A stretch of DNA of 64,000 nt from Spirochaetia bacterium. GTDB lineage: Bacteria > Spirochaetota > Spirochaetia > UBA9216. Shown piece after piece: positions 1 through 64,000 of this stretch. The stretch spans positions 96,001 through 160,000 of the forward strand of contig OZ223272.1 of the NCBI GenBank assembly GCA_965140585.1, in the 5' to 3' direction. The notes beneath the pieces are model-generated. The model was not told the origin of the DNA. It did not search any database and saw nothing but the letters and a program-made list of their open reading frames with translations. Position numbers and translations under genes: made by a program. Numbering within the stretch: position 1 is the first letter of the stretch; every line of letters begins with the position of its first letter.

Positions 1-2
1 AT

Positions 3-1667
3 GTAAAACCCGATTCCGGACAGCTGTTCTGGGATGCCAGTCAGACTGCATATTTTCAGCCCGGTTCTGCAAAGGAGCAGGGAATTGAGATAGTTATGCA
101 GGAAATTGAGCAGTATGAGAGGCTCTCAATCGCGCAGAACCTTTTTGCCAACGATCCCCGCTTCTTCATGAATAGTTTTTTCACAAACAAGGAACTGAAT
201 AAAAAGGCTGATGATTTTTTTGACTCACTCGGATTCAATTTCCGCAGCCACCGAAGACTAAGCACTCTCAAGGATACCGAGAAGGTTCTGCTGGAACTGC
301 TCAAGCACCTTCACACAGACCCTGCGCTTCTGATACTTGATGAAACCTTTGAAAAGATGACAGCAGTCGATATAAACAGAATCATTCCCGAACTGAAAAA
401 GAGAAAAGAGCAAGGCACAAGCATTATTTTCATAACCCATCGAATTGATGATGTCTACACCTTTGCCGACCGGGTATCGGTAATACGAAACGGAAGGATT
501 CTTACTACCGAATCCATCAAAAATATCGACAAGATCAATCTGATAAAACTGGCCTACACTCAGGTTGTACAGGAAAGCAGTCTGGACACTACCACCCAGG
601 AGTTCTATCAGCTTCTGAAATACAACAGGGCCATCCTAGAAAACCTGCCGATGAACCTGATTGTAGTGGATGAGTACCGGATACTCAGGCTGCTTAACAA
701 CAATGCAAAGACTTACTTCTCAATCGGCGATAAGCCTGTTATAGGTCAGAGCATTGATGAGTTTTTCAAACTTAACGGTAACCCTGAAATCCTTGAATCG
801 GTTTTTGAATCACTTAAAAAAAGGCAGCTTGAAACCTTCACCGTCCGGCTCAAACACAACAGCGGAAACGAGACCATCAATACAATAACCACCTACCCCA
901 TCTACGACGGAACGATGTACATTGGCAGTATGATAATTGTCGGGGACATCACCGAGCAGGAATCACTAAGAGAGAAACTTAACTTTTCAGAAAAACTGGG
1001 GTCAGTCGGACTGCTTGCAGCAGGGGTATCCCATGAAATCAACAACCCGCTTGAGATAATAGTCAATGAAATTGACTATCTGAGGACCATGCTTCCGGAT
1101 GGCCGGCTGGACAAAGTGCTTGATAACATAGAGGAAGAGGTTGAAAGTATCGTACAGATTGTGAGCAACCTGGTATCATTCAGCGACAGTGCAAGTGAAA
1201 AGACCGAGATAATTGATCTATCCGAAGTACTTGGTCACATTATCCAGCTTATCTCCTATAATGCAAAAAAAAGAAATATTGAAATTAAATATACAGATCC
1301 TGAATCAGCATTTCTGGTTGCCTGCAACCGGACAGAGGTAAAGCAGATTATTCTCAACATCATCAAAAACAGTTTTGAAGCGGTTAACAGCGAAGGCAGA
1401 CTTGAAATATCACTTACATCAGTTTCTGAAGACGGAATCAGCTATGCAAAGATGGTATTCAGGGATACCGGCCCCGGAATAAGCGAGGATGATAAAAAGA
1501 ATATTTTCCTGCCGTTTTTCTCAAAGAAAAACGCAACAGGAAACAACCTGGGGCTCGGACTGTCAGTATCTTACGGAATAGTTAATAAAATGAACGGTAA
1601 AATCACCGTTGAAAACCATCCGGAATCGGGCTGTGTATTTACAATACTGATTCCTCATCTCACCTGA
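3..1667 (+). CDS. 5'-truncated fusion: sugar-type ABC ATPase domain (degenerate signature) + PAS domain + HisKA/HATPase histidine kinase
   Basis: Frame is open from nt 3 (VKPDSGQLFWD...AKEQGIEIVMQE, RbsA/MglA-like Q-loop region). Walker B LLILDE, H-loop FITHRIDD, PAS-like region (ILENLPMNLIVVD...GDITE), H-box GVSHEINNPL, N-box QIILNIIKNS, DTGPGI, FLPFFS, GLGLGLS. Confidence 0.85.
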   Translation, partial: VKPDSGQLFWDASQTAYFQPGSAKEQGIEIVMQEIEQYERLSIAQNLFANDPRFFMNSFFTNKELNKKADDFFDSLGFNFRSHRRLSTLKDTEKVLLELLKHLHTDPALLILDETFEKMTAVDINRIIPELKKRKEQGTSIIFITHRIDDVYTFADRVSVIRNGRILTTESIKNIDKINLIKLAYTQVVQESSLDTTTQEFYQLLKYNRAILENLPMNLIVVDEYRILRLLNNNAKTYFSIGDKPVIGQSIDEFFKLNGNPEILESVFESLKKRQLETFTVRLKHNSGNETINTITTYPIYDGTMYIGSMIIVGDITEQESLREKLNFSEKLGSVGLLAAGVSHEINNPLEIIVNEIDYLRTMLPDGRLDKVLDNIEEEVESIVQIVSNLVSFSDSASEKTEIIDLSEVLGHIIQLISYNAKKRNIEIKYTDPESAFLVACNRTEVKQIILNIIKNSFEAVNSEGRLEISLTSVSEDGISYAKMVFRDTGPGISEDDKKNIFLPFFSKKNATGNNLGLGLSVSYGIVNKMNGKITVENHPESGCVFTILIPHLT

Positions 1668-1672
1668 ATTTC

Positions 1673-1731
1673 TGACATATGTTTTAACATTTGTCATTTT
1701 ATTTGACATACGACATGAACCATGTTAAATT
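1673..1731 (+). promoter_or_regulatory. Palindromic operator next to a sigma70-type promoter of the pentulose operon
   Basis: TGACATATGTTT/TAACATTTGTCA imperfect palindrome (1673-1696); TTGACA (1703-1708), 17-nt spacer, TGnTAAATT. Probable SorC-family site (inference). Confidence 0.55.
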
Positions 1732-1764
1732 ATCGCATCCTACTAAAAACCACAGGAGAAGATA

Positions 1765-2406
1765 ATGTACGAAAAAGAGAAAAATGAACTCATTAAAACA
1801 GGCCAGGCGCTGAAAGAATACAACCTCATTGCACTTTCAGGAGGGAATGTCAGCAGCAGAATGCCTGATAACAAAATACTTGTAACTCCTTCAGGCATGG
1901 CATACGACACCATGGTTGCAGATGATATTGTTGTTATGGATTTAGACGGAAAAATAATTGAGGGAACAAGAAGACCTTCAGTTGATTCTATAGCACTCCT
2001 ACATGTTTATAAAAACATGGAAAGAGTAAACGCAATTATCCACACTCATCAGGTATATGCAACTGCAGTCGGCATGGTATACGACAAGGTGCCCAATGCT
2101 GTAACAACACTTGCTAACGCATGTGCCGGAGAGGTTCATGTAGCCCCTTTCAGCTCGGCGGCAAGCCTTGCGATGGGTGAAGAAACCGTGGACAATATCG
2201 GAGATTCAAATGCGGTAATCCTTAAAAACCACGGTGTTATCACTGTAGGAAAAACAATAAAGGAAGCTCTTTACGCTGCAGTATATCTTGAAGATGCTGT
2301 AAAAACTCTCTTCGTCGCAAAATCGATGGGCGAGCCGGTTCTTCTCACAGATGCACAGTTTGTAGAAGCAGTTAATGTTTTTAAAGATTACGGACAGTCA
2401 AAATAA
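1765..2406 (+). CDS. Class II aldolase/adducin family protein, probably L-ribulose-5-phosphate 4-epimerase-like (AraD/UlaF/SgbE/FucA family)
   Basis: SGGNVS, TPSG, PSVD, HTH metal site, NHG; AGGAG RBS; next to a ulaE-like gene and an FGGY kinase. Confidence 0.8.
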   Translation: MYEKEKNELIKTGQALKEYNLIALSGGNVSSRMPDNKILVTPSGMAYDTMVADDIVVMDLDGKIIEGTRRPSVDSIALLHVYKNMERVNAIIHTHQVYATAVGMVYDKVPNAVTTLANACAGEVHVAPFSSAASLAMGEETVDNIGDSNAVILKNHGVITVGKTIKEALYAAVYLEDAVKTLFVAKSMGEPVLLTDAQFVEAVNVFKDYGQSK

Positions 2407-2411
2407 CAATT

Positions 2412-3245
2412 ATGAATATTGATAATTACCAGTTCGGACTTTATGAGAAAGCCGTGCCCGAAGGAATGGAATGGCCACGGCTGCTTGATTATGCCGGTGA
2501 TGCCGGATTCAGTTTTGTCGAAATATCGGTAGATGAGAGCGACTACAGACTTTCAAGGATGAACTGGTCTCTGAGTGAAAAAAAAGATTTTGTAAAGGCG
2601 GTGCTCAATTCAGGCCTGAAAGTTCCTACAATGTGTCTCAGCGGGCATCGCCGTTATCCGATCGGAAGCTGCTATGAAGATATCCGTGCCGCCGGCATGA
2701 AGCTGATGTTCGATGCGATAGACTTTGCATCCGACACAGGGATAAGGATTGTGCAGCTTGCCGGCTACGACGCGGCATATGAGGAGGAGAGTACTCAGCA
2801 ATCGCAGGATAACTACCTTTCCAATCTTGAAAAATCACTCCGCTATGCAGAGAAGCGCGGGGTAACCCTCGCTATTGAAAATATGGGCATAATTTTCATG
2901 CCCTCCATAGAACGCGTTATGACCTATGTAAAAATGTTTGACTCCCCCTATCTTCAGGCTTACCCCGATCTGGGAAACAGTTCGGCAATGGGCAATGATA
3001 TAGTTCTTGATCTGGCATCTGCCAGGGGCCATATTGCAGCCATGCATATAAAGGATACAACTCCCGGTGTGGTAAGAAGAATCCCCTTCGGCAAAGGCAC
3101 TGTGGATTTCCGGCGGGCATCGGAAGCAGTAAAGACTGCGGAATTCAAGGGGATGATAGTTATTGAGATGTGGGCTGATGAAAGCACTGACACAATGGAA
3201 GAGCTTAAAGCCGCAAAGAATTTCGTAATAGAGAATATGTTTTAA
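2412..3245 (+). CDS. ulaE: L-xylulose-5-phosphate 3-epimerase (UlaE/SgbU family)
   Basis: GLYEKA, FVEISVDESD, MCLSGHRRYPIGS, GIRIVQLAGYD, YPDLGN, HIKDT, IEMW. Confidence 0.9.
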   Translation: MNIDNYQFGLYEKAVPEGMEWPRLLDYAGDAGFSFVEISVDESDYRLSRMNWSLSEKKDFVKAVLNSGLKVPTMCLSGHRRYPIGSCYEDIRAAGMKLMFDAIDFASDTGIRIVQLAGYDAAYEEESTQQSQDNYLSNLEKSLRYAEKRGVTLAIENMGIIFMPSIERVMTYVKMFDSPYLQAYPDLGNSSAMGNDIVLDLASARGHIAAMHIKDTTPGVVRRIPFGKGTVDFRRASEAVKTAEFKGMIVIEMWADESTDTMEELKAAKNFVIENMF

Positions 3246-3256
3246 GAGGTGTGTTG

Positions 3257-4720
3257 ATGAGAAAGTTATTTATGGGAATAGACAACGGCGGAACGGTCTG
3301 CAAGGTCGGCATTTACGATTTAAAAGGCAATGAGATATCAATTGCCAGCAGAAAGGTGGAAATGCTCTATCCGGAATCGGGTCATACCGAAAAGGATCTG
3401 AAAGATTTCTGGAATGCCAATGTAGAAGCTATTAAAGAAGCTCTCTCACAGGCTGAAATATCACCTGCTGAAATTGCAGGAATTTCACAGACCGGTCATG
3501 GAAACGGAATGTTTCTGATTGATGAAAACGGTAATGATGTTATGAACGGTATAATCTCTACCGACATGCGAGCCAAATCTTATGTTGATAACTGGTACAG
3601 TGACGGGACCTTTGAAAAAATCAACAAAAAGACCCTTCAGTCAATCTGGGCGGCCCAGCCTGTCGCACTTGTAAACTGGTTTAAGGACAATAAGCCCTCT
3701 ATTATAGAAAAAACCCGCTGGATCCTGATGTGCAAGGACTATATCCGCTTTAAACTGACCGGTGAAGTATATGCAGAAATAACCGACTATTCCGGAACAA
3801 ATATGGTGAATGTACTGACCGGAAACTATGATGAAGATCTTCTTGCTGATTTCGGTATCGCGGAAATCCTTCCAAAGCTTCCGCCGCTTAAAAACTCTAC
3901 AGACATCTGCGGCTATATTTCAGAAAGTACTGCCGCGGCAACCGGGCTCAAGGCTGGAACTCCGGTAATGGGTGGGTTCTTTGACATCCATGCCGGCGCA
4001 ATAGCAACCGGACTTACCGACGATCAGGACCTTACTGTAATTGCAGGAACCTGGAGTATAAACGAGTTTATTAGCAGTTCACCGGTAGGCGCCGAAGAGC
4101 TGTTTATGACAAGCATTTACGGCATCCCCGGCTACTGGCTTGTAACCGAGGCAAGTCCAACATCTGCATCAAATCTTGAATGGTTTATGAACAGTATAAT
4201 AGAGAGTTCCGACTATGATGCGGCAAACAAACTTGTTGAATCAGTAAAACCTGATGAATCAGACCTTATATTTTTTCCTTATCTGTTCGGATCTAACCTG
4301 AAAGAAGAAATGTCTTCGAGTTTTATAGGTCTCTACGGATGGCACACTAGAGCCCATATGCTTCGGGCTATCTATGAGGGAGTAGTGTTCGGACACAGAC
4401 TTCATATCGACAAGCTGCTTAAATACCGGGACAAACCCAGAAAAATAAGAATATCCGGCGGCGCTTCGAAATCAAAGGAATGGGTTCAGATCTTTGCAGA
4501 TATTCTCGGACTTCCGGTAGAAATAACCGAGGGTGATGAACTTGGAACCCTTGGAGCATCAATGGGAGCCGCTGTTGGCGCAGGAACCTATAAAGATCTT
4601 GCAGAAGCAGCCGGAGAAATGGTAAGAGTCTCCAGGATTATAGAACCTATAAAAGAAAACACGGCTATTTATGAAAGGAAATTTCAGCTGTTTAAAAAGT
4701 ATCTTGAAGCAGTAAAATAG
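3257..4720 (+). CDS. FGGY-family carbohydrate kinase, L-xylulose/3-keto-L-gulonate kinase-like (LyxK)
   Basis: GIDNGGTVCK, TGHGNG, AGTWSINE, SPTSASNLEWF, FFPYLFGSN, EGVVFGH, SGGASKS. Confidence 0.85.
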   Translation: MRKLFMGIDNGGTVCKVGIYDLKGNEISIASRKVEMLYPESGHTEKDLKDFWNANVEAIKEALSQAEISPAEIAGISQTGHGNGMFLIDENGNDVMNGIISTDMRAKSYVDNWYSDGTFEKINKKTLQSIWAAQPVALVNWFKDNKPSIIEKTRWILMCKDYIRFKLTGEVYAEITDYSGTNMVNVLTGNYDEDLLADFGIAEILPKLPPLKNSTDICGYISESTAAATGLKAGTPVMGGFFDIHAGAIATGLTDDQDLTVIAGTWSINEFISSSPVGAEELFMTSIYGIPGYWLVTEASPTSASNLEWFMNSIIESSDYDAANKLVESVKPDESDLIFFPYLFGSNLKEEMSSSFIGLYGWHTRAHMLRAIYEGVVFGHRLHIDKLLKYRDKPRKIRISGGASKSKEWVQIFADILGLPVEITEGDELGTLGASMGAAVGAGTYKDLAEAAGEMVRVSRIIEPIKENTAIYERKFQLFKKYLEAVK

Positions 4721-4786
4721 CATAATTTGAATCAGCTTGAAGATTCTCATGCGATACTGGTATAATCAGATCTTCAGAGGTGCTCA

Positions 4787-5728
4787 GTGGATAAACAGCT
4801 GCTATACAATGTCGCCAGAATGTATTATCTGGAAGGAAAAAAACAGGAAGAAATTGCCTCAATCATAAACCGCTCAAGATCATCGATCTCGATGTTCCTC
4901 ACTCAGGCAAGGGAGGCGGGAATTGTCGAAATCAAACTGAGAAACCCGCTGGGAAACAATGAGGCTTTAGCCTCAAGACTTATTGAGAAATACGGCCTTG
5001 AACGCTGTTTTGTAGTCCCCACATCTATAAGAGATTCCAACCTGCTGCTTAAACTTGCCGCTGAAAGGGCAATTGAGATATTCAATGAAGAACTGCTGCC
5101 CGGCCTTAACATCGGTATTGCATGGGGTCGCACCTGCTATGAATTCATGACCCAGTACTACAATGATGAGAATACATATATAGACTTAAACATTGTTCCA
5201 CTCATCGGAGGAAGCAATCGTGCCCATAAGCGATTTCAGATAAATGAAATGGTCCGTGATTTTGCCGAAAAGCTGAATGGCACCCCTAACTTCATACATG
5301 CTCCGGCAATGGCTGAAAGCCTTGAAGATCTGCAGCTGTACAAAAACAGCTCTATGATGAAAAAGATTGTCCAGTACTGGGATACCCTCGATATAGCCGT
5401 CACATCGATAGGGGTACCGCCTTCAGATACTACAGATGAAATATGGAGGAAGTACCTCGATCTTGAAGATGATAAATCCCCTGTATTCAATAATGCAGTA
5501 GGAGATATCTGCGGCTGGCCCTTCGATAAGGATGGTAATTTTCTGTCGGGCGATGCAACAGAACTGCTAATGGTATGCAGCCATGAACAGCTTAAAAAAA
5601 TACCTAAGGTTATCTGCATAGTTGCCGGGCTTGAAAAAGCCAAGGCTGTTTCTGCAGGACTGAAATCAAGGATATTCAGTCATCTCATTATTGATGAACA
5701 GACAGCACTCGCCGTATTAAACAACTGA
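4787..5728 (+). CDS. SorC/DeoR-family sugar-binding transcriptional regulator
   Basis: VARMYYLEGKKQEEIA HTH, GIAWGRT, AVGDIC, LIIDE; GTG start with GAGG RBS. Confidence 0.9.
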   Translation: MDKQLLYNVARMYYLEGKKQEEIASIINRSRSSISMFLTQAREAGIVEIKLRNPLGNNEALASRLIEKYGLERCFVVPTSIRDSNLLLKLAAERAIEIFNEELLPGLNIGIAWGRTCYEFMTQYYNDENTYIDLNIVPLIGGSNRAHKRFQINEMVRDFAEKLNGTPNFIHAPAMAESLEDLQLYKNSSMMKKIVQYWDTLDIAVTSIGVPPSDTTDEIWRKYLDLEDDKSPVFNNAVGDICGWPFDKDGNFLSGDATELLMVCSHEQLKKIPKVICIVAGLEKAKAVSAGLKSRIFSHLIIDEQTALAVLNN

Positions 5729-5816
5729 ACTCCGGCCGTTGAATCTTAAATTATTTCTTGAATATTCTATTGACAGTCAGTCCTCAATATTTACACAATA
5801 AAACGAGGAGAAAATA

Positions 5817-6689
5817 ATGTTAGATATACCTGAAAAAGTCAGGCTGGAAATCCGCAGGGACCAGCGCAACGAGATAGAAGCCCATCTTATTTACAGCAGC
5901 ATTGCCGCTTCATGCAAAAACCCTGAGAATGCGAAAATTCTTAAAACTATAGCTGCTGATGAAAAAAAGCACTATGACTACCTGAAAAAATTCTCAGGGA
6001 TGGATATAAAACCAAGATTCCTGTATGTACTGATTTTCAAAATAATTGCCAGGATACTTGGACTGACATTCGCTTTCAAACTGCTTGAAAACGGTGAGCA
6101 GGAAGCTCATGAGGGATATTCTTTAATAGAAGAATATCTGCCCGAACTTAAGCAGGTCATCGAAGAAGAGGAACGGCATGAACGTGAACTCATCGATATG
6201 CTCAATGAAAAACGCCTTAACTATATAGGGTCAATAGTTCTTGGACTCAATGATGCCCTTGTCGAGCTTACAGGTGCACTTGCAGGCTACACCTTCGCAA
6301 TACAGGACAGCAGAAACATTGCCCTTCTCGGTCTGATTACCGGTATATCCGCATCACTCTCAATGGCTGCAAGTGAATATCTTTCCAAGAGAGAGGAAAA
6401 GGAGGAAGGGGGATTCAGTTCGAGTATTTATACAGGTCTGGCCTATATAATAACTGTTACCCTTCTGATACTTCCCTTCCTTATCATCCCCAATCCGTTC
6501 ATTGATCTTGGAATAACAATAGCTATAGCTGTGCTTATCATCCTGTTCTTTAATTTCTATATTTCAGTCGCCAAAGACCTTGATTTCAAGAGCAGGTTCC
6601 TTGAGATGGCCGGAATAAGTATCGGTGTTGCAATAATATCGTTTGGAATCGGCTGGGCGGTAAGAACCTTTCTGGGATTCGAGCTGTAA
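5817..6689 (+). CDS. VIT1/CCC1 family iron/manganese transporter with N-terminal rubrerythrin/ferritin-like domain
   Basis: ExxH motifs (DEKKH, EEERHE), then VLGLNDALVE and SLSMAASEYLS membrane domain. Confidence 0.85.
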   Translation: MLDIPEKVRLEIRRDQRNEIEAHLIYSSIAASCKNPENAKILKTIAADEKKHYDYLKKFSGMDIKPRFLYVLIFKIIARILGLTFAFKLLENGEQEAHEGYSLIEEYLPELKQVIEEEERHERELIDMLNEKRLNYIGSIVLGLNDALVELTGALAGYTFAIQDSRNIALLGLITGISASLSMAASEYLSKREEKEEGGFSSSIYTGLAYIITVTLLILPFLIIPNPFIDLGITIAIAVLIILFFNFYISVAKDLDFKSRFLEMAGISIGVAIISFGIGWAVRTFLGFEL

Positions 6690-6705
6690 ACTATCCAGTA
6701 AAACA

Positions 6706-6736
6706 AAATCCCGGGAACTCTTGCTTCCCGGGATTT
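6706..6736. terminator. Hairpin terminator between convergent genes
   Basis: AAATCCCGGGAA-loop-TTCCCGGGATTT. Confidence 0.7.
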
Positions 6737-6767
6737 AAACGGAATCTAATAATTCAGCTACATATAA

Positions 6768-7553
6768 TCAGGCAATATGCATTCCGCCGTCAACCGAAAG
6801 CGCCTGCCCTGTGATCATTCCTGAAAAATCCGAGCAAAGCCATACAGCTGCCCTTGCAACATCGAGGGTTGTTCCAAGCTTTCCCATGGGGATCACATGC
6901 TCTTTAAGAAGGTTCTCCTCCTCGGGATTTGTTTCAAGTGTATTATTCATAAGATTGGTGCCCGCTGTAGGCCCCGGACAGACAACATTAACCCTAATTC
7001 CGTTTCTGGCATTCTCAATTGCAGCTGTTCTGGTAATTGCTATAACTGCACTCTTGCTCGGACCGTAGGCGCCGAAATTCGGTGCCATTTTTAAACCGCC
7101 GATAGAAGCTGTGTTCACAATAGCTCCGCTGCCCTGCTTCTGCATCTGCTTAAGCTCATGCTTAAGGCAGAAAAATACCCCCTTCAGGTTTGTATTCATT
7201 ATATGGTCCCAGTTTTCTTCGGATACTTCAGTAAGGGGAACATGCGGAATACGTACTCCGTCGGGACCGATCCCTGCATTATTGAATGCACAGTCCAGCT
7301 TTCCGTACTTAGCTACAGTCCCTGCAACCAGTTTTTCCACGGAAGCTTCAGAGCCTACATCGCACTGAATAAAAAAAGCCTCTCCGCCCTTTTCTTTTAT
7401 CATTGAAACGGTCTCTTCACCGCCTTTTATGTTGTTTGCAGTTGATACAACTACCTTTGCGCCGAGCTCAGCGAACTCAAGAGCTGCCGCTCTGCCCATC
7501 CCTGAAGCTCCACCTGTGATAAGAACAACTTTACCCTTTATATCAGCCGGCAT
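6768..7553 (-). CDS. Short-chain dehydrogenase/reductase (SDR)
   Basis: TGGASGMG, NNAG, YGPSK catalytic motif, VCPG, VDGG; start chosen at MPADIK from AGGAG RBS spacing. Confidence 0.9.
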   Translation of the reverse strand: MPADIKGKVVLITGGASGMGRAAALEFAELGAKVVVSTANNIKGGEETVSMIKEKGGEAFFIQCDVGSEASVEKLVAGTVAKYGKLDCAFNNAGIGPDGVRIPHVPLTEVSEENWDHIMNTNLKGVFFCLKHELKQMQKQGSGAIVNTASIGGLKMAPNFGAYGPSKSAVIAITRTAAIENARNGIRVNVVCPGPTAGTNLMNNTLETNPEEENLLKEHVIPMGKLGTTLDVARAAVWLCSDFSGMITGQALSVDGGMHIA

Positions 7554-7674
7554 TTTCATACTCCTTTCATTTTCTGAAAAACAGTATATCAGTGCAATCC
7601 TTCTGTTCAAAATGTCTTTTTCATCCTATCGTTATGCTGTGCAGGTAATAACTTTCAGCAGCTTCAGAAAAATC

Positions 7675-8589
7675 CTATAAACCAAGAGTTTCAATCAGCC
7701 TGTCTTCACCTGCAAGCCACTCTCTGATGAAGGCAATGAACATCTCAGCTGACTTTGAAATAACATAGCCCTTGTGATAGGCCACTCCAATCATGGCCGG
7801 CGGAATATCATCCATAACCTTAAGAACACTGATATGATGATCTCCGTTTTGAGATACAAGTTTTGCAAACTGCGGGATGGGAACAAAGGCAATACCGGCA
7901 TTCCCTTCAATAAGCTGAAATATCAAATCCGAACTTTCAACCTCAAAGGCCACATCGGGTTCGAAGCCCTGTTCGATACAGATATCTCTGAGTTTTCCAA
8001 GGTTAAGTCTGGTACTGTCGCAGATAAACTTCTCATCACGAAGCCGGCTGATGTGAATCTCGCCTTCTTCCGCAAGCGGATGCGACTCATTTAAAAGAAT
8101 TACATATTCTTTGCACCCTAAAAGCTCAAAAATAATGCGTTCATCTTTAATTTCCTGACTTGTAATTGCGATATTAAGGGAACGATCCAGCAGATGTTCT
8201 ATTATAGTATTAAAAGAATGGCTTAGCTGCCTTATTCCGATTTCAGGATGCTGAAGCGAAAACTGCTTTAGAAGGTCGGGCAGAAAATCATCAATTGAAC
8301 ATGCAAGCGACAGTGTCCCCTGACTTGTTTCAAATAGACGCTGCACAGTCTGAACCCCGGTAGTCAACTCCGAAAAGGCAACCTCAACGCTGGAAAGAAA
8401 AACCCGTCCGTATTCGTTGAGTGTAATCTTGCCCTTGCGGTGATCGAATAATTGAACCCCGATTTCTTCTTCAAGCCGGGCTATGCTCTTGCTGATATTA
8501 GGCTGAGTTACAAATAGTATTTCCGAAGCCTTTGAAACATTTCCCGTCTTTGCAACAGTCTGAAAATAACGCAGCTGACTAAATTCCAT
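7675..8589 (-). CDS. LysR-family transcriptional regulator
   Basis: QLRYFQTVA...VSKASEILFVTQPNISKSIARLEEEIGVQLF HTH; ~300 aa. Confidence 0.92.
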   Translation of the reverse strand: MEFSQLRYFQTVAKTGNVSKASEILFVTQPNISKSIARLEEEIGVQLFDHRKGKITLNEYGRVFLSSVEVAFSELTTGVQTVQRLFETSQGTLSLACSIDDFLPDLLKQFSLQHPEIGIRQLSHSFNTIIEHLLDRSLNIAITSQEIKDERIIFELLGCKEYVILLNESHPLAEEGEIHISRLRDEKFICDSTRLNLGKLRDICIEQGFEPDVAFEVESSDLIFQLIEGNAGIAFVPIPQFAKLVSQNGDHHISVLKVMDDIPPAMIGVAYHKGYVISKSAEMFIAFIREWLAGEDRLIETLGL

Positions 8590-8745
8590 AGGAAATCTTA
8601 TCACATTTTTCTCAATATGTCGTTAAAGGAATACCGATATACTGGAATTTATATTTTGAGCATTCCCAATGCGGGTTTATACTCATCGTACACAGAATCC
8701 GGATCTGGTAGATATCTCAAAATTAATCACTGGAGGTCTATTTTT

Positions 8746-10035
8746 ATGAGTGATCAGCTTGCTTATAAAAACAATAAGACTGCAGCAGATACCAGAAGTA
8801 ACTTCGGATCAAAGGGATGGCTTATGATCATCTATGCAGGGATTCTGTTTTACTTCTATGCCGGTACATGCACAGACGGTCTGAATATAATAGTAAGAAA
8901 TTTTGCGGCGGCGCACAATCTGGAAATGCACCGTCTGCTCGCCTTGACCACTCCTGCATGCTGGGCAGGTCTTGCCGGAGCGGTCTTATGGGCATGGTTT
9001 GTCGATAAGTTCGGAACAAGAAAAGGAGCACTTGTAACCGGAATTATCGGGGGCATCTGCTTTATGCTTTATGGGGCTGTGAGTACTGAACGTGGATTTT
9101 TCATCGTTACCGCTCTTGTAAACTTCATGGGTATGGGCTTCTGCCATACCGTTGCAAATGCGCTGATGGCAAAATGGTTCCCCATGAAAAAGGGACTCGC
9201 TTTGGGCTGGGCGACAATGGGGCAGAACCTTGCATCAGCCACATTTATCCCGCTTCTCATCCTGTTTATTACCCTTGTCTCACTCAACGGCTCATTCTAT
9301 CTGATGGGCGGAATGCTTGCGGCTGTAGGGATTATAGGATGGTTTCTGATAAGGGATACGCCCGAAGAAATGGGCTGTGCACCCGATAACGGCTCCTTTA
9401 CAAAGGAGGAGATTGAAGCAAATCTTAAAGAGATCCGGGAATACAATTCTCTCTGGACACCTAAAAAACTTGTTGCAAACAAGCAGATTTGGCTTATAGG
9501 TATCGGATTCGGAATCTATATTCTTGTTACGGTTTCTCTGATAAGCCAGATGATTCCAAGACTTATCGGTTCAGGTTTCAGTGAGCTGAAAGCTACTGGA
9601 ATGATGACAACAGCAGCAATCTGCGGACTGCTGGGCAGCTACGCAACAGGATGGCTGGATCAGAAGATAGGAACTAAGAAAGCTTCTATAATCTACGGAT
9701 TCTGGTATCTTATCGCTCTGGTTCTCTGCGCCCTGCCTGCAAAGACATTTACCCTTTACGGATCGGTAATCTTCATAGGCGTTGGCATAGGCGGAATCGG
9801 AAACCTCTTTCCGTCAATGGCCTCAACGGTATTCGGACGCTTCGACTTCGTTAGAGCCATGGGAGTTCTAAATCCCATAACATCAATAGTAAGATCCTTT
9901 GCATTTATCATAATTGCATTCGGCCTGTCAAAACTAGGAGGCTATGCCGGGGCATACGCAATAATCGCTGTTCTCGATGTGATTGCAATAATTATTATTT
10001 CAAGAATCGACAGTACCTGTATAGGAAAGCGGTAA
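8746..10035 (+). CDS. MFS transporter
   Basis: About 12 hydrophobic segments; DKFGTRK and DQKIGTKK motif-A repeats; KWFP.KKGLALG; GGAGG RBS. Confidence 0.88.
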   Translation: MSDQLAYKNNKTAADTRSNFGSKGWLMIIYAGILFYFYAGTCTDGLNIIVRNFAAAHNLEMHRLLALTTPACWAGLAGAVLWAWFVDKFGTRKGALVTGIIGGICFMLYGAVSTERGFFIVTALVNFMGMGFCHTVANALMAKWFPMKKGLALGWATMGQNLASATFIPLLILFITLVSLNGSFYLMGGMLAAVGIIGWFLIRDTPEEMGCAPDNGSFTKEEIEANLKEIREYNSLWTPKKLVANKQIWLIGIGFGIYILVTVSLISQMIPRLIGSGFSELKATGMMTTAAICGLLGSYATGWLDQKIGTKKASIIYGFWYLIALVLCALPAKTFTLYGSVIFIGVGIGGIGNLFPSMASTVFGRFDFVRAMGVLNPITSIVRSFAFIIIAFGLSKLGGYAGAYAIIAVLDVIAIIIISRIDSTCIGKR

Positions 10036-10050
10036 GTTCCGCATTAATTC

Positions 10051-10082
10051 AGCCTGCCGGAAGATTCCCCCTTCGGCAGGCT
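10051..10082. terminator. Hairpin terminator of the MFS gene; its 3' arm overlaps the island-boundary direct repeat
   Basis: AGCCTGCCGGA-loop-TTCGGCAGGCT. Confidence 0.65.
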
Positions 10083-10089
10083 GCTCTAT
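10072..10089 (+). repeat. 18-bp direct repeat, left copy (TTCGGCAGGCTGCTCTAT)
   Basis: Identical to 20988-21005. Confidence 0.9.
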
Positions 10090-10212
10090 ATTAAATCAAA
10101 TAGAAAATTTAATAGAATTATTTGATTATAATCAACACTATCTTATATTTTCCATGAAAATTATATATACTTGTCTTAATATTTTTAAGGGTTTTACAAT
10201 AAGACAATTTAA

Positions 10213-10233
10213 TGGTATACTGCTGGTATGCCG
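10213..10233. promoter_or_regulatory. Tandem GntR/FadR-type operator (TGGTATACCA-like x2)
   Basis: TGGTATACTG-C-TGGTATGCCG, overlapping a TATACT -10 box; same arrangement at 15967 and 20925. Confidence 0.7.
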
Positions 10234-10899
10234 ACTGGTGAAAAGCAGATGTTTGAAAAGAAAGAATTAAAATCAGATGTTGTGTACAATAAACTTAAAA
10301 ACCTAATTATAGATAATAAACTTCAACAAGGCAGCCCTCTTTCAGAACGAAAAATTTGTGAAATGATTGAAACCAGCAGGACTCCAGTTCGCGAAGCTCT
10401 AAAACGAATGCATAATGAAGGTTTCGTTGATTTTACTCCTGAATACGGAGCTTTTGTTTCAAAGGTAACCTACGACCAGGTTATTCAAGTATACGATATC
10501 AGAGAAATGCTTGAGGCACTAGCAGTGCGTTCATTCACAAAAACCACTAATGAAGTCGAGTTGAAGGTTCTTAACGAGATTTTCGATTCACTCGAGTCTA
10601 CAACAAAAAATCATAATTATTCAGAAAGCCTCGAGATAGATTTGAAATTCCATCACTTCATTATAGATAGATGTAGAAATGAGATGCTTCAAAGATTATT
10701 GAAATCAATCTTTGAACACACTGATAGAATAATCAAACTCACCCATTACAGTGACGAATGGGCATTAGAGTCTATTGAAGCTCACCGTAAAATACTTAAG
10801 GCGATAAACAGCAGAGATCTTGATGAGGTTGAAATTGAAATGCGCCAACACGTAAAACAAGCGCGTGAACGGCAACTACGAAGCTGGATGCAGCATTAA
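10228..10899 (+). CDS. GntR-family (FadR/FCD) transcriptional regulator of the inositol island
   Basis: LSERKICEMIETSRTPVREAL wHTH; FCD features (DLKFH, EH..IL.AI). Start 10228 (leaderless) or 10249. Confidence 0.9.
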   Translation: MPTGEKQMFEKKELKSDVVYNKLKNLIIDNKLQQGSPLSERKICEMIETSRTPVREALKRMHNEGFVDFTPEYGAFVSKVTYDQVIQVYDIREMLEALAVRSFTKTTNEVELKVLNEIFDSLESTTKNHNYSESLEIDLKFHHFIIDRCRNEMLQRLLKSIFEHTDRIIKLTHYSDEWALESIEAHRKILKAINSRDLDEVEIEMRQHVKQARERQLRSWMQH

Positions 10900-10921
10900 A
10901 TACTGCATCCTCTGGCTTTTC

Positions 10922-11761
10922 TTACAGACTGTCCCCGAATAAATCAAGTTTTTTTCTACACAATACAGCCGCATCATCAGGGTTCATGCTGTAAATTTGG
11001 TCATCAAAAAGTTCGAGAGAAAAATAACCCTTGTACCCATTATCTAAAGCACATTTCACCCACCCTGCGGCATCCGCAATACCGTCCCCCGGAAAAACTC
11101 TGGTTTGAGCTACATGAAGTTGTTCATTAGGAAGGTTCGGGGTGTCATCTATGTGAAATAATCCTATATCTGCATCTATACCATCGAGCTGCCTGGAGCC
11201 GAAACCGTTATAATGCAGATTATGAATATCAGGCACAATTGTAAGGTTTTTTAGCCCGTTTCCGGCAAGAACTTCATTAATCTCCTCAGGTTCTCCTATG
11301 ATGAAATCGGGATAGTTTATAGGCTCGAACATGGTTTTAATATTGAAAGAATCAAACTGTTCCTTCACCTGCATAAGTCTCTTTTGATAAAGATTTATGA
11401 TTTTAGTTTTCGGAGGCAGTTCCCCGTATTTAACATTCCATCTTCCGGAAGGGACTACAACAGCAGGACAATCAATGAGAGTACATAACTGGCCAATCAA
11501 ATCCGTCTCAGCCTCTAGCGCTTTCAGATTGCTCTCAGGAACCAGGAAAATATCCTCATAGGCGTTCAGCGACAGTATCTCCAAACCATTACATGCTTTC
11601 TTAAGCTCTGCAACAGAAACAAAGCGCAGCGAATCCTTTAACTTCGCATAACTTATTTCAACCGCTTTAAATCCCGCATCCCTGCATGCGGAAAAATATT
11701 CAATCAAATCACATTGAATAATTGTATTCTCATTTACAGCAAATTGTATATCTAAACTCAT
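10922..11761 (-). CDS. Sugar phosphate isomerase/epimerase (xylose-isomerase-like TIM barrel, IolI/IolH-like)
   Basis: GFKAVE, FEPIN, DIHN, HIDD, RVFPGDG, GYKGYFSLELF. Confidence 0.75.
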   Translation of the reverse strand: MSLDIQFAVNENTIIQCDLIEYFSACRDAGFKAVEISYAKLKDSLRFVSVAELKKACNGLEILSLNAYEDIFLVPESNLKALEAETDLIGQLCTLIDCPAVVVPSGRWNVKYGELPPKTKIINLYQKRLMQVKEQFDSFNIKTMFEPINYPDFIIGEPEEINEVLAGNGLKNLTIVPDIHNLHYNGFGSRQLDGIDADIGLFHIDDTPNLPNEQLHVAQTRVFPGDGIADAAGWVKCALDNGYKGYFSLELFDDQIYSMNPDDAAVLCRKKLDLFGDSL

Positions 11762-11777
11762 ATTATAATCCTGGTAG

Positions 11778-11806
11778 AAAAAATAAGCGGCAGAAAAGTC
11801 TGCCGC
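11778..11806 (-). terminator. Intra-operon hairpin with U-tract before the last island gene
   Basis: GCGGCAGA-loop-TCTGCCGC followed on the minus strand by TTATTTTTT. Confidence 0.55.
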
Positions 11807-11817
11807 AATAGATAGAA

Positions 11818-12876
11818 TTAGAAAGTAAGCATTACCTTTCTTGCAATATCCTTATGATGAACCGCCATATCAAAGGCATCATGGATCTTCTCAAAAGGAA
11901 AATGGTGTGTATTCAGTGCTGCAAAATCATATTTATCTTTAATTGTAGACATGAATCTGATTGTTCGGGGAAACCAAAGTTTTGTTCCACCGGAACCCCG
12001 AATGGTTAAAGTTTTCCATATAACTTTCCCTAACTCGACCGGCACTTTTCGACCTATTGAATGACCAACAACACCAATCCTTGCATTATGTGCAGAAATA
12101 TCAAATATTGATGCTATTCCGATATCATTTCCTGAACACTCAATGACTACGGAGGCTCCTTTCCCATCGGATTCCGCCTTTACCATCTCTTCGATATTTC
12201 CAGCCGCAGGATCAAGAACAACATCTGCACCATATTTTAGAGCGTTTTCCCTTCGTGCTTCTATAGGATCAATAACTATTACTTTTGCCCCGGATTCCTT
12301 GCAGACCATGGCTGCAGTAAGCCCGATAGGACCTCCACCGACAATAGCACATACATCCGAAGCATCCGGATTGCAGCCATTGCCCCAGACTCCCCAGTAT
12401 CCTACATTGAATGTTTCAACCCATGCACCAAGCTCATAATCCCAGTCCTGCGGAATAACATGGGTATATTTCTCTTCAAGGATCATATACTCACCCATTC
12501 CACCGGGAGAATTCGGCATAAACCCTGTCTCACGCATATTCAGACATGCTGAGGGCATTTTATCATCTTTACAATTTGCACAATTTCCGCATGCAAGGAC
12601 ACAGTCGCCGACTATCTTATCCCCAACCTTCACTGAGGTTACCTCGCTTCCAACAGCAGCACATTCACCGGCAAACTCATGCCCCGGGGTATAAGGAGCA
12701 ATATCGTAACGGCCTTCTGCAGAATCGCCCTCGAAGCATTCAACGTCAGATCCGCAGATTCCACATGCTTTCATTTTAAAAAGAACCTGATCGGGTTTTA
12801 GTTCCGGCAGTTCTACTTCTTCTACTCTAAGGTCCTCAGGACCATGTAAAAACGCAATTTTTGCTTTCATATCCAT
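11818..12876 (-). CDS. Zn-dependent medium-chain dehydrogenase (sorbitol/threonine dehydrogenase-like)
   Basis: CGICGSD, PGHE, CGNCANC..C structural Zn site, GGGPIG. Confidence 0.88.
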   Translation of the reverse strand: MDMKAKIAFLHGPEDLRVEEVELPELKPDQVLFKMKACGICGSDVECFEGDSAEGRYDIAPYTPGHEFAGECAAVGSEVTSVKVGDKIVGDCVLACGNCANCKDDKMPSACLNMRETGFMPNSPGGMGEYMILEEKYTHVIPQDWDYELGAWVETFNVGYWGVWGNGCNPDASDVCAIVGGGPIGLTAAMVCKESGAKVIVIDPIEARRENALKYGADVVLDPAAGNIEEMVKAESDGKGASVVIECSGNDIGIASIFDISAHNARIGVVGHSIGRKVPVELGKVIWKTLTIRGSGGTKLWFPRTIRFMSTIKDKYDFAALNTHHFPFEKIHDAFDMAVHHKDIARKVMLTF

Positions 12877-12894
12877 CTCTCCTATTCTGATTTA

Positions 12895-14067
12895 TTAACG
12901 TCTGGGATAATCTGTACTGACCAGAACTTTTCCCGCAGTAATTTTCATACCATCTTCAATGTCTTCCAGGTTGTAACGACCGGTACACATCTTCCTCATA
13001 TCTATACGGCCCGAGGCCATCAGAGCAATAACATCACTATAGATACCTGAACCGGATTGTCCATTTGAACCGATGATGGCTGCCGCATTCCATTGCCAGT
13101 AAAAAGTTTCAACTGGAGTTGCACCTATAGGATGGCTTATCTGTATAGTCTTTCCTCCTATCGCAAGAGCCTTAGCCATTACAGGATATGTAAATTTAGT
13201 AGCACCGGCACACTCTACGAACATTGATATCCCCTGCCCGTTGGTAAGATCCATCAGCATATCAGCCTGCTCAAGAGCATCTTTGTAGTCCTGCGGATTA
13301 AAAACATAATCAGCACCGCAATCCCTGGCTAAAGCCTGTCTTTCAGGAATTGTTTCAAAAACAATTAACTTTGCAGCACCGGCTGTTTTCATTAAAGAGA
13401 TAGCTGATAAACCGATTGGCCCTGCTCCAAATACAACAACATGACCACCTGGACGTATTCCTCCGCCCCTTACAAACAGCCCGTTGTATGCAACTCCGGT
13501 AGGTTCTATCATTGCACCAAGTTCAAAAGCTGTCTTCTTATCACCGTAAAAATTAACGATATCATTCAGAAGGTAACAGTATTTTGCTTTAACTTTTACA
13601 TATTCAGCAAAGCCACCGTCATATGTCAGTCCCGGTTCTTCAAGATTTCTGCACTGGTTGAACATTCCTCGTCTGCAGGCATCACATTCGCCACACCAGT
13701 TCATTGATTCAACACTGACAAGATCACCTTTTCTAAGGCTGGTGACGGCACTTCCGACTTCCACAACTTCGCCTGAAAATTCATGTCCGGTTATGATAGG
13801 GTACTTGGAATGCCCGTCATAAAGAGAATATCCCTGTTCATCCCGCTTAAGCAGATGTGCATCCGTTCCGCAAATACCAGCCGCACCAACTTTTAATATT
13901 ATCTCATCCGGATTACTAATTTTCGGTTCCGGCCTGTCAGTTACGCTTGAACGGATATCCTTCCATATCTGATTACCCCGTAAGGCTCTCTGTGTATTCC
14001 TTTCTTTCTCAGAAACACGGTATCCGTCTTTAGGAACCCAATCAGCCTCTACATAAAAAGCTCTCAT
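12895..14067 (-). CDS. iolM: Scyllo-inosose 3-dehydrogenase (Zn-MDR)
   Basis: N-terminal EADWVPKDGY..SEKE extension, GICGTD, YDGHSKYPIITGHEFSG, ESMNWCGECDAC; next to iolO and iolN. Confidence 0.75.
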   Translation of the reverse strand: MRAFYVEADWVPKDGYRVSEKERNTQRALRGNQIWKDIRSSVTDRPEPKISNPDEIILKVGAAGICGTDAHLLKRDEQGYSLYDGHSKYPIITGHEFSGEVVEVGSAVTSLRKGDLVSVESMNWCGECDACRRGMFNQCRNLEEPGLTYDGGFAEYVKVKAKYCYLLNDIVNFYGDKKTAFELGAMIEPTGVAYNGLFVRGGGIRPGGHVVVFGAGPIGLSAISLMKTAGAAKLIVFETIPERQALARDCGADYVFNPQDYKDALEQADMLMDLTNGQGISMFVECAGATKFTYPVMAKALAIGGKTIQISHPIGATPVETFYWQWNAAAIIGSNGQSGSGIYSDVIALMASGRIDMRKMCTGRYNLEDIEDGMKITAGKVLVSTDYPRR

Positions 14068-14105
14068 TTTGAAGCCTCCACTATTTGTATGATACTAAAA
14101 ACAAT

Positions 14106-14909
14106 TTATAAATATTGCCTGATCGTACTGATAGCAGTCTTTGCACAAGCATAACTATCAGGCAGAGGCAGAACTTCTACCCCAAGATATCTAATATCAG
14201 GTAATTTTTTTGCAGTCTGGATAATTGAACTAAAATCAATATGCCCCATACCGGGAGCCAGCCGGTTACTGTCCGCACAATGCAATGCTCCAATATATTC
14301 CCGGGCGTCTTCAAGGGCTTCAGTAAATGATATCTCTTCAATGTTCATATGGAAAGTATCAGGGAGAATTCTAAGTGCTTTGGAATTAATCTTTTCAGCA
14401 ACTTTCAAAGATTCTTCGACTGTATTAAAAATATTAGCCTCATAGCGATTGATGGATTCAAGGAGCAGAATTACCCCCATCTTTTCCGCGTATTCTACCA
14501 GCTCAGTAACAGCCTCCATGCCCTTTTCATACTGCGCAAGATTTCCTGTATTATCAAGACTGCCCTTTATCCCCCCCAAAATTACATTAGCTGAACTTTT
14601 TGATGCCAGATCAATATGGGATTTTAGCCTTTCAACTGCTCCAACTCTGTGAGCCGTCGCAGAACTGAATAATGAAAGATTATCTTCTATAAAACTCTGC
14701 CCGGTAGCTACTGAGATTAATTCAAGATCATGCTTTTCAAGCATTTTAAAAAGCAGTTCAGAATCAATATCATTTGAAGTCCTCAAGCTTAATTCAATAC
14801 CATCATAACCGAGTTCTTTCAGACTCATGAAACCCTGTTCAAGATCCCCCGCAAACAGCAGGGGACCGAATTTTGTTTTATTTGGAGTTACACTCGCAGC
14901 TATCTTCAT
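14106..14909 (-). CDS. iolO: 5-keto-L-gluconate epimerase-like (IolO) TIM-barrel protein
   Basis: KFGPLLFAGDL, GYDGIEL, VATGQ, ESINRYE, DTFHMNIEE, ADSNRLAPGMGH, EVLPLPD. Confidence 0.75.
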   Translation of the reverse strand: MKIAASVTPNKTKFGPLLFAGDLEQGFMSLKELGYDGIELSLRTSNDIDSELLFKMLEKHDLELISVATGQSFIEDNLSLFSSATAHRVGAVERLKSHIDLASKSSANVILGGIKGSLDNTGNLAQYEKGMEAVTELVEYAEKMGVILLLESINRYEANIFNTVEESLKVAEKINSKALRILPDTFHMNIEEISFTEALEDAREYIGALHCADSNRLAPGMGHIDFSSIIQTAKKLPDIRYLGVEVLPLPDSYACAKTAISTIRQYL

Positions 14910-14917
14910 ATTAAGAC

Positions 14918-15889
14918 CTATGTAGGATACCCGAGAGTATATATATGCTTTCCGCCATTAACCGGGCCTTTAATAACATCCTCAATTTCTTCTTTGTTAC
15001 GCATGGTCATAGCCTCTATCGGCGGAAGTTTTCCAGCTGGATACATTTCCATGATATCGTTATGAAGCTTTTCCAGATAATCAAGAATAGCATAAACACC
15101 GGGTCGGGCCTTCTCTGGATCTGCAAGTGTAGCATCACCCACTACACCTTCAGGTGTTGAAACAACTTCTATAGCTGAAGCACCTACCTGACACCAGAAA
15201 TCAATTGGAGATTCTTCCTTATATACACTGCCTGATTTATTGATATGGCCCTTTGGAAAAATCGACATCGGAGTTGTTTTTTGAGCAAACTCCTGATCAA
15301 TGAGTTCCGGGAAAAGAGCCATTGAGTATGATGTTTCAACTTCATCCGCATGAATAAACGGAGTATCAAAAACACCTCCGTGAGCCTTATCTCTAAGAAA
15401 TTCAGGTATTACAAACCACCAGTTTACATTTACTAATATGGAAGGAACCTGGTATTTTTTAGCAAACTGATGAATCGCGAGAGGAATTACATAATCCTGT
15501 CCATGACCGTTTAAAAGAATAATCTTTCTGAATCCTGAATTCCAGAATCCTGCTATTACCGCCCTGATATATGCGGCTAAATCTTCTTCCGGAACAACGA
15601 TGGTACCCGGCATACCAAGATGATGAAATGGATGAGAGCCGTACCATATTGGTTCCGCAACAGTACACCCAACCTTTTGAGCTATAGCCTCTGCCAGTCT
15701 GGATACAAGAAATGTATCTTCACCTGAACAGGCATTTAAACCATGATTCTCTGTACTGCCTATAGGCAGAATTAGTAAATCATTCTTTTTTAATCTTTCT
15801 TCGATTTGATGACCGTTCATTGTCTGATAGTAAAGACCTGTGGGTCTTTCCATGTGACCGCCTTCCGGCGGTATTGTCCAATTACTCAT
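14918..15889 (-). CDS. iolN: 3-dehydro-scyllo-inosose hydrolase (creatininase family)
   Basis: PIGSTENHG, GEDT, WYGSHPFHH.GMPGT, NGHGQ, PFIHADEVETS, PEGVVG. Confidence 0.85.
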   Translation of the reverse strand: MSNWTIPPEGGHMERPTGLYYQTMNGHQIEERLKKNDLLILPIGSTENHGLNACSGEDTFLVSRLAEAIAQKVGCTVAEPIWYGSHPFHHLGMPGTIVVPEEDLAAYIRAVIAGFWNSGFRKIILLNGHGQDYVIPLAIHQFAKKYQVPSILVNVNWWFVIPEFLRDKAHGGVFDTPFIHADEVETSYSMALFPELIDQEFAQKTTPMSIFPKGHINKSGSVYKEESPIDFWCQVGASAIEVVSTPEGVVGDATLADPEKARPGVYAILDYLEKLHNDIMEMYPAGKLPPIEAMTMRNKEEIEDVIKGPVNGGKHIYTLGYPT

Positions 15890-15966
15890 AACTAACTCCT
15901 TATTATTAGGCTACAGAATCCTGTAAAATTAAGTATCTTGAATATAGTAACCTAATTTCATCTTAC

Positions 15967-15987
15967 TGGCATACCAATTGTATACCA
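15967..15987. promoter_or_regulatory. Tandem GntR-type operator upstream of iolN
   Basis: TGGCATACCA-A-TTGTATACCA. Confidence 0.7.
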
Positions 15988-16030
15988 TAATTTCAAAAGT
16001 CAAGCCTCACAATCCAATAAATTATTTAGG

Positions 16031-17050
16031 CTAAAGTACTTCAGAGATTAAAACTGGTCGGTTTTCCTCTATTGATTTTTTTGCGGCTAAACCCATTACA
16101 ACAGGCATTATTGCATCCTGATACCCGCATGGACTATTTCCACCCTCGTTCAGGTATTTTATGAATCTTGTAACCTCTTCTGCATAGGCATCGAAATATC
16201 TTTCGAGAAAGAAATAATGCGGTTTATCCTGAACAACACCGTCTATAGTACTGGTATATACTCTTGAAGGAGCATCATTTTCAGTTTGACTGCAGCCTTT
16301 GGAACCAAAAACCTCTACACGTTGATCGTATCCGTAAACGGCTTTTCTTGAGTTATCAATTACTCCCAATGCTCCGTTTTTGAACTTAATATTCACTATA
16401 GCTGTATCAACATCACCGGCTTTACCTATCTCTTCATCTATCAGAACAGCTCCGCTTGCGAATATACTTTCAGCCTCACTATCCATGAGGAATCTGGCCA
16501 TATCAAAATCGTGAATCATCATATCCAAGAATAATCCTCCCGAAACTTTCACGTAGGCAAGAGATGGCGGAGCAGGATCTCTTGATGCAATCTTAAGAAG
16601 CTGCGGCTCACCAATTGTTCCTGCATCTATAACATCTTTTATTCTGCTGAAATTATGATCAAATCTTCTGTTAAATCCGATCTGAAATTTTACTCCTGAT
16701 TTTTTAACAATATCGAGAGTTTTCTTTATACGTTCGAGATCAAAATCAACAGGTTTTTCACAAAAAATATGTTTTCCTGCATTGGCTGCACGAATAATCA
16801 AATCTGAATGTGTATCAGTAGATGAACAGATTAGAACCGCTTCAATCTCCATATCAGTAAAAATATCATCCACATTCTTTGAAACATTAGGGACTCCAAT
16901 CTCTGCAGCAAATTCTTTCATCTCACTGTTAAGATACGGATCTGCAATCGTTTTTATAGTGGCACCAGGAATTCGCTGCATAACACTCTTCCCATGCACC
17001 CGTCCTATTTTTCCGGCACCTATCATTCCTAGTATTATTTTCTTCTTCAT
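16031..17050 (-). CDS. iolG: Myo-inositol 2-dehydrogenase (Gfo/Idh/MocA)
   Basis: IGAGKIG, CEKP, GFNRRFD, SRDP, GGLFLDMMIHDFD, YGYDQRVEV. Confidence 0.9.
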   Translation of the reverse strand: MKKKIILGMIGAGKIGRVHGKSVMQRIPGATIKTIADPYLNSEMKEFAAEIGVPNVSKNVDDIFTDMEIEAVLICSSTDTHSDLIIRAANAGKHIFCEKPVDFDLERIKKTLDIVKKSGVKFQIGFNRRFDHNFSRIKDVIDAGTIGEPQLLKIASRDPAPPSLAYVKVSGGLFLDMMIHDFDMARFLMDSEAESIFASGAVLIDEEIGKAGDVDTAIVNIKFKNGALGVIDNSRKAVYGYDQRVEVFGSKGCSQTENDAPSRVYTSTIDGVVQDKPHYFFLERYFDAYAEEVTRFIKYLNEGGNSPCGYQDAIMPVVMGLAAKKSIEENRPVLISEVL

Positions 17051-17053
17051 AGT

Positions 17054-18205
17054 TTATTCTCCCCTAGCCTGTTTTTTACTGGAATAAATATCAAACCATA
17101 CAGCTATTACAAGAATTGCCCCCTTAACCATGTACTGCCAGTAAGCATCAAGATTCATCATGCTCATACCGTTATCAATTGACGCCATAAAGAAAGCACC
17201 TAGAATAGCTCCTGCAACCTTTCCGGAACCGCCATTCATACTTGCACCACCGATTACGGCTGCAGCAATAGCATCAAGTTCCATATTCATACCCGCAGTC
17301 GGAGTACCGGCATTTAATCTTGCAGAGAGAATAATTCCCGCAATTGCAGCCATCATTCCGTTAAGGATGTACACTATAACCAAGTTTCTCTGAACTTTTA
17401 TTCCTGAAAACAAAGTTGCTTCCAGATTTCCACCCATAGCATACACACTTCGGCCAAAAACTGTTTTTTCTGCTATTATGGTAAAAATTACAACAAGTAT
17501 AAGCATTATCAAAACCGGCACAGGCATTCCCTGATAACTATTAAGAATGTAGACAACTCCAAGAACAAGGGCACAAACTATCAGTGTTTTAATGATAAAC
17601 CTGAGCATAGACTCCAAGGCAAATCCATATTTTATTCTTGAACGCCTGTTTAAGATCTGAAGAGCTATAAAAACACCACATACAATGATGCTAAGAATCC
17701 ATCCAACCATTTTGGGCACATACGACTGCCCAAGCATTTTATAAACTTCAGCAAAAGGTGCAATTGAAATACCTTTTGTAATTGCAAGAAGAACACCTCT
17801 GAACATCAACAAACCGCCCAGAGTAACAATAAAAGCAGGTACTCCCAAATATGATATTATAAATCCCTGGATAAAACCGATTGCTATACCACTGATTAAA
17901 ACAATCAATATCGTCCAATAGGGACCTACCCCATTCCAAACATGCAGTGCTGCAGCCATGCCGCCAAGAGCACCCATGACGGATCCTACGGAAAGATCTA
18001 TATTTCCTGTAATTATTACCAAAACCATACCGGTACCAAGAATACCGACTATAGCCATCTGTCTCGTTAAATTAGATATATTTCTGGCAAGAAGAAACTT
18101 ACCATCAGTCATAAATGTAAATAAAATCCAAATAAGAAACAGAGCACCAATCATTACATAATTGCGCAGGTCAATACTCTTTGACTTTAGCTCCTTATCA
18201 GCCAT
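17054..18205 (-). CDS. Sugar ABC transporter permease (XylH/GguB-like)
   Basis: IDLSVGS, VPAFIVTLGG, GRSVYAMGGN, ELDAIAAAVIGGAS. Confidence 0.92.
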   Translation of the reverse strand: MADKELKSKSIDLRNYVMIGALFLIWILFTFMTDGKFLLARNISNLTRQMAIVGILGTGMVLVIITGNIDLSVGSVMGALGGMAAALHVWNGVGPYWTILIVLISGIAIGFIQGFIISYLGVPAFIVTLGGLLMFRGVLLAITKGISIAPFAEVYKMLGQSYVPKMVGWILSIIVCGVFIALQILNRRSRIKYGFALESMLRFIIKTLIVCALVLGVVYILNSYQGMPVPVLIMLILVVIFTIIAEKTVFGRSVYAMGGNLEATLFSGIKVQRNLVIVYILNGMMAAIAGIILSARLNAGTPTAGMNMELDAIAAAVIGGASMNGGSGKVAGAILGAFFMASIDNGMSMMNLDAYWQYMVKGAILVIAVWFDIYSSKKQARGE

Positions 18206-19748
18206 TATTACCTCCAATTGAAGCATTCATTATTTTTTCCTGTGTAGCTTCATGGTATTCAAATTCACCTGTCAACTGGCCTTGACTCATTACAACGATT
18301 CTATCGCTCATCCCCAGAATCTCTTCCATTTCAGATGAGATCATTATGATTACTACACCAGCATCAACCAGGTGATTCATTATTTTATATATTTCGTACT
18401 TTGCGCCTACATCGATACCCCTGGTAGGCTCATCAAGAATTAAAACTTTAGGAGAAGTCATTAAAGCTTTTTGCAGAACTACCTTCTGCTGATTTCCACC
18501 ACTCAGAGTTTTAACTTCAACCTCAACCGAACTGGTCTTAGTCTTTAAATTTTTTACATATTCATTGGTGGTATGAACTTCTTTATTGGCATCAACAAAT
18601 CCGTAGATCGAAATCTTATCCAATGATGCAAGGGTTGTATTCTCCTTAACATCCATACCGAGAACCAAGCCGTATCGTTTTCTGTCTTCAGTTACCAGAA
18701 AAATACCGTTCTTGAGGGCATCAACAGTATTTTCAATTTTGACCTTATTACCATTAATATATACATCACCTTTCTTGGCTCCGGCAAAAGCTCCAAATAT
18801 ACTTGTAAAAAATTCAGTTCTGCCAGCTCCCATTAATCCTGCAACCCCAAGTATTTCACCTTTATAAGCCTTAAGATTAACCTCTTTTATCAGTTGCTTT
18901 CCCGGAACATTAGGATCTTTGACACTGTAATTTCTGATATCAAGAACAAGATCCCCCCTGTTATGTTTTTCACGGGGGAAAAGATTGGAAAGTTCCCGTC
19001 CAACCATCATTGAGATAATATCTTTTTTGGTAATTTTATCTATTACACTGCTGCCAATAGTTTGTCCGTCTCGAATAACCGTAACATCATCAGCAATTCT
19101 CATAACTTCATCAAGTTTATGAGAGATATAAATACAAGTAATTCCCTTAGCCCGCAACCCGTCAATAATACCTAAAAGGGTATCAACCTCTTTTTCAGTC
19201 AATGCAGCCGTCGGTTCATCCAAAATTAAAATTCTGGCATTACGGGCAAGTGCTTTCGCAATTTCTACCAGTTGCTGCTGTCCGATACCCAGGTTAATAA
19301 CCTTTTCATTTGGATCAATCTCATGTCCACTCTTATCAGATTTCCGGCCAAGACCTACCTGCTCAAGAAGCGTTCTTGTTTCTGCAAATATTTTATCCCA
19401 CTGAATGAATCCGTTTTTAACCGGATAATTACCCAGAAAAATATTTTCTCCTACACTTAATTTCGGAATTAACTCCAGTTCCTGATGGATACAGACAATA
19501 CCTTTTTTTTCTGCATATGAGGTGTTCACAAAAGAACAATCTTCACCGTCTACAATTATTTTACCATCATAGGAACCCGCGGGGTGAACTCCACACATAA
19601 CCTTTATTAGCGTTGATTTTCCAGCACCATTTTCACCGCAGATGGCATGTACTGTTGCTTTTCTGACATTCACACTCACGTCATCCAAAGCCACTACTCC
19701 CGGAAAAACTTTGGTGATGTTCTCCATACTTAAGACATAATTGCTCAT
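18198..19748 (-). CDS. Sugar ABC transporter ATP-binding protein, two NBDs (XylG-like)
   Basis: GENGAGKST, LDEPT, LSGGNQQK, DEPTRGIDVGAK. Confidence 0.95.
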   Translation of the reverse strand: MSNYVLSMENITKVFPGVVALDDVSVNVRKATVHAICGENGAGKSTLIKVMCGVHPAGSYDGKIIVDGEDCSFVNTSYAEKKGIVCIHQELELIPKLSVGENIFLGNYPVKNGFIQWDKIFAETRTLLEQVGLGRKSDKSGHEIDPNEKVINLGIGQQQLVEIAKALARNARILILDEPTAALTEKEVDTLLGIIDGLRAKGITCIYISHKLDEVMRIADDVTVIRDGQTIGSSVIDKITKKDIISMMVGRELSNLFPREKHNRGDLVLDIRNYSVKDPNVPGKQLIKEVNLKAYKGEILGVAGLMGAGRTEFFTSIFGAFAGAKKGDVYINGNKVKIENTVDALKNGIFLVTEDRKRYGLVLGMDVKENTTLASLDKISIYGFVDANKEVHTTNEYVKNLKTKTSSVEVEVKTLSGGNQQKVVLQKALMTSPKVLILDEPTRGIDVGAKYEIYKIMNHLVDAGVVIIMISSEMEEILGMSDRIVVMSQGQLTGEFEYHEATQEKIMNASIGGNNG

Positions 19749-19771
19749 CCCTGATAACCCCTTGATAATTT

Positions 19772-19801
19772 TGTATCAGAGGGTTGAATCCCTCTGATAC
19801 A
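19772..19801. terminator. Stem-loop between the SBP and ATPase genes (probable mRNA stabiliser/attenuator)
   Basis: TGTATCAGAGGG-loop-CCCTCTGATACA, 12-bp stem. Confidence 0.6.
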
Positions 19802-19809
19802 GTGTAAAA

Positions 19810-20892
19810 TTAAAGTTTTGGCCACTGATCTTTTGGAACGTTCTTATAAACATCCTCAAGCTTATGAAAACCGTCTTTAATTATGATATCAACCATGTTA
19901 TCTTTATCTACAGCAATAACATCTACAGAAAATGAGTCAACATCTTTGGTACCGTTATTGAGCTTTGTCCATACACCGAGAGAACTATCCATTGAACTCA
20001 TGGGGTCCTTACCCTGGGCAAGTGCAACAGCAAGTTCAATAGCAGCAAGATTTAGTTTTGCAAGCGGTTTATATACGGTTCCTGTCTGAAGACCTTCAAC
20101 GATCCTCTGGCAGGCGGCAATATCCGCATCCTGTCCGGCAATAGGAACCTTTCCAGCCAGCCCCTGAGCAGCAAGCGCCTGTACAGCACCACCAGCAGTA
20201 CCATCGTTTGAAGCTATGACGGCCTGAATATCATTATCAGCAAGTGTTAAGCCATTTTCAGCATGCTTAAGAGCTTCACTTGGAGCCCAGCCCTTACACC
20301 ACTGTTCAAGAACAATATTGATGTCACCTCTGTCAATGTATGGTTGAAGCACTTTCTTCTGTCCTTCATAAACAAGATGTGCATTAAAATCTTCCGGACC
20401 GCCTTTTAACCAGATGTAGTTACCCTTTGGAGCTTTATTGACTACAAATTCTGCCTCTTTTTCTCCAACCTTCACTGAATCAAAAGTGATATAGAAATCA
20501 AGGTCTCCGTTTCTTACAAGCCGGTCATAAGCAATAACAGGAATACCTGCTTCATGTGCAGGGCCAACAACGGTTCCAACCGCTTCAGAATCAAGGGCCT
20601 GAACTATAAGCACATCAACACCCATAACTATCAGGTTTTCACACTGAGAAACCTGTTTCTGGGCATCATCCTCAGCTGACTGGACATAGATATCAATACC
20701 ATGAGCATCACCATATGCCTTGAACATATCAATCTCTCTCTGCCAGCGCTCCTGTTTCAGCGTACCGATAGATATACCGATTTTGATTTTACCATCATCA
20801 GCTTTTTCCTGCTGACCGGTTGCGAATGTGTAACCGCCTAACACCAGAACGGAAACCAATAGAATAATTGCAATTCTGAGTCCTTTTTTCAT
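19810..20892 (-). CDS. Sugar ABC transporter substrate-binding protein (XylF-like, probably inositol-binding in this context)
   Basis: Signal peptide; QERWQRE, IAYDRL, ITFDS..VG, GGPEDFNA, SNDGTAGG, GQDAD, TVYKP. Confidence 0.9.
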   Translation of the reverse strand: MKKGLRIAIILLVSVLVLGGYTFATGQQEKADDGKIKIGISIGTLKQERWQREIDMFKAYGDAHGIDIYVQSAEDDAQKQVSQCENLIVMGVDVLIVQALDSEAVGTVVGPAHEAGIPVIAYDRLVRNGDLDFYITFDSVKVGEKEAEFVVNKAPKGNYIWLKGGPEDFNAHLVYEGQKKVLQPYIDRGDINIVLEQWCKGWAPSEALKHAENGLTLADNDIQAVIASNDGTAGGAVQALAAQGLAGKVPIAGQDADIAACQRIVEGLQTGTVYKPLAKLNLAAIELAVALAQGKDPMSSMDSSLGVWTKLNNGTKDVDSFSVDVIAVDKDNMVDIIIKDGFHKLEDVYKNVPKDQWPKL

Positions 20893-20924
20893 ATAATCCT
20901 CCTAAGATTGTTGTAATATTCCAA

Positions 20925-20945
20925 TAGCGTACCACTGGTATACCA
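20925..20945. promoter_or_regulatory. Tandem GntR-type operator upstream of the ABC operon
   Basis: TAGCGTACCA-C-TGGTATACCA; the second site is a perfect palindrome. Confidence 0.7.
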
Positions 20946-20987
20946 TCATGTCAAGGAATTATTTTACATCATTTCAGGAAATCTTAG

Positions 20988-21005
20988 TTCGGCAGGCTGC
21001 TCTAT
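20988..21005 (+). repeat. 18-bp direct repeat, right copy
   Basis: TTCGGCAGGCTGCTCTAT, identical to 10072-10089; includes the stop codon of the 21002-21601 gene. Confidence 0.9.
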
Positions 21006-21601
21006 TTATTTGCAGAAGCTCTCCGCTGACTGTACTCCTCGTCTGTTTCCAGCCGCTCACCCCAGAGGTTCAGCACTGCTGTTCCGTATTCATCATCGAC
21101 CTCAAGTTTAAGGTTGATGTAATCTGCAAACTCCTCTGAAAGTGAGCTGAAAATATTCTGTGCTTCTTCAAGACTCACACCGTTCAGCTCATAGAGAACA
21201 GGCTTCAGTCTTACGGGAATCATACGGCGCTCCCTGCTTTCAGGAGCGGAGTTTTCGTAGTCATATCCTGAAACAACTGTTCCGTCGGCAAGAGTTACAC
21301 GGTAGCCCTGATTTAGGGTGGTATTTCCTAAAACAAGATATCTGCTCATTCCAAAATCGGTATCAGGATGCTTGAATAAAAATTTTTTAAAATCCCGTCC
21401 CGGGAAAAAATGAGCCAGAGGGTTCATAGACGGAGAGGTCCCGTCATTTTCGAATATCCATCTGTGCCACTTGGCATTTCCTCCCTCGGAATCCGGAATA
21501 TAACCTATTATATTACCGGTAAATACCATTCCAAAGGCTCTTATTGAAATAGTGGTACGATCCTTAAAAACCGGATTCGCCTGCCGGGCACGTTCGTTCA
21601 T
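21002..21601 (-). CDS. Hypothetical protein (199 aa)
   Basis: Open frame with a GGAG RBS before MNERARQ; no recognised motif. Confidence 0.65.
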   Translation of the reverse strand: MNERARQANPVFKDRTTISIRAFGMVFTGNIIGYIPDSEGGNAKWHRWIFENDGTSPSMNPLAHFFPGRDFKKFLFKHPDTDFGMSRYLVLGNTTLNQGYRVTLADGTVVSGYDYENSAPESRERRMIPVRLKPVLYELNGVSLEEAQNIFSSLSEEFADYINLKLEVDDEYGTAVLNLWGERLETDEEYSQRRASANK

Positions 21602-21638
21602 CTGCGTCTCCGGTTTAATTATAAAACAGAATATATAC

Positions 21639-21673
21639 AAAAAAAAAGCCTGCAGAGGGAATTCCCTGCAGGC
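21639..21673 (-). terminator. Rho-independent terminator of the SDR gene
   Basis: GCCTGCAG-loop-CTGCAGGC followed by T9 on the minus strand. Confidence 0.8.
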
Positions 21674-21707
21674 AGATACTCATTTTAAAATTGAATGACA
21701 GCGTCGA

Positions 21708-22466
21708 TTATATTGTTGTTCCGTGAGATACGTACATAACCTGAGCTGTAACGGCTTTGGAGGCATCACTTGCAAAGAAGAGAATTGCTTCTGCCTGATC
21801 CTCAGCCTGAGCCTCCGGAACAGAAAGGTCGAGGTGCTGTGCGCACTTATCGGCAAACTCCATATAGAAGTGCTTGAATGCTTCAGGAGCGTTAAGCGGT
21901 GTAGGAGTAGGTCCGGGACCAACAGCGTTACATCTGATGCCTGTCGCTGAATACTGGAGACCGATATTCTTGGTCATTGCGTTAACAGCAGATTTTGCTG
22001 CGCTGTATGAAATACCGGCAAGCCCCATGGCACCGATTGAAGAAACATTAACAATAGAACCTGTCCCAACCTTTTCCATGTGCTCAAGTGTATACTTGCT
22101 CATGTAGTAAACTGAGAACTGGTCAATCAGACATACTTCCATGTACCAGTCTTCAGTACACTTGTTAATAGGCATGTGCTTGTCTGCAATACCGGCATTG
22201 TTAACCAGTACATCTATCTTTCCGTATCTTTCAATAGTTGCGTCAACAACCTTGTGACAGTCTTCCTGCTTTGAAACATCAGCCTGAACAGCCATTATTT
22301 CGCCGCCTGCTGCTGTAATTTCTTCAACAGCTTTTTTGTTTTCCGCCTCTCTTCTACCGCAGATAACAACTTTTGCACCTTCCCTGCAGAAGAGTTTTGC
22401 TGTTGCAAGTCCGATTCCGGAGTTTCCACCAGTAACAATTGCAATTTTATCCTGTAAGCGTCCCAT
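21708..22466 (-). CDS. Short-chain dehydrogenase/reductase
   Basis: TGGNSGIG, NNAG, YSAAK, GPGPTPT; GGAGG RBS. Confidence 0.92.
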   Translation of the reverse strand: MGRLQDKIAIVTGGNSGIGLATAKLFCREGAKVVICGRREAENKKAVEEITAAGGEIMAVQADVSKQEDCHKVVDATIERYGKIDVLVNNAGIADKHMPINKCTEDWYMEVCLIDQFSVYYMSKYTLEHMEKVGTGSIVNVSSIGAMGLAGISYSAAKSAVNAMTKNIGLQYSATGIRCNAVGPGPTPTPLNAPEAFKHFYMEFADKCAQHLDLSVPEAQAEDQAEAILFFASDASKAVTAQVMYVSHGTTI

Positions 22467-22592
22467 TTATTATTCCTCCAAATATTAGGTATTTGTGTTT
22501 TTAACCATAGTAAAGATGAGTACACAAATGTTAGTTAAATTCTTCAATTCTGTCAATGAATAAAAATTGCAATCTTCATACCTTTCAAGTTA

Positions 22593-24551
22593 TTAAACCC
22601 GCATTGAAGCATGGTATGCTTCCTGGTTAGCATGGTAAAAAGTCCGACCCTTTGATACACAGTCCCCAATCAAAAAGACATCATTACCATACCGTCCAAG
22701 AAGCTCCAGCCCAAGCGCATTATCCGGCTCAACGCCCAGGGCATTGACGCAGGTATCCGCCTTATAAATTTCTTTCCTTCCCTCAGGATCGAAAACCTCC
22801 ACACCTGAATTTGAAAAGGATACTATTCTCCGCTCACCTACCAGCTTCACACCGAAGCGTTTAAGATGCTCGAAGAGATCCGCCTTGTTAAAAATAGGCA
22901 TATCAACACAGAATTCATTCACCGGTATCATATCGATCACAGTGACATCCTTTCCTTCCATTGCGAGGGTCAGTGCACATTCAAGGCCCGACAGCCCGCC
23001 TCCGCAGACAACAACCAGCTTACCTGTTTCCGTCCTGTGAGACTCAACATCAATCACGGATTTCACATTTTCACCCTCAATCCCCGGTATCGGCGGAACA
23101 AGATAGTTCGAACCTGTAGCAACAATTACTGCATCAGGACTCTCCTTAGCAACAAGCTCTGCTGATACTTCTGTATTAAATCTGATATCGGCACCGCAGG
23201 ACATGGTCGTCCTGATATTCCAGTCAAGATAGTTTCTCAGATATTCCTTGAAGGGTGCAGCCGTGGCATCTTTTAAAAGACCGCCGAGAGAATCACTTTT
23301 TTCATATAGACTTACACTGTGCCCCAGGGCGGTAAGAGTCTGCGCCGCCATCATTCCGCCGGGGCCGCCGCCAACAACCATTACTTTTTTCCGTTTTTCA
23401 GGTGCAAGAGCTTCAATACTGCCTGCAACACCCATTCGCGGATTGACTGCACAGCGCATTGAAGTACCATAGGCATTCGCATTCCCGCACTGATCACAGC
23501 GGGTACATGGTCTGATATCCTCAACCCTTCCATCTACTGATTTGTGAATCAAATCACCGTCCGCCATATAGGATTTGGCAATAGCAACAATGTCAGCCTT
23601 GCCGGACGCGATGATTTCCTCAGCTTCTGCAAGTGAAGTGATATTTCCAACGACGGCAACAGGAATCTTCAGCCTTTTTTTCGCCTCGGCAGCAAAGGCA
23701 ACATTAAGCTGTCTTCCCTTGAAATATGTAGGGATGGTATAGACCGCAGCTGTAAAGTCAAAGATGCTTCCGCGTGAAATATGTACAATATCAATATACT
23801 GCTGTGCCGCTTCCATGAAGTCGAGCGACTCATCAAGCTGAAGCCCTTCAGGGCTATCCTCTTGGGCGGAAACCCTTATCTCAATGACCATCTCTTCACC
23901 GACCGCATCCCTCACAGCCTTAAGAACCTCAAGCGGCCATCTGCGGCGGTTCTCCGGAGTACCGCCGTATTCATCGGTCCGTACATTGCTTGCAGGAGAC
24001 AGAAACTGGGCAATGAGGTTGTTATGGGCGCAATGAAGCATGATTATGCGGAACCCCGCTTTTTTACATCTTACAGCGCAGTCGACATAACGGCCCTTCA
24101 TATAATCCATATCGGCCCTGTCCATTTCTTTCAGATGGGTTTCTTCCGGGTTCAGCGGACGGGAGGCAGATACAGCAAGCACAGGCGGGCAGTCTATGTT
24201 CTGTCTTGAACCTCTTCCGGCATGTGCAAGTTCAACGGATATCTCGGCTCCGTTATATCGTGCAGCTTCTACCAGCTGGTTCATACCATGTATGTTGTCA
24301 TCGGAATTAACGTTCATTTCGCAGAGCCATGCCGAGTCATTTTCATGGGTAACAGGAGTATCGCCAACAGTCACATATGCAACCCCGGTTTTAGCCTGCC
24401 ATTCCATGAATTCAAGCATTTCTTCAGTCATATCGCCGTTCGGAGCACATTTCAATACTACAGTAGGTGCATACTGCAGCCTGTTTTTAAGTGTCACACC
24501 CTTTATAGTCAACGGTTGGAACACGTGAGCATACCGTCTAATATCTTTCAT
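22593..24551 (-). CDS. NADH:flavin oxidoreductase (Old Yellow Enzyme TIM barrel + 4Fe-4S + FAD domain; 2,4-dienoyl-CoA reductase/BaiCD-like)
   Basis: ELAHAGR, HCAHNNLIAQFLSP..N.RTDEYGG, CTRCDQC...C.VNP, GGGPGG, GGGLSGLE, IGD. Confidence 0.88.
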   Translation of the reverse strand: MKDIRRYAHVFQPLTIKGVTLKNRLQYAPTVVLKCAPNGDMTEEMLEFMEWQAKTGVAYVTVGDTPVTHENDSAWLCEMNVNSDDNIHGMNQLVEAARYNGAEISVELAHAGRGSRQNIDCPPVLAVSASRPLNPEETHLKEMDRADMDYMKGRYVDCAVRCKKAGFRIIMLHCAHNNLIAQFLSPASNVRTDEYGGTPENRRRWPLEVLKAVRDAVGEEMVIEIRVSAQEDSPEGLQLDESLDFMEAAQQYIDIVHISRGSIFDFTAAVYTIPTYFKGRQLNVAFAAEAKKRLKIPVAVVGNITSLAEAEEIIASGKADIVAIAKSYMADGDLIHKSVDGRVEDIRPCTRCDQCGNANAYGTSMRCAVNPRMGVAGSIEALAPEKRKKVMVVGGGPGGMMAAQTLTALGHSVSLYEKSDSLGGLLKDATAAPFKEYLRNYLDWNIRTTMSCGADIRFNTEVSAELVAKESPDAVIVATGSNYLVPPIPGIEGENVKSVIDVESHRTETGKLVVVCGGGLSGLECALTLAMEGKDVTVIDMIPVNEFCVDMPIFNKADLFEHLKRFGVKLVGERRIVSFSNSGVEVFDPEGRKEIYKADTCVNALGVEPDNALGLELLGRYGNDVFLIGDCVSKGRTFYHANQEAYHASMRV

Positions 24552-24648
24552 ATTTCCTCCCTGGAAGTTTTCATGCTTCATGCTAACGCAAAGAGAGGGA
24601 AAGTCAAAATGGTTATTTCATAGTAATGTTATAACTGCAGCGATATAA

Positions 24649-25200
24649 TTATCGTGAAGGCGGGCAGTTTATCCAGATTGCGACCGATTCACCGTCGGAT
24701 ACATTTGTGATTCGGTGGGGTTTTGAAGAATCAATATAGATGGAATCACCTGCCCCTAAAGTGTATTCATCATCACCAGTCTCGACCCTGAACCGCCCCT
24801 TAACGACAATCCCGCATTCTTCACCGCTGTGTTTATGATGAAAACCCGAAGTTCCATCCTCTTCAAAGGTGCTTTCAAGAACTTCGAACTTATGACAGGA
24901 AACGTTTCGGGTAAGAAGCGAATAAGATACGCCGTCTCTTGTTTCAAGCTTCTGTCTTTCACTTTTCCTGACAACTGGATGAGGGTCATCGATGTCTTCA
25001 AAGAAGGCTGTTAAAGGAGTATTCAGAATTGATGCTATCTGGGCAAGTGTTTTTATGGACGGTGTAACCTTGTTGTTTTCGATCTGACTGATAAGGCTTC
25101 TGGTAAGATTCAGCCTGTCGGCAATGTCCTTTATAGTAAGCTCTTTATCTTTCCTGATTTTTTTTATTCTTTTTCCAATGTTCTGAAGAATATCGTCCAT
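24649..25200 (-). CDS. XRE-family HTH + cupin transcriptional regulator (PuuR/SutR-like)
   Basis: IGKRIKKIRKDKELT...SQIENNKVTPS; cupin HSGEE, GDSIY, PH. True start MDDILQ at 25200. Confidence 0.9.
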   Translation of the reverse strand: MDDILQNIGKRIKKIRKDKELTIKDIADRLNLTRSLISQIENNKVTPSIKTLAQIASILNTPLTAFFEDIDDPHPVVRKSERQKLETRDGVSYSLLTRNVSCHKFEVLESTFEEDGTSGFHHKHSGEECGIVVKGRFRVETGDDEYTLGAGDSIYIDSSKPHRITNVSDGESVAIWINCPPSR

Positions 25201-25297
25201 ATCTGAATATACATCAGAAGCAATTAGTATGAAAAGGTCATCGGGATCTACACAACTACTATTAACAATGCCGCCCGCTTTCACTAAAATAGCCGGT

Positions 25298-26383
25298 ATG
25301 CAAATACGAACTAATAAAATTTTTACTCTAATATTTTTAACAGCAGTTTTATCTGCCGGCAGCCTTTTTGCTCTCGGACAGACTGAATATGAACGTGTAA
25401 ATGACAGCTTTCTTGCCATCGGAACAACCTGCAGTATCAGCATCGATGCCGATACAAAAGGCAGAGTTGCCGGTACAGATAATTTACAGGCATCAGATAT
25501 ATTTTCTGAAATCAGGACCCTGGTTGATGATATTGAGCAGCAGATGAGTGTGACAATTGCGGACAGCACTGCAAATAAAGTTAACAAGGCTGCAGGCCTT
25601 CAACCGGTTGAGATTTCCGCCGACTTCTACAAAGTACTTTCAGAGGGCCTTCAGTTCTCTGAGAAAAGCGGAGGAACCTTCGACATAACCATAGGGCCTC
25701 TTGTAAGCCTCTGGGGAATAGGAAGTGAAGATGCAAGAGTTCCCTCAAAAGCAGAAATAAATGCAGCACTTGAACTGGTTGACTATAACAGACTCAGTCT
25801 CACATCAGACAGCGGAAAATACTATGCATTCCTTGAAACTGAAAAAATGAAACTTGAACCGGGCGGAGTAGCCAAAGGGTTTTCAGCCGATAAAATAGCC
25901 GAATACCTTCATTCCGTGGGTGTTTCATCATCGCTTATAAACCTTGGAGGAAATGTACTTGCATTGGGTACAAAACTCGACGGCTCGGAATGGCGGATTG
26001 GAATCCAGAATCCGGATACATCAAGGGGTGAATACATCGGAGTCCTTTCCATCAGTAATAAAGCAGTAGTTTCCTCAGGTAAATATGAACGCTTCTTTAT
26101 AGAAGATGACAGACGTTACCACCATATCTTAAGCACTAAGGATGGATACCCGGTTGAAAACGGAATAGCCCAGGTGTCAATAATCTGCCCTGTATCAATG
26201 CAGGCTGATGCAATGTCTACCACAGTTTTCTCCCTCGGTGTAGAGGCAGGCCTGGCTCTTGTTGAAGAAATGCCGGACACAGAAGCAATTATTCTGATGG
26301 AAAATAAGGATATGTACCTCACAAGCGGGCTGGGAGACAGTTTCAGCCTCACTGATACGAGCTACAACGAGGTCGGGAGATAA
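25298..26383 (+). CDS. apbE: FAD:protein FMN transferase (ApbE/Ftp)
   Basis: AIGT, FDITIGPLVSLWG, GGVAKG, INLGGNV, WRIGIQNP, SSGKYERFF, YHHI, ADAMST. Confidence 0.92.
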   Translation: MQIRTNKIFTLIFLTAVLSAGSLFALGQTEYERVNDSFLAIGTTCSISIDADTKGRVAGTDNLQASDIFSEIRTLVDDIEQQMSVTIADSTANKVNKAAGLQPVEISADFYKVLSEGLQFSEKSGGTFDITIGPLVSLWGIGSEDARVPSKAEINAALELVDYNRLSLTSDSGKYYAFLETEKMKLEPGGVAKGFSADKIAEYLHSVGVSSSLINLGGNVLALGTKLDGSEWRIGIQNPDTSRGEYIGVLSISNKAVVSSGKYERFFIEDDRRYHHILSTKDGYPVENGIAQVSIICPVSMQADAMSTTVFSLGVEAGLALVEEMPDTEAIILMENKDMYLTSGLGDSFSLTDTSYNEVGR

Positions 26384-26386
26384 AAA

Positions 26387-27829
26387 ATGGCAGTAAAAGA
26401 TCTTCAGGGATTTATTAAACTTCTTGAAAAAAAGGGCGAACTCAAAAGGGTTTCCACAGAAGTCGACAGCTACCTTGAAATAACCGAGATTGCCGACCGG
26501 GTTGTAAAAGAGGGCGGACCTGCCCTTCTTTTTGAGAATGTAAAAGGCTCGGAATACCCGGTTTTCATTAATGGGTTCGGAACCTATGACAGGCTCAATC
26601 TTGCTTTCGGAATAGAGTCTATCGATGATTTTGCTGATCAGATTACAGATCTTCTTGATGTAAGCAGCTATATGGGACTCATCGACAAAATAAAATCGAT
26701 ACCCAAACTGGCCAGAATGCTGGATGTTTTCCCCAGACCGGTTGTCGGCCCCGCAGCCTGTCAGCAGGTGGTGGAGGAGCCGGACCTCGATACACTACCG
26801 GTACTGCACTGCTGGCCCCAGGACGGCGGACCTTTCATGACTCTGCCGCTTGTTTTCACAAGGGATCCGGATACCGGACAGCAGAACATAGGCATGTACC
26901 GGATGCAGGTATTTTCCAAAAATACAACGGGAATGCACTGGCACCTGCACAAAGACGGCCGTGAAATATATGAAAAATACCGTAAAGCCGGAAAGAAAAT
27001 GCCGGTATCGGTAGCCCTCGGCTGTGATCCCGCAATCATCTATTCTGCAACTGCACCTCTGCCGGCTATCATCGATGAAATAATGTTTGCAGGTTTCCTG
27101 CGCAAGGCGGCTGTTGAGCAGGTAAAATGTATAACAAACGATATCAAAGTTCCGGCAAATGCCGAGTTTATCCTCGAAGGCTGGGTGGATCCTGCCGAGC
27201 CTCATGTGCTTGAAGGCCCCTTCGGTGATCACACCGGATACTATTCACTCACAGACTACTACCCGGTTTTTCATGTTGAAAAGATCACCCGTAAGAAAAA
27301 GCCGGTTTTCCCGGCTACCATCGTCGGCAAGCCACCGATGGAGGACTGCTATCTGGCAAAACTTACCGAGAGAACCTTTCTTCCGCTTATAAAGATGATA
27401 AACCCCGAGATCGTAGACATCAACTTCCCGCTGGAGGGTGTTTTTCACAGCTGTGTAATTGTCTCTATAGATAAGAAATACCCCGGCCATGCCAAGAAAG
27501 TCATGAATGCAATCTGGGGCAGCGGTCAGATGATGTACACAAAAATGATCATCGTCGTAGATAAGAACATCAATCCCTCGGATATATCTACTGTAATGTG
27601 GAAGGTCTTCAACAATATTGATGCAAGACGCGACCTGCTTATTACCGAAGGCCCGCTGGATGCACTGGATCATGCATCGCCCCTGCCCCATTACGGAAGC
27701 AGGCTTGGAATAGATGCCACTAAAAAGTGGCCTGAAGAAGGCCACCCGCGTGAATGGCCTGATGACATCGAGATGACGGATGAAGTCAAAGCAATGGTCG
27801 ACAAAAAGTGGTCTGAATATGGCCTTTAA
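26387..27829 (+). CDS. ubiD: UbiD-family prFMN-dependent decarboxylase, menaquinone (futalosine-pathway MqnL-like) type
   Basis: CWPQDGGPF.T, NIGMYRMQ, MHWHLHKDG, EGPFGDHTGYY, GKPPMED, GPLDALDH, GIDATKKWPEEG. Confidence 0.9.
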   Translation: MAVKDLQGFIKLLEKKGELKRVSTEVDSYLEITEIADRVVKEGGPALLFENVKGSEYPVFINGFGTYDRLNLAFGIESIDDFADQITDLLDVSSYMGLIDKIKSIPKLARMLDVFPRPVVGPAACQQVVEEPDLDTLPVLHCWPQDGGPFMTLPLVFTRDPDTGQQNIGMYRMQVFSKNTTGMHWHLHKDGREIYEKYRKAGKKMPVSVALGCDPAIIYSATAPLPAIIDEIMFAGFLRKAAVEQVKCITNDIKVPANAEFILEGWVDPAEPHVLEGPFGDHTGYYSLTDYYPVFHVEKITRKKKPVFPATIVGKPPMEDCYLAKLTERTFLPLIKMINPEIVDINFPLEGVFHSCVIVSIDKKYPGHAKKVMNAIWGSGQMMYTKMIIVVDKNINPSDISTVMWKVFNNIDARRDLLITEGPLDALDHASPLPHYGSRLGIDATKKWPEEGHPREWPDDIEMTDEVKAMVDKKWSEYGL

Positions 27830-28685
27830 AAAACTGAAGCTGTATGCGGAAATGGTGATGTTTTCGCATACGCTTTTTTCGCTTCCCGTAACACTTGCGG
27901 CAATGCTCATGGCTGCACATGGCTTCCCCGGATGGAAAACGTTCATCTGGATAGTGCTGGCATTTACCGGCGGAAGAAACGCTGCGAATGCCATTAACCG
28001 GATAGTTGACCGCAATATCGATGCAAGAAATCCCAGAACTGCCGGGCGGCACCTTCCGTCGGGAAAACTTCACCGGCGTGATGCCCTTGCTGTCGCAGTA
28101 GCCGGAATGATACTGCTTACCCTTTCAGCGTTCATGCTCAACTGGCTCTGTGTAGTACTTCTTCCGCTGGCCGCCGGAATATTCATACTCTACTCCTATA
28201 CAAAACGTTTCACATGGCTCTGCCATATAATTCTGGGTGCGGCCTGTGCCGGCGGAGCATTTGGTGCATGGGTAGGGGTAACCGCAGGAGCTGAACTTAC
28301 AACCTTCGTTCTGGCTGCGGCCAACGCCGCCTGGGTTGCTGGATTTGATGTAATTTATGCGATTCAGGATATCAACTTTGACCGTGCTGAAGGCCTCTAC
28401 TCAATACCCTCCGTCTTCGGAGAAAAACTGGCAAGACTCGGTGCGGCCGGTATGCATGCTGCATCGGTACTGCTTATGGCAGTCACCGGCTGCCTTCAGG
28501 GGCTGGGTATTATCTATTATGCGGGAGTCGGAATCATCACAGCCCTGTTTATCTTTGAACATTTGCTGATTCTGCCTGAAAGAGTTAAAAAAGATTCAAG
28601 ACTGATTAACTTCGCCGCATACAACATCAACCAGATAATCGGTGTGACTTTCCTTCTTTTTACCGCGCTTGATCTTTTGCTTTAA
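27819..28685 (+). CDS. ubiA: UbiA-family prenyltransferase (MqnP-like)
   Basis: HTLFSLP, NRIVDRNIDARNPRTA.R, YSYTKRF, FDVIYAIQDINFD; overlaps the ubiD stop. Confidence 0.9.
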   Translation: MAFKKLKLYAEMVMFSHTLFSLPVTLAAMLMAAHGFPGWKTFIWIVLAFTGGRNAANAINRIVDRNIDARNPRTAGRHLPSGKLHRRDALAVAVAGMILLTLSAFMLNWLCVVLLPLAAGIFILYSYTKRFTWLCHIILGAACAGGAFGAWVGVTAGAELTTFVLAAANAAWVAGFDVIYAIQDINFDRAEGLYSIPSVFGEKLARLGAAGMHAASVLLMAVTGCLQGLGIIYYAGVGIITALFIFEHLLILPERVKKDSRLINFAAYNINQIIGVTFLLFTALDLLL

Positions 28686-28826
28686 CCATAAAAAGACTTC
28701 TCCCGGTACAAAACGCCCCCGTTGATGCTCCAGATATAACTGTCTGCCCCGGACTTTGCTCATATAATACGACTCGTGTGAAGACTCAAACATAAACACC
28801 CCTTTTATTATAAAAATGATCCAATG

Positions 28827-28915
28827 TTAGATTTCTTTCTAATATTAGATCTATATCTTATATTAATCTATTGATTTAGAACATTTTCGAAATTTTATAT
28901 TAGATATATTTCTAA
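28827..28915. promoter_or_regulatory. Four copies of a TTAGA-N6-TCTAA palindromic operator
   Basis: TTAGAtttcttTCTAA (28827-42), TTAGAtctataTCTTA (28845-60), TTAGAacatttTCGAA (28876-91), TTAGAtatattTCTAA (28900-15). Confidence 0.7.
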
Positions 28916-28933
28916 TTAGTGATAAAATAGCGA

Positions 28934-29974
28934 ATGGAGTTTATATATAACCAGGCAATTGATTTCATTTGTGCTGTTCTGCATTATGCACTCCGGAATG
29001 AAACCGCTGAAAAGAAAACATTCCTGGGTTTGAAAGGAATAGAATCTGTGCAGGAATGGATTGATATAACAGAGAAGAATATTTCACCTTTTCTTGAGAG
29101 TGATATTGAATTACTTGTGAAAAAAATACCTCAGACAAGCTGGCTTCTTATTGAAACTGTAATATCCAATGAAGGTTGCAGCACAGCAGCCGGGTTCCTG
29201 GATATTCTGAACAGCCTCACACCAGAGTATATACAGACCAGGATAAAAAACATTTTAAATCTTCCTCAGGACAAAGTAGTTTCGTATGAGAATATTTTAG
29301 CAATTCTGCCGGAGATTTCATCTTCAGAGAACTCACCTGAGGAAACTGCCAGACTCATCTCATCATTCCTCACTACTCCCGCAGACTTTCTCAAACGTCT
29401 TAAAAATCTGTATAAAATCTTCTATTCAGATTTCTACAGTCAGACAGAGATTAACAATAATGAGCAGATTAAAAGTCTTTTCATTTGGCATAAAGAAAGA
29501 TTTGAACAGGATGAAATCTCATATCTTAACGGTGCAACAAGGGAGCTCTTCAACAATTTCTTTGAGACTAAACAGGGGTTAAACTGTATCTATTTCTCAT
29601 TCTTTCTGGATACAAGTTCGTATCTTTCGACAGATATGCCCATGGTGATAATCGGAGCGGGAACAAAGGACATATTGAATAATCAATCCGACAACAGAAA
29701 AACAGACATACTGTTTTCTGTTCTTGGAGACAGCAAAAGACTTGAAATTCTGCGACTCGTTTCAATAAGACCCTGGTTCAGCAATGAACTGGCAACTCAT
29801 TTCAGAATAACCCCGGCGACAATGTCATATCATCTAAACAAAATGGTGTCATCGAGAATATTGAGTATAAAACCGGGTAGCGGCAGGCGCTATTACTATA
29901 TTGTTAATAAGCAAGAACTTGCCCGCTATCTTCAGGCTGCGAGCAGGGAACTTCTAAACACTGTATCAGTGTAA
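28934..29974 (+). CDS. ArsR/SmtB-family regulator with C-terminal HTH and long N-terminal domain
   Basis: FSVLGDSKRLEILRLV...ELATHFRITPATMSYHLNKM at the C-terminus. Confidence 0.8.
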   Translation: MEFIYNQAIDFICAVLHYALRNETAEKKTFLGLKGIESVQEWIDITEKNISPFLESDIELLVKKIPQTSWLLIETVISNEGCSTAAGFLDILNSLTPEYIQTRIKNILNLPQDKVVSYENILAILPEISSSENSPEETARLISSFLTTPADFLKRLKNLYKIFYSDFYSQTEINNNEQIKSLFIWHKERFEQDEISYLNGATRELFNNFFETKQGLNCIYFSFFLDTSSYLSTDMPMVIIGAGTKDILNNQSDNRKTDILFSVLGDSKRLEILRLVSIRPWFSNELATHFRITPATMSYHLNKMVSSRILSIKPGSGRRYYYIVNKQELARYLQAASRELLNTVSV

Positions 29975-29976
29975 AT

Positions 29977-31167
29977 TTACTTTATGATCATGTTGCGGCC
30001 ATTTTCTTTTGCGTAGTACAGCAGGTTATCTGCACGCTTAATCATCCGGTCAAAATCTTCACCGAAATTTTCCACTACACCGCCGCTCACGGTAACACAG
30101 AAGACATCATTGAAGTCCCAGCACATACATTCAATATTCTCTTTTATCCTGTTTGAAATAATGTAGGCATTTGCAAGATCCGTTTCCGGAAAGATCATCA
30201 GAAATTCTTCTCCCCCATACCTGCCGAAATAGTAGGACTCCCGCAGAGCCTCCTTAACTCTTTTAGAAATTTCAACAAGCACCTTATCTCCTGCTGGATG
30301 GCCGTATTTATCGTTTATATCCTTAAAAAATCTATATCAAACATTAATACTGATAATTTACTTTCGTAGCGGGTCGATCTGACAATCTCCTTTACCAAGG
30401 TATCTGAGATATATTTTCTGTTGTATATCCGGGTCAATCCGTCGATAATTGCCATCTGATGCAGAGTTAAAAGGGCTTCTTCGGCCGCATCTTCCTTAAT
30501 CTTCAAATCATCAATCATTGTATTAAGATAATTTGTTAGTTCGCCGAACCCGGTACCGTATTCAACTTCGATCTTTCCGGTTTCCCTGAAATTCCAGCTT
30601 TATATTATCTTTCCAACCGAATTGGACAGCTCAAGAATGCTGGAGCTTGTTCCATGCTCGGCAATATTCAGGACTATCTCCTTAAATGCCGGAGATACCC
30701 TCAGCGGAGAAAATCTGTTTATTATTTTCATCAGGAGGAGCGTTACCCCAGGCCCTGTGAACGAAAACCGGATATATAAATGCTGAAGTAAGAAAAGACA
30801 TCAGGTATGTGCTGAATTTCGAATACTCAGCTACCGCTCCTGAATCAATCGCAGCTGTTGTTCCGACAAAAACTGCCTGAAAAACAAAAAAGGCGGCCTT
30901 CCAGTTATCCATTTCAAAAATTCACAAAGAAGTCGCTTATACCTATGATTCCGTGAAATGATTCACCGAACATTAGCCGGAACCTATAAACCAGAAAGCC
31001 GCAACCGAAACAATAAAATCAGACATATTCTTGATTGCAACGTTAATTGACTTCATTGCCCGTGTAAGACCTGTCTCAAGAGCCATAAAGCCCGGCTGCA
31101 TCAGAAGAACAGGCCTGGCCGAGATAATAACCCAGAGAACATCACTCATGTTCTTCAACAGTATCAT
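29977..31167 (-). pseudogene. Decayed ammonium transporter (Amt) - HAMP-like - GGDEF diguanylate cyclase fusion
   Basis: Amt N-terminus (MQPGFMALETGLTR...NVAIKN), FFVFQAVFVGTTAAIDSGAVAE, IYPVF.H.AWG; jumps to the Amt C-terminus (PLRVSP...LNIAEHG); in-frame stop; GGDEF domain (DGLTRIYNR, DIDF, frameshift, INDKYGHPAGD, GRYGGEEF). Confidence 0.85.
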
Positions 31168-31297
31168 CCATAATCAGTATTTACTAATTTCTAGAAAAAT
31201 ATACCATTCCGACATTATTGTCGAACAGCTCATTTTTTAATACTATTTCGTATGATTTTTCTTGCTCACGACAGTTGTTCTGCATTATGATCTTAAT

Positions 31298-31558
31298 ATG
31301 GAAAGAGAAAAACTTCAAAAATACATTGAGGAACTCAGGGCAGAGCTAGAAAAACTGCAGGACAGCGATACCGAAGCCTCCTCACGCCTGAATACTCTAT
31401 TGAAAAATATCGAAACTTCCGTCGAAAACGATTTTCCGCATTCTGCGGAGATAGGAACATCCGTGCAGGATAACCTCAAATACTTTGAAGCGACCCACCC
31501 TGTTATCACCGAGGCACTTAACCGCATAGCGACCTTATTCAGCAATATGGGAATCTAA
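31298..31558 (+). CDS. DUF4404-like small helical protein
   Basis: L..L..EL...FEATHPVIT..LNRIATLFSNMGI C-terminal pattern. Confidence 0.75.
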   Translation: MEREKLQKYIEELRAELEKLQDSDTEASSRLNTLLKNIETSVENDFPHSAEIGTSVQDNLKYFEATHPVITEALNRIATLFSNMGI

Positions 31559-31686
31559 GTTCGTATCACTTCTTAATTTTTAATACCCCTTAAATAAAGA
31601 TAATAAAATATCTTAATACTATTGACACAATTCTGTTTAGGTATTATTTTATCGATATATTAAGACCGGTTATTGAGAGGTATAAA

Positions 31687-32211
31687 ATGACTCAGAAAAT
31701 AAACCAAGCAAAACTCATGGAATTCATGCTGACAGAAGAAGGCCTGCACTTTGAATCAAATGAAGACTGGAACGTAATAGCCGAGCACGTGAACGTTCAT
31801 CATCAGTTTCTGATTGAACAGCTGGGCGGATATGTAACTTACAGCCAGGCACTTTACTCCTGGTATGAGAACATCTACGAGGCGCTGAAACTCGGTATTG
31901 AAATCAGCAACCTCAATTTGAAGTTTAATAAAATGAGCTCAGGCGAACTTTACATTGCTGTTTCTGATCACTGGTACAACCTTAAAGTAAACAACCCAGA
32001 AATTAACGCTGTTGAGGCTGTAAAAGATTATGCAGCTCTGAACAAGCCCGAAAAAAGAAGTATTATCCGCAATATTATTGAAAATACTGCAGAAATGTAT
32101 TCAATACCCAGAAACACCTTTGCGGATGTATTTATTACAGCGGTTTACGGAAATCTCACCGTAAAGCCAAAGACCAAAAGAACATTCACCGGAAGAAAAC
32201 GCGCTGCTTAA
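31687..32211 (+). CDS. Hypothetical protein with DUF4032-like domain
   Basis: EHVNVHH, ALYSWYENIY, ELYIAVSDHWYNLK, AVKDY; TTGACA promoter and GAGAGG RBS. Confidence 0.6.
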   Translation: MTQKINQAKLMEFMLTEEGLHFESNEDWNVIAEHVNVHHQFLIEQLGGYVTYSQALYSWYENIYEALKLGIEISNLNLKFNKMSSGELYIAVSDHWYNLKVNNPEINAVEAVKDYAALNKPEKRSIIRNIIENTAEMYSIPRNTFADVFITAVYGNLTVKPKTKRTFTGRKRAA

Positions 32212-32273
32212 TACTGACTACTTGAAAATATAAAGGGTGGTTCTAAGCTGAAGATTTATATTATATTTAAGCT

Positions 32274-32879
32274 ATGAGCAATGAAAACGGAAACAGAAAG
32301 ATTCTGACGGCAATCACAGGAGCCAGCGGCTCAATATATGCACTCAGACTTTTAGAGGAACTGTGGAAAGCCGGATGTGATATTCACCTCGTGTTCTCAG
32401 AAACCGGAGCAGATGTCTTCAAGTTCGAAACAGATATTGATGCTGCAGATATAATCGGGTGGATTGAAAATATTAGTTCGCAGGGCTCTCCGGCCATATC
32501 AGTGCACGATAATAAAAACCTCTTCGCAGGCCCTGCAAGCGGATCATTTGGAATAGAATCGATGGTGATAGTTCCATGCAGCATGTCCACACTCGGATCG
32601 GTTGCAAACGGAACTCTTCAGACGCTTATCGGCAGGGCGGCAGATGTCTGCCTGAAGGAAAAACGGCAGCTCATCACCGTGCCGAGAGAAACTCCATACA
32701 ACCGAATCCACATGAAGAATATGCTGGCACTCGATGAGGCCGGCGCAACTATTCTGCCTGCATCCCCCGGTTTCTACACCCAGCCCCGCACTCTCATTGA
32801 TGCAGTCAATTTTGTAACAGCCAGAATCCTGGACCACCTAGGCATCGAAAACAGCCTGAGCAAACGCTGGGGAGAGTAA
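32274..32879 (+). CDS. ubiX: Flavin prenyltransferase UbiX
   Basis: AITGASGSIY, ASGS, VPCSMSTL, RAADVCLKEKR.L..VPRETP, PASPGFY. Confidence 0.95.
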   Translation: MSNENGNRKILTAITGASGSIYALRLLEELWKAGCDIHLVFSETGADVFKFETDIDAADIIGWIENISSQGSPAISVHDNKNLFAGPASGSFGIESMVIVPCSMSTLGSVANGTLQTLIGRAADVCLKEKRQLITVPRETPYNRIHMKNMLALDEAGATILPASPGFYTQPRTLIDAVNFVTARILDHLGIENSLSKRWGE

Positions 32880-32965
32880 CCGCCTGTTTTTCAGAGCACA
32901 GATTTTTTTACTTGAATATGATTCTAACGGCATGAATTATCTCATGATGCGGCGGCACAGACTTA

Positions 32966-33510
32966 ACCAATGTAACTTTCAATTCAGCTTCGAATGCCGG
33001 AAAGATTTCCGGACGGATAACTCAGAAAACTACGGAATCTAAAAGCTCAATCAGCGAACTCGATGCTGTGTAAGCAGTCTTGGAACAAGACTTACAGTTC
33101 TCACACCTATATCATTTACTCTGCCTCCGGGCTTCCCCCTTCTTGCAGGAATGATAGGTACCGGAAAGGGTGAGAAATTATGGGATATTCCATTTCAGAC
33201 AGCCTATAATTACAATGATGCAGATAGTCTGGAAGACACAATGAATGTCGATTTTGTAGCTGATGTTCCATCTATGATTACAGCCGAGACCTGGCTTGGC
33301 GTCAATGATTCATTAGAATTGAAGATTGATCCAGGCGAGATTGAAACATCATCTTTTACAGGAATCGAGACATTTAACCTCACATTAGAACCCTATATTA
33401 CAGTGGATGTTCCAGGTTACACAGTCGACGAATGGTCGGATATTGAAGAAACAGATATCAGTACAGGAGACCCTACCGGTAGATATTCTATCCAATTGAT
33501 TCTGGGATAA
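32966..33510 (+). pseudogene. Probable remnant of an exported acidic protein gene (frameshifted, 5' end lost)
   Basis: ORF 33151-33510 extends upstream without a start (SSLGTRLTVLTPISFTLPPG); an adjacent frame gives TNVTFNSASNAGKISGRITQKTTESKSSISELDA before a stop at ~33071. Confidence 0.4.
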
Positions 33511-33550
33511 ATTCAGTCTCACAGCAGAATAGATATCAGCCAATACATAC

Positions 33551-33574
33551 GGCCGGAAACATTCACTTCCGGCC
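33551..33574. terminator. Hairpin between convergent genes
   Basis: GGCCGGAA-loop-TTCCGGCC. Confidence 0.55.
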
Positions 33575-33583
33575 ATATTTACT

Positions 33584-34207
33584 CTATTTGCACTGAAACC
33601 TCAGAACCGTTTTAAGCTTGGCAGGCTCCGTCTTCCGTGCATCTGACAGATATATCTCACGGTGATTCTTTGACAGCCGTTCAACACCAATGCTTTCAGC
33701 ATACTCTTCCATCATAGCAAAGCTTTCCGGTTCATCATCATAGGGACCATTGTGCAGCATCTGAATGCATTGCCCTTCTGCCAGAGTTTGGAAATCTGCC
33801 TTATCCAGAAGTTCATGAGGCTTGTTTTTCTTTACACGTTCTATCGTTTCCAGAGCATACTCATCAGTCACAAAATCAGGTTGACGAATCATCAGGGTAA
33901 AAGCCAGCTGATCCTTATCCAGACTTCCGCTATAATCGGCAATGCCCTTCTCAGTCAGGCTCCACACCCCCTCAAGCGGATAAACTGTATATTCGAAATA
34001 TCCCTCCGGCGCTAACCCCTTCTTCGGACTCATCCGGACAGCATATGACAGCGAGTAAAGAACACCGATATATTCACCGAAAGCCGCATCATTGGGGTTT
34101 CCTTCCCCGCTGACAGTGAAAAATTTCATTTCGGGGATTTCAATAATTTCCGGTTTATTTTTAGGAAGGTAAAACTGCTTTTCCTGTTTTTTCCATTCAT
34201 GTTTCAT
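33584..34207 (-). CDS. GyrI-like small-molecule-binding domain protein
   Basis: GEGNPN, VYPLEGVW, MIRQPDFVT, EGQCIQMLH.GPYDDE, HREIYLSDARKT.P.KLKTVLR. Confidence 0.88.
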   Translation of the reverse strand: MKHEWKKQEKQFYLPKNKPEIIEIPEMKFFTVSGEGNPNDAAFGEYIGVLYSLSYAVRMSPKKGLAPEGYFEYTVYPLEGVWSLTEKGIADYSGSLDKDQLAFTLMIRQPDFVTDEYALETIERVKKNKPHELLDKADFQTLAEGQCIQMLHNGPYDDEPESFAMMEEYAESIGVERLSKNHREIYLSDARKTEPAKLKTVLRFQCK

Positions 34208-34245
34208 ATTTTTCACTCCTGTTAAAACGAGGATAATACAGTATA

Positions 34246-34265
34246 TACGACAGCACTATGTCATA
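34246..34265. promoter_or_regulatory. Palindromic operator upstream of the GyrI-like gene
   Basis: TACGACA-gcacta-TGTCATA. Confidence 0.5.
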
Positions 34266-34286
34266 GTTAAAAATTATTATTGTTTT

Positions 34287-34946
34287 TTATAACTCATCAT
34301 GTTCGAGAAAGGAATAATAGCCCTTAGTATTAAAGATGATATGATCAAGAAAATTAAGCCTTAACATATCAGATGCATTCTGAAGCATTCTGGTGACTCT
34401 AAAATCTTCATCACTTGGTAAAATTTCACCTTGCGGATGATTATGTGCAACAATTATGGCAGAAGCCCTTTCAGATAAGACATCAGCAAAAACTTCCCTG
34501 GGATGTACTTGCGTTTTGTTAACAAGGCCAATGGTGACAACACGAATACTCATTACTTCATGAGCCCCATTTATGGAAACACAAAGAAAATGTTCCTGTT
34601 TTCTGTCGGAGTAATGCTGTATTAAAGGCAGAACATCTGCCGGGAACTTAATTTTCAAACCTTCAGGTTTAATTCGTCTTCTTACAAACTCAAAAGCTGC
34701 ATCTATTGTTGCAGCCTTCGCAGAACCAATACCATTAACATCAATTATATCATTAGCCGAAAAAGAAAGTCCTTTTTCATCGATAATTTTAACGATTTTA
34801 CTGGATAATGATAGAACATCCTCATTTTTCGATCCCTTACCAAGAATAATTGCAAGTAATTCCTGGTCTGATAATGATGATGAGCCGCTATGAAGAAGTT
34901 TTTCTCTGGGACGATCGGCAAGTGGAATATCTTTTATTCGTTTCAT
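34287..34946 (-). CDS. radC: RadC-family JAB/MPN domain protein (full length)
   Basis: DRPREKL, LSDQELLAIIL, GIGSAKA, QEHF, VHPREVF, AHNHPQG..PS.ED, LDHII. Confidence 0.92.
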   Translation of the reverse strand: MKRIKDIPLADRPREKLLHSGSSSLSDQELLAIILGKGSKNEDVLSLSSKIVKIIDEKGLSFSANDIIDVNGIGSAKAATIDAAFEFVRRRIKPEGLKIKFPADVLPLIQHYSDRKQEHFLCVSINGAHEVMSIRVVTIGLVNKTQVHPREVFADVLSERASAIIVAHNHPQGEILPSDEDFRVTRMLQNASDMLRLNFLDHIIFNTKGYYSFLEHDEL

Positions 34947-34947
34947 T

Positions 34948-35967
34948 TCAGGAGGAGATTTTTTCAGGAATAAAGATTATATCTTTGCTGCTGTAGACTT
35001 CCACCACCTGTCCTGATAGATAGGAATCATCAAATATTACAAAATTATCACCTGAGCCAAGAGAACTTTTAAAGATAATCCCGTCATACCCGTTATCTTT
35101 GATTAATTCGCAGAGGTATTGTGTAGGTAAGTACTCAAAATCTTTCATATAAGGAAGAACCGGGATAGAAAGTGCTACACTAAGGTGATTAAGAAATGGA
35201 ATAAACTCAGTATAAATCATAGATAAATCATCATGCACGAATGGAGAAATGCTTTTTCCAGGGTTTCTTAAATCAATCATTTTTAAATTATTATCAAGAG
35301 AAAAAGAAGCTACATATACAATTTCGCTCTTATACGGTCTGGTCTCTGAAATAGCAGTAGTTACATCACTTGCACCATAGAAATATGAGATGCCCTTCGG
35401 GTTTGCCCTCCCATCTGGGGCTTTTCCTTCAGGAGGTTTTCCCATCTTATCTATCGAGTATGGACTACCATCGCCTTTCAACCTGGCTCTATAAATATAA
35501 TCAGGAATACAACTCTTATCTAATTCCAAATACCCGATAAGCAGTATTAATTGTTCCTGCTCTATTTTCTTCTGAGGGAAGAAGCGATTCCGATGCCGTA
35601 ATTCCCTGGAAAACTCTTCCCAATTTTTAATAAATTGACTTTCGACATTTTCAGGGGCTTTTACTTTCAATTGAATCAGGTTTTCATCATCCATTATACT
35701 GGTTAATAATTGCTCAACAACAGTACTATCTAAAGATTCATTAAAGATATGCCAGTCTTCCTGAAGTAAACCTGCAAGAGGAAGGCCGTCCTCTGAAACT
35801 TGATAAAAATCAATGACGGGTAGAAACAGATCCATCAATTCAACTGCATTTATAAATGAAACTGAGGCTGTACTATTGCAAAAAGAGCATGTGCCCCTGT
35901 TAGTCGAAAAGGTTTCGATATGTCTTTTGATAAAACTATCGTTAAAACAATCAGGACAGCATAACAC
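34948..35967 (-). CDS. RES domain protein (NAD+ phosphorylase/ART-fold) with N-terminal CxxC...CxxC
   Basis: CPDC...CSFC; IYRAR, GRANPKGISYFY, TAISETRP, EYLPTQYLCELIK, GYDGIIFKSS. Confidence 0.88.
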   Translation of the reverse strand: MLCCPDCFNDSFIKRHIETFSTNRGTCSFCNSTASVSFINAVELMDLFLPVIDFYQVSEDGLPLAGLLQEDWHIFNESLDSTVVEQLLTSIMDDENLIQLKVKAPENVESQFIKNWEEFSRELRHRNRFFPQKKIEQEQLILLIGYLELDKSCIPDYIYRARLKGDGSPYSIDKMGKPPEGKAPDGRANPKGISYFYGASDVTTAISETRPYKSEIVYVASFSLDNNLKMIDLRNPGKSISPFVHDDLSMIYTEFIPFLNHLSVALSIPVLPYMKDFEYLPTQYLCELIKDNGYDGIIFKSSLGSGDNFVIFDDSYLSGQVVEVYSSKDIIFIPEKISS

Positions 35968-35968
35968 C

Positions 35969-36922
35969 TTAGTTTATTCCCCTTAGATATTCAGCAACCA
36001 GTTCAACATGGTGCTGCATCGAAAGCTTTTTTACATATCCTAAACCTGGGAAATGTTTATGTTCGAAAAGTTTGAGATATTCACCAAGAGCCCTGGATTT
36101 AAAAATCTTTGAATCAGGTCTGTAAACTTCATCAACCAGTTTCTGCAGGGCTTCAAGAAACTTACCGCCGGGATTGGTGGGAGAATCGGTCTGATCTGAT
36201 ATGAAATGATAAATAAACATGTCATCATCCTTATCATCATCAATATAAGTCAGATGAATTGCCACAGCATAGGCGGGTCCTCCGGAATCACGGAATTCAT
36301 CTCCCACAATCAGAAAATCACCGAAGCCATCCATCCCTTCATCCGGAAAAGTAATGTGCAGATCAGAGAAATGCTCGAACGGAGGATACTGGGAGTTTTT
36401 CTTCTGTATACGAAACCCGTCCCGAATGAGAATTCGCTGTACACCTTCCTGTTTAAACTGTCTCTGATAAAGCTTGCTTGTCTGTTCCTCAATAAAAACA
36501 TGTCTCTTGATACTCATATTCCCATCAACGACTTTTACCAAATCCTTACCGTTGGTATAACCGTAATGGATTAATGATACATTGCGGTGCTGTTTACCCT
36601 CAAGAAATCCAGTTAGTTCATCTAATTCTGATCCGGCATGTAAAACAAAACCAAGTGATGTAACTTTATTATCCTTCATAATTTCATCAAGTAAATCATC
36701 GGGAATAATCTCATGGGAGCTGTAATCGCCAACCTGCGGATTAACTACAAGTGTATGCACAACTCCATTTTTTACCAACTCGGATACGGCTTTTAACAAG
36801 GCCGTCGAACTGAACTTTACAGGTTCGATTATGGGATGTATGTAATTTTCCTTAAAAAAAGCAGCATTACCCCGAAGCAGAATCAGCTCATTCTGCTTTC
36901 CTCTTAGAAACGGATAGTACAT
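35969..36922 (-). CDS. sce7725-family protein (beta-protein-like)
   Basis: MYYPFLRGKQNEL, PIIEPV, DGFRIQKKN..YP, GFGDFLIVG, GGPAYAVAIH, HFPGLG.VKKLSMQHH. Confidence 0.85.
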   Translation of the reverse strand: MYYPFLRGKQNELILLRGNAAFFKENYIHPIIEPVKFSSTALLKAVSELVKNGVVHTLVVNPQVGDYSSHEIIPDDLLDEIMKDNKVTSLGFVLHAGSELDELTGFLEGKQHRNVSLIHYGYTNGKDLVKVVDGNMSIKRHVFIEEQTSKLYQRQFKQEGVQRILIRDGFRIQKKNSQYPPFEHFSDLHITFPDEGMDGFGDFLIVGDEFRDSGGPAYAVAIHLTYIDDDKDDDMFIYHFISDQTDSPTNPGGKFLEALQKLVDEVYRPDSKIFKSRALGEYLKLFEHKHFPGLGYVKKLSMQHHVELVAEYLRGIN

Positions 36923-36932
36923 TAATTACTCC

Positions 36933-37826
36933 CTATTCTGATATAACAATTTTTCTTACCTCTGCATCATATTTATCTGATAAAGCATTCAGCTTTTGTA
37001 AATTACCTGCATTATTAATAATATAAGCATACAAAGATTCCGGAGCTCTATTCAGTAAGGTTTCAATTGCAGATTTCTTATCACGATTTTTAAGAACATC
37101 AAAGGTTTTGTCATGGATGATTTCAGGATCCTGACGGCAGAACATTGCCCTGCATTCATCGAATATCCGGGTATTGGGAACATCAGGAACGTAGCCGTAA
37201 ATACTTTTTATAACTTCAAGATACTCATTCTTTCTTAAAGAATTGAACAGAAATTCGGGTCTAACATTATGTTTATTGGAGATAGATATTTTATGGATTT
37301 GAATCGTACAATCATCTGAAATACATAATATTCCAACATGAGCGGGCAATTTCCCATCCAGTTGCTCAGTCTGAGCCTGTGAGGTAACAACATATATATT
37401 ATCAAAAACATTACCATAGGCTTCAATCTGATCATCAAGCCGCCTGAAAGAATCAAACTGCGATTTAATTTCGTAGACAGTTGAAGTACCGTTTAAAATA
37501 ACAACATCAGCCCGGCGCTTTCCTACACGGAATTCGTTAAGCATCCAAGAGTTCTGAAGTGAATGTCTTTTTAATAGCAGTTCCCTGGTAATTTCATTTT
37601 TATAAAGATATTCATTTCGGTAATTCAATGAAAGAAGGCTATAAATATCGTTTAGAAATGAACGAAACGACTGTGAAAGATCGATTCTATTTATCAGATT
37701 GCTGTTTTGAAGCACTTCATACAGATAATCGGAGAATCCATTCTCAGCTATCTTATCAAGAACAAGGGGAGTAAAAATTCGGCTTAGCGGGTTTAAATAA
37801 CAGGGATCAACGACTAAATCAGACAA
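36933..37826 (-). CDS. sce7726-family protein, PD-(D/E)XK nuclease-like
   Basis: YRNEYLYKNEI, EFRVGKRRADVVILNG...YEIKS..D...RL..Q...Y..VFD; TTG start with AAGGAGG RBS. Confidence 0.85.
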   Translation of the reverse strand: MSDLVVDPCYLNPLSRIFTPLVLDKIAENGFSDYLYEVLQNSNLINRIDLSQSFRSFLNDIYSLLSLNYRNEYLYKNEITRELLLKRHSLQNSWMLNEFRVGKRRADVVILNGTSTVYEIKSQFDSFRRLDDQIEAYGNVFDNIYVVTSQAQTEQLDGKLPAHVGILCISDDCTIQIHKISISNKHNVRPEFLFNSLRKNEYLEVIKSIYGYVPDVPNTRIFDECRAMFCRQDPEIIHDKTFDVLKNRDKKSAIETLLNRAPESLYAYIINNAGNLQKLNALSDKYDAEVRKIVISE

Positions 37827-37893
37827 TTACCGGCCTCCTTTTGTTCAATGATAATTACGATGCTGTTCTTTATTTAAATTATACCATCACTAA

Positions 37894-39204
37894 TTACTTT
37901 TTCGATCTTTTAGTTGATTTCTTAACAGCCTTTAATTCTGCTTCCATCTTTGCCTTCTCTTCCATTATTCGTTCCAGCAGTCTCTCAGCGGGTTCATCAT
38001 TTGGATCCTGCGGCACAAGCTCGCCCCGAAAAGCCTTGGCAAGAACAGACTGAGAAAGCTTATCAACTCTTGACTTTGCTTCATTGTAATGAGCTTCGAC
38101 CTTATCCGCCAGAGCAAAGAGTTTATCAACCTGTTTCACGATTTCTTTTTGTTCCTCGAGGGGAGGGAGATAAATTGACGTATCCATTACTATTGCTTGA
38201 TTAATTTTTGGCATACTTCCAGCAGTGCCAGTAGCATTACTTCGAAAATAATCAAGAGTTTGATAACTTTGTAGCGACAAGACAAGAAAAGAAGGTAATA
38301 CTAATTCTTTATTAGCTTTAACTTTCATCATAAGATCAGGATATATAAATTCATAACTGTTTCCGTTATAGATTGCTGAAATACCCACATAATTAATTGA
38401 ATTACTTCGCTGTATTAAAATATCATCTTTTTCTAACCATAAATAAGAATCATTTTGTATATCTTCATCAATATATTTAAAACAAGAACTATCAAATGTT
38501 CCTGATGTTGTCGCAGTAAGGCTAAGTGATTTAACTGGAGTTTCATACTTCACTGCAGTTGGGGAATATCCATTTCTAGGTTTGCCAATGATGATATCAA
38601 TAAGTGGTACTACTTTAGATTCTACCTCGGTATGCTCTTCCCGCCACTTCTCAGTTAGCCTTCCAGTTACTGCTGCTGTCAAGACTGATTGCCGGTAGCG
38701 TTTCATAATAACAGGAACCTTCTCCAACCGCTCTTTCACTGTCTCAATCCGTGGCATAATAGAATCAAGCTTGGCTACAATACGTTTTTGCTCGTTAAGG
38801 GGAGGGAATAAAATCGAAAAACCTACTAAATTTTCAATTGTTACCTGTGGTTGTGCAGTGCCTGTAACAATAGTGCTTTTATCACTATTGTATAATGAAT
38901 AATACAAAAACTTATTACAATTATAATACTCAGCAGGTAATTCTATAATAAGAGAATTAGATGTTATGTAACACTTTGGAGGTGAAATATTTATAACACC
39001 ACTATTTGCTCCACGACAAGATATTAATACTTGGGGTTTTTCATATAGGTATTCATTATAATACCCAATAATCGAGTTGGCGCCAAAAACTGGATATTTA
39101 CCAATATCATATAGTTGATTTTTAGACAAACCTTTCCCGTAAGCAATATTTGCTATCTTAGTAATTGCGACTTCAACCCATCCGCTCGGAAGGCCCTCAC
39201 TCAT
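37894..39204 (-). CDS. hsdS: Type I restriction-modification specificity subunit
   Basis: LPSGW; two AT-rich TRDs each followed by PPLNEQKRIV / PPLEEQKEIV; SVLAKAFRGELVPQDPNDEPA. Confidence 0.95.
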   Translation of the reverse strand: MSEGLPSGWVEVAITKIANIAYGKGLSKNQLYDIGKYPVFGANSIIGYYNEYLYEKPQVLISCRGANSGVINISPPKCYITSNSLIIELPAEYYNCNKFLYYSLYNSDKSTIVTGTAQPQVTIENLVGFSILFPPLNEQKRIVAKLDSIMPRIETVKERLEKVPVIMKRYRQSVLTAAVTGRLTEKWREEHTEVESKVVPLIDIIIGKPRNGYSPTAVKYETPVKSLSLTATTSGTFDSSCFKYIDEDIQNDSYLWLEKDDILIQRSNSINYVGISAIYNGNSYEFIYPDLMMKVKANKELVLPSFLVLSLQSYQTLDYFRSNATGTAGSMPKINQAIVMDTSIYLPPLEEQKEIVKQVDKLFALADKVEAHYNEAKSRVDKLSQSVLAKAFRGELVPQDPNDEPAERLLERIMEEKAKMEAELKAVKKSTKRSKK

Positions 39205-40646
39205 TCAGTTTCCTCCGCCTCAATCTCATCCAGTATCAGCTGTAGCTCATCAACACAGGCGCTAAGTTCGGTAATGGCATCCGCAACCAATAGCTGCGGG
39301 TCGGGCAGTGAATTGGGATCTTCAAGGTTTTCATCCTTCAGCCAGCTAATATCGAGGTTGAAGTTACGATCTTTAATCTGTGAATAAGCAAATTTTCTGA
39401 ACCGGCCTTCTTCGCCAAGATCTTTACGCCTGGACTGCCCGTTTGGATCTTCGCCATAACAGACTTCAAAGTCCTCAAACATGGCCGGAGTAAGAGGTCT
39501 GTCCTTCTTTGTTACTCCGGGAATATTGGTGCGGCAGTCATATATCCAGGTTTCTTCTGTCTTAAGTCCTTTCTGAAAGAAGAGAACGTTTGCCTTTACT
39601 CCCTGACTGTATGGGGTGAATGTGCCATTGGGAAGACGCAGTACCGTATGTACATTGCAGTCTTCCATCAGGTACTTGATAACATCTCCTGCCTGGTCTG
39701 CAAAAAGAACGTTATCCGGTAAAACCATAGCAGCCCGTCCGCCGGGTTTTAGAATAGTAACAACATGCTGAATAAAATTAAGCTGCTTGTTACTGGTGCT
39801 CACTGTAAAATCATCACGGACCGGGGCCTGGTTTGCTCCCTTTGTTCCAAAAGGAGGATTAGTCAGAATACAGTCATAGCGTTCGCCTCGATCCGGCTCA
39901 TAGATGCTGTCTCCAAGATAGATCTGCGGTTCCAGCCCATGCAGAAAAAGATTCATTAGAGCAAGTCTCCGCGGTCTGGGAACCAGTTCCTGACCATAGT
40001 AGGTTTCTTTTTTTATTCTAAGCACGTCCTTACGTTCGAGAGCACCTTTGGTTATTTCCATAAGCCACTCATAAGCAGCCATCAAAAATCCTGATGTCCC
40101 GCAGGCTGGGTCACATATCTTGTAATCTTTGGCAGTTCTTGGGTCAGGCTGCATAACCTTTATAATAGATTGAATAAGAGGCCGCGGGGTAAAATACTGC
40201 CCTGCCCCCTTCTTGCCTTCTGCCGCGGACCTCTCAAGCAGGCCCTCAAAGGCTGCACCCTTTACATCAACATCCATTGAAGACCAGTCTTCTTCATCTA
40301 TCATATTGATAACGCGTTTAAGGTTTACCGGATTGGTAAAACGGGGCATAGCCTGTGTAAAAATATCTCCAAGAAGGCCGGATTGTCTGCTTAAAGCCCT
40401 TAGAATCTGAGAAAAGGCATCAAGCAGCTCGGTACCAGATTTTTCAGTAAAGGGTGTCCAGGAACAATCAAGAACTATTTTCTCTTTGTTCTCTTCATAT
40501 TCAACTTTAGATAGGTCAATTCCCTTCTCATGTGACATCTTTAGAAACATAAGATAGGTAAGCTGTTCGATATAATCACCGTAATCAATACCGTCATGGC
40601 GTAGGGTACTGCAGAACCCCCAGAGTTTATTTACTACATCCGACAT
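39201..40646 (-). CDS. hsdM: Type I R-M N6-adenine methyltransferase
   Basis: GAGQYFTPR, DPACGTSGFL, TNPPFG, VLPDNVLF, LRLP.G.F. Confidence 0.95.
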   Translation of the reverse strand: MSDVVNKLWGFCSTLRHDGIDYGDYIEQLTYLMFLKMSHEKGIDLSKVEYEENKEKIVLDCSWTPFTEKSGTELLDAFSQILRALSRQSGLLGDIFTQAMPRFTNPVNLKRVINMIDEEDWSSMDVDVKGAAFEGLLERSAAEGKKGAGQYFTPRPLIQSIIKVMQPDPRTAKDYKICDPACGTSGFLMAAYEWLMEITKGALERKDVLRIKKETYYGQELVPRPRRLALMNLFLHGLEPQIYLGDSIYEPDRGERYDCILTNPPFGTKGANQAPVRDDFTVSTSNKQLNFIQHVVTILKPGGRAAMVLPDNVLFADQAGDVIKYLMEDCNVHTVLRLPNGTFTPYSQGVKANVLFFQKGLKTEETWIYDCRTNIPGVTKKDRPLTPAMFEDFEVCYGEDPNGQSRRKDLGEEGRFRKFAYSQIKDRNFNLDISWLKDENLEDPNSLPDPQLLVADAITELSACVDELQLILDEIEAEETE

Positions 40647-40659
40647 GTTAATTCCTTAT

Positions 40660-43329
40660 TTAAGCTGCAAGAGTTGTGTTTATTTCATTGATCAATGATT
40701 CAAAATCAGTCCCAAAAATCTGTTTTGCCTTGGATAATCCGCCGTGACGTTCAAAAACCGGCATTATTTCAAAATCTTCACTTGAAATAGCAAGGTTTTC
40801 TATCAAGTGCTCTTTGATATAGGCAAGCCATTCAAGCTGTTCGTCATTAAAAGCATGGGCATTAACAATTTTACCGACAGCCTTTTCTACCCTTTCCTTT
40901 GCAGAAAACAACAGATCTTCCTCATTGGAGGCATGTTTTATCATTGATATGATATCGGCAAGTGGTTTTTTATAAACCAACTCATGCCCTCGCTGCAGAT
41001 CTCTTTCTGAAAAATCACTCTTTTTGAGCTTATCACGCAGCTCATCAAGAGCATCAGTATTCCATCCGGATGGTCTGGAAAGAAGGATCTCAATTGCGTC
41101 TATATGTTCCGGATTATTCCGTACAAACTCATCAAAGAGCTTCAGATAATCTTCAGGTTTTTGGTAATCTCCACCAACGCGGAATAAAACTTCATGCTCA
41201 ACTGTGTCTTTGATATCATATCCCTTTAAAAAGATCTTCCCCGGACGAGGATAATCTTCCAGCAGCTTCTGAAAATCCTTGTTCCTGAGAAGGTTCATGG
41301 TTTCAGTAAAGTTATTTTTAAGATTTTCTTTTAACCCATCGGCAAAAGCCTTTATATCACCGTCCGGAATATATTTCGAAAAAGCTTCCCGTGCTTCTGC
41401 ACCCATGTTGTTCTCAATCCGGCGCAGCCTTTTTATAAGCCTGCTGGTATTATAATCTCTGTCACGGTTATCATAGATACGTTCAATGATTTCGCTTATC
41501 GGAACTGTTTCACTCTGGATGTTGACCTTGAAATCGGTTGTGTTTTTAAAATATTCAATCAAACTGCCGTCAAAGCAATCGAAGATAGTAAACTTTTCCT
41601 TATGGATTTCAGGACATTTGCGGGTTCCCCGCCCCAGCATCTGAACCCACATGATACGTGATTTGACGACACGCATAAATACAACCATTTCTATAGCCGG
41701 AATATCGACACCTGTTGTAAGCATATCAACTGTTACGACAATCTTAGGTTCGGGACGGTTTCGGAACTGACGAATCTTCTGTAATGGACGGTCAACAGTA
41801 GGGCTGCCAGTTATCTTCATTACAAAATCATCACCCTTCCCAAAGATTTCTTTGCATGTATTCACTACTTCATCGGCATGCGAAACGTGCGGCAGGTCAT
41901 TTACAGCAAAGATCAGCATTTTAGGAAAGCGATGGTATTTTTGTTCATGCTCATCTGTATAGACTTTGATAGCAGTGATTATTTTTCTGATACTGTCAGG
42001 CGAGGTGATTTTCTGCTCTATCTCACCGGCACTGAATTCCCGTTCATCCTCCAGCTCATCAAGCTGTTCGGCACCAGTTACCGTATCAATTTCACCAACC
42101 AGTTCACCCTCTTTCAGAAAAGCACCGTTGATATGGATATCTGATTTAATCTTGACCGCATCGTAATCAACTAAATGCCCCTGAAGAACAGCCTGCTCAG
42201 TGCTGTATGTAAACACCTTGTTCTTAAACAAAGCCAGAGTATGAGTTGCAGGAGTAGCTGTAAGCCCAATCTTAACCGCATCAAAATAATCCATGACATA
42301 CTTCCAGCGCCCCGTCTCTTTAGCAGAATAGCCTCGGTGGCATTCATCGGCAATGATTATATCGAAAGTATTAATAGGTATATCCAGCTTGTTTGCTTCT
42401 ACATCATACTCAAAATCGCTTACGGCTTCTTTACCCAAAAGGTTTATAGACATCCTCTGAATTGTAGAGACGTAGATGAATGCATGCTTTTCCTGGGGAT
42501 TTGTTAGATAGGCTTCCGGTAAGACCTGCGGATCAAACTTTGTATCTTCATCAAGATCTTCACGTTTAAATTTCTGACTGTAAACCTCATAATCCTGATT
42601 TAATTTTAAGCCTTCCGGTGTTTCAAAGGCACAGATAGCCGAAACTGCCTGTGCCGCAAGGGCCCGCCTATCAACAAGAAAGAGAATACGCTTTGCATAA
42701 CCTGATTTAAGTAAACGGTAAATTGATGAGACCAGAGTGAATGTCTTACCTGTACCGGTAGCCATTGCGATTAGCATAGTTTTTTTGCCGTTGCAGATTG
42801 CATTTTCAATAGCCTCAACTGCCTCAATCTGGTAAGGACGCAGCCTGGATATTTCTGAAACCGGCCGTTCATCAAACCATTTTTCAGACTGTTCAATATC
42901 ACGGTTGTATTTATCAAGCAGCGCCTGCGGAGAATGAAAATCTGCTATCTGATAAGAGTTATTTTCTCTCTTTCTTACATCAAGATGAAAAATAAGCTCT
43001 CCGTTTGTTGAATATAAAAAAGGAACCTTATATTCCCTCCACTGACCGACTGTCTCAGGGACACCCTTAGAATAGCGCTTTGCCTGTTCAAGAACATTTT
43101 CAGCCCCGACAGATAATTTCTTCGCTTCTATAATTCCAAGCAGCTTTCCCTGCACAAAAAGCGCATAATCAGCAGGGCCAGTCTCAGTTGGATATTCTTC
43201 AACAGCATGGGCAGATAAAGCGGATATGTCCATTCCATTGAAGAATGGCACAATTTCCCAGTTAAGCAGTGGCGAAGTTAGTTTCGTATCTATTCTTTTC
43301 TTTCGGGTTTTAGCTTCTGATTCATTCAT
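40660..43329 (-). CDS. hsdR: Type I R-M restriction subunit
   Basis: ADY...IEAK nuclease motif, LRPYQ, MATGTGKT, DECHRG, GLTATP, MLTTGVD, QMLGRGTR. Confidence 0.95.
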   Translation of the reverse strand: MNESEAKTRKKRIDTKLTSPLLNWEIVPFFNGMDISALSAHAVEEYPTETGPADYALFVQGKLLGIIEAKKLSVGAENVLEQAKRYSKGVPETVGQWREYKVPFLYSTNGELIFHLDVRKRENNSYQIADFHSPQALLDKYNRDIEQSEKWFDERPVSEISRLRPYQIEAVEAIENAICNGKKTMLIAMATGTGKTFTLVSSIYRLLKSGYAKRILFLVDRRALAAQAVSAICAFETPEGLKLNQDYEVYSQKFKREDLDEDTKFDPQVLPEAYLTNPQEKHAFIYVSTIQRMSINLLGKEAVSDFEYDVEANKLDIPINTFDIIIADECHRGYSAKETGRWKYVMDYFDAVKIGLTATPATHTLALFKNKVFTYSTEQAVLQGHLVDYDAVKIKSDIHINGAFLKEGELVGEIDTVTGAEQLDELEDEREFSAGEIEQKITSPDSIRKIITAIKVYTDEHEQKYHRFPKMLIFAVNDLPHVSHADEVVNTCKEIFGKGDDFVMKITGSPTVDRPLQKIRQFRNRPEPKIVVTVDMLTTGVDIPAIEMVVFMRVVKSRIMWVQMLGRGTRKCPEIHKEKFTIFDCFDGSLIEYFKNTTDFKVNIQSETVPISEIIERIYDNRDRDYNTSRLIKRLRRIENNMGAEAREAFSKYIPDGDIKAFADGLKENLKNNFTETMNLLRNKDFQKLLEDYPRPGKIFLKGYDIKDTVEHEVLFRVGGDYQKPEDYLKLFDEFVRNNPEHIDAIEILLSRPSGWNTDALDELRDKLKKSDFSERDLQRGHELVYKKPLADIISMIKHASNEEDLLFSAKERVEKAVGKIVNAHAFNDEQLEWLAYIKEHLIENLAISSEDFEIMPVFERHGGLSKAKQIFGTDFESLINEINTTLAA

Positions 43330-43406
43330 TTATAGACTTTTCCTATCTGGTTGAAATACAAACCAAAAAGAATTATACCAAATATTCATCAGATATTGAA
43401 ATCAAA

Positions 43407-43454
43407 AATCCTCTAAAATCGCTCCCCGCCCTTACCTGATATAATTCGTGGCCA
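43407..43454 (+). repeat. 48-bp direct repeat, copy 1
   Basis: AATCCTCTAAAATCGCTCCCCGCCCTTACCTGATATAATTCGTGGCCA. Confidence 0.9.
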
Positions 43455-43476
43455 CCCCTCTCCCCCTATAAGAGGC

Positions 43477-43839
43477 CTAAACAACAAGACGCTTCCATTC
43501 AAGGCTTGAGACCTGAAAGTTTACAAGTAAACCAAGTTTGCAGCCTGAAATATGCAGATAATTGATAAGCTGGGCAGTGTGTTCAGGGGCCAACGTCTTT
43601 ACAGACTTGAGTTCTATAATTACTTTGTTTTCTACAACAAGATCAGCAAAATACTCACCTACCGTTTCCCCCCTGTATTTAACTGTAAACGGAACATTGT
43701 ACCCCGTACTTAAACCAGCAGCCTTTAGCTCATAATAAAGCGCATTATGATAGCACTGCTCAAGCAGCCCGGGGCCAAGCCCACTGTGAACTGCCATACA
43801 GCAGCCGATAATTTGAAAAGAAAGCTCTTTGTGAACCAT
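43477..43839 (-). CDS. GxxExxY protein (PD-(D/E)XK nuclease superfamily)
   Basis: VHSGLGPGLLEQCY, ADLVVENKVIIELK, QLINYL...GLLVNF; AAGGAGG RBS before MVHKELS. Confidence 0.92.
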   Translation of the reverse strand: MVHKELSFQIIGCCMAVHSGLGPGLLEQCYHNALYYELKAAGLSTGYNVPFTVKYRGETVGEYFADLVVENKVIIELKSVKTLAPEHTAQLINYLHISGCKLGLLVNFQVSSLEWKRLVV

Positions 43840-43847
43840 ACCGGTCC

Positions 43848-43970
43848 TCCTTCGTTTTCTTTCCGTAAATACGAAGTTCACTTTTTCGGAGGTCAAGGAT
43901 TTGCCGAAGGCAAACTTGCTGCAGTCCTTGACCGGAGAAAAATGAACAGTAAAATTAAAAGAACGAAGGA
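43848..43970. repeat. ~123-bp imperfect nested palindrome (REP/MITE-like) overlapping the GxxExxY RBS
   Basis: TCCTTCGTT/AACGAAGGA, GTTCA/TGAAC and GGTCAAGGA/TCCTTGACC arms; inner TTTGCCGAAGGCAAA hairpin. Confidence 0.75.
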
Positions 43971-44010
43971 ACCATATTGAATAGCCTGGCCCTCCCTTCT
44001 CCCGCTCCTC

Positions 44011-44058
44011 AATCCTCTAAAATCGCTCCCCGCCCTTACCCGATAAAATTCGTGGCCA
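44011..44058 (+). repeat. 48-bp direct repeat, copy 2
   Basis: 46/48 identical to 43407-43454. Confidence 0.9.
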
Positions 44059-44147
44059 AGGATTCTACAAATTAATCACCAAATACTACCCGCTATAGCC
44101 AGATACCTGCTTGCATCAACAATATTGTCTGACTAAAATCAGATAAT

Positions 44148-44996
44148 ATGAATAATATTGAGATTATGCGGGAATTCAACCGCACCGTAACCCGAAGCAT
44201 TGGTATATTCAACGGACAGTATCTCGGCCGGCCAAGGCCTCTGGCTGCCTCGCGATTAATCTATGAAATAGGCACACAAGGGGCGGAGATACGCTCACTG
44301 AGGGACAGGCTCGGCGTTGATTCAGGCTACATGTCACGCCTGCTTCGTATGCTTGAAAAGGAATCACTGATTAATATTGAACCGTCTCCAAAGGATCGAA
44401 GAATTCGGCAGGTCCAGCTGACCGGAGCGGGAATTCTTGAACTGAAGGAACTGAACAGACTTTCAGATCTTGAGATGACAACATTACTGAAAAAACTGCC
44501 TGAAAAAAAACAGCAGCTTCTTACCGAAGCAATGAAAACAGTCGAACAGCTGCTTGAAACAGCTGCTGTTCAATTGATAAGAGTCGAAGAATCTGATACC
44601 CGGGCCCAGAAAGCTCTTGAATCGTACTATTCTGAACTTTCAGACAGATTCGGGAGGCACTTCGATCCGGGACAAATGGAGAACGGTATATTTTTTATTG
44701 TGGAGCTTCATGGAGAAACAGTCGGATGCGGAGCTGTGGTGATGTATCCTGATTTTGCCGAGGTGAAAAGAATGTGGGTAGCTCCGTCATGCAGAGGCCG
44801 GGGAATCGCTTCAAAAATACTTACACAGCTTGAAGAAGAAGCCCTCCGGGCCGGACAAAAAACCGTCCGGCTGGATACCAACGATAATCTGAACGAAGCA
44901 AAGGCTATGTATCGCAGATACGGTTATCATGAAATTAAAAGGTATAATGACAATCCATTCGCTCAGCATTTCTATGAAAAGGTTATTGCGCCCTGA
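44148..44996 (+). CDS. MarR-type wHTH + GNAT acetyltransferase fusion
   Basis: LGVDSGYMSRLL...DRRIR..LT; AEVKRMWV..RGRGIA, RLDT, A.AMYRRYGY. Confidence 0.9.
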   Translation: MNNIEIMREFNRTVTRSIGIFNGQYLGRPRPLAASRLIYEIGTQGAEIRSLRDRLGVDSGYMSRLLRMLEKESLINIEPSPKDRRIRQVQLTGAGILELKELNRLSDLEMTTLLKKLPEKKQQLLTEAMKTVEQLLETAAVQLIRVEESDTRAQKALESYYSELSDRFGRHFDPGQMENGIFFIVELHGETVGCGAVVMYPDFAEVKRMWVAPSCRGRGIASKILTQLEEEALRAGQKTVRLDTNDNLNEAKAMYRRYGYHEIKRYNDNPFAQHFYEKVIAP

Positions 44997-44997
44997 A

Positions 44998-45540
44998 CTA
45001 TGCTAAAACTCTCTCCCGGTAGATAATATCCAGAGCTATTTCAATGGCCTTGGTTATCGCGACCCCGCAGGATGGATGTTTGATATTGTACTCATTTCCG
45101 TTTTCATTATCCATGCTAGGTACAAAATTCAGCTCCTCGGGCATATCCCAGCTGAAAGATTCAAGCTCAGACTCCAGTATGTCCTCACAGAGCGTAGTGC
45201 TCAGTAAATCCTTAAATCTTGCGACAAATTCCTCAGTAAGCTCCCCGAGCTTTTGATCACGGGCGGTTTCATCAGCATTCTTTTTCAAAGATTCCGCTCC
45301 GAATTCCAGCCCCAACGCTACTCCGGCGGCAGTAACAGCACCGCAAAGCTGCCCATGCCTCATCCCTCCGCCCATAGCGGCCATTATTTTAAGAGCCATA
45401 GACTCATCAAGACCGATATAAGGCGCTATCCCGCACAGACAGGCCTGTGAACAGTGATTATTAAGGCTCTTTGTCTGGAGCCCCAGGCTGCATGCCTTAT
45501 AAATTAATTCAGCTTTTTTACTCTCGACTAAATTTTCCAT
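44998..45540 (-). CDS. C-GCAxxG-C-C family putative redox-active protein
   Basis: HCSQA, GGGM...CGAVTA, LCEDI, C near the C-terminus. Confidence 0.8.
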   Translation of the reverse strand: MENLVESKKAELIYKACSLGLQTKSLNNHCSQACLCGIAPYIGLDESMALKIMAAMGGGMRHGQLCGAVTAAGVALGLEFGAESLKKNADETARDQKLGELTEEFVARFKDLLSTTLCEDILESELESFSWDMPEELNFVPSMDNENGNEYNIKHPSCGVAITKAIEIALDIIYRERVLA

Positions 45541-45545
45541 CTTAA

Positions 45546-45595
45546 AATCCTCTTAAATCTCTCCCAGCCCTTTCCAAATATACAATTCGTGGCTA
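45546..45595 (+). repeat. Diverged third copy of the 48-bp repeat
   Basis: AATCCTCTTAAATCTCTCCCAGCCCTTTCCAAATATACAATTCGTGGCTA; its AGAGGA end (minus strand) sits at the RBS position of the 45540 start. Confidence 0.75.
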
Positions 45596-45600
45596 AACCA

Positions 45601-46011
45601 CTATTTCCCCATATTCTCAAGAAAAGCGTACAAATCAGGGGCACGTTTTTTAAGGTTGATCACATTAAGATTCGTATCTGTCCAGCCGTGCATGGTCTTA
45701 CCGGTGGCAAGCAGTTCACCGTCATCCTTGCGTCTAACCTCATAGGCCATGGCAAATCTTGCTATCGTAAGTTTTTCAACAATACACTTAACGATGATTC
45801 TTTCACTGTATTTTGCGCCAGCCATGTAATCGCATTCAAGATGCGAAAGTGGAGTCATAATTCCCTCAGATTCTATTCTCGTATACGGGTATCCGGCTTT
45901 CTCAAGCATATCAGTTCGGGCAGCTTCAAACCATATGGGATATACAGAATGGTGAACGACACCCATCTGATCAGTCTCAGCATATCTAACAATTATTTCA
46001 GTTTCTGTCAT
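45601..46011 (-). CDS. Acyl-CoA thioesterase (YbgC/4HBT hot-dog family)
   Basis: VRYAETDQMGVVHHSVYPIWFEAAR. Confidence 0.9.
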   Translation of the reverse strand: MTETEIIVRYAETDQMGVVHHSVYPIWFEAARTDMLEKAGYPYTRIESEGIMTPLSHLECDYMAGAKYSERIIVKCIVEKLTIARFAMAYEVRRKDDGELLATGKTMHGWTDTNLNVINLKKRAPDLYAFLENMGK

Positions 46012-46042
46012 GCGCTGAGATTATCACGATTTTATTTGCCAG

Positions 46043-46489
46043 TCAAACTTTCAAATCCATATTATGGCTTTCTTTATAATGCGATGATTTTATAAATCCC
46101 ATGTTCTCATACAAACATGATGCAGGTTCGCTGTCTGTATATAAACGAATCCGGTAAAAATTTTCTGAAGCATGTTCTATAATCCGGGTCAGCAGCAGCT
46201 TTCCAAAGCCCTGACGCCGGTATGCCTCACATACAAACAAATGCCTGACCCTCCCAAGATGCAAATCATCAGCATAGGGATCAATATTTAAGCCGCATAT
46301 TCCTACACAATTATCTCCTGCAAAAAGACCGAGAAGTAATTCACCTTTTCGGTTAAATCTGTTTTTTCCAGAAAACCATTCATCAATAGCTGATACAACA
46401 AATGGGAAATCTGCCGCAGTCCTGTCTTTCAACAGGCTTGATAAACAGGTATAATTCGCTTCCGTAATCTGCTTAATTTTGCAATCCAC
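46043..46489 (-). CDS. GNAT N-acetyltransferase
   Basis: GICGLNIDPY, GRVRHLFV...RRQGFG, LYENMGF; GTG start. Confidence 0.85.
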   Translation of the reverse strand: MDCKIKQITEANYTCLSSLLKDRTAADFPFVVSAIDEWFSGKNRFNRKGELLLGLFAGDNCVGICGLNIDPYADDLHLGRVRHLFVCEAYRRQGFGKLLLTRIIEHASENFYRIRLYTDSEPASCLYENMGFIKSSHYKESHNMDLKV

Positions 46490-46604
46490 GGTTATATAAT
46501 ATACCCTTAAAGAATATGGGTTAAGCCCGGACTGAGGGGCTTGAACTATTTATTATTTATTTTGTAATAATTACTAATCAACATTTTCTAACATGGAGAT
46601 TCGA

Positions 46605-47561
46605 ATGTATAAAAAATTTCTTTTGGTACTTCTGATGCTTATGCTCACAGTATTTGCTTTTTCAGCAGGAAATTCAGAAAAAAGTACAGATATCAATAAA
46701 GTTGAACAGATAACTCACATTCGTCTTGGAGTTCTTCCGGACGTTGATTCAATACCATTTGTTATAGCCGATCTTAACGGCTACTATGCAGAAGAAGGAA
46801 TTGAAGTTGAAATAATGCAGTTCAAAAACCCCAACGACAGGGATGCAGCCTTTCAGGCAGGAGAAATAGATCTGGTGATTTCGGATCTGCTTGCCGCTGC
46901 ATTTTCTGTGAACGGAGGCTTTGACGTCCGGGCCGTTGCGGCTACAAACGGTTCATATAAACTGCTCACATCAGCAGAATCGGGAATTACATCCATAAGC
47001 GATCTTACCGGTAAAAGCATAGGTATCTCAAAGAATACAATAATCGAATATGCAACCGATAAAATGCTCAAAGCGGGCGGATTATCCGATTCAGTTATTG
47101 TTAAGGAAATTATCCCCCAGATTCCCGTCAGACTTGAACTTCTTTCAAACAGCAAGATTGACGGAGCAACCCTCGCAGAACCGCTTGCGACTGTATCGGT
47201 AACTTCCGGAGCAAATGTGCTCACATCTACCGATAAACTCGGTATCAATCCGGGAATTCTGCTTGCGGGAACCGACTACGCAGCCGAAAACAGCGAGGCA
47301 TTAACTGCTCTTTTTACAGCCTACAACAAGGCGGTTGATTATCTCATCGAAACAGATAAAAATGAGTACATCGACAGCATTATAATCGAGATGGGATTTC
47401 CTCCGGCAGCAAAGGAAGTCATGGAACTTCCGGCATACACAAAGGCAGCAGCCCCTCCGGAGAAGGAAGTAAAAGAGGTAATCGAATGGCTGAGCTCAAG
47501 ACAGCTTATCAAAAAAGAATACTCATACGGGGAGCTGGTAGATACATCCTACCTGCCCTGA
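46605..47561 (+). CDS. NitT/TauT (SsuA/THI5-like) ABC substrate-binding protein
   Basis: Signal peptide; GVLPDVDSIPF, RDAAFQAG.ID, ISKNTIIEY, IPVRLELL, LAEP. Confidence 0.85.
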   Translation: MYKKFLLVLLMLMLTVFAFSAGNSEKSTDINKVEQITHIRLGVLPDVDSIPFVIADLNGYYAEEGIEVEIMQFKNPNDRDAAFQAGEIDLVISDLLAAAFSVNGGFDVRAVAATNGSYKLLTSAESGITSISDLTGKSIGISKNTIIEYATDKMLKAGGLSDSVIVKEIIPQIPVRLELLSNSKIDGATLAEPLATVSVTSGANVLTSTDKLGINPGILLAGTDYAAENSEALTALFTAYNKAVDYLIETDKNEYIDSIIIEMGFPPAAKEVMELPAYTKAAAPPEKEVKEVIEWLSSRQLIKKEYSYGELVDTSYLP

Positions 47562-48304
47562 TTTTATCCTCATTTTTCTTCCTTTGGGAAACAGCGGCAG
47601 TACTGGCAGATACGCCCTTGCTGCCGCGATTCTCTGACAGCATCTACAATATTCCATTCAGCCCCGGACTTATCAAGCACATGCTTTACAGTCTCTGCAG
47701 AATAGCCGCCGGCAGCCTGATAGCAGCACTGATTGGGATACCTGCAGGTATTGCTGCCGGTATCCGCGGCCGCAGGCTTAGCAGACCTTCAGGAAAAGGC
47801 TTCATAAGCATTGCCTCCTACCTGCTCTACCCCCTTCCCAAAACGGCCCTGATTCCGATATTCGTACTGGCCTTCGGGATAGGAGAGTTTTCAAAAGTAC
47901 TTCTTATCACCTTTTCGCTTGTCTTCCAGATTATCATCAGCGTCAGGGACAGCACCGCCGGGATTGATGAAAGCTACTATAAATCCCTGCAGGCTTCCGG
48001 AGGTGGTAAAACGGATGAGTTGAGGTATCTGATCATGCCGGCAGTGCTTCCGGGGCTGTTTTCAACATTACGGATTTCAGCAGGAATCTCAGTGGCAGTA
48101 CTTTTTTTCTCTGAATATTTCGGAACAACCTATGGTATGGGCTTCTATATAATGGACTCACGGGTACGGATGAATTACACGGATCTATACAGCGGTATCC
48201 TGGTACTAACTTTTATTAGCGGAGTAATTTTTGGAACAATCAGGCTGGCAGAGGGACTGATGTGCAGATGGAATACTCGAAAGGACTCAGGCCTTCCACT
48301 TTAA
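47486..48304 (+). CDS. NitT/TauT ABC permease (start uncertain)
   Basis: SLCRI, LYPLPKTALIP, FGIGE, PAVLP.LFSTLRI, FFSE, GMGFYI. Confidence 0.8.
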   Translation: MAELKTAYQKRILIRGAGRYILPALILSSFFFLWETAAVLADTPLLPRFSDSIYNIPFSPGLIKHMLYSLCRIAAGSLIAALIGIPAGIAAGIRGRRLSRPSGKGFISIASYLLYPLPKTALIPIFVLAFGIGEFSKVLLITFSLVFQIIISVRDSTAGIDESYYKSLQASGGGKTDELRYLIMPAVLPGLFSTLRISAGISVAVLFFSEYFGTTYGMGFYIMDSRVRMNYTDLYSGILVLTFISGVIFGTIRLAEGLMCRWNTRKDSGLPL

Positions 48305-48910
48305 TAGCCGTTTTTCAGCTAAATCAATAATTATAAAAAGTGCCAATCCCGATACGGCAGACAGCAAAATCGCCAGAGCCATCGCCCTATAATCGAGCCT
48401 GGACCAGCTTTCAATTACCAGTCTGCCGAGTCCGTAGCCTCTGGTGATAGAAGCTTCTGTAAAAAAAAGCACCGCAAAAGCAGCCCCTACTCCGATCCTC
48501 AACGAGGTGAATATTGACGGCAGAGCTGCCGGCAGATAAAGGAATATGAATCTCTGAAAACGACCGGCACCGGCTGAATCAATGGAAACCCTGTATTCAT
48601 ACGGAAGCCCTCGAATGCTGTCAATTACAGTAATTAGGGTCTGAAAAAAAACAACAAGGGCTGCAGTCATTATTCTGGCAGCATCATTAAGTCCGAAAAC
48701 AAGCAGTGCAAGCGGGAAAAGCGCTATTTTTGGGATGGAGTACAGAAACATGATAAGCGGTGAAAACAGTCTACATAGAAAAGGTTTTGTTCCGGTAAAC
48801 ACCGCTGCCGGAACTGCTGCTGCAACTGCAATTAACAAAGAAACTAATATTCTTCCCAGAGAGAAGGCCACAGCTGAGACAATTTCAGAAAAAGCAGGAA
48901 GATCACCCAT
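48287..48910 (-). CDS. NitT/TauT ABC permease
   Basis: SLGRI, LYSIPKIALFP, PAALPSIFTSLRIG, LFFTE, GLG. Confidence 0.85.
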   Translation of the reverse strand: MGDLPAFSEIVSAVAFSLGRILVSLLIAVAAAVPAAVFTGTKPFLCRLFSPLIMFLYSIPKIALFPLALLVFGLNDAARIMTAALVVFFQTLITVIDSIRGLPYEYRVSIDSAGAGRFQRFIFLYLPAALPSIFTSLRIGVGAAFAVLFFTEASITRGYGLGRLVIESWSRLDYRAMALAILLSAVSGLALFIIIDLAEKRLLKWKA

Positions 48911-49652
48911 ACTTCAGCCTTTTTCTGAGCTCCTTCACAGTCGAAAAGTACTGATCATCAAGGCGGACATCAGGCCTGCCCCATGAAGGATTGGGCAGCT
49001 CGTCAAAGACTGCACCATTATCAGTTTTTTTCATAATCATCAGACGGGAGCCCATGTAAACGGCTTCCTCGACACTGTGCGTCACCATTATCATCATCAG
49101 CTTATGCTGCATGATTACATCCTTCACCATATCCTGCAGATGCTCCCTGCTTATAGCGTCGAGAGCCGAAAATGGCTCATCCATCAGAAGAACCTCCGGT
49201 TTGGCTACTATTGCTCTTGCGATTGCCACCCGCTGCTGTTCGCCGCCGCTGAGGTTCGACGGATACTCCTTTTCCTTTAGTTCAAGCCCGAGCTCCCTAA
49301 GTATATCCATAACCCGGCCCCGGGAATCGGCAGATGCAGCCCTGCCTCTGAAACCGCCTTTTATTCTGAGACTCAGAGACGCATTTTCAAAAACAGTCAT
49401 CCATGGAAAAAGTCCGTAATTCTGAAGTATAAGCCCAACCCTGGAATCCCCGCGCTGAAGCGGCATTCCATCCAGTCTTACACTGCCGACAGAGGGACTG
49501 AGCAATCCCGAGGCTGTCAGGACCAGAGTAGACTTCCCGCAGCCGGAAGCTCCCACTATGCTAACCGAATCTCCCGGAACAAAGGAATATGAGAGGTCAT
49601 CAAAAATAATATTGTCACCATATGCAGCTCTGCAGCCGCTTATTTCAAGCAT
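48903..49652 (-). CDS. NitT/TauT ABC ATP-binding protein
   Basis: GASGCGKST, LFPW.TV..N, LSGGEQQR, LMDEPFSALD, VTHSVEEA. Confidence 0.92.
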   Translation of the reverse strand: MLEISGCRAAYGDNIIFDDLSYSFVPGDSVSIVGASGCGKSTLVLTASGLLSPSVGSVRLDGMPLQRGDSRVGLILQNYGLFPWMTVFENASLSLRIKGGFRGRAASADSRGRVMDILRELGLELKEKEYPSNLSGGEQQRVAIARAIVAKPEVLLMDEPFSALDAISREHLQDMVKDVIMQHKLMMIMVTHSVEEAVYMGSRLMIMKKTDNGAVFDELPNPSWGRPDVRLDDQYFSTVKELRKRLKYG

Positions 49653-49737
49653 TTTCCACCCGAATTTAAAAGTTTTTTCGATAAATTATTACCTAAAAGC
49701 TTACCTTTTTCAATATTTATTATATAGTATACCGCAC

Positions 49738-50115
49738 ATGTTTAAAGGCCAATTGAAACCATTTGACTATATTATTGCCGCGGTTTCTGTTCTTGCTATC
49801 GTACTTCTTTCGATTATGATCTACACGGACAACTCCTCGGCAGCCAGACTCATTATTGACAGTGATGAAGGTCAGTATATCTACCCCCTTGATAGGGATG
49901 CGGAATTTGATATTGAAGGACCGATCGGGCATTCGCACATTGTGATAAAAGACGGTAAAGCCAGTATTTCAGACTCGCCGTGTGAAGATAAGCTCTGTGT
50001 ACTCATGGGTGATATTTCCAAGCCGGGACACTGGGCAGCATGCCTGCCCAACAGAATATTCATTTCGATTGAAGGAGGTTCTCAGGATGAAGAAATCGAC
50101 GATCTCAGTTACTGA
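49738..50115 (+). CDS. NusG domain II-containing membrane-anchored protein
   Basis: One N-terminal TM segment; GPIG, SPCEDKLC..MG.I, ACLPNRI. Confidence 0.85.
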   Translation: MFKGQLKPFDYIIAAVSVLAIVLLSIMIYTDNSSAARLIIDSDEGQYIYPLDRDAEFDIEGPIGHSHIVIKDGKASISDSPCEDKLCVLMGDISKPGHWAACLPNRIFISIEGGSQDEEIDDLSY

Positions 50116-51232
50116 TACTGCCATCCTTGCAGCCTTCTGCATGTTTCTCTCTGTTATTGAATACTTGATCCCCAAACCAATGCCCTTCATGCGGCTTGGA
50201 CTTGCAAATCTGCCGATTCTGATTTCACTTGGAGTTTTCCCGGTTTCGGGAGTTTTTCTTCTGGCCCTGCTGAAGATTCTCGGGCAGGGACTGATAAACG
50301 GGACACTTTTTTCATATATCTTTCTGTTCTCAGCAGCCGGAACATTTGCCAGCACAGCAGTCATGCTTATAGTTTTCTATGTACTGAAAAAGCGGGTTTC
50401 CTATGTAGGTATAAGCATTGCAGGGGCAATGGCTTCAAATGCAGTACAGCTGCTGTTTGCACGGGCCGTCATTTTCGGACAGGCTGCTGTACTTATTGCG
50501 CCGCCCTTTCTTGCGGTGGGCCTTGCTACATCGATACTGCTTGGACTGTTCACAGCCAGGTTTACAGCTGTATCGGAGTGGTATGCCGGTTTTTCTGCCG
50601 GAAGCCTGAAAGCAGCTGATATTGAAATATCTGTTAATAAATCACATTATCCGAAGTTCAAATTCATCTGCGGGCTTATAATGATCCCGGCTTTTGTTTT
50701 TCAGCCGAATCTGCTGCTGATCACTTTCGAGGCTGTATTATTCATGATTCTTTCAGGTATATCTGGAAAAAGGATACGTCTTCTGCCGAATATTATCATG
50801 CTGGCAGGTATTACTGCGGCAAACCTTATAACGCCTATCGGTTATGTACTGGCCGAAATAGGTCCTGTAAAAATCACAGCGGGAGCACTGGCATCGGGGC
50901 TGCAGAAATCCTTCATGCTGATCGGACTCATATACATCTCACGGTACTCAATCAGGCAGGGGCTGAGCTTTCCCGGACGGATAGGCAGCCTTGTCTCTCT
51001 TGTATTCTACTATTTTGAACGGATTACCGAGGGCGAAAGGCTTGGAAAGGAAGGTCTTTTCTCAAAACTTGATCAGAAGATCCTGGCACTCTACAGCGCC
51101 GGAAACAAGACTGGAGCCTCAGATACAAAAAAACCGGGAGCAAAAGCCCCCGGATATATATTTTCAATTATTCTGATACTGATTATATGGTTCCTGCTGT
51201 TTGCAGGTGTAATCATCAATAGCGGTATCTGA
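50087..51232 (+). CDS. Gx transporter family protein (heptaprenyl diphosphate synthase component I-like) with an extra C-terminal membrane domain
   Basis: EYLIPKPMPFMRLGLAN, GTLFS, GISIAGAMASNAVQ; ~190-aa hydrophobic extension. Confidence 0.82.
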   Translation: MKKSTISVTDTAILAAFCMFLSVIEYLIPKPMPFMRLGLANLPILISLGVFPVSGVFLLALLKILGQGLINGTLFSYIFLFSAAGTFASTAVMLIVFYVLKKRVSYVGISIAGAMASNAVQLLFARAVIFGQAAVLIAPPFLAVGLATSILLGLFTARFTAVSEWYAGFSAGSLKAADIEISVNKSHYPKFKFICGLIMIPAFVFQPNLLLITFEAVLFMILSGISGKRIRLLPNIIMLAGITAANLITPIGYVLAEIGPVKITAGALASGLQKSFMLIGLIYISRYSIRQGLSFPGRIGSLVSLVFYYFERITEGERLGKEGLFSKLDQKILALYSAGNKTGASDTKKPGAKAPGYIFSIILILIIWFLLFAGVIINSGI

Positions 51233-51842
51233 ATCCGCCTCCGCCCATAAAGCCGCCGCTTACCGGAATCACAGAGTCAAATTCCCATGCTCCGCCGTAA
51301 CCGATTTCAACAGGAATTGAAAAGTGATCAAAAAGTACCACCTCAAAACCCACGCCAACGGCAAGAGCCGCACCGGGCATAAATGTCGGAGAGGATTCCC
51401 CGCTGTACTTGTATGCAGTAAATGTTTCAGTACTGTTGGCAGGGTCTTCCACAAAGGATATTTCTGCACCAACTGTTCCTATATGAGTCAGGTTTCCGAA
51501 AAGATAAAGCGCTCCGGCAAGCCAGTCGTCATATGAATCTTCATAAAGCATGTAGAACACTTCAGCACCGAGATTATATGTCAGTATATCTGCAGTAGTT
51601 GAAGAGCCGTCATCTGAATATGCATTATCAGCATATCCGTCATAATACATAAATCCGCCTGTAATCTGGTAGCCTAGGCGTCCATTCCAGTCCTGAAAGC
51701 TTATCCCCATCATTCCAATAGAATTTGCGTAAAACCCCAGTGACTGATCGTATTTATCAAACACATTTTCTTCTTCAGCGAACACAAAGACTCCGCTTAT
51801 CAGCAGCAGAACAAGAAGTAAGGCCAATTTTTTAACTTTCAT
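51216..51842 (-). CDS. Hypothetical exported protein, probable small outer-membrane beta-barrel
   Basis: Signal peptide, alternating aromatic/Gly strands, C-terminal FRYRY. Confidence 0.6.
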   Translation of the reverse strand: MKVKKLALLLVLLLISGVFVFAEEENVFDKYDQSLGFYANSIGMMGISFQDWNGRLGYQITGGFMYYDGYADNAYSDDGSSTTADILTYNLGAEVFYMLYEDSYDDWLAGALYLFGNLTHIGTVGAEISFVEDPANSTETFTAYKYSGESSPTFMPGAALAVGVGFEVVLFDHFSIPVEIGYGGAWEFDSVIPVSGGFMGGGGFRYRY

Positions 51843-51877
51843 CTCTGTCTTTCTCCATATTTTTTATACTAAGTGTC

Positions 51878-52222
51878 TTACGGCGCCAGCTCATCGGGGC
51901 GCCGCTCCGGAATACTGCCCGGTTCAGCTCCGCTTTTTATAAAATCTTCAGACATGTAAAGTGCGCAGTAACAGTGCCCGTACTCTTTAATATCGTCGGC
52001 ACAATACGAACATGGGCAGATTACATCCCTGTCTTTTTCTCTCTCACCCCAGGCCTCTCGGCAGGGGCACTGAAAATATCCGTAACGGTTATAATTAACC
52101 AGCAGCCCCTCTGCAATAGACAGGTGAAAATCCTCTTCAGGATTCACTGCCCAGCCGTGCATGGAGGCAGCATTACGGGTAAACTTAACAACATCATCGA
52201 GATTCATTTCCTTTTTAGCCAT
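51878..52222 (-). CDS. Ferredoxin:thioredoxin reductase catalytic subunit
   Basis: CPCR, CPC, GHCYCALY. Confidence 0.9.
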   Translation of the reverse strand: MAKKEMNLDDVVKFTRNAASMHGWAVNPEEDFHLSIAEGLLVNYNRYGYFQCPCREAWGEREKDRDVICPCSYCADDIKEYGHCYCALYMSEDFIKSGAEPGSIPERRPDELAP

Positions 52223-52521
52223 CAGGCGCCCAGCTCCTTTTCCCAGTCGGCCTGTTTGAAACCCGAAATGTAATGATCATCGTTAACTATAAGAAAAGGA
52301 TAGAGAATATCAGGTGTAAATCTCTTTTTAATCTCATTCTTAATCTTCATTCTCTCATCCCTGTCCAGTTTATCCACATCCACAAAATGATAGGCATAAT
52401 TCCCTTCATTCAGAAAAGTCTTCGCCTTTCTGCAGAATCCGCATGTTGAGAGCCCCAGGAAAACAAGCTCCTTATCATTCTTCTCACCTTCAACTCTTGT
52501 AAAATCATTCAAATCCATCAT
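52222..52521 (-). CDS. Glutaredoxin-like protein
   Basis: LSTCGFC, YP, GFK; stop overlaps the FTR start. Confidence 0.88.
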   Translation of the reverse strand: MMDLNDFTRVEGEKNDKELVFLGLSTCGFCRKAKTFLNEGNYAYHFVDVDKLDRDERMKIKNEIKKRFTPDILYPFLIVNDDHYISGFKQADWEKELGA

Positions 52522-52619
52522 TGATGTAATATACCTCTCTTTATTATTATTTCAAAACCGCTGAAGCATTTTTATGGATATCCCATTAAGCATATCATGC
52601 TATCCACCCAAAAAATACT

Positions 52620-54095
52620 TTAGTTTACATTATCTGAAATAATATTCAGAGTATCAAGGCTCGAATCTGCCGGACCGTGAAAGTGTCTTTTTCCAGCCTT
52701 AAGCTGCTTTATAAACTCAAAGATCTCATCTGTCATCACCTCACCCGGATAAATCACAGGAATTCCCGGCGGATAGGGAGCTATCATCTCTCCCAAAACA
52801 GCACCCCTCGCCTGCTCAAATGAAACCTGCTTTTTCGGAGAAAACCAGGCCTTTCGCGGAGTAAGAACTGCTTCCGGGATTTCGGGCACAACAGTCTTTT
52901 CTGCACTGCCCTTCTGCCTTTTTATCTGCGGATCAGATGCAATATTTTTTAATGCACCTACAAAAACCTCAGCCTCCTTCCTGCTGCTATAAGGGCTCAC
53001 TATGGCCAGAATATTTGCATCATCAGCGTATTCAACATCTATCCGGTAATCATCCCAGAGGATTCTGCGCATATCATATCCGTTTATTCCGGAAGCAGCT
53101 GTATTGATGATTACCCTGCATGGATCCATAGCAGTAATCCCCCTGCTGCCTGTCATCTCCATAGATATAAACTTGAACACACCAGAGCTTTTAATCTGTT
53201 CCTTAATAAATTCAGAATTTTCACAGGCAAAATCCCAATCCGCTTCGCCTGAATGCTGCAGCTGCCAACGGGCGGCATCGATACTGATCATAAGAGGGTA
53301 CGATGGGCTTGTGCTCTGAGTCATTCGAAGAGCTGAGTTCAGCCGTTCATATGATAGATTGGAATTTTCTGCAAGATGAAGTATAGAAGCCTGAGTCATG
53401 GCTCCCGCAGTCTTGTGAATGCTCTGGACACATGCGTCTGAGCCTAGCTCAAGGGCTCCGGCGGGCATTCTGCTGCTGAAGTAATAATGAACCCCGTGAG
53501 CCTCATCTACAAGCACAGGAATGCCTTTTTTATGGACAATATCTGTAATACCCTTTAAATCACTGCAGAAGCCGTGGTAGGTGGGACTTAGGGCAAATAC
53601 GGCCTTAGAGTCAGGATTGGCATCAAGTGCGGTCTTTACCGTCTGCGGAAGCATTCCGCAGTAGAGACTGAACTCTGCATCATATTCAGGCTTCACATAT
53701 ACCGGCTCAGCTCCGGAGAATATCAGCCCGTACATCACAGATTTATGAGAGTTTCGGGGGATGATGATTTTCTCACCTTCACCGGCGGCAGCCATAATCA
53801 TCGATTCGTTTCCGCAGCTTGAACCGTTAATCAGAAAAAAACTGTGTCCGGCTCTGAAGGCTTCCGCGGCAAGTCTCTGAGCTTCCGCTATAGCAGCTTC
53901 AGGACTGTGCAGGTCATCTGTCAGCGGGGTTTCTGTAAGGTCAAGCCTGAAAAACCCTGCTTCTGCAGCCCTGCTGAAGGGTTCAGGGATACCTCTTTCC
54001 GCCCGGTGCCCGGGAATACGGAAACTTGCCTTAACTTCACTGGAATATCTGTCTGCAGCCCGGAGGACCGGAATATCTTTATAATCATCAGCCAT
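52620..54095 (-). CDS. Orn/Lys/Arg decarboxylase (PLP-dependent, fold type I)
   Basis: PGH, NGSS, RNSHKS, VDEAHG, QSIHKT (PLP lysine), STSPSY, PYPPGIP. Confidence 0.9.
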   Translation of the reverse strand: MADDYKDIPVLRAADRYSSEVKASFRIPGHRAERGIPEPFSRAAEAGFFRLDLTETPLTDDLHSPEAAIAEAQRLAAEAFRAGHSFFLINGSSCGNESMIMAAAGEGEKIIIPRNSHKSVMYGLIFSGAEPVYVKPEYDAEFSLYCGMLPQTVKTALDANPDSKAVFALSPTYHGFCSDLKGITDIVHKKGIPVLVDEAHGVHYYFSSRMPAGALELGSDACVQSIHKTAGAMTQASILHLAENSNLSYERLNSALRMTQSTSPSYPLMISIDAARWQLQHSGEADWDFACENSEFIKEQIKSSGVFKFISMEMTGSRGITAMDPCRVIINTAASGINGYDMRRILWDDYRIDVEYADDANILAIVSPYSSRKEAEVFVGALKNIASDPQIKRQKGSAEKTVVPEIPEAVLTPRKAWFSPKKQVSFEQARGAVLGEMIAPYPPGIPVIYPGEVMTDEIFEFIKQLKAGKRHFHGPADSSLDTLNIISDNVN

Positions 54096-54163
54096 ATTGT
54101 CACCTCAGGCGTATTCTGCATTTTATTGGATGTTTTGTACATTATTGCATCAGGCATGCTTAT

Positions 54164-54319
54164 AAAAAAGAGACCGGCGGAAGAACAAAACTTGCTCATC
54201 CGCCGGTATATTTAGAAGGAGAATTAATGAAACCCGGGCGCCCCGTTAAGGAGAAAACTGTATGGAGGGGGACGGGCCGCCCGAAAAAACTATATAAAAC
54301 ACTGTCCTTGTGTGTTTTC
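54164..54319 (-). ncRNA. Candidate degP 3'UTR-derived sRNA with two anti-RBS seeds and an intrinsic terminator
   Basis: Minus strand: stem CGGGCGGCCCGT/ACGGGGCGCCCG enclosing CCCCCUCCAUACAGUUUUCUCCUU; linker UUUCAUUAAUUCUCCUUCU; terminator ACCGGCGGA/UCCGCCGGU + U-tract. Confidence 0.5.
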
Positions 54320-55783
54320 CTAATCCTTGACTATCCCGATGATAGCCTCTCTGTTACCGCGGTAAACTCTCAGCATTACTTCAGAATCTTCAGAATCATT
54401 CATTTTGCTGTAGAACTCGCCAAGGTCCTTAATCCGGTCATTGTCAACTCGGAGTATAATATCCCCTGTCCTGAGTCCGGCTGTTTCTGCAGGGCTTCCC
54501 TTTGTAACATTGGCAACAACGACGCTTCCCTTTTTGGTATCAAGATTCAGTGACTGTCTGACTTCATCTGTTGCTTCAACTACTGTCAGTCCGGGCCACA
54601 CATTTATGCTTCCATCATCCGCAATGTTCTTCTCATCATCACGTCTGCCGATCTTAAGACTGACATTCTGTTTCTTGCCGTCCCTGTAAAGTTCGAAAGT
54701 AGTCCATCTGTCGGGTTCAAGGTTTCCGATAATCTTTACAAGGTCGTTCCTGTTGCTTACTTCTCTGTTGTTTACCTTTGTTATAAAATCGCCTGGAAGA
54801 AGACCGCCATCCTCAGCAGGGGAATTAATAAATACATCATTTATGAAGGCTCCGTCTATTCCTTTGAGGTCAAGACTGTTCTTGCTGTCGTCGCTAATAT
54901 CTCTTACATTTACACCGAGCCATCCGTAGGTCACGCTGCCTGATTCAATGAAATCATTGATAGCCTTCTTGGCGTTATTGATAGGTATTGCGAATCCAAG
55001 CCCCTGGCTTCCGCCGGACTGGGTAGCAATCCATGAATTGACGCCGATAACCTCACCTTTCAGGTTTACAAGCGCTCCGCCGCTGTTGCCCGGGTTGATA
55101 GCTGCATCAGTCTGGATATAGTCTGTAAAGCTTCCGCCCTGAATTATCTCATCAGACTCCCGGCCTACAGCGCTGACGATGCCCGCGGTAAATGTAGATT
55201 CAAAACCCATGGGATTTCCGACCGCAAACACCCAGTCACCTACATAGAGTTCATCTGAATCTCCGAGGACTGCGACAGGAAGGTCTTCCCTGGTTTCAAT
55301 TTTAATAAGAGCAAGGTCCCGTCTCGGATCACTTCCGACAAGTTCCGCGTCGTATTCACGGCCGTCATATAGAGTGACCTGAATCTCATCCGCACCGTTG
55401 ACAACATGGTGATTTGTAAGAATATATCCCTTGCTGCCGTCATGCCGTACAATTACACCGGACCCCAGGCCCTGCTGTCTGTATTCACGTGGCTGAATGT
55501 TCTGATTGTTCTGGTCCTGATTACCGAAGAAAAAATTAAAGGCATCAGGAAGAGCCTGAGTCTTAACGACATTTACAACATTCACTTCCACGACTACCGG
55601 CAGAGTCTCACTCGCAACGTCTCTGAAACTCTGCTGATAGGCCGCAGCCACATCATAACTGGAAGTTGAACTGCTGCCGACCGAGCCGGTTCTCTGTGCA
55701 AAGACTGTTCCAGCAGAAACCAGACTTATAAGTATCACTGCTGAAACAATAAAAAGTTTTTTGTTTCCTTTTCTGTTTTCCAT
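54320..55783 (-). CDS. degP: DegP/HtrA serine protease with two PDZ domains
   Basis: GLGSGVI, TNHHVV, DLALIKI, IQTDAAINPGNSGGAL, GWLGV, two PDZ repeats (SPA..GL..GD); start MENRK from AGGAG RBS. Confidence 0.93.
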   Translation of the reverse strand: MENRKGNKKLFIVSAVILISLVSAGTVFAQRTGSVGSSSTSSYDVAAAYQQSFRDVASETLPVVVEVNVVNVVKTQALPDAFNFFFGNQDQNNQNIQPREYRQQGLGSGVIVRHDGSKGYILTNHHVVNGADEIQVTLYDGREYDAELVGSDPRRDLALIKIETREDLPVAVLGDSDELYVGDWVFAVGNPMGFESTFTAGIVSAVGRESDEIIQGGSFTDYIQTDAAINPGNSGGALVNLKGEVIGVNSWIATQSGGSQGLGFAIPINNAKKAINDFIESGSVTYGWLGVNVRDISDDSKNSLDLKGIDGAFINDVFINSPAEDGGLLPGDFITKVNNREVSNRNDLVKIIGNLEPDRWTTFELYRDGKKQNVSLKIGRRDDEKNIADDGSINVWPGLTVVEATDEVRQSLNLDTKKGSVVVANVTKGSPAETAGLRTGDIILRVDNDRIKDLGEFYSKMNDSEDSEVMLRVYRGNREAIIGIVKD

Positions 55784-55878
55784 TTTTCGCTCCTGTTTAT
55801 TGGCTGACATTTCAGAAGTTCGCTGCTTCAACATCAACCTGCAGTGTTAATTTCTGATGATAAGTTATAACAGTAACC

Positions 55879-55915
55879 TTACACCAGCATTGCAGAAACA
55901 TTACAATTTAGTAAT
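55879..55915. promoter_or_regulatory. OmpR-family response-regulator boxes in the degP/MFS divergent region
   Basis: TTACA, TTGCA, TTACA at 11-bp period, plus the palindrome ATTACAATTTAGTAAT. Confidence 0.5.
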
Positions 55916-55926
55916 AATCAGGGAAT

Positions 55927-57243
55927 ATGAATCAGAATAAATTGAATCTTGCACAAAAAGTACCTTTCTATTACGGCTGGATAGTAGTTCCGGTAGCAGT
56001 TATAGGTGTAATAATGACACTTCCCGGCCAGACCGCCGGATTCAGCGCATTTACTGAGCCTGTTCTGGCTCTATCGGGACTGGGACGAACCCAGCTTTCC
56101 TTCACATATATGGCCGGAACCATAACAAGCGGCTTCATACTTCCCTTTATGGGACCGCTGCTGGACCGTTTCGGAGCCCGATATTTCATGGGTTTTGCGA
56201 CGATAGGGCTCGGACTGGTGCTCTTTCTTTTAAGCCGTATTGATGTAAACGCAGCATGGCTCATGGGAGTCTTCCCTGATGCGCCTTCAGCTCTAATCTA
56301 TATTATCCTCCTTGTCCCCGGACTTTTCGGTATAAGATTCTTCGGACAGGGCCTTATGAGTATGACCTCAAATACAATGGTATCAAGATGGTTCAGCAGA
56401 TCCAGAGGAAAGGCAATTGCGGTTGTAGGCGTATTCAACAGCCTGGCCTTCGCCTCTGCTCCGGCAGTGCTAAATTCGATAGTTAATGCAGCAGGCTGGA
56501 AAAACGCATGGATGCTTCTTGCAATAACAGTCGGACTGGGAATGACAATGCTTGCTCTGCTTTTCTACCGGGACAGTCCGGAAGCCTGCGGGATACATGT
56601 TGAGGGTTCAAGCGACAGTAACCCGCTTGTGATTGACGGAACACCGCTTAAGCAGGCTCTCCGGACAAGAGCTTTCTGGGTGATTGCTGCTGCAGTGTCA
56701 ATCCATTCCTTTGTCTTCACCGGAATAACCTTTCATATTCAGGCTCTGGGAATTCAGTCGGGCTTATCCATTGAAAAAACAGTTTCCATATTTCTGCCTA
56801 TTTCATTCATCTCAATTCCGCTGAGTTTTCTGGGCTCATGGCTCAGCGACAGAATAAAGATCAAATATATTGTATTTTTTATGCTTGCAGGACAGATAAT
56901 CGGATTTGTATCGCTTTTCTTTTTCAATACATCCGCAGGATTTATTATGGCTATTGTCGGGCTTGGAATCGGTTCATCCATGTTCGGCCCTGTTAATGCA
57001 ACTGCCATGCCCGCCTATTTCGGAAGAAAGCATCTGGGCTCTATTAACGGAGTGCTGGTATCGGCCGGTGTTATTGCAAGCTCGCTGGGGCCGGTTTTTA
57101 TGTCTTTTATCAACGATATGACCGGAGCGCTCAGATACGGAGCTGTTATTGCCTCAGTGCTGCCTGTAATAGTGCTGTTTCTTGCGCTCGGGATGGAAAA
57201 TCAGCCTCGTTCAGATGCTCCGCTCAGACAGGGAGACCGGTAA
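55927..57243 (+). CDS. MFS transporter
   Basis: FYYGW, PGQT, GPLLDRFGAR, RFFGQG, RWFSRSRG, YFGRKHLGSI. Confidence 0.88.
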   Translation: MNQNKLNLAQKVPFYYGWIVVPVAVIGVIMTLPGQTAGFSAFTEPVLALSGLGRTQLSFTYMAGTITSGFILPFMGPLLDRFGARYFMGFATIGLGLVLFLLSRIDVNAAWLMGVFPDAPSALIYIILLVPGLFGIRFFGQGLMSMTSNTMVSRWFSRSRGKAIAVVGVFNSLAFASAPAVLNSIVNAAGWKNAWMLLAITVGLGMTMLALLFYRDSPEACGIHVEGSSDSNPLVIDGTPLKQALRTRAFWVIAAAVSIHSFVFTGITFHIQALGIQSGLSIEKTVSIFLPISFISIPLSFLGSWLSDRIKIKYIVFFMLAGQIIGFVSLFFFNTSAGFIMAIVGLGIGSSMFGPVNATAMPAYFGRKHLGSINGVLVSAGVIASSLGPVFMSFINDMTGALRYGAVIASVLPVIVLFLALGMENQPRSDAPLRQGDR

Positions 57244-60079
57244 TTTCGACTGTATACTCGCGGCCCAGAAAAACACTGGTTCCGTCGCTGGTGGCTGAAA
57301 TACGGTTTTCAACACTCCAATTAATCCCGGTTTCAGCAGTCCCGGCGGCAGCAGCATCTGTTCTTATGACTTCAGCCAGTTTTTCCTCCAGATAGTCACA
57401 AGCCTCGTCATAGTCATCAAACTGTTTCAGCTCGCCGGTTCCGTTCACAAGAAAGCCTCCTCCAGAGGCAGGGGAGACCGAAGCATCCCTGCGGACTGTA
57501 ACCATACTGCACACAGCTCCTACGGCGTTTGCGACATCCGCATCTTCGGGAATAACAAGATGGGAACCCAGCAGTTCTGACAAACCTTTTAAAAGCCATC
57601 CTGCCGCGGCACCTACACCAATCAGGTCGGTATTAAGGGACGGAGTCAGCGCGAGGGCTCTTGAGCCGCCTTTAAGCCTAGAGAGGAGGTTCCTGAATGT
57701 AGCGTTACCGGAGAGGTTTTCAGCCTCATCGCCGGGTATATCAAGTTCCTGAATTACAAGAGTACGCAGAAGGTTATCGGTTACAGATTTAAATACATCT
57801 GCAGTGAAAACCTCAGACTCGGTTCCCCATATTTCAGAATACAGCTCAAGCACCTGCTTCGATATTTCAGACGGCCATAAACTTACCTCACCGGAGGCAG
57901 TCAGCAGATCAGTCGGAGTCAGCCCGTAGCGCAGAATAACCGCCGAAGTCTCCAATCTTGCAGTATTAAGGATTTTCCACAACCCGTGGTTTATCCGGTG
58001 AGAAAGTTCCATTACCGAAAACGGACGTTCTGAAAGAATATCAATCATAGCGGTTTCTTCTTTTGTAAGTTCAAATTCCGGTTTTCTGCCGGTCAGGGCA
58101 AGGATTTCCATCGGTACAGTATTTACAAAGTAGTCGTACTGAAGACTGCTGATATATTCCACAGCATCCTCATGACCGGAAATTTCAAAAAGCCTCCCGA
58201 CAGGAGCAACGCGCCTTGGACCGGTTTTAAGTTCCCTGCTGTCGATGACAATACGACTGTCTCCGCCGGTACCAAGGGTAGCCATGTCTACTGCCTTGAT
58301 ATGCGTTTTCCACCTGCCAACTCTGGCGCCCTCTTCGGTCAGTCTTATCACGCCGTTTTTGATAAGTCCGATGTCAGAGGTTGTTCCGCCGACATCAATT
58401 ACAAGGGCGTCGGCACTTCCGGAGAGAAATCTTGCACCGGCAATACTTGCGGCAGGGCCTGAAAGCGTAGTTTCAATAGGGTGCTCAACCGCCCGTGCGC
58501 AGCTCATAAGCGAACCGTCGCCGCGGACTATCATTACCGAGCCTGATATCTGAAGCTCCGTCAGGGCTGCCTGCAGCTCCTTGATAAACTGTTCAAGAAG
58601 GGGAATAATTCCGGCGTTGAGAACCGCAGTATTTGCCCGCACAAAGAAATTAAGCGTGCTCGACAGTTCATGGCCGCAGCAGACGCCCAGCCCTGTTTCA
58701 TCCTCTATTATCTTCTTAATCTGCAGCTCATGGGCCGGGTTAACAGTGCTCCCGTAGCCGGAAACAGCAAAGGCACCGACCTGATCATTTTTAACAAGCT
58801 CAGAGGCAGCCGCCCTGATCTGCTGTGCATCAACTTTTTCAAGTTCATCACCCTGTATCGACAGCCTTCCCTTTACTTTTCTGTACGGAGAGTGTGAGAT
58901 CTGTTTTGCTGTAGCATCCCCCAGAGGCATAAGAAGCAGTCCTACTTTCTGGCCGGCATTTTCAACTATTGCGTTTGTAGCCAGAGTGGTTGAAACAACA
59001 GTTATTATTATCTGCGGCAGGAGTTCCGGCGGGAGCTTCTTAACCGCCTCAACGATTCCGAGGGTGTAGTTCCATCTTGTTGTAGGAGACTTTGCCCGGG
59101 CAATAACCTTACGGCTTTCGAAATCATATATGACAGCATCGGTATAGGTTCCGCCGGCGTCAATGCCGAGGCCTATCCCCTGGACTCTGGATTTAACACC
59201 ATCGACGGCATCGCCCGCACTGTACTCAGTGTCTCTGTTCTCAGTTCCGCTGTTCAAAGGTGCGCCTTTGCCAGGAACCGGACGGTCCCAGAGCTTTTTA
59301 CTGCCGCTGCCCGGGTCATAGGAATAGAGTCCGTATTTTAGCGGATCAAAGGCGGTGATGTGTCCAGGAGGAACTACAAGAATCTCATCATCGGTTGACT
59401 CGGTCTTCAGCATACGCAGAAAGAGATGGTCGCTGCCCTTTACCCTTTCAAACTTCCAGCCAAGTTCATCCGCAAGGTCTCTGGTATAATCCTCATATTC
59501 GCTGCTTTTCTCGGTTCCGGTCTCGATAAAAACCGACCGGGTGTAGTTCTTTTTCCATGAATTGAGAAATGAGTATATTTCCTCGGCATTATCCCTGCCG
59601 TATTTTCTCTTTATTGAATCAAATCCAGCGCTTATGTCCCAGTTGCCTTCAACAGGTCGGTCTCCGCGTTTTTTAACCGCCATGGGCTGGGTTTTATAAT
59701 CATACCAGCCCCGGGTCATATAAAAAGTTCCGGGATTCCCGGCAAACTGCTTACGGTATCTCTTATCTGAACCCAGAAACATGGCAATACAGTCATGAAC
59801 CCTCGGAATGATAAGCGGTATGCTGCCTGCAGTAATTCCGGTCGTTCCCCGGCCGCAGAGTCCGTAGCCTATGACAAGCGCATCATAATTACGGCCCTCA
59901 TTTTTCAGCTCTTCTGCACGGTCAATTGCCGCCTGAAGCTCAGAGTGCAGCACATGAGGCTGCTCATGCAATCCCGCTTCAAGGTATTCTTCATCTATCG
60001 TAACGCCTGCTCTTTCGGCTGCAGCCTTAAGCTCACTGTCCAGTACACTGCAGGCAATAATTCGTATATATCTTCCCAT
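57224..60079 (-). CDS. DUF1638 domain + hydantoinase/oxoprolinase (ASKHA) fusion protein
   Basis: IACSVL, GLH..P, GYGLCGRGT, HDCIAMFLGS; then GIDAGGTYTD, STTLATNA, SGPAAS, DVGGTTSD, GGDS, ANAVGA. Confidence 0.85.
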   Translation of the reverse strand: MGRYIRIIACSVLDSELKAAAERAGVTIDEEYLEAGLHEQPHVLHSELQAAIDRAEELKNEGRNYDALVIGYGLCGRGTTGITAGSIPLIIPRVHDCIAMFLGSDKRYRKQFAGNPGTFYMTRGWYDYKTQPMAVKKRGDRPVEGNWDISAGFDSIKRKYGRDNAEEIYSFLNSWKKNYTRSVFIETGTEKSSEYEDYTRDLADELGWKFERVKGSDHLFLRMLKTESTDDEILVVPPGHITAFDPLKYGLYSYDPGSGSKKLWDRPVPGKGAPLNSGTENRDTEYSAGDAVDGVKSRVQGIGLGIDAGGTYTDAVIYDFESRKVIARAKSPTTRWNYTLGIVEAVKKLPPELLPQIIITVVSTTLATNAIVENAGQKVGLLLMPLGDATAKQISHSPYRKVKGRLSIQGDELEKVDAQQIRAAASELVKNDQVGAFAVSGYGSTVNPAHELQIKKIIEDETGLGVCCGHELSSTLNFFVRANTAVLNAGIIPLLEQFIKELQAALTELQISGSVMIVRGDGSLMSCARAVEHPIETTLSGPAASIAGARFLSGSADALVIDVGGTTSDIGLIKNGVIRLTEEGARVGRWKTHIKAVDMATLGTGGDSRIVIDSRELKTGPRRVAPVGRLFEISGHEDAVEYISSLQYDYFVNTVPMEILALTGRKPEFELTKEETAMIDILSERPFSVMELSHRINHGLWKILNTARLETSAVILRYGLTPTDLLTASGEVSLWPSEISKQVLELYSEIWGTESEVFTADVFKSVTDNLLRTLVIQELDIPGDEAENLSGNATFRNLLSRLKGGSRALALTPSLNTDLIGVGAAAGWLLKGLSELLGSHLVIPEDADVANAVGAVCSMVTVRRDASVSPASGGGFLVNGTGELKQFDDYDEACDYLEEKLAEVIRTDAAAAGTAETGINWSVENRISATSDGTSVFLGREYTVEITGLPV

Positions 60080-60121
60080 GAGAAAATTATAATACGAGCT
60101 TTGTCAATTGGATTGGATTAT

Positions 60122-61552
60122 TCAGTCAGTATCTTGTAAATTATTGTCCGTTGTTATAAGCGGGAATATCACCCTGAAATCTGAACCCTGCCCCGGAGTA
60201 CTGAAGACCTCTGCCCGGCCGTCGTGTGCGGTGACTATAGCGTTTACAAGGCTAAGGCCCAGACCGAGACCGTTCATGGAGGATTTCCCCCTGTACAGGC
60301 GTTCCCATATTCTCGAAACATCCTCTTCGGCAATTCCTTCACCGTCATCTTTAACTGAAATAACAGCTTCATCAGAAACAGCGGAGACCGACACCATAAC
60401 TTCACCGCCGGATTTTCCGTATTTTACCGCATTATCAAGCAGATTGCCCGTAACCTGCCTGAAACGATCCTGATCTGCTGTAATCTCTCCGTCCCAGCTG
60501 TCATCTGAAATTGTTATCCGCATCCCGCGATCCTCGGCCAGGATGGAATAGACATCACTTGCCTCGCGGATAACATCAAGAGGTGCAAATCGGCTGAGAT
60601 TAAGACGCAGGGTTCCGGTTTCCGCCTCGGATATATCCATCAGCATGCTCATCATCCGAAGCAGGGTGTCGGATTCTTCGACCGCTTTTTCAAGTGCTGT
60701 CTGAAGCATTTCCGGATCGGCGGAGTGTCCGCCCGATAAGCTTAAAGCCTGTTCCGCAATCATCCTGAACCTTGTGATCGGCGTCCGCAAATCATGGGCA
60801 ACGGTATCAAGAGCACCCTTCATCCCGTTCACAAGGTTTTCTATTCTTTCAAGCATCCGGTTGAATGACAGAGACAGTTCATTCAGCTCGCTGCCGTTTG
60901 TTTCGATTTCAATACGCCGCTGGATTTTTCCGGTCATGATGATATCGGCCACTGTCGATTCAAGCCGCCGAACCGGTTTGAGGTATCGATATGAAATGAG
61001 AAATCCTGCTGCAAAGCTTACAAAAATCAGCACCAGAAAGGCGGCGACAAAGCTTTTTGACAGCATCTCCATAATCCGTCGCCGGGTTTCATCGCTTATA
61101 CCGACCTGAAGGAAATATCCGTCGGAAAGCCTTATGGTGCCTGTCTCCAGGATATACTTGTGTGAAGGTGAGCGCAGAACCTTGAAACTTCCCGGATCGG
61201 GCGGATCGCTTTCCAGTGTACTGAAGTTGAAACTCTCCCAGCGCTGAGGAGTTTCAAGAAGATAGGTGCTGTTAAACTCATCAGATATACGCACAAAAAA
61301 AGGCGCTTCTCCGGGAAGTATAGTATTAACATCAACACTCTCTGCAAGAAGATCCAGACCGCCGGACCGCTCAATAGCCCAGTATCCAAGAAGCCGGACC
61401 TGTAGACTTGTGCGGTCCTCCTGACGGAGTGTTGTGTAGATATAAATGAAAACAAAAAGATAGAGAACTATAGCGGTCAGCCAGAAAACCGCACCGAAGA
61501 TAGCGGTTAATTTGAGATTGCCGCGGAGGCTTTTATTTATCGCGGAAAACAT
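60122..61552 (-). CDS. Sensor histidine kinase (2 TM, HAMP, HisKA, HATPase), CusS/CpxA-like
   Basis: FNRML, AHDLRTPITR, NLLDNAVKY, DDGEGI, GLGLGLS. Confidence 0.92.
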   Translation of the reverse strand: MFSAINKSLRGNLKLTAIFGAVFWLTAIVLYLFVFIYIYTTLRQEDRTSLQVRLLGYWAIERSGGLDLLAESVDVNTILPGEAPFFVRISDEFNSTYLLETPQRWESFNFSTLESDPPDPGSFKVLRSPSHKYILETGTIRLSDGYFLQVGISDETRRRIMEMLSKSFVAAFLVLIFVSFAAGFLISYRYLKPVRRLESTVADIIMTGKIQRRIEIETNGSELNELSLSFNRMLERIENLVNGMKGALDTVAHDLRTPITRFRMIAEQALSLSGGHSADPEMLQTALEKAVEESDTLLRMMSMLMDISEAETGTLRLNLSRFAPLDVIREASDVYSILAEDRGMRITISDDSWDGEITADQDRFRQVTGNLLDNAVKYGKSGGEVMVSVSAVSDEAVISVKDDGEGIAEEDVSRIWERLYRGKSSMNGLGLGLSLVNAIVTAHDGRAEVFSTPGQGSDFRVIFPLITTDNNLQDTD

Positions 61553-62207
61553 AACCTACGCCGCGAATTGTATGAATGAGTTTCTTTTCTGATTCCCGGT
61601 CAACCTTGCTTCGAAGCCTTGAAACAAGAACATCAACAACATTGGTCTGGGGATCAAAGTCATAGTTCCAGATGTGCTCCATAATCATGGTTTTTGACAG
61701 TACCACATCCTTGTTGCGCATGAAATATTCAAGAAGCGAAAATTCTTTCGGATTGAGATCAAGATGTTCCCCATCCCGGATAACCTCTCTGGTAACTATA
61801 TTCAGCGACAGACCCGATGATTCAAGCAGGGTGGCTTCCGGCTTAATAGCTGAGCGTCTAAGCAGCGCCTGAAGGCGGGCAAGAAGTTCTGAAAAGGAAA
61901 ACGGCTTTACCAGATAGTCATCGCCGCCCTTCTGAAGACCGAGAACCCTGTCATCAACGGAACGTTTGGCGCTTAAAACCATGATGGGCAGATGATTTCC
62001 CGTACCGCGGAGCTGCTCGATGACAGAAATTCCGTCGATCCCCGGAAGCATGATATCAATTACAGCTGCATCAAACTCGCTGTTCTGCAGCATTGACAGG
62101 CCTTCCTCTCCGGTAAGCGAATGCTCAACTGTGTATCCGGCTTCCTTCAGTCCTTTTTTCAGGAAATCGGCTATAGTTTGGTCGTCTTCAATGATCATTA
62201 TACGCAT
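61533..62207 (-). CDS. OmpR-family response regulator (CusR/CopR-like)
   Basis: IEDD, DIMLP, DDYLVKPFSFSELLAR, WNYDFDPQTNVVDV, TIRGVGY. Confidence 0.93.
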   Translation of the reverse strand: MRIMIIEDDQTIADFLKKGLKEAGYTVEHSLTGEEGLSMLQNSEFDAAVIDIMLPGIDGISVIEQLRGTGNHLPIMVLSAKRSVDDRVLGLQKGGDDYLVKPFSFSELLARLQALLRRSAIKPEATLLESSGLSLNIVTREVIRDGEHLDLNPKEFSLLEYFMRNKDVVLSKTMIMEHIWNYDFDPQTNVVDVLVSRLRSKVDRESEKKLIHTIRGVGYVFRDK

Positions 62208-62272
62208 GAACTAAAGATATCATGAGAATCCTATTCTTTAAATATGACAATTAAACGAATATAGTTTATATT

Positions 62273-63385
62273 ATGATAATGCAGATAGTAGATTTGGCTC
62301 TGGATTTGGTTCTGACCCTTATTCCTTTTCTCATATGGTATTACAGGGGTCAGAGCAGGGATTTTTTCCCTTCGATGGAGGATGCGCCTCCTGAAAACAT
62401 ACTGCCTTCGGAAATAGGCTACCTCCTTACAGGTAAAACCTCGGACATGGAAATAGCAGTAATAATTCTGAACTGGGCGGAAAACGGTTACATCCGCATT
62501 CACAGCGGAGTTGATTTTCACATTCAGAAACTTAAAGACCTCCCCTACAATGCCCGGCAGTATGAAATTTATCTTTTTGACAACCTTTTCAACCGCTACG
62601 GCGACGGAGAGATTTTCAGAAGAGTTAACATCATCTCGGCAATCTACGGGCGGATACGCAGGACAAGGGGAAAGCTTGTCAAACATTTCACATCAAACCC
62701 CGAGTTCAGACTTTACTCTGCCGACAGTGCTAAAAACATTGTCCTGGTCGGATTTTTTGCACTTCTGCCGGTTGCAAAGCTGCTTATCATCGAGATGGTT
62801 CTGCTGCGCAATACATTCAGATTCGGCCCCGGAATAACAATATCCATAAGCGCCTTCATCCTTGTTGCGCTTTATTTTATCAGTTTTCTGCTTGCAAGAC
62901 CCAAACAGCTGCGTACAGATAAAGCCTGGCTTTTTATCATGTTTGCACTGATACTCAGTACAGGTCTTGCGATACTTCTAACTGCCTTCATGATCATCGG
63001 AGGCGGCACAAGCGGTTTCAGATATGTATTTTCTGTAATAACAGCGTTTATCATCACCATTGTAATGAACATGATGACCAGGATGACATCATACGGAGAG
63101 CAGCAGTACGAACATGCCCTGGGTTTCAGAAACTATATCCTGAACGCCAACGATGATGCGCTTAAGCAGTCATCTGAAAAAGACAGCAGTCTTTTCTTCA
63201 GGTTGATGCCCTACGCCGTTTCAATGAAAATTTCCAGGCAGTGGGCGAGACATTTTGATCCGATTGAACTGAAAGTACCGGACTGGATTGTGATACCCGG
63301 AAAAACATCGTTGACAGCAACTGATTTTGATCGTGAAATCATCAATCTGCTGCGCGGAATAAGAAAATCCTTCTTCAGGAAGTAA
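62273..63385 (+). CDS. DUF2207-like membrane protein lacking the N-terminal extracellular domain
   Basis: PPENILPSEIGYL, A.ILNWAENGYI, GFRNYI, LMPYA......W...F...PDW. Confidence 0.7.
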   Translation: MIMQIVDLALDLVLTLIPFLIWYYRGQSRDFFPSMEDAPPENILPSEIGYLLTGKTSDMEIAVIILNWAENGYIRIHSGVDFHIQKLKDLPYNARQYEIYLFDNLFNRYGDGEIFRRVNIISAIYGRIRRTRGKLVKHFTSNPEFRLYSADSAKNIVLVGFFALLPVAKLLIIEMVLLRNTFRFGPGITISISAFILVALYFISFLLARPKQLRTDKAWLFIMFALILSTGLAILLTAFMIIGGGTSGFRYVFSVITAFIITIVMNMMTRMTSYGEQQYEHALGFRNYILNANDDALKQSSEKDSSLFFRLMPYAVSMKISRQWARHFDPIELKVPDWIVIPGKTSLTATDFDREIINLLRGIRKSFFRK

Positions 63386-63386
63386 T

Positions 63387-64000
63387 ATGAAAAAGTTTAC
63401 AGCATTTCTTCTCATTTCGGCCGTAACAGTTTTATCTTTAGCGGCACAGACAAACCAGTTCCCCCCGGGAATGGACTGGAAAAAGATTGAAGCCGATAAT
63501 TTCACACTGATCTTTCCAGCTGATATGACTGATACGGCCATGGAAACAGCCCAATTATTCGACTACATATACGATACGGACGCTTACAGCCTCAAAACGA
63601 AACCCGGACGCTGGCAGGTTGTGCTGAACAATACCTACACGATAAGCAACGGCTATGTAGCATCCGCCCCCGAGCACTCAATGCTGTACAGTCTTCCGCC
63701 GCAGGGTTCAACACTCAGCGGAACATCAGACTGGCTTGAGTTTGTGTGGATTCATGAACTGCGGCATATTGTTCAGAATGAAAAACTCAACCGGGGGTTC
63801 ACAGCCTTTGCAGCCTTCCTCTTCGGGGAATACGGCTCAGCAGCCATGTCACATTTTGCAATACCCTCCTGGGTATGGGAGGGAGATGCCGTTATCACAG
63901 AAACCCTTCTCACGGACTCCGGACGTGGCAGGCTCCCAGGATTTGAACGCGGGCTGCGGACCCAGGTCTTAAGCGGCGAGGCTCCTGATTATTCACAGGC
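63387..64000 (+). CDS. 3'-truncated secreted protein with gluzincin-like metallopeptidase motif
   Basis: Not in the ORF track (no stop inside the window). Translates MKKFTAFLLISAVTVLSLAAQ...DWKKIE...HELRHIVQ...PSWVWEGDAV..ET....GRGR. Confidence 0.8.
   Translation, partial: MKKFTAFLLISAVTVLSLAAQTNQFPPGMDWKKIEADNFTLIFPADMTDTAMETAQLFDYIYDTDAYSLKTKPGRWQVVLNNTYTISNGYVASAPEHSMLYSLPPQGSTLSGTSDWLEFVWIHELRHIVQNEKLNRGFTAFAAFLFGEYGSAAMSHFAIPSWVWEGDAVITETLLTDSGRGRLPGFERGLRTQVLSGEAPDYSQ

Follow-up and report, generated by a model that had tools for sequence, protein, structure and literature searches.

The window, a stretch of 64,000 nucleotides from contig OZ223272.1 of a Spirochaetia bacterium (GCA_965140585.1, positions 96,001 to 160,000), carries a type I restriction-modification (R-M) operon that continues into four further genes, all on the minus strand. 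The operon begins with hsdR (40660..43329, 889 amino acids; ResIII 1.1e-36, EcoEI_R_C 2.2e-33, HSDR_N and Helicase_C), followed by hsdM (39201..40646, 481 amino acids; N6_Mtase 5.8e-61, HsdM_N 3.9e-10) and hsdS (37894..39204, 436 amino acids; Methylase_S 8.4e-33 over two matched stretches), and all three are intact open reading frames with the domains expected of type I R-M subunits. Next come gene 1 (36933..37826, 297 amino acids, TTG start), encoding an sce7726-family PD-(D/E)xK nuclease-like protein, gene 2 (35969..36922, 317 amino acids), encoding an sce7725-family TIM-barrel protein, gene 3 (34948..35967, 339 amino acids), encoding a RES-domain protein with a Cys4 N-terminal domain, and radC (34287..34946, 219 amino acids), a full-length RadC/JAB paralogue. 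As the original prediction had stated, these four genes are co-oriented and tightly spaced, with gaps of 67 nt between hsdS and gene 1, 10 nt between genes 1 and 2, and 1 nt at each of the two remaining boundaries. At the first gap lies a promoter-like site (37878..37905, minus strand; TCGAAA, 16 nt, then TATAAT preceded by TG) with 10 of 12 consensus matches and an extended -10, a consensus match only, and AAGGAGG stands 7 nt ahead of the TTG start.

The whole hsdRMS-cassette-radC block is a 9.85-kb insertion relative to a genome of the same genus (G001). Window positions 29000-34269 and 44121-48900 match contig C4 of that genome at 85-92% identity, and the two flank matches end there only 38 bases apart, an empty site at which both junctions are aligned. 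The missing segment (34270..44120, ~9.85 kb) has radC as its last gene and, at its opposite end, a small nuclease-fold gene (43477..43896, minus strand; PDDEXK_3, PF13366, 5.5e-40). This small gene has nucleotide matches of 68-71% at four further sites of G001 and was not found in L006, L016, L018, L020, L024 or L053. Neither an integrase nor a tRNA was seen in the island.

Family searches and alignments upheld the motifs originally read from genes 1, 3 and 4. Gene 1 scores 174 bits against NF033832 (sce7726_fam, cut-off 70), a family to which cII of satellite phage P4 also belongs (151 bits), and the two proteins are 34% identical (1e-15). Residues E98, D107, E119, K121, D125, R129 and Q133 are invariant across a 75-member alignment that includes P4 cII, which confirms the E...D...EIK...QxxxY PD-(D/E)xK motif, and 74 of the 75 members have Y137. 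Gene 3 carries Pfam RES (PF08808, 9.4e-15) and HEPN_RES_NTD1 (PF18870, 1.4e-6) domains, and among 42 homologues two CxxC pairs (C4, C7, C27, C30) and R160, E208 and S301 are invariant, the last three of which we read, by alignment position, as the R-E-S triad. It lacks similarity to Gop, the small effector of P4, and does not match the PADLOC gop model. RadC has a JAB domain (2.8e-35) and UPF0758_N (2.7e-21), belongs to the RadC/JAB family (NF000642, 190 bits; PF04002), and displays a readable H168-N-H170...S178..D181 motif. A PADLOC search, proposed as a check along with the original prediction, recognised gene 1 through the 'cll' model (8.4e-23) but returned no model for genes 2, 3 and 4, even at E 10.

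Gene 2, predicted to be of sce7725 type, matches NF033831 over profile positions 1-312 of 312 (309.5 bits, cut-off 60), and it is probably related to P4 beta (TIM-B), although homology at the sequence level is unproven. Its structural model is a TIM barrel whose longest structural alignments include a tRNA-guanine transglycosylase or DpdA, as is also the case for the P4 beta model, and 1iq8 aligns over 230 and 266 residues to the gene 2 and beta models, respectively, both of which are TIM barrels. TIM-B proteins are characterised by a barrel related to deazaguanine transglycosylases, with a C-terminal hairpin and helices. The two models display secondary-structure elements in matching order, a late hairpin and three helices among them, and share a best BFVD match (A0A5J6TRS2; E 2.8e-3 and TMq 0.50 for gene 2, E 1.7e-12 and TMq 0.70 for beta); P4 beta itself was absent among the best 50 BFVD matches listed for gene 2. 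Five invariant N-terminal residues recur at equal spacing (Y2/P4/R7/K9/E12 in gene 2, Y10/P12/R15/R17/E20 in beta), and a profile comparison of the two families with hhalign gave E 0.011-0.027 against 0.25 and 0.33 for controls, in a match limited to 49 N-terminal columns with a probability of 1.8-3.7%. The closest named ESM cluster to gene 2 is PF14350 (0.76); no Pfam family, PF14350 included, matches gene 2 at E <=0.01, and PF14350 appears in the precomputed Pfam annotation of none of 120 listed homologues. The most conserved stretch of the protein, residues 169-217, is modelled at pLDDT <50.

Genes 1 to 3 recur far beyond this genome. An sce7725 gene lies directly upstream of the RES homologue in all of 80 genome loci from many phyla, and sce7726 precedes it in 76, the exceptions being three contig ends and one remnant (L056). 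Because this order recurs in 80 independent loci, it is far from chance, and the proposal that the three genes form a unit is thereby sustained: they are a fixed and widespread candidate anti-phage cassette, assembled from known parts. At least 594 cassette loci were detected in one-genome-per-species data, RefSeq annotates the trio on Shinella and Moraxella plasmids, and it is also present in a Salmonella integrative and conjugative element (ICE). One locus (L098) has a GNAT gene in place of RES after sce7725, an effector swap, and an inspected stand-alone plasmid homologue of gene 3 is 29% identical to it and ~500 amino acids long. The surroundings of the cassette are highly variable: no family occupies the downstream position in more than 2 of 68 loci, and the genes directly flanking the 80 cassettes are of mixed kinds, housekeeping genes included. 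We found no experiment on the exact sce7726-sce7725-RES trio in the literature searched.

The original prediction also raised radC as a possibly recruited fourth part, in which case RadC, as a JAB metalloprotease or nuclease, would be integral to the system and might, for example, process or activate RES or sce7725. The 1-nt gap to the RES gene on the same strand fits such an arrangement, as do the five of 80 genome loci and two metagenome loci in which radC lies downstream of the cassette, one of which (L024) has the cassette followed by radC with no hsd gene within 5.4 kb upstream. Rows with linked radC are moreover scattered on a tree of genes 2 and 3, which could mean repeated recruitment. 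Against this, 75 of the 80 cassettes lack radC, and close relatives of the island radC (>=65% identity) follow a co-oriented hsdS in 20 of 23 assessable loci whether or not a cassette is present: radC directly adjoins hsdS in 10 loci, is separated from it by other cargo in 9, and follows an sce7726-sce7725-RES cassette in 2. Among that cargo are GmrSD, an AAA_5 ATPase, YhcG nucleases, Schlafen AlbA_2, AAA_21 with RloB (L123) and GIY-YIG. In loci bearing the block, RadC (72-74% identity, in L016, L020 and L053) and HsdM (80-89%) are also far better conserved than the cassette proteins (41-59%); a second radC copy, on contig C2, is 49% identical to that of the island. Hence, radC is part of the hsdRMS frame and not a fourth cassette component, and we consider a four-gene system highly improbable.

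In these comparisons, the last gap of the type I R-M operon behaves as a swappable slot for defence genes. Type I R-M loci may embed "restriction-linked" genes such as the rlo genes or prrC, whose product, an anticodon nuclease, is dependent on EcoprrI. The present locus resembles those in having variable defence genes within an hsd operon or at its end, but here a conserved full-length radC paralogue delimits the slot, an arrangement for which a single full-text search of the literature found no description. By analogy with PrrC, the R-M complex might keep RES latent until a phage anti-restriction protein blocks R-M and RES fires, in line with the originally suggested role as a backup when R-M is inhibited. 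The position of the cassette just past hsdS would fit this dependence, as would the recurrence of the same hsdRMS family beside it in L006, L016, L020, L053 and L116. In accessory regions of phages, orf184, the trigger of the gop-beta-cII system of P4, lies next to ral, an anti-restriction gene (10.1101/2023.04.06.535777), and embedded effectors of type I R-M operons have been proposed as second-line defences (10.64898/2026.10.19.760177). Only 5 of 67 cassettes, however, are directly preceded by a type I specificity gene, most cassettes stand in unrelated contexts, and the phylogeny of the cassette is not congruent with that of the hsdRMS frame. Given the few specificity-gene neighbours and the cassette's own promoter-like site, coupling to R-M is optional, and strict HsdRMS dependence very unlikely; of the backup proposal, what stands is that, in this lineage, the cassette fills a slot occupied in other loci by other defence genes embedded in R-M operons.

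The nearest known counterpart of the cassette is gop-beta-cII (named 'gop_beta_cll' in PADLOC and DefenseFinder), which protects against lambda and P1 and in which gop and beta act like a toxin-antitoxin pair (PMC9122126). The two share a gene 1/cII family with invariant catalytic residues, a TIM-barrel protein of similar size with a common N-terminal motif, and a three-gene composition that includes a toxic effector, the toxicity of gene 3 being assumed by analogy. They differ in the effector, which is a RES protein here and the small Gop protein in P4, and in layout, with co-directional genes and gaps of 1-10 nt here, whereas P4 cII is convergent on the opposite strand; gene 2, in addition, is not recognised by the model for the P4-beta-type (TIM-B) family, PF14350. 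A purely computational preprint on TIM-B systems names RES, GNAT and sce7726-type REase among their linked effectors; neither "sce7725" nor "NF033831" appears in its main text (10.64898/2026.10.19.760177). Since RES and this nuclease type are already listed as TIM-B effectors, the cassette is a candidate variant of a known system type. The RES plus PF18870 architecture of gene 3, at 339 amino acids, agrees with the domain definition of aRES proteins (300-600 amino acids), applied here with Pfam E-values and in the methods of the source preprint with hhsearch probabilities; aRES depletes NAD+ and defends against phage (10.64898/2026.01.28.702374). The same preprint describes aRES proteins as stand-alone and not operonic, whereas the gene 3 homologues considered here follow an sce7725 gene throughout. 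The belief accompanying the original prediction that no mechanistic description existed thus holds, within the literature searched, for the exact trio but is overtaken for its parts by these accounts of NAD+ depletion and, computationally, of TIM-B effectors. A third point of reference is PD-lambda-2, in which a component "related to a P4 phage antitoxin" is dispensable for neutralising the toxin and required for defence (PMC9519451), a precedent for a beta-like protein doing more than antidote work; its other parts are a HigB-like protein and a HigA-peptidase, whereas the only PADLOC model to match the window genes is 'cll'.

RES toxins are classical toxin-antitoxin toxins (MbcT, ParT), and the cassette could accordingly act as an addiction module whose main role is to stabilise a mobile island or plasmid instead of defending against phage. 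The toxin-antitoxin-like behaviour of gop and beta, as well as the presence of the cassette on plasmids, ICEs and islands, would be in keeping with such a role. Gene 3 does share with the RES-Xre modules MbcTA and ParST a RES catalytic domain in which R, E and S are conserved, but it has an additional Cys4 N-terminal domain and TIM-barrel and nuclease-like partners, and, as predicted, lacks an Xre-type antitoxin: neither gene 1 nor gene 2 matches an HTH family, and gene 2 is a TIM barrel. Three genes and an intact nuclease motif also exceed the needs of a toxin-antitoxin pair, other loci have restriction and Abi-type genes in the slot that the cassette fills here, and relatives built from the same parts, namely gop-beta-cII, aRES and PD-lambda-2, defend against phage. 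We therefore regard a mere addiction role as unlikely, and favour, at a probability of roughly 60%, the view that genes 1 to 3 are a self-contained cassette for abortive infection or defence, of the P4 gop-beta-cII/TIM-B type, which a mobile R-M operon carries as cargo in the variable interval from hsdS to radC.

The originally suggested combination of a nuclease-like protein, a P4-beta-like protein and an NAD-targeting RES effector fits the parts found, and from them we infer the activities, the silencing step, the trigger and the anti-phage function of such a cassette. The RES protein would be an NAD+ phosphorylase of aRES architecture, converting NAD+ to nicotinamide and ADPR-1''-phosphate by analogy, and its release would exhaust the NAD+ of the infected cell and bring about its arrest. 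In uninfected cells, the sce7725 TIM barrel would silence RES, either by binding it directly or enzymatically, via a product or modification, and it may also be needed to switch the defence on, as in PD-lambda-2. The sce7726 protein may serve as a second effector or as a nucleic-acid sensor, and the hsdR-hsdM-hsdS-[slot]-radC operon would have arrived here as the 9.85-kb island, with radC travelling along with the R-M frame. Complex prediction, another of the checks initially proposed, weakly supports binding between the products of genes 2 and 3: the pair had a median score of 0.56, against 0.00 for the best of three controls, the runs shared >=78% of contacts, and partner pLDDT was >=83. Of 80 solved complexes, 58 attained the mark for this score, as did 2 of 110 mismatched pairs, and scores reaching it but not exceeding 0.60 came from only 7 of those 80 complexes and from both mismatched pairs.

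The fold of gene 2 also bears on a different division of labour, in which a transglycosylase-like sce7725 would mark self nucleic acid, sce7726 would cut unmarked DNA, and RES would be a separate backup toxin. The resemblance to tRNA/DNA guanine transglycosylases, the many invariant His, Asp and Glu residues in 43 gene 2 sequences and the intact gene 1 nuclease motif are all compatible with such an R-M-like pair, and the TIM-B preprint predicts a nucleobase-transfer reaction (10.64898/2026.10.19.760177). That preprint nevertheless favours effector regulation over DNA marking, neutralisation of Gop by P4 beta involves no known DNA modification (PMC9122126), and the island shows no genes for deazapurine synthesis, all of which leads us to consider self-marking quite unlikely. 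Within the preferred reading of a self-contained defence cassette, a bolder version, possible but tentative, is that sce7725 is not a simple protein antidote but an active transglycosylase-like enzyme that restrains the RES NADase through a covalent base-type modification or a small-molecule product. Equally tentative is the linked idea that hsdR-hsdM-hsdS-[slot]-radC represents an undescribed modular defence locus, in which the RadC/JAB paralogue would be a conserved type I R-M accessory at the terminal boundary of a recombination slot into which second-line defence genes are captured.

If sce7725 does control RES enzymatically, this would be a new way to arm an NAD+-depleting effector. The cassette pairs an effector that, by analogy, phosphorolyses NAD+ with the two least understood parts of gop-beta-cII, and since it is common and joins RES to beta- and cII-type components, it offers a convenient model for toxin control by TIM-barrel proteins and for the role of cII-type nucleases. 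The assignment of radC to the R-M frame removes a false lead. Finally, a single R-M frame with interchangeable second-line cargo constitutes a natural experiment on whether such cargo backs up restriction.

The original prediction had proposed a four-gene candidate anti-phage system (sce7726, sce7725, RES and RadC/JAB) appended to a restriction-modification (R-M) operon, and the layout on which it rested was recovered exactly as described. On the minus strand lie a sce7726-family gene (gene 1, 36933-37826; NF033832, 174 bits), a sce7725-family gene (gene 2, 35969-36922; NF033831, 309 bits), a gene whose product carries RES and HEPN_RES_NTD1 domains (gene 3, 34948-35967), and a full-length radC with a UPF0758 N-terminal domain (gene 4, 34287-34946), separated by 10, 1, and 1 nt. 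The minus-strand hsdS (37894-39204) stands 67 nt ahead of gene 1, with hsdM and hsdR 5' of it, and all three hsd products display the expected type I domains. The motifs claimed for genes 1, 3, and 4 hold as well: E98, D107, E119, K121, D125, R129, and Q133 are invariant across 75 relatives of gene 1, including cII of satellite phage P4, two CxxC pairs along with R160, E208, and S301 are invariant across 42 relatives of gene 3, and the RadC metal motif (H168-N-H170...S178..D181) is present in gene 4. On its 5' side gene 1 has a good Shine-Dalgarno sequence and a promoter-like site whose -10 element is extended, and no terminator-like site was found on the minus strand 3' of radC.

Comparison with a genome of the same genus (G001) placed these genes on an island. 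The sequences at window positions 29000-34269 and 44121-48900 are adjacent in G001, and the segment between them (~34270-44120) is therefore a 9.85-kb insertion, which includes radC, the cassette formed by genes 1-3, hsdSMR, and a PDDEXK_3 gene. Neither an integrase in the island nor a tRNA in the window was seen, and the alignment of the island junctions against G001 showed no target-site duplication. The PDDEXK_3 (PF13366) gene (43477-43896), on the hsdR side of the island, may belong to a small mobile or repeated family, because G001 has copies related to it at 68-71% nucleotide identity in four other places; its inclusion in a shared block was rejected, as it had no match in six related loci. 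Elsewhere in the window, a 101-aa ORF (29977-30282) matches only the C-terminal part of a GGDEF domain (profile positions 59-160 of 161), and resembles a diguanylate cyclase gene that has been cut short.

Relatives of gene 3 were collected by scanning one genome per species, which yielded at least 594 encoding loci, of which the best 80 were kept. Within these 80, sce7725 is found immediately 5' of RES on the same strand in every case, and sce7726 precedes sce7725 in 76, the four exceptions being three contig ends and one remnant (L056). The predicted three-gene reading of sce7726, sce7725, and RES was broadly right. The cassette is hosted by many phyla, the trio is annotated in RefSeq on Shinella and Moraxella plasmids, and it was also found next to an integrase on a Salmonella houtenae ICE and on a faecal scaffold labelled as phage; a search of 60 related genomes recovered no member of the sce7725 family. 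The most frequent immediate 5' neighbours of 67 cassettes are type I specificity subunits (5/67 by PADLOC, 4/67 by Pfam), integrases (3), and transposases; single instances of PglX, KwaB, and GmrSD were also seen, together with housekeeping genes. On the 3' side, each family is limited to at most 2 of 68 loci (68 of 70 ORFs scanned, leaving out the very long ORFs of L036 and L054). Since the flanking genes vary, the unit stops at RES.

The fourth gene of the predicted system was misassigned: radC was rejected as a cassette component given that its clade tracks hsdS and that the cassette mostly occurs without it. A radC lies 3' of the cassette in only five of the best 80 loci, i.e. three of the 67 with at least 700 nt of 3' sequence plus two cut by contig ends. 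Four of these five share the same hsdRMS family (HsdM 80-89%, HsdR 69-79%), and the cassette proteins of radC-linked loci are 41-59% identical to those of the window, no closer than those of unlinked loci. In a FastTree of genes 2 and 3 (75 rows, with local supports only, and excluding L020 and L053, in which the gene 2 or gene 3 match was cut), the four radC-linked rows required four changes, equal to the shuffled mean. The window radC is 72-74% identical to the radC of three other loci (L016, L020, L053) and 49% identical to a second full-length radC elsewhere in the genome. The matter was settled by scanning metagenomes with the RadC of the window, which returned 29 loci at ≥65% identity, 23 of them assessable, with a co-oriented hsdS 5' of RadC in 20 of the 23; below 65% identity, hsdS was found 5' in 3 of 28 assessable loci. 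Among the hsdS-linked loci, hsdS and RadC are directly adjacent (gap ≤300 nt) in 10 and separated by intervening genes in 9, and the cassette is present in only two metagenome RadC loci (L115 and L116). Other cargo includes GmrSD (in L105, and with the cassette in L006), an AAA_5 ATPase, YhcG/DUF1016 nucleases, a Schlafen AlbA_2 protein, AAA_21 with RloB, UPF0158, and GIY-YIG. radC therefore closes a type I R-M frame, in which the stretch between hsdS and radC serves as a variable slot for defence genes.

Members of this RadC clade (metagenome loci L102-L139; window 34287-39204) are full-length paralogues found as the conserved last gene of a type I hsdR-hsdM-hsdS operon family, in which hsdS and radC either have nothing between them or enclose varied defence genes. 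In a Victivallaceae locus (L006, 3785-9145), the same hsdRMS frame carries both a GmrSD-type gene and the cassette, and radC is a 39-residue remnant adjoining valS. Several other loci (L139, L151-L153, L159-L160, L165-L166) yielded a RadC match in two overlapping tblastn pieces, which suggests a frameshifted or decaying radC in some R-M loci. Judged by title and abstract, the literature recovered for RadC alongside hsdS and type I restriction held no description of an hsdRMS-[slot]-radC arrangement.

The link between the cassette and known systems is most direct for gene 1, for which the PADLOC "cll" model was the sole PADLOC match among the genes tested (no match for genes 2-4 or a GyrI-like neighbour, even at E 10). 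On NF033832, P4 cII itself reaches 151 bits, and the catalytic cores of gene 1 and P4 cII are 34% identical. Gene 2 is more difficult to assign. Counting against homology with beta, neither the Pfam Beta_protein model nor BLASTP against P4 beta gave a significant match, and BLASTP of gene 3 against Gop was likewise not significant. Profile–profile comparison of gene 2 with beta aligned only 49 N-terminal columns (E 0.027), and larger alignments improved the match over the same short region (E 0.011, vs 0.25 and 0.33 for reversed and unrelated controls), with nothing gained past it by hhalign in global mode or at low mact. In favour of homology at the sequence level, five invariant N-terminal residues are identically spaced in the sce7725 and beta families. 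The gene 2 and beta models share an element order whose last members are a hairpin and three helices, and both have A0A5J6TRS2 as their top match in a viral structure library. The closest named ESM cluster to gene 2 was PF14350 (0.76), which we treat as a lead only. Searches against the PDB were uninformative, whether with sequence profiles (best E 0.18 and 1.5 for the RES and sce7725 alignments) or with Foldseek for gene 2 (no match at E ≤0.001). Overall, gene 2 is likely homologous to beta, at a probability of about three in four.

Residues 169-217 of gene 2 form the most conserved stretch of sce7725, in which G, D, H, E, and P are invariant at many positions, and have an AlphaFold pLDDT below 50 despite this conservation; they could serve as a lid over an active site or as a loop that binds a partner. 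Complex prediction for the products of genes 2 and 3 (median score 0.56; the highest of three controls reached 0.00) weakly supports an association and slightly favours direct contact, a score compatible with either binding or enzymatic control of RES that does not decide between them. On a scaffold labelled as Listeria phage (L098, 6532-8937; label unverified), sce7725 is preceded by a 295-aa ORF without Pfam match and followed by a GNAT acetyltransferase where RES would be expected. Within the sce7725 family, this is an exchange of effector, consistent with the effector swapping in a preprint on TIM-B systems, which generalise P4 beta (October 2026, 10.64898/2026.10.19.760177).

In published accounts, gop-beta-cII confers protection from both lambda and P1, and Gop shows toxicity when beta is missing (Rousset et al. 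2022, PMC9122126); phage orf184 sets off gop-beta-cII cell death (2023 preprint, 10.1101/2023.04.06.535777). The P4-antitoxin-like PD-lambda-2C protein was dispensable for toxin neutralisation and required for defence (Vassallo et al. 2022, PMC9519451). Stand-alone antiphage proteins combining RES and PF18870 (aRES) deplete NAD+ and make ADPR-1''-phosphate on infection (Osterman et al., January 2026 preprint, 10.64898/2026.01.28.702374). The TIM-B preprint joins PF14350 with deazaguanine transglycosylase-related TIM barrels and proposes TIM-B as a constitutive negative regulator; its main text does not name sce7725, and the papers recovered on sce7725/sce7726 are, by title and abstract, genome-annotation papers only. 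The cassette is a candidate member of the gop-beta-cII / TIM-B kind, a variant whose effector is of the aRES type. What the window newly contributes is the context of this cassette, namely a mobile hsdRMS-[slot]-radC locus.
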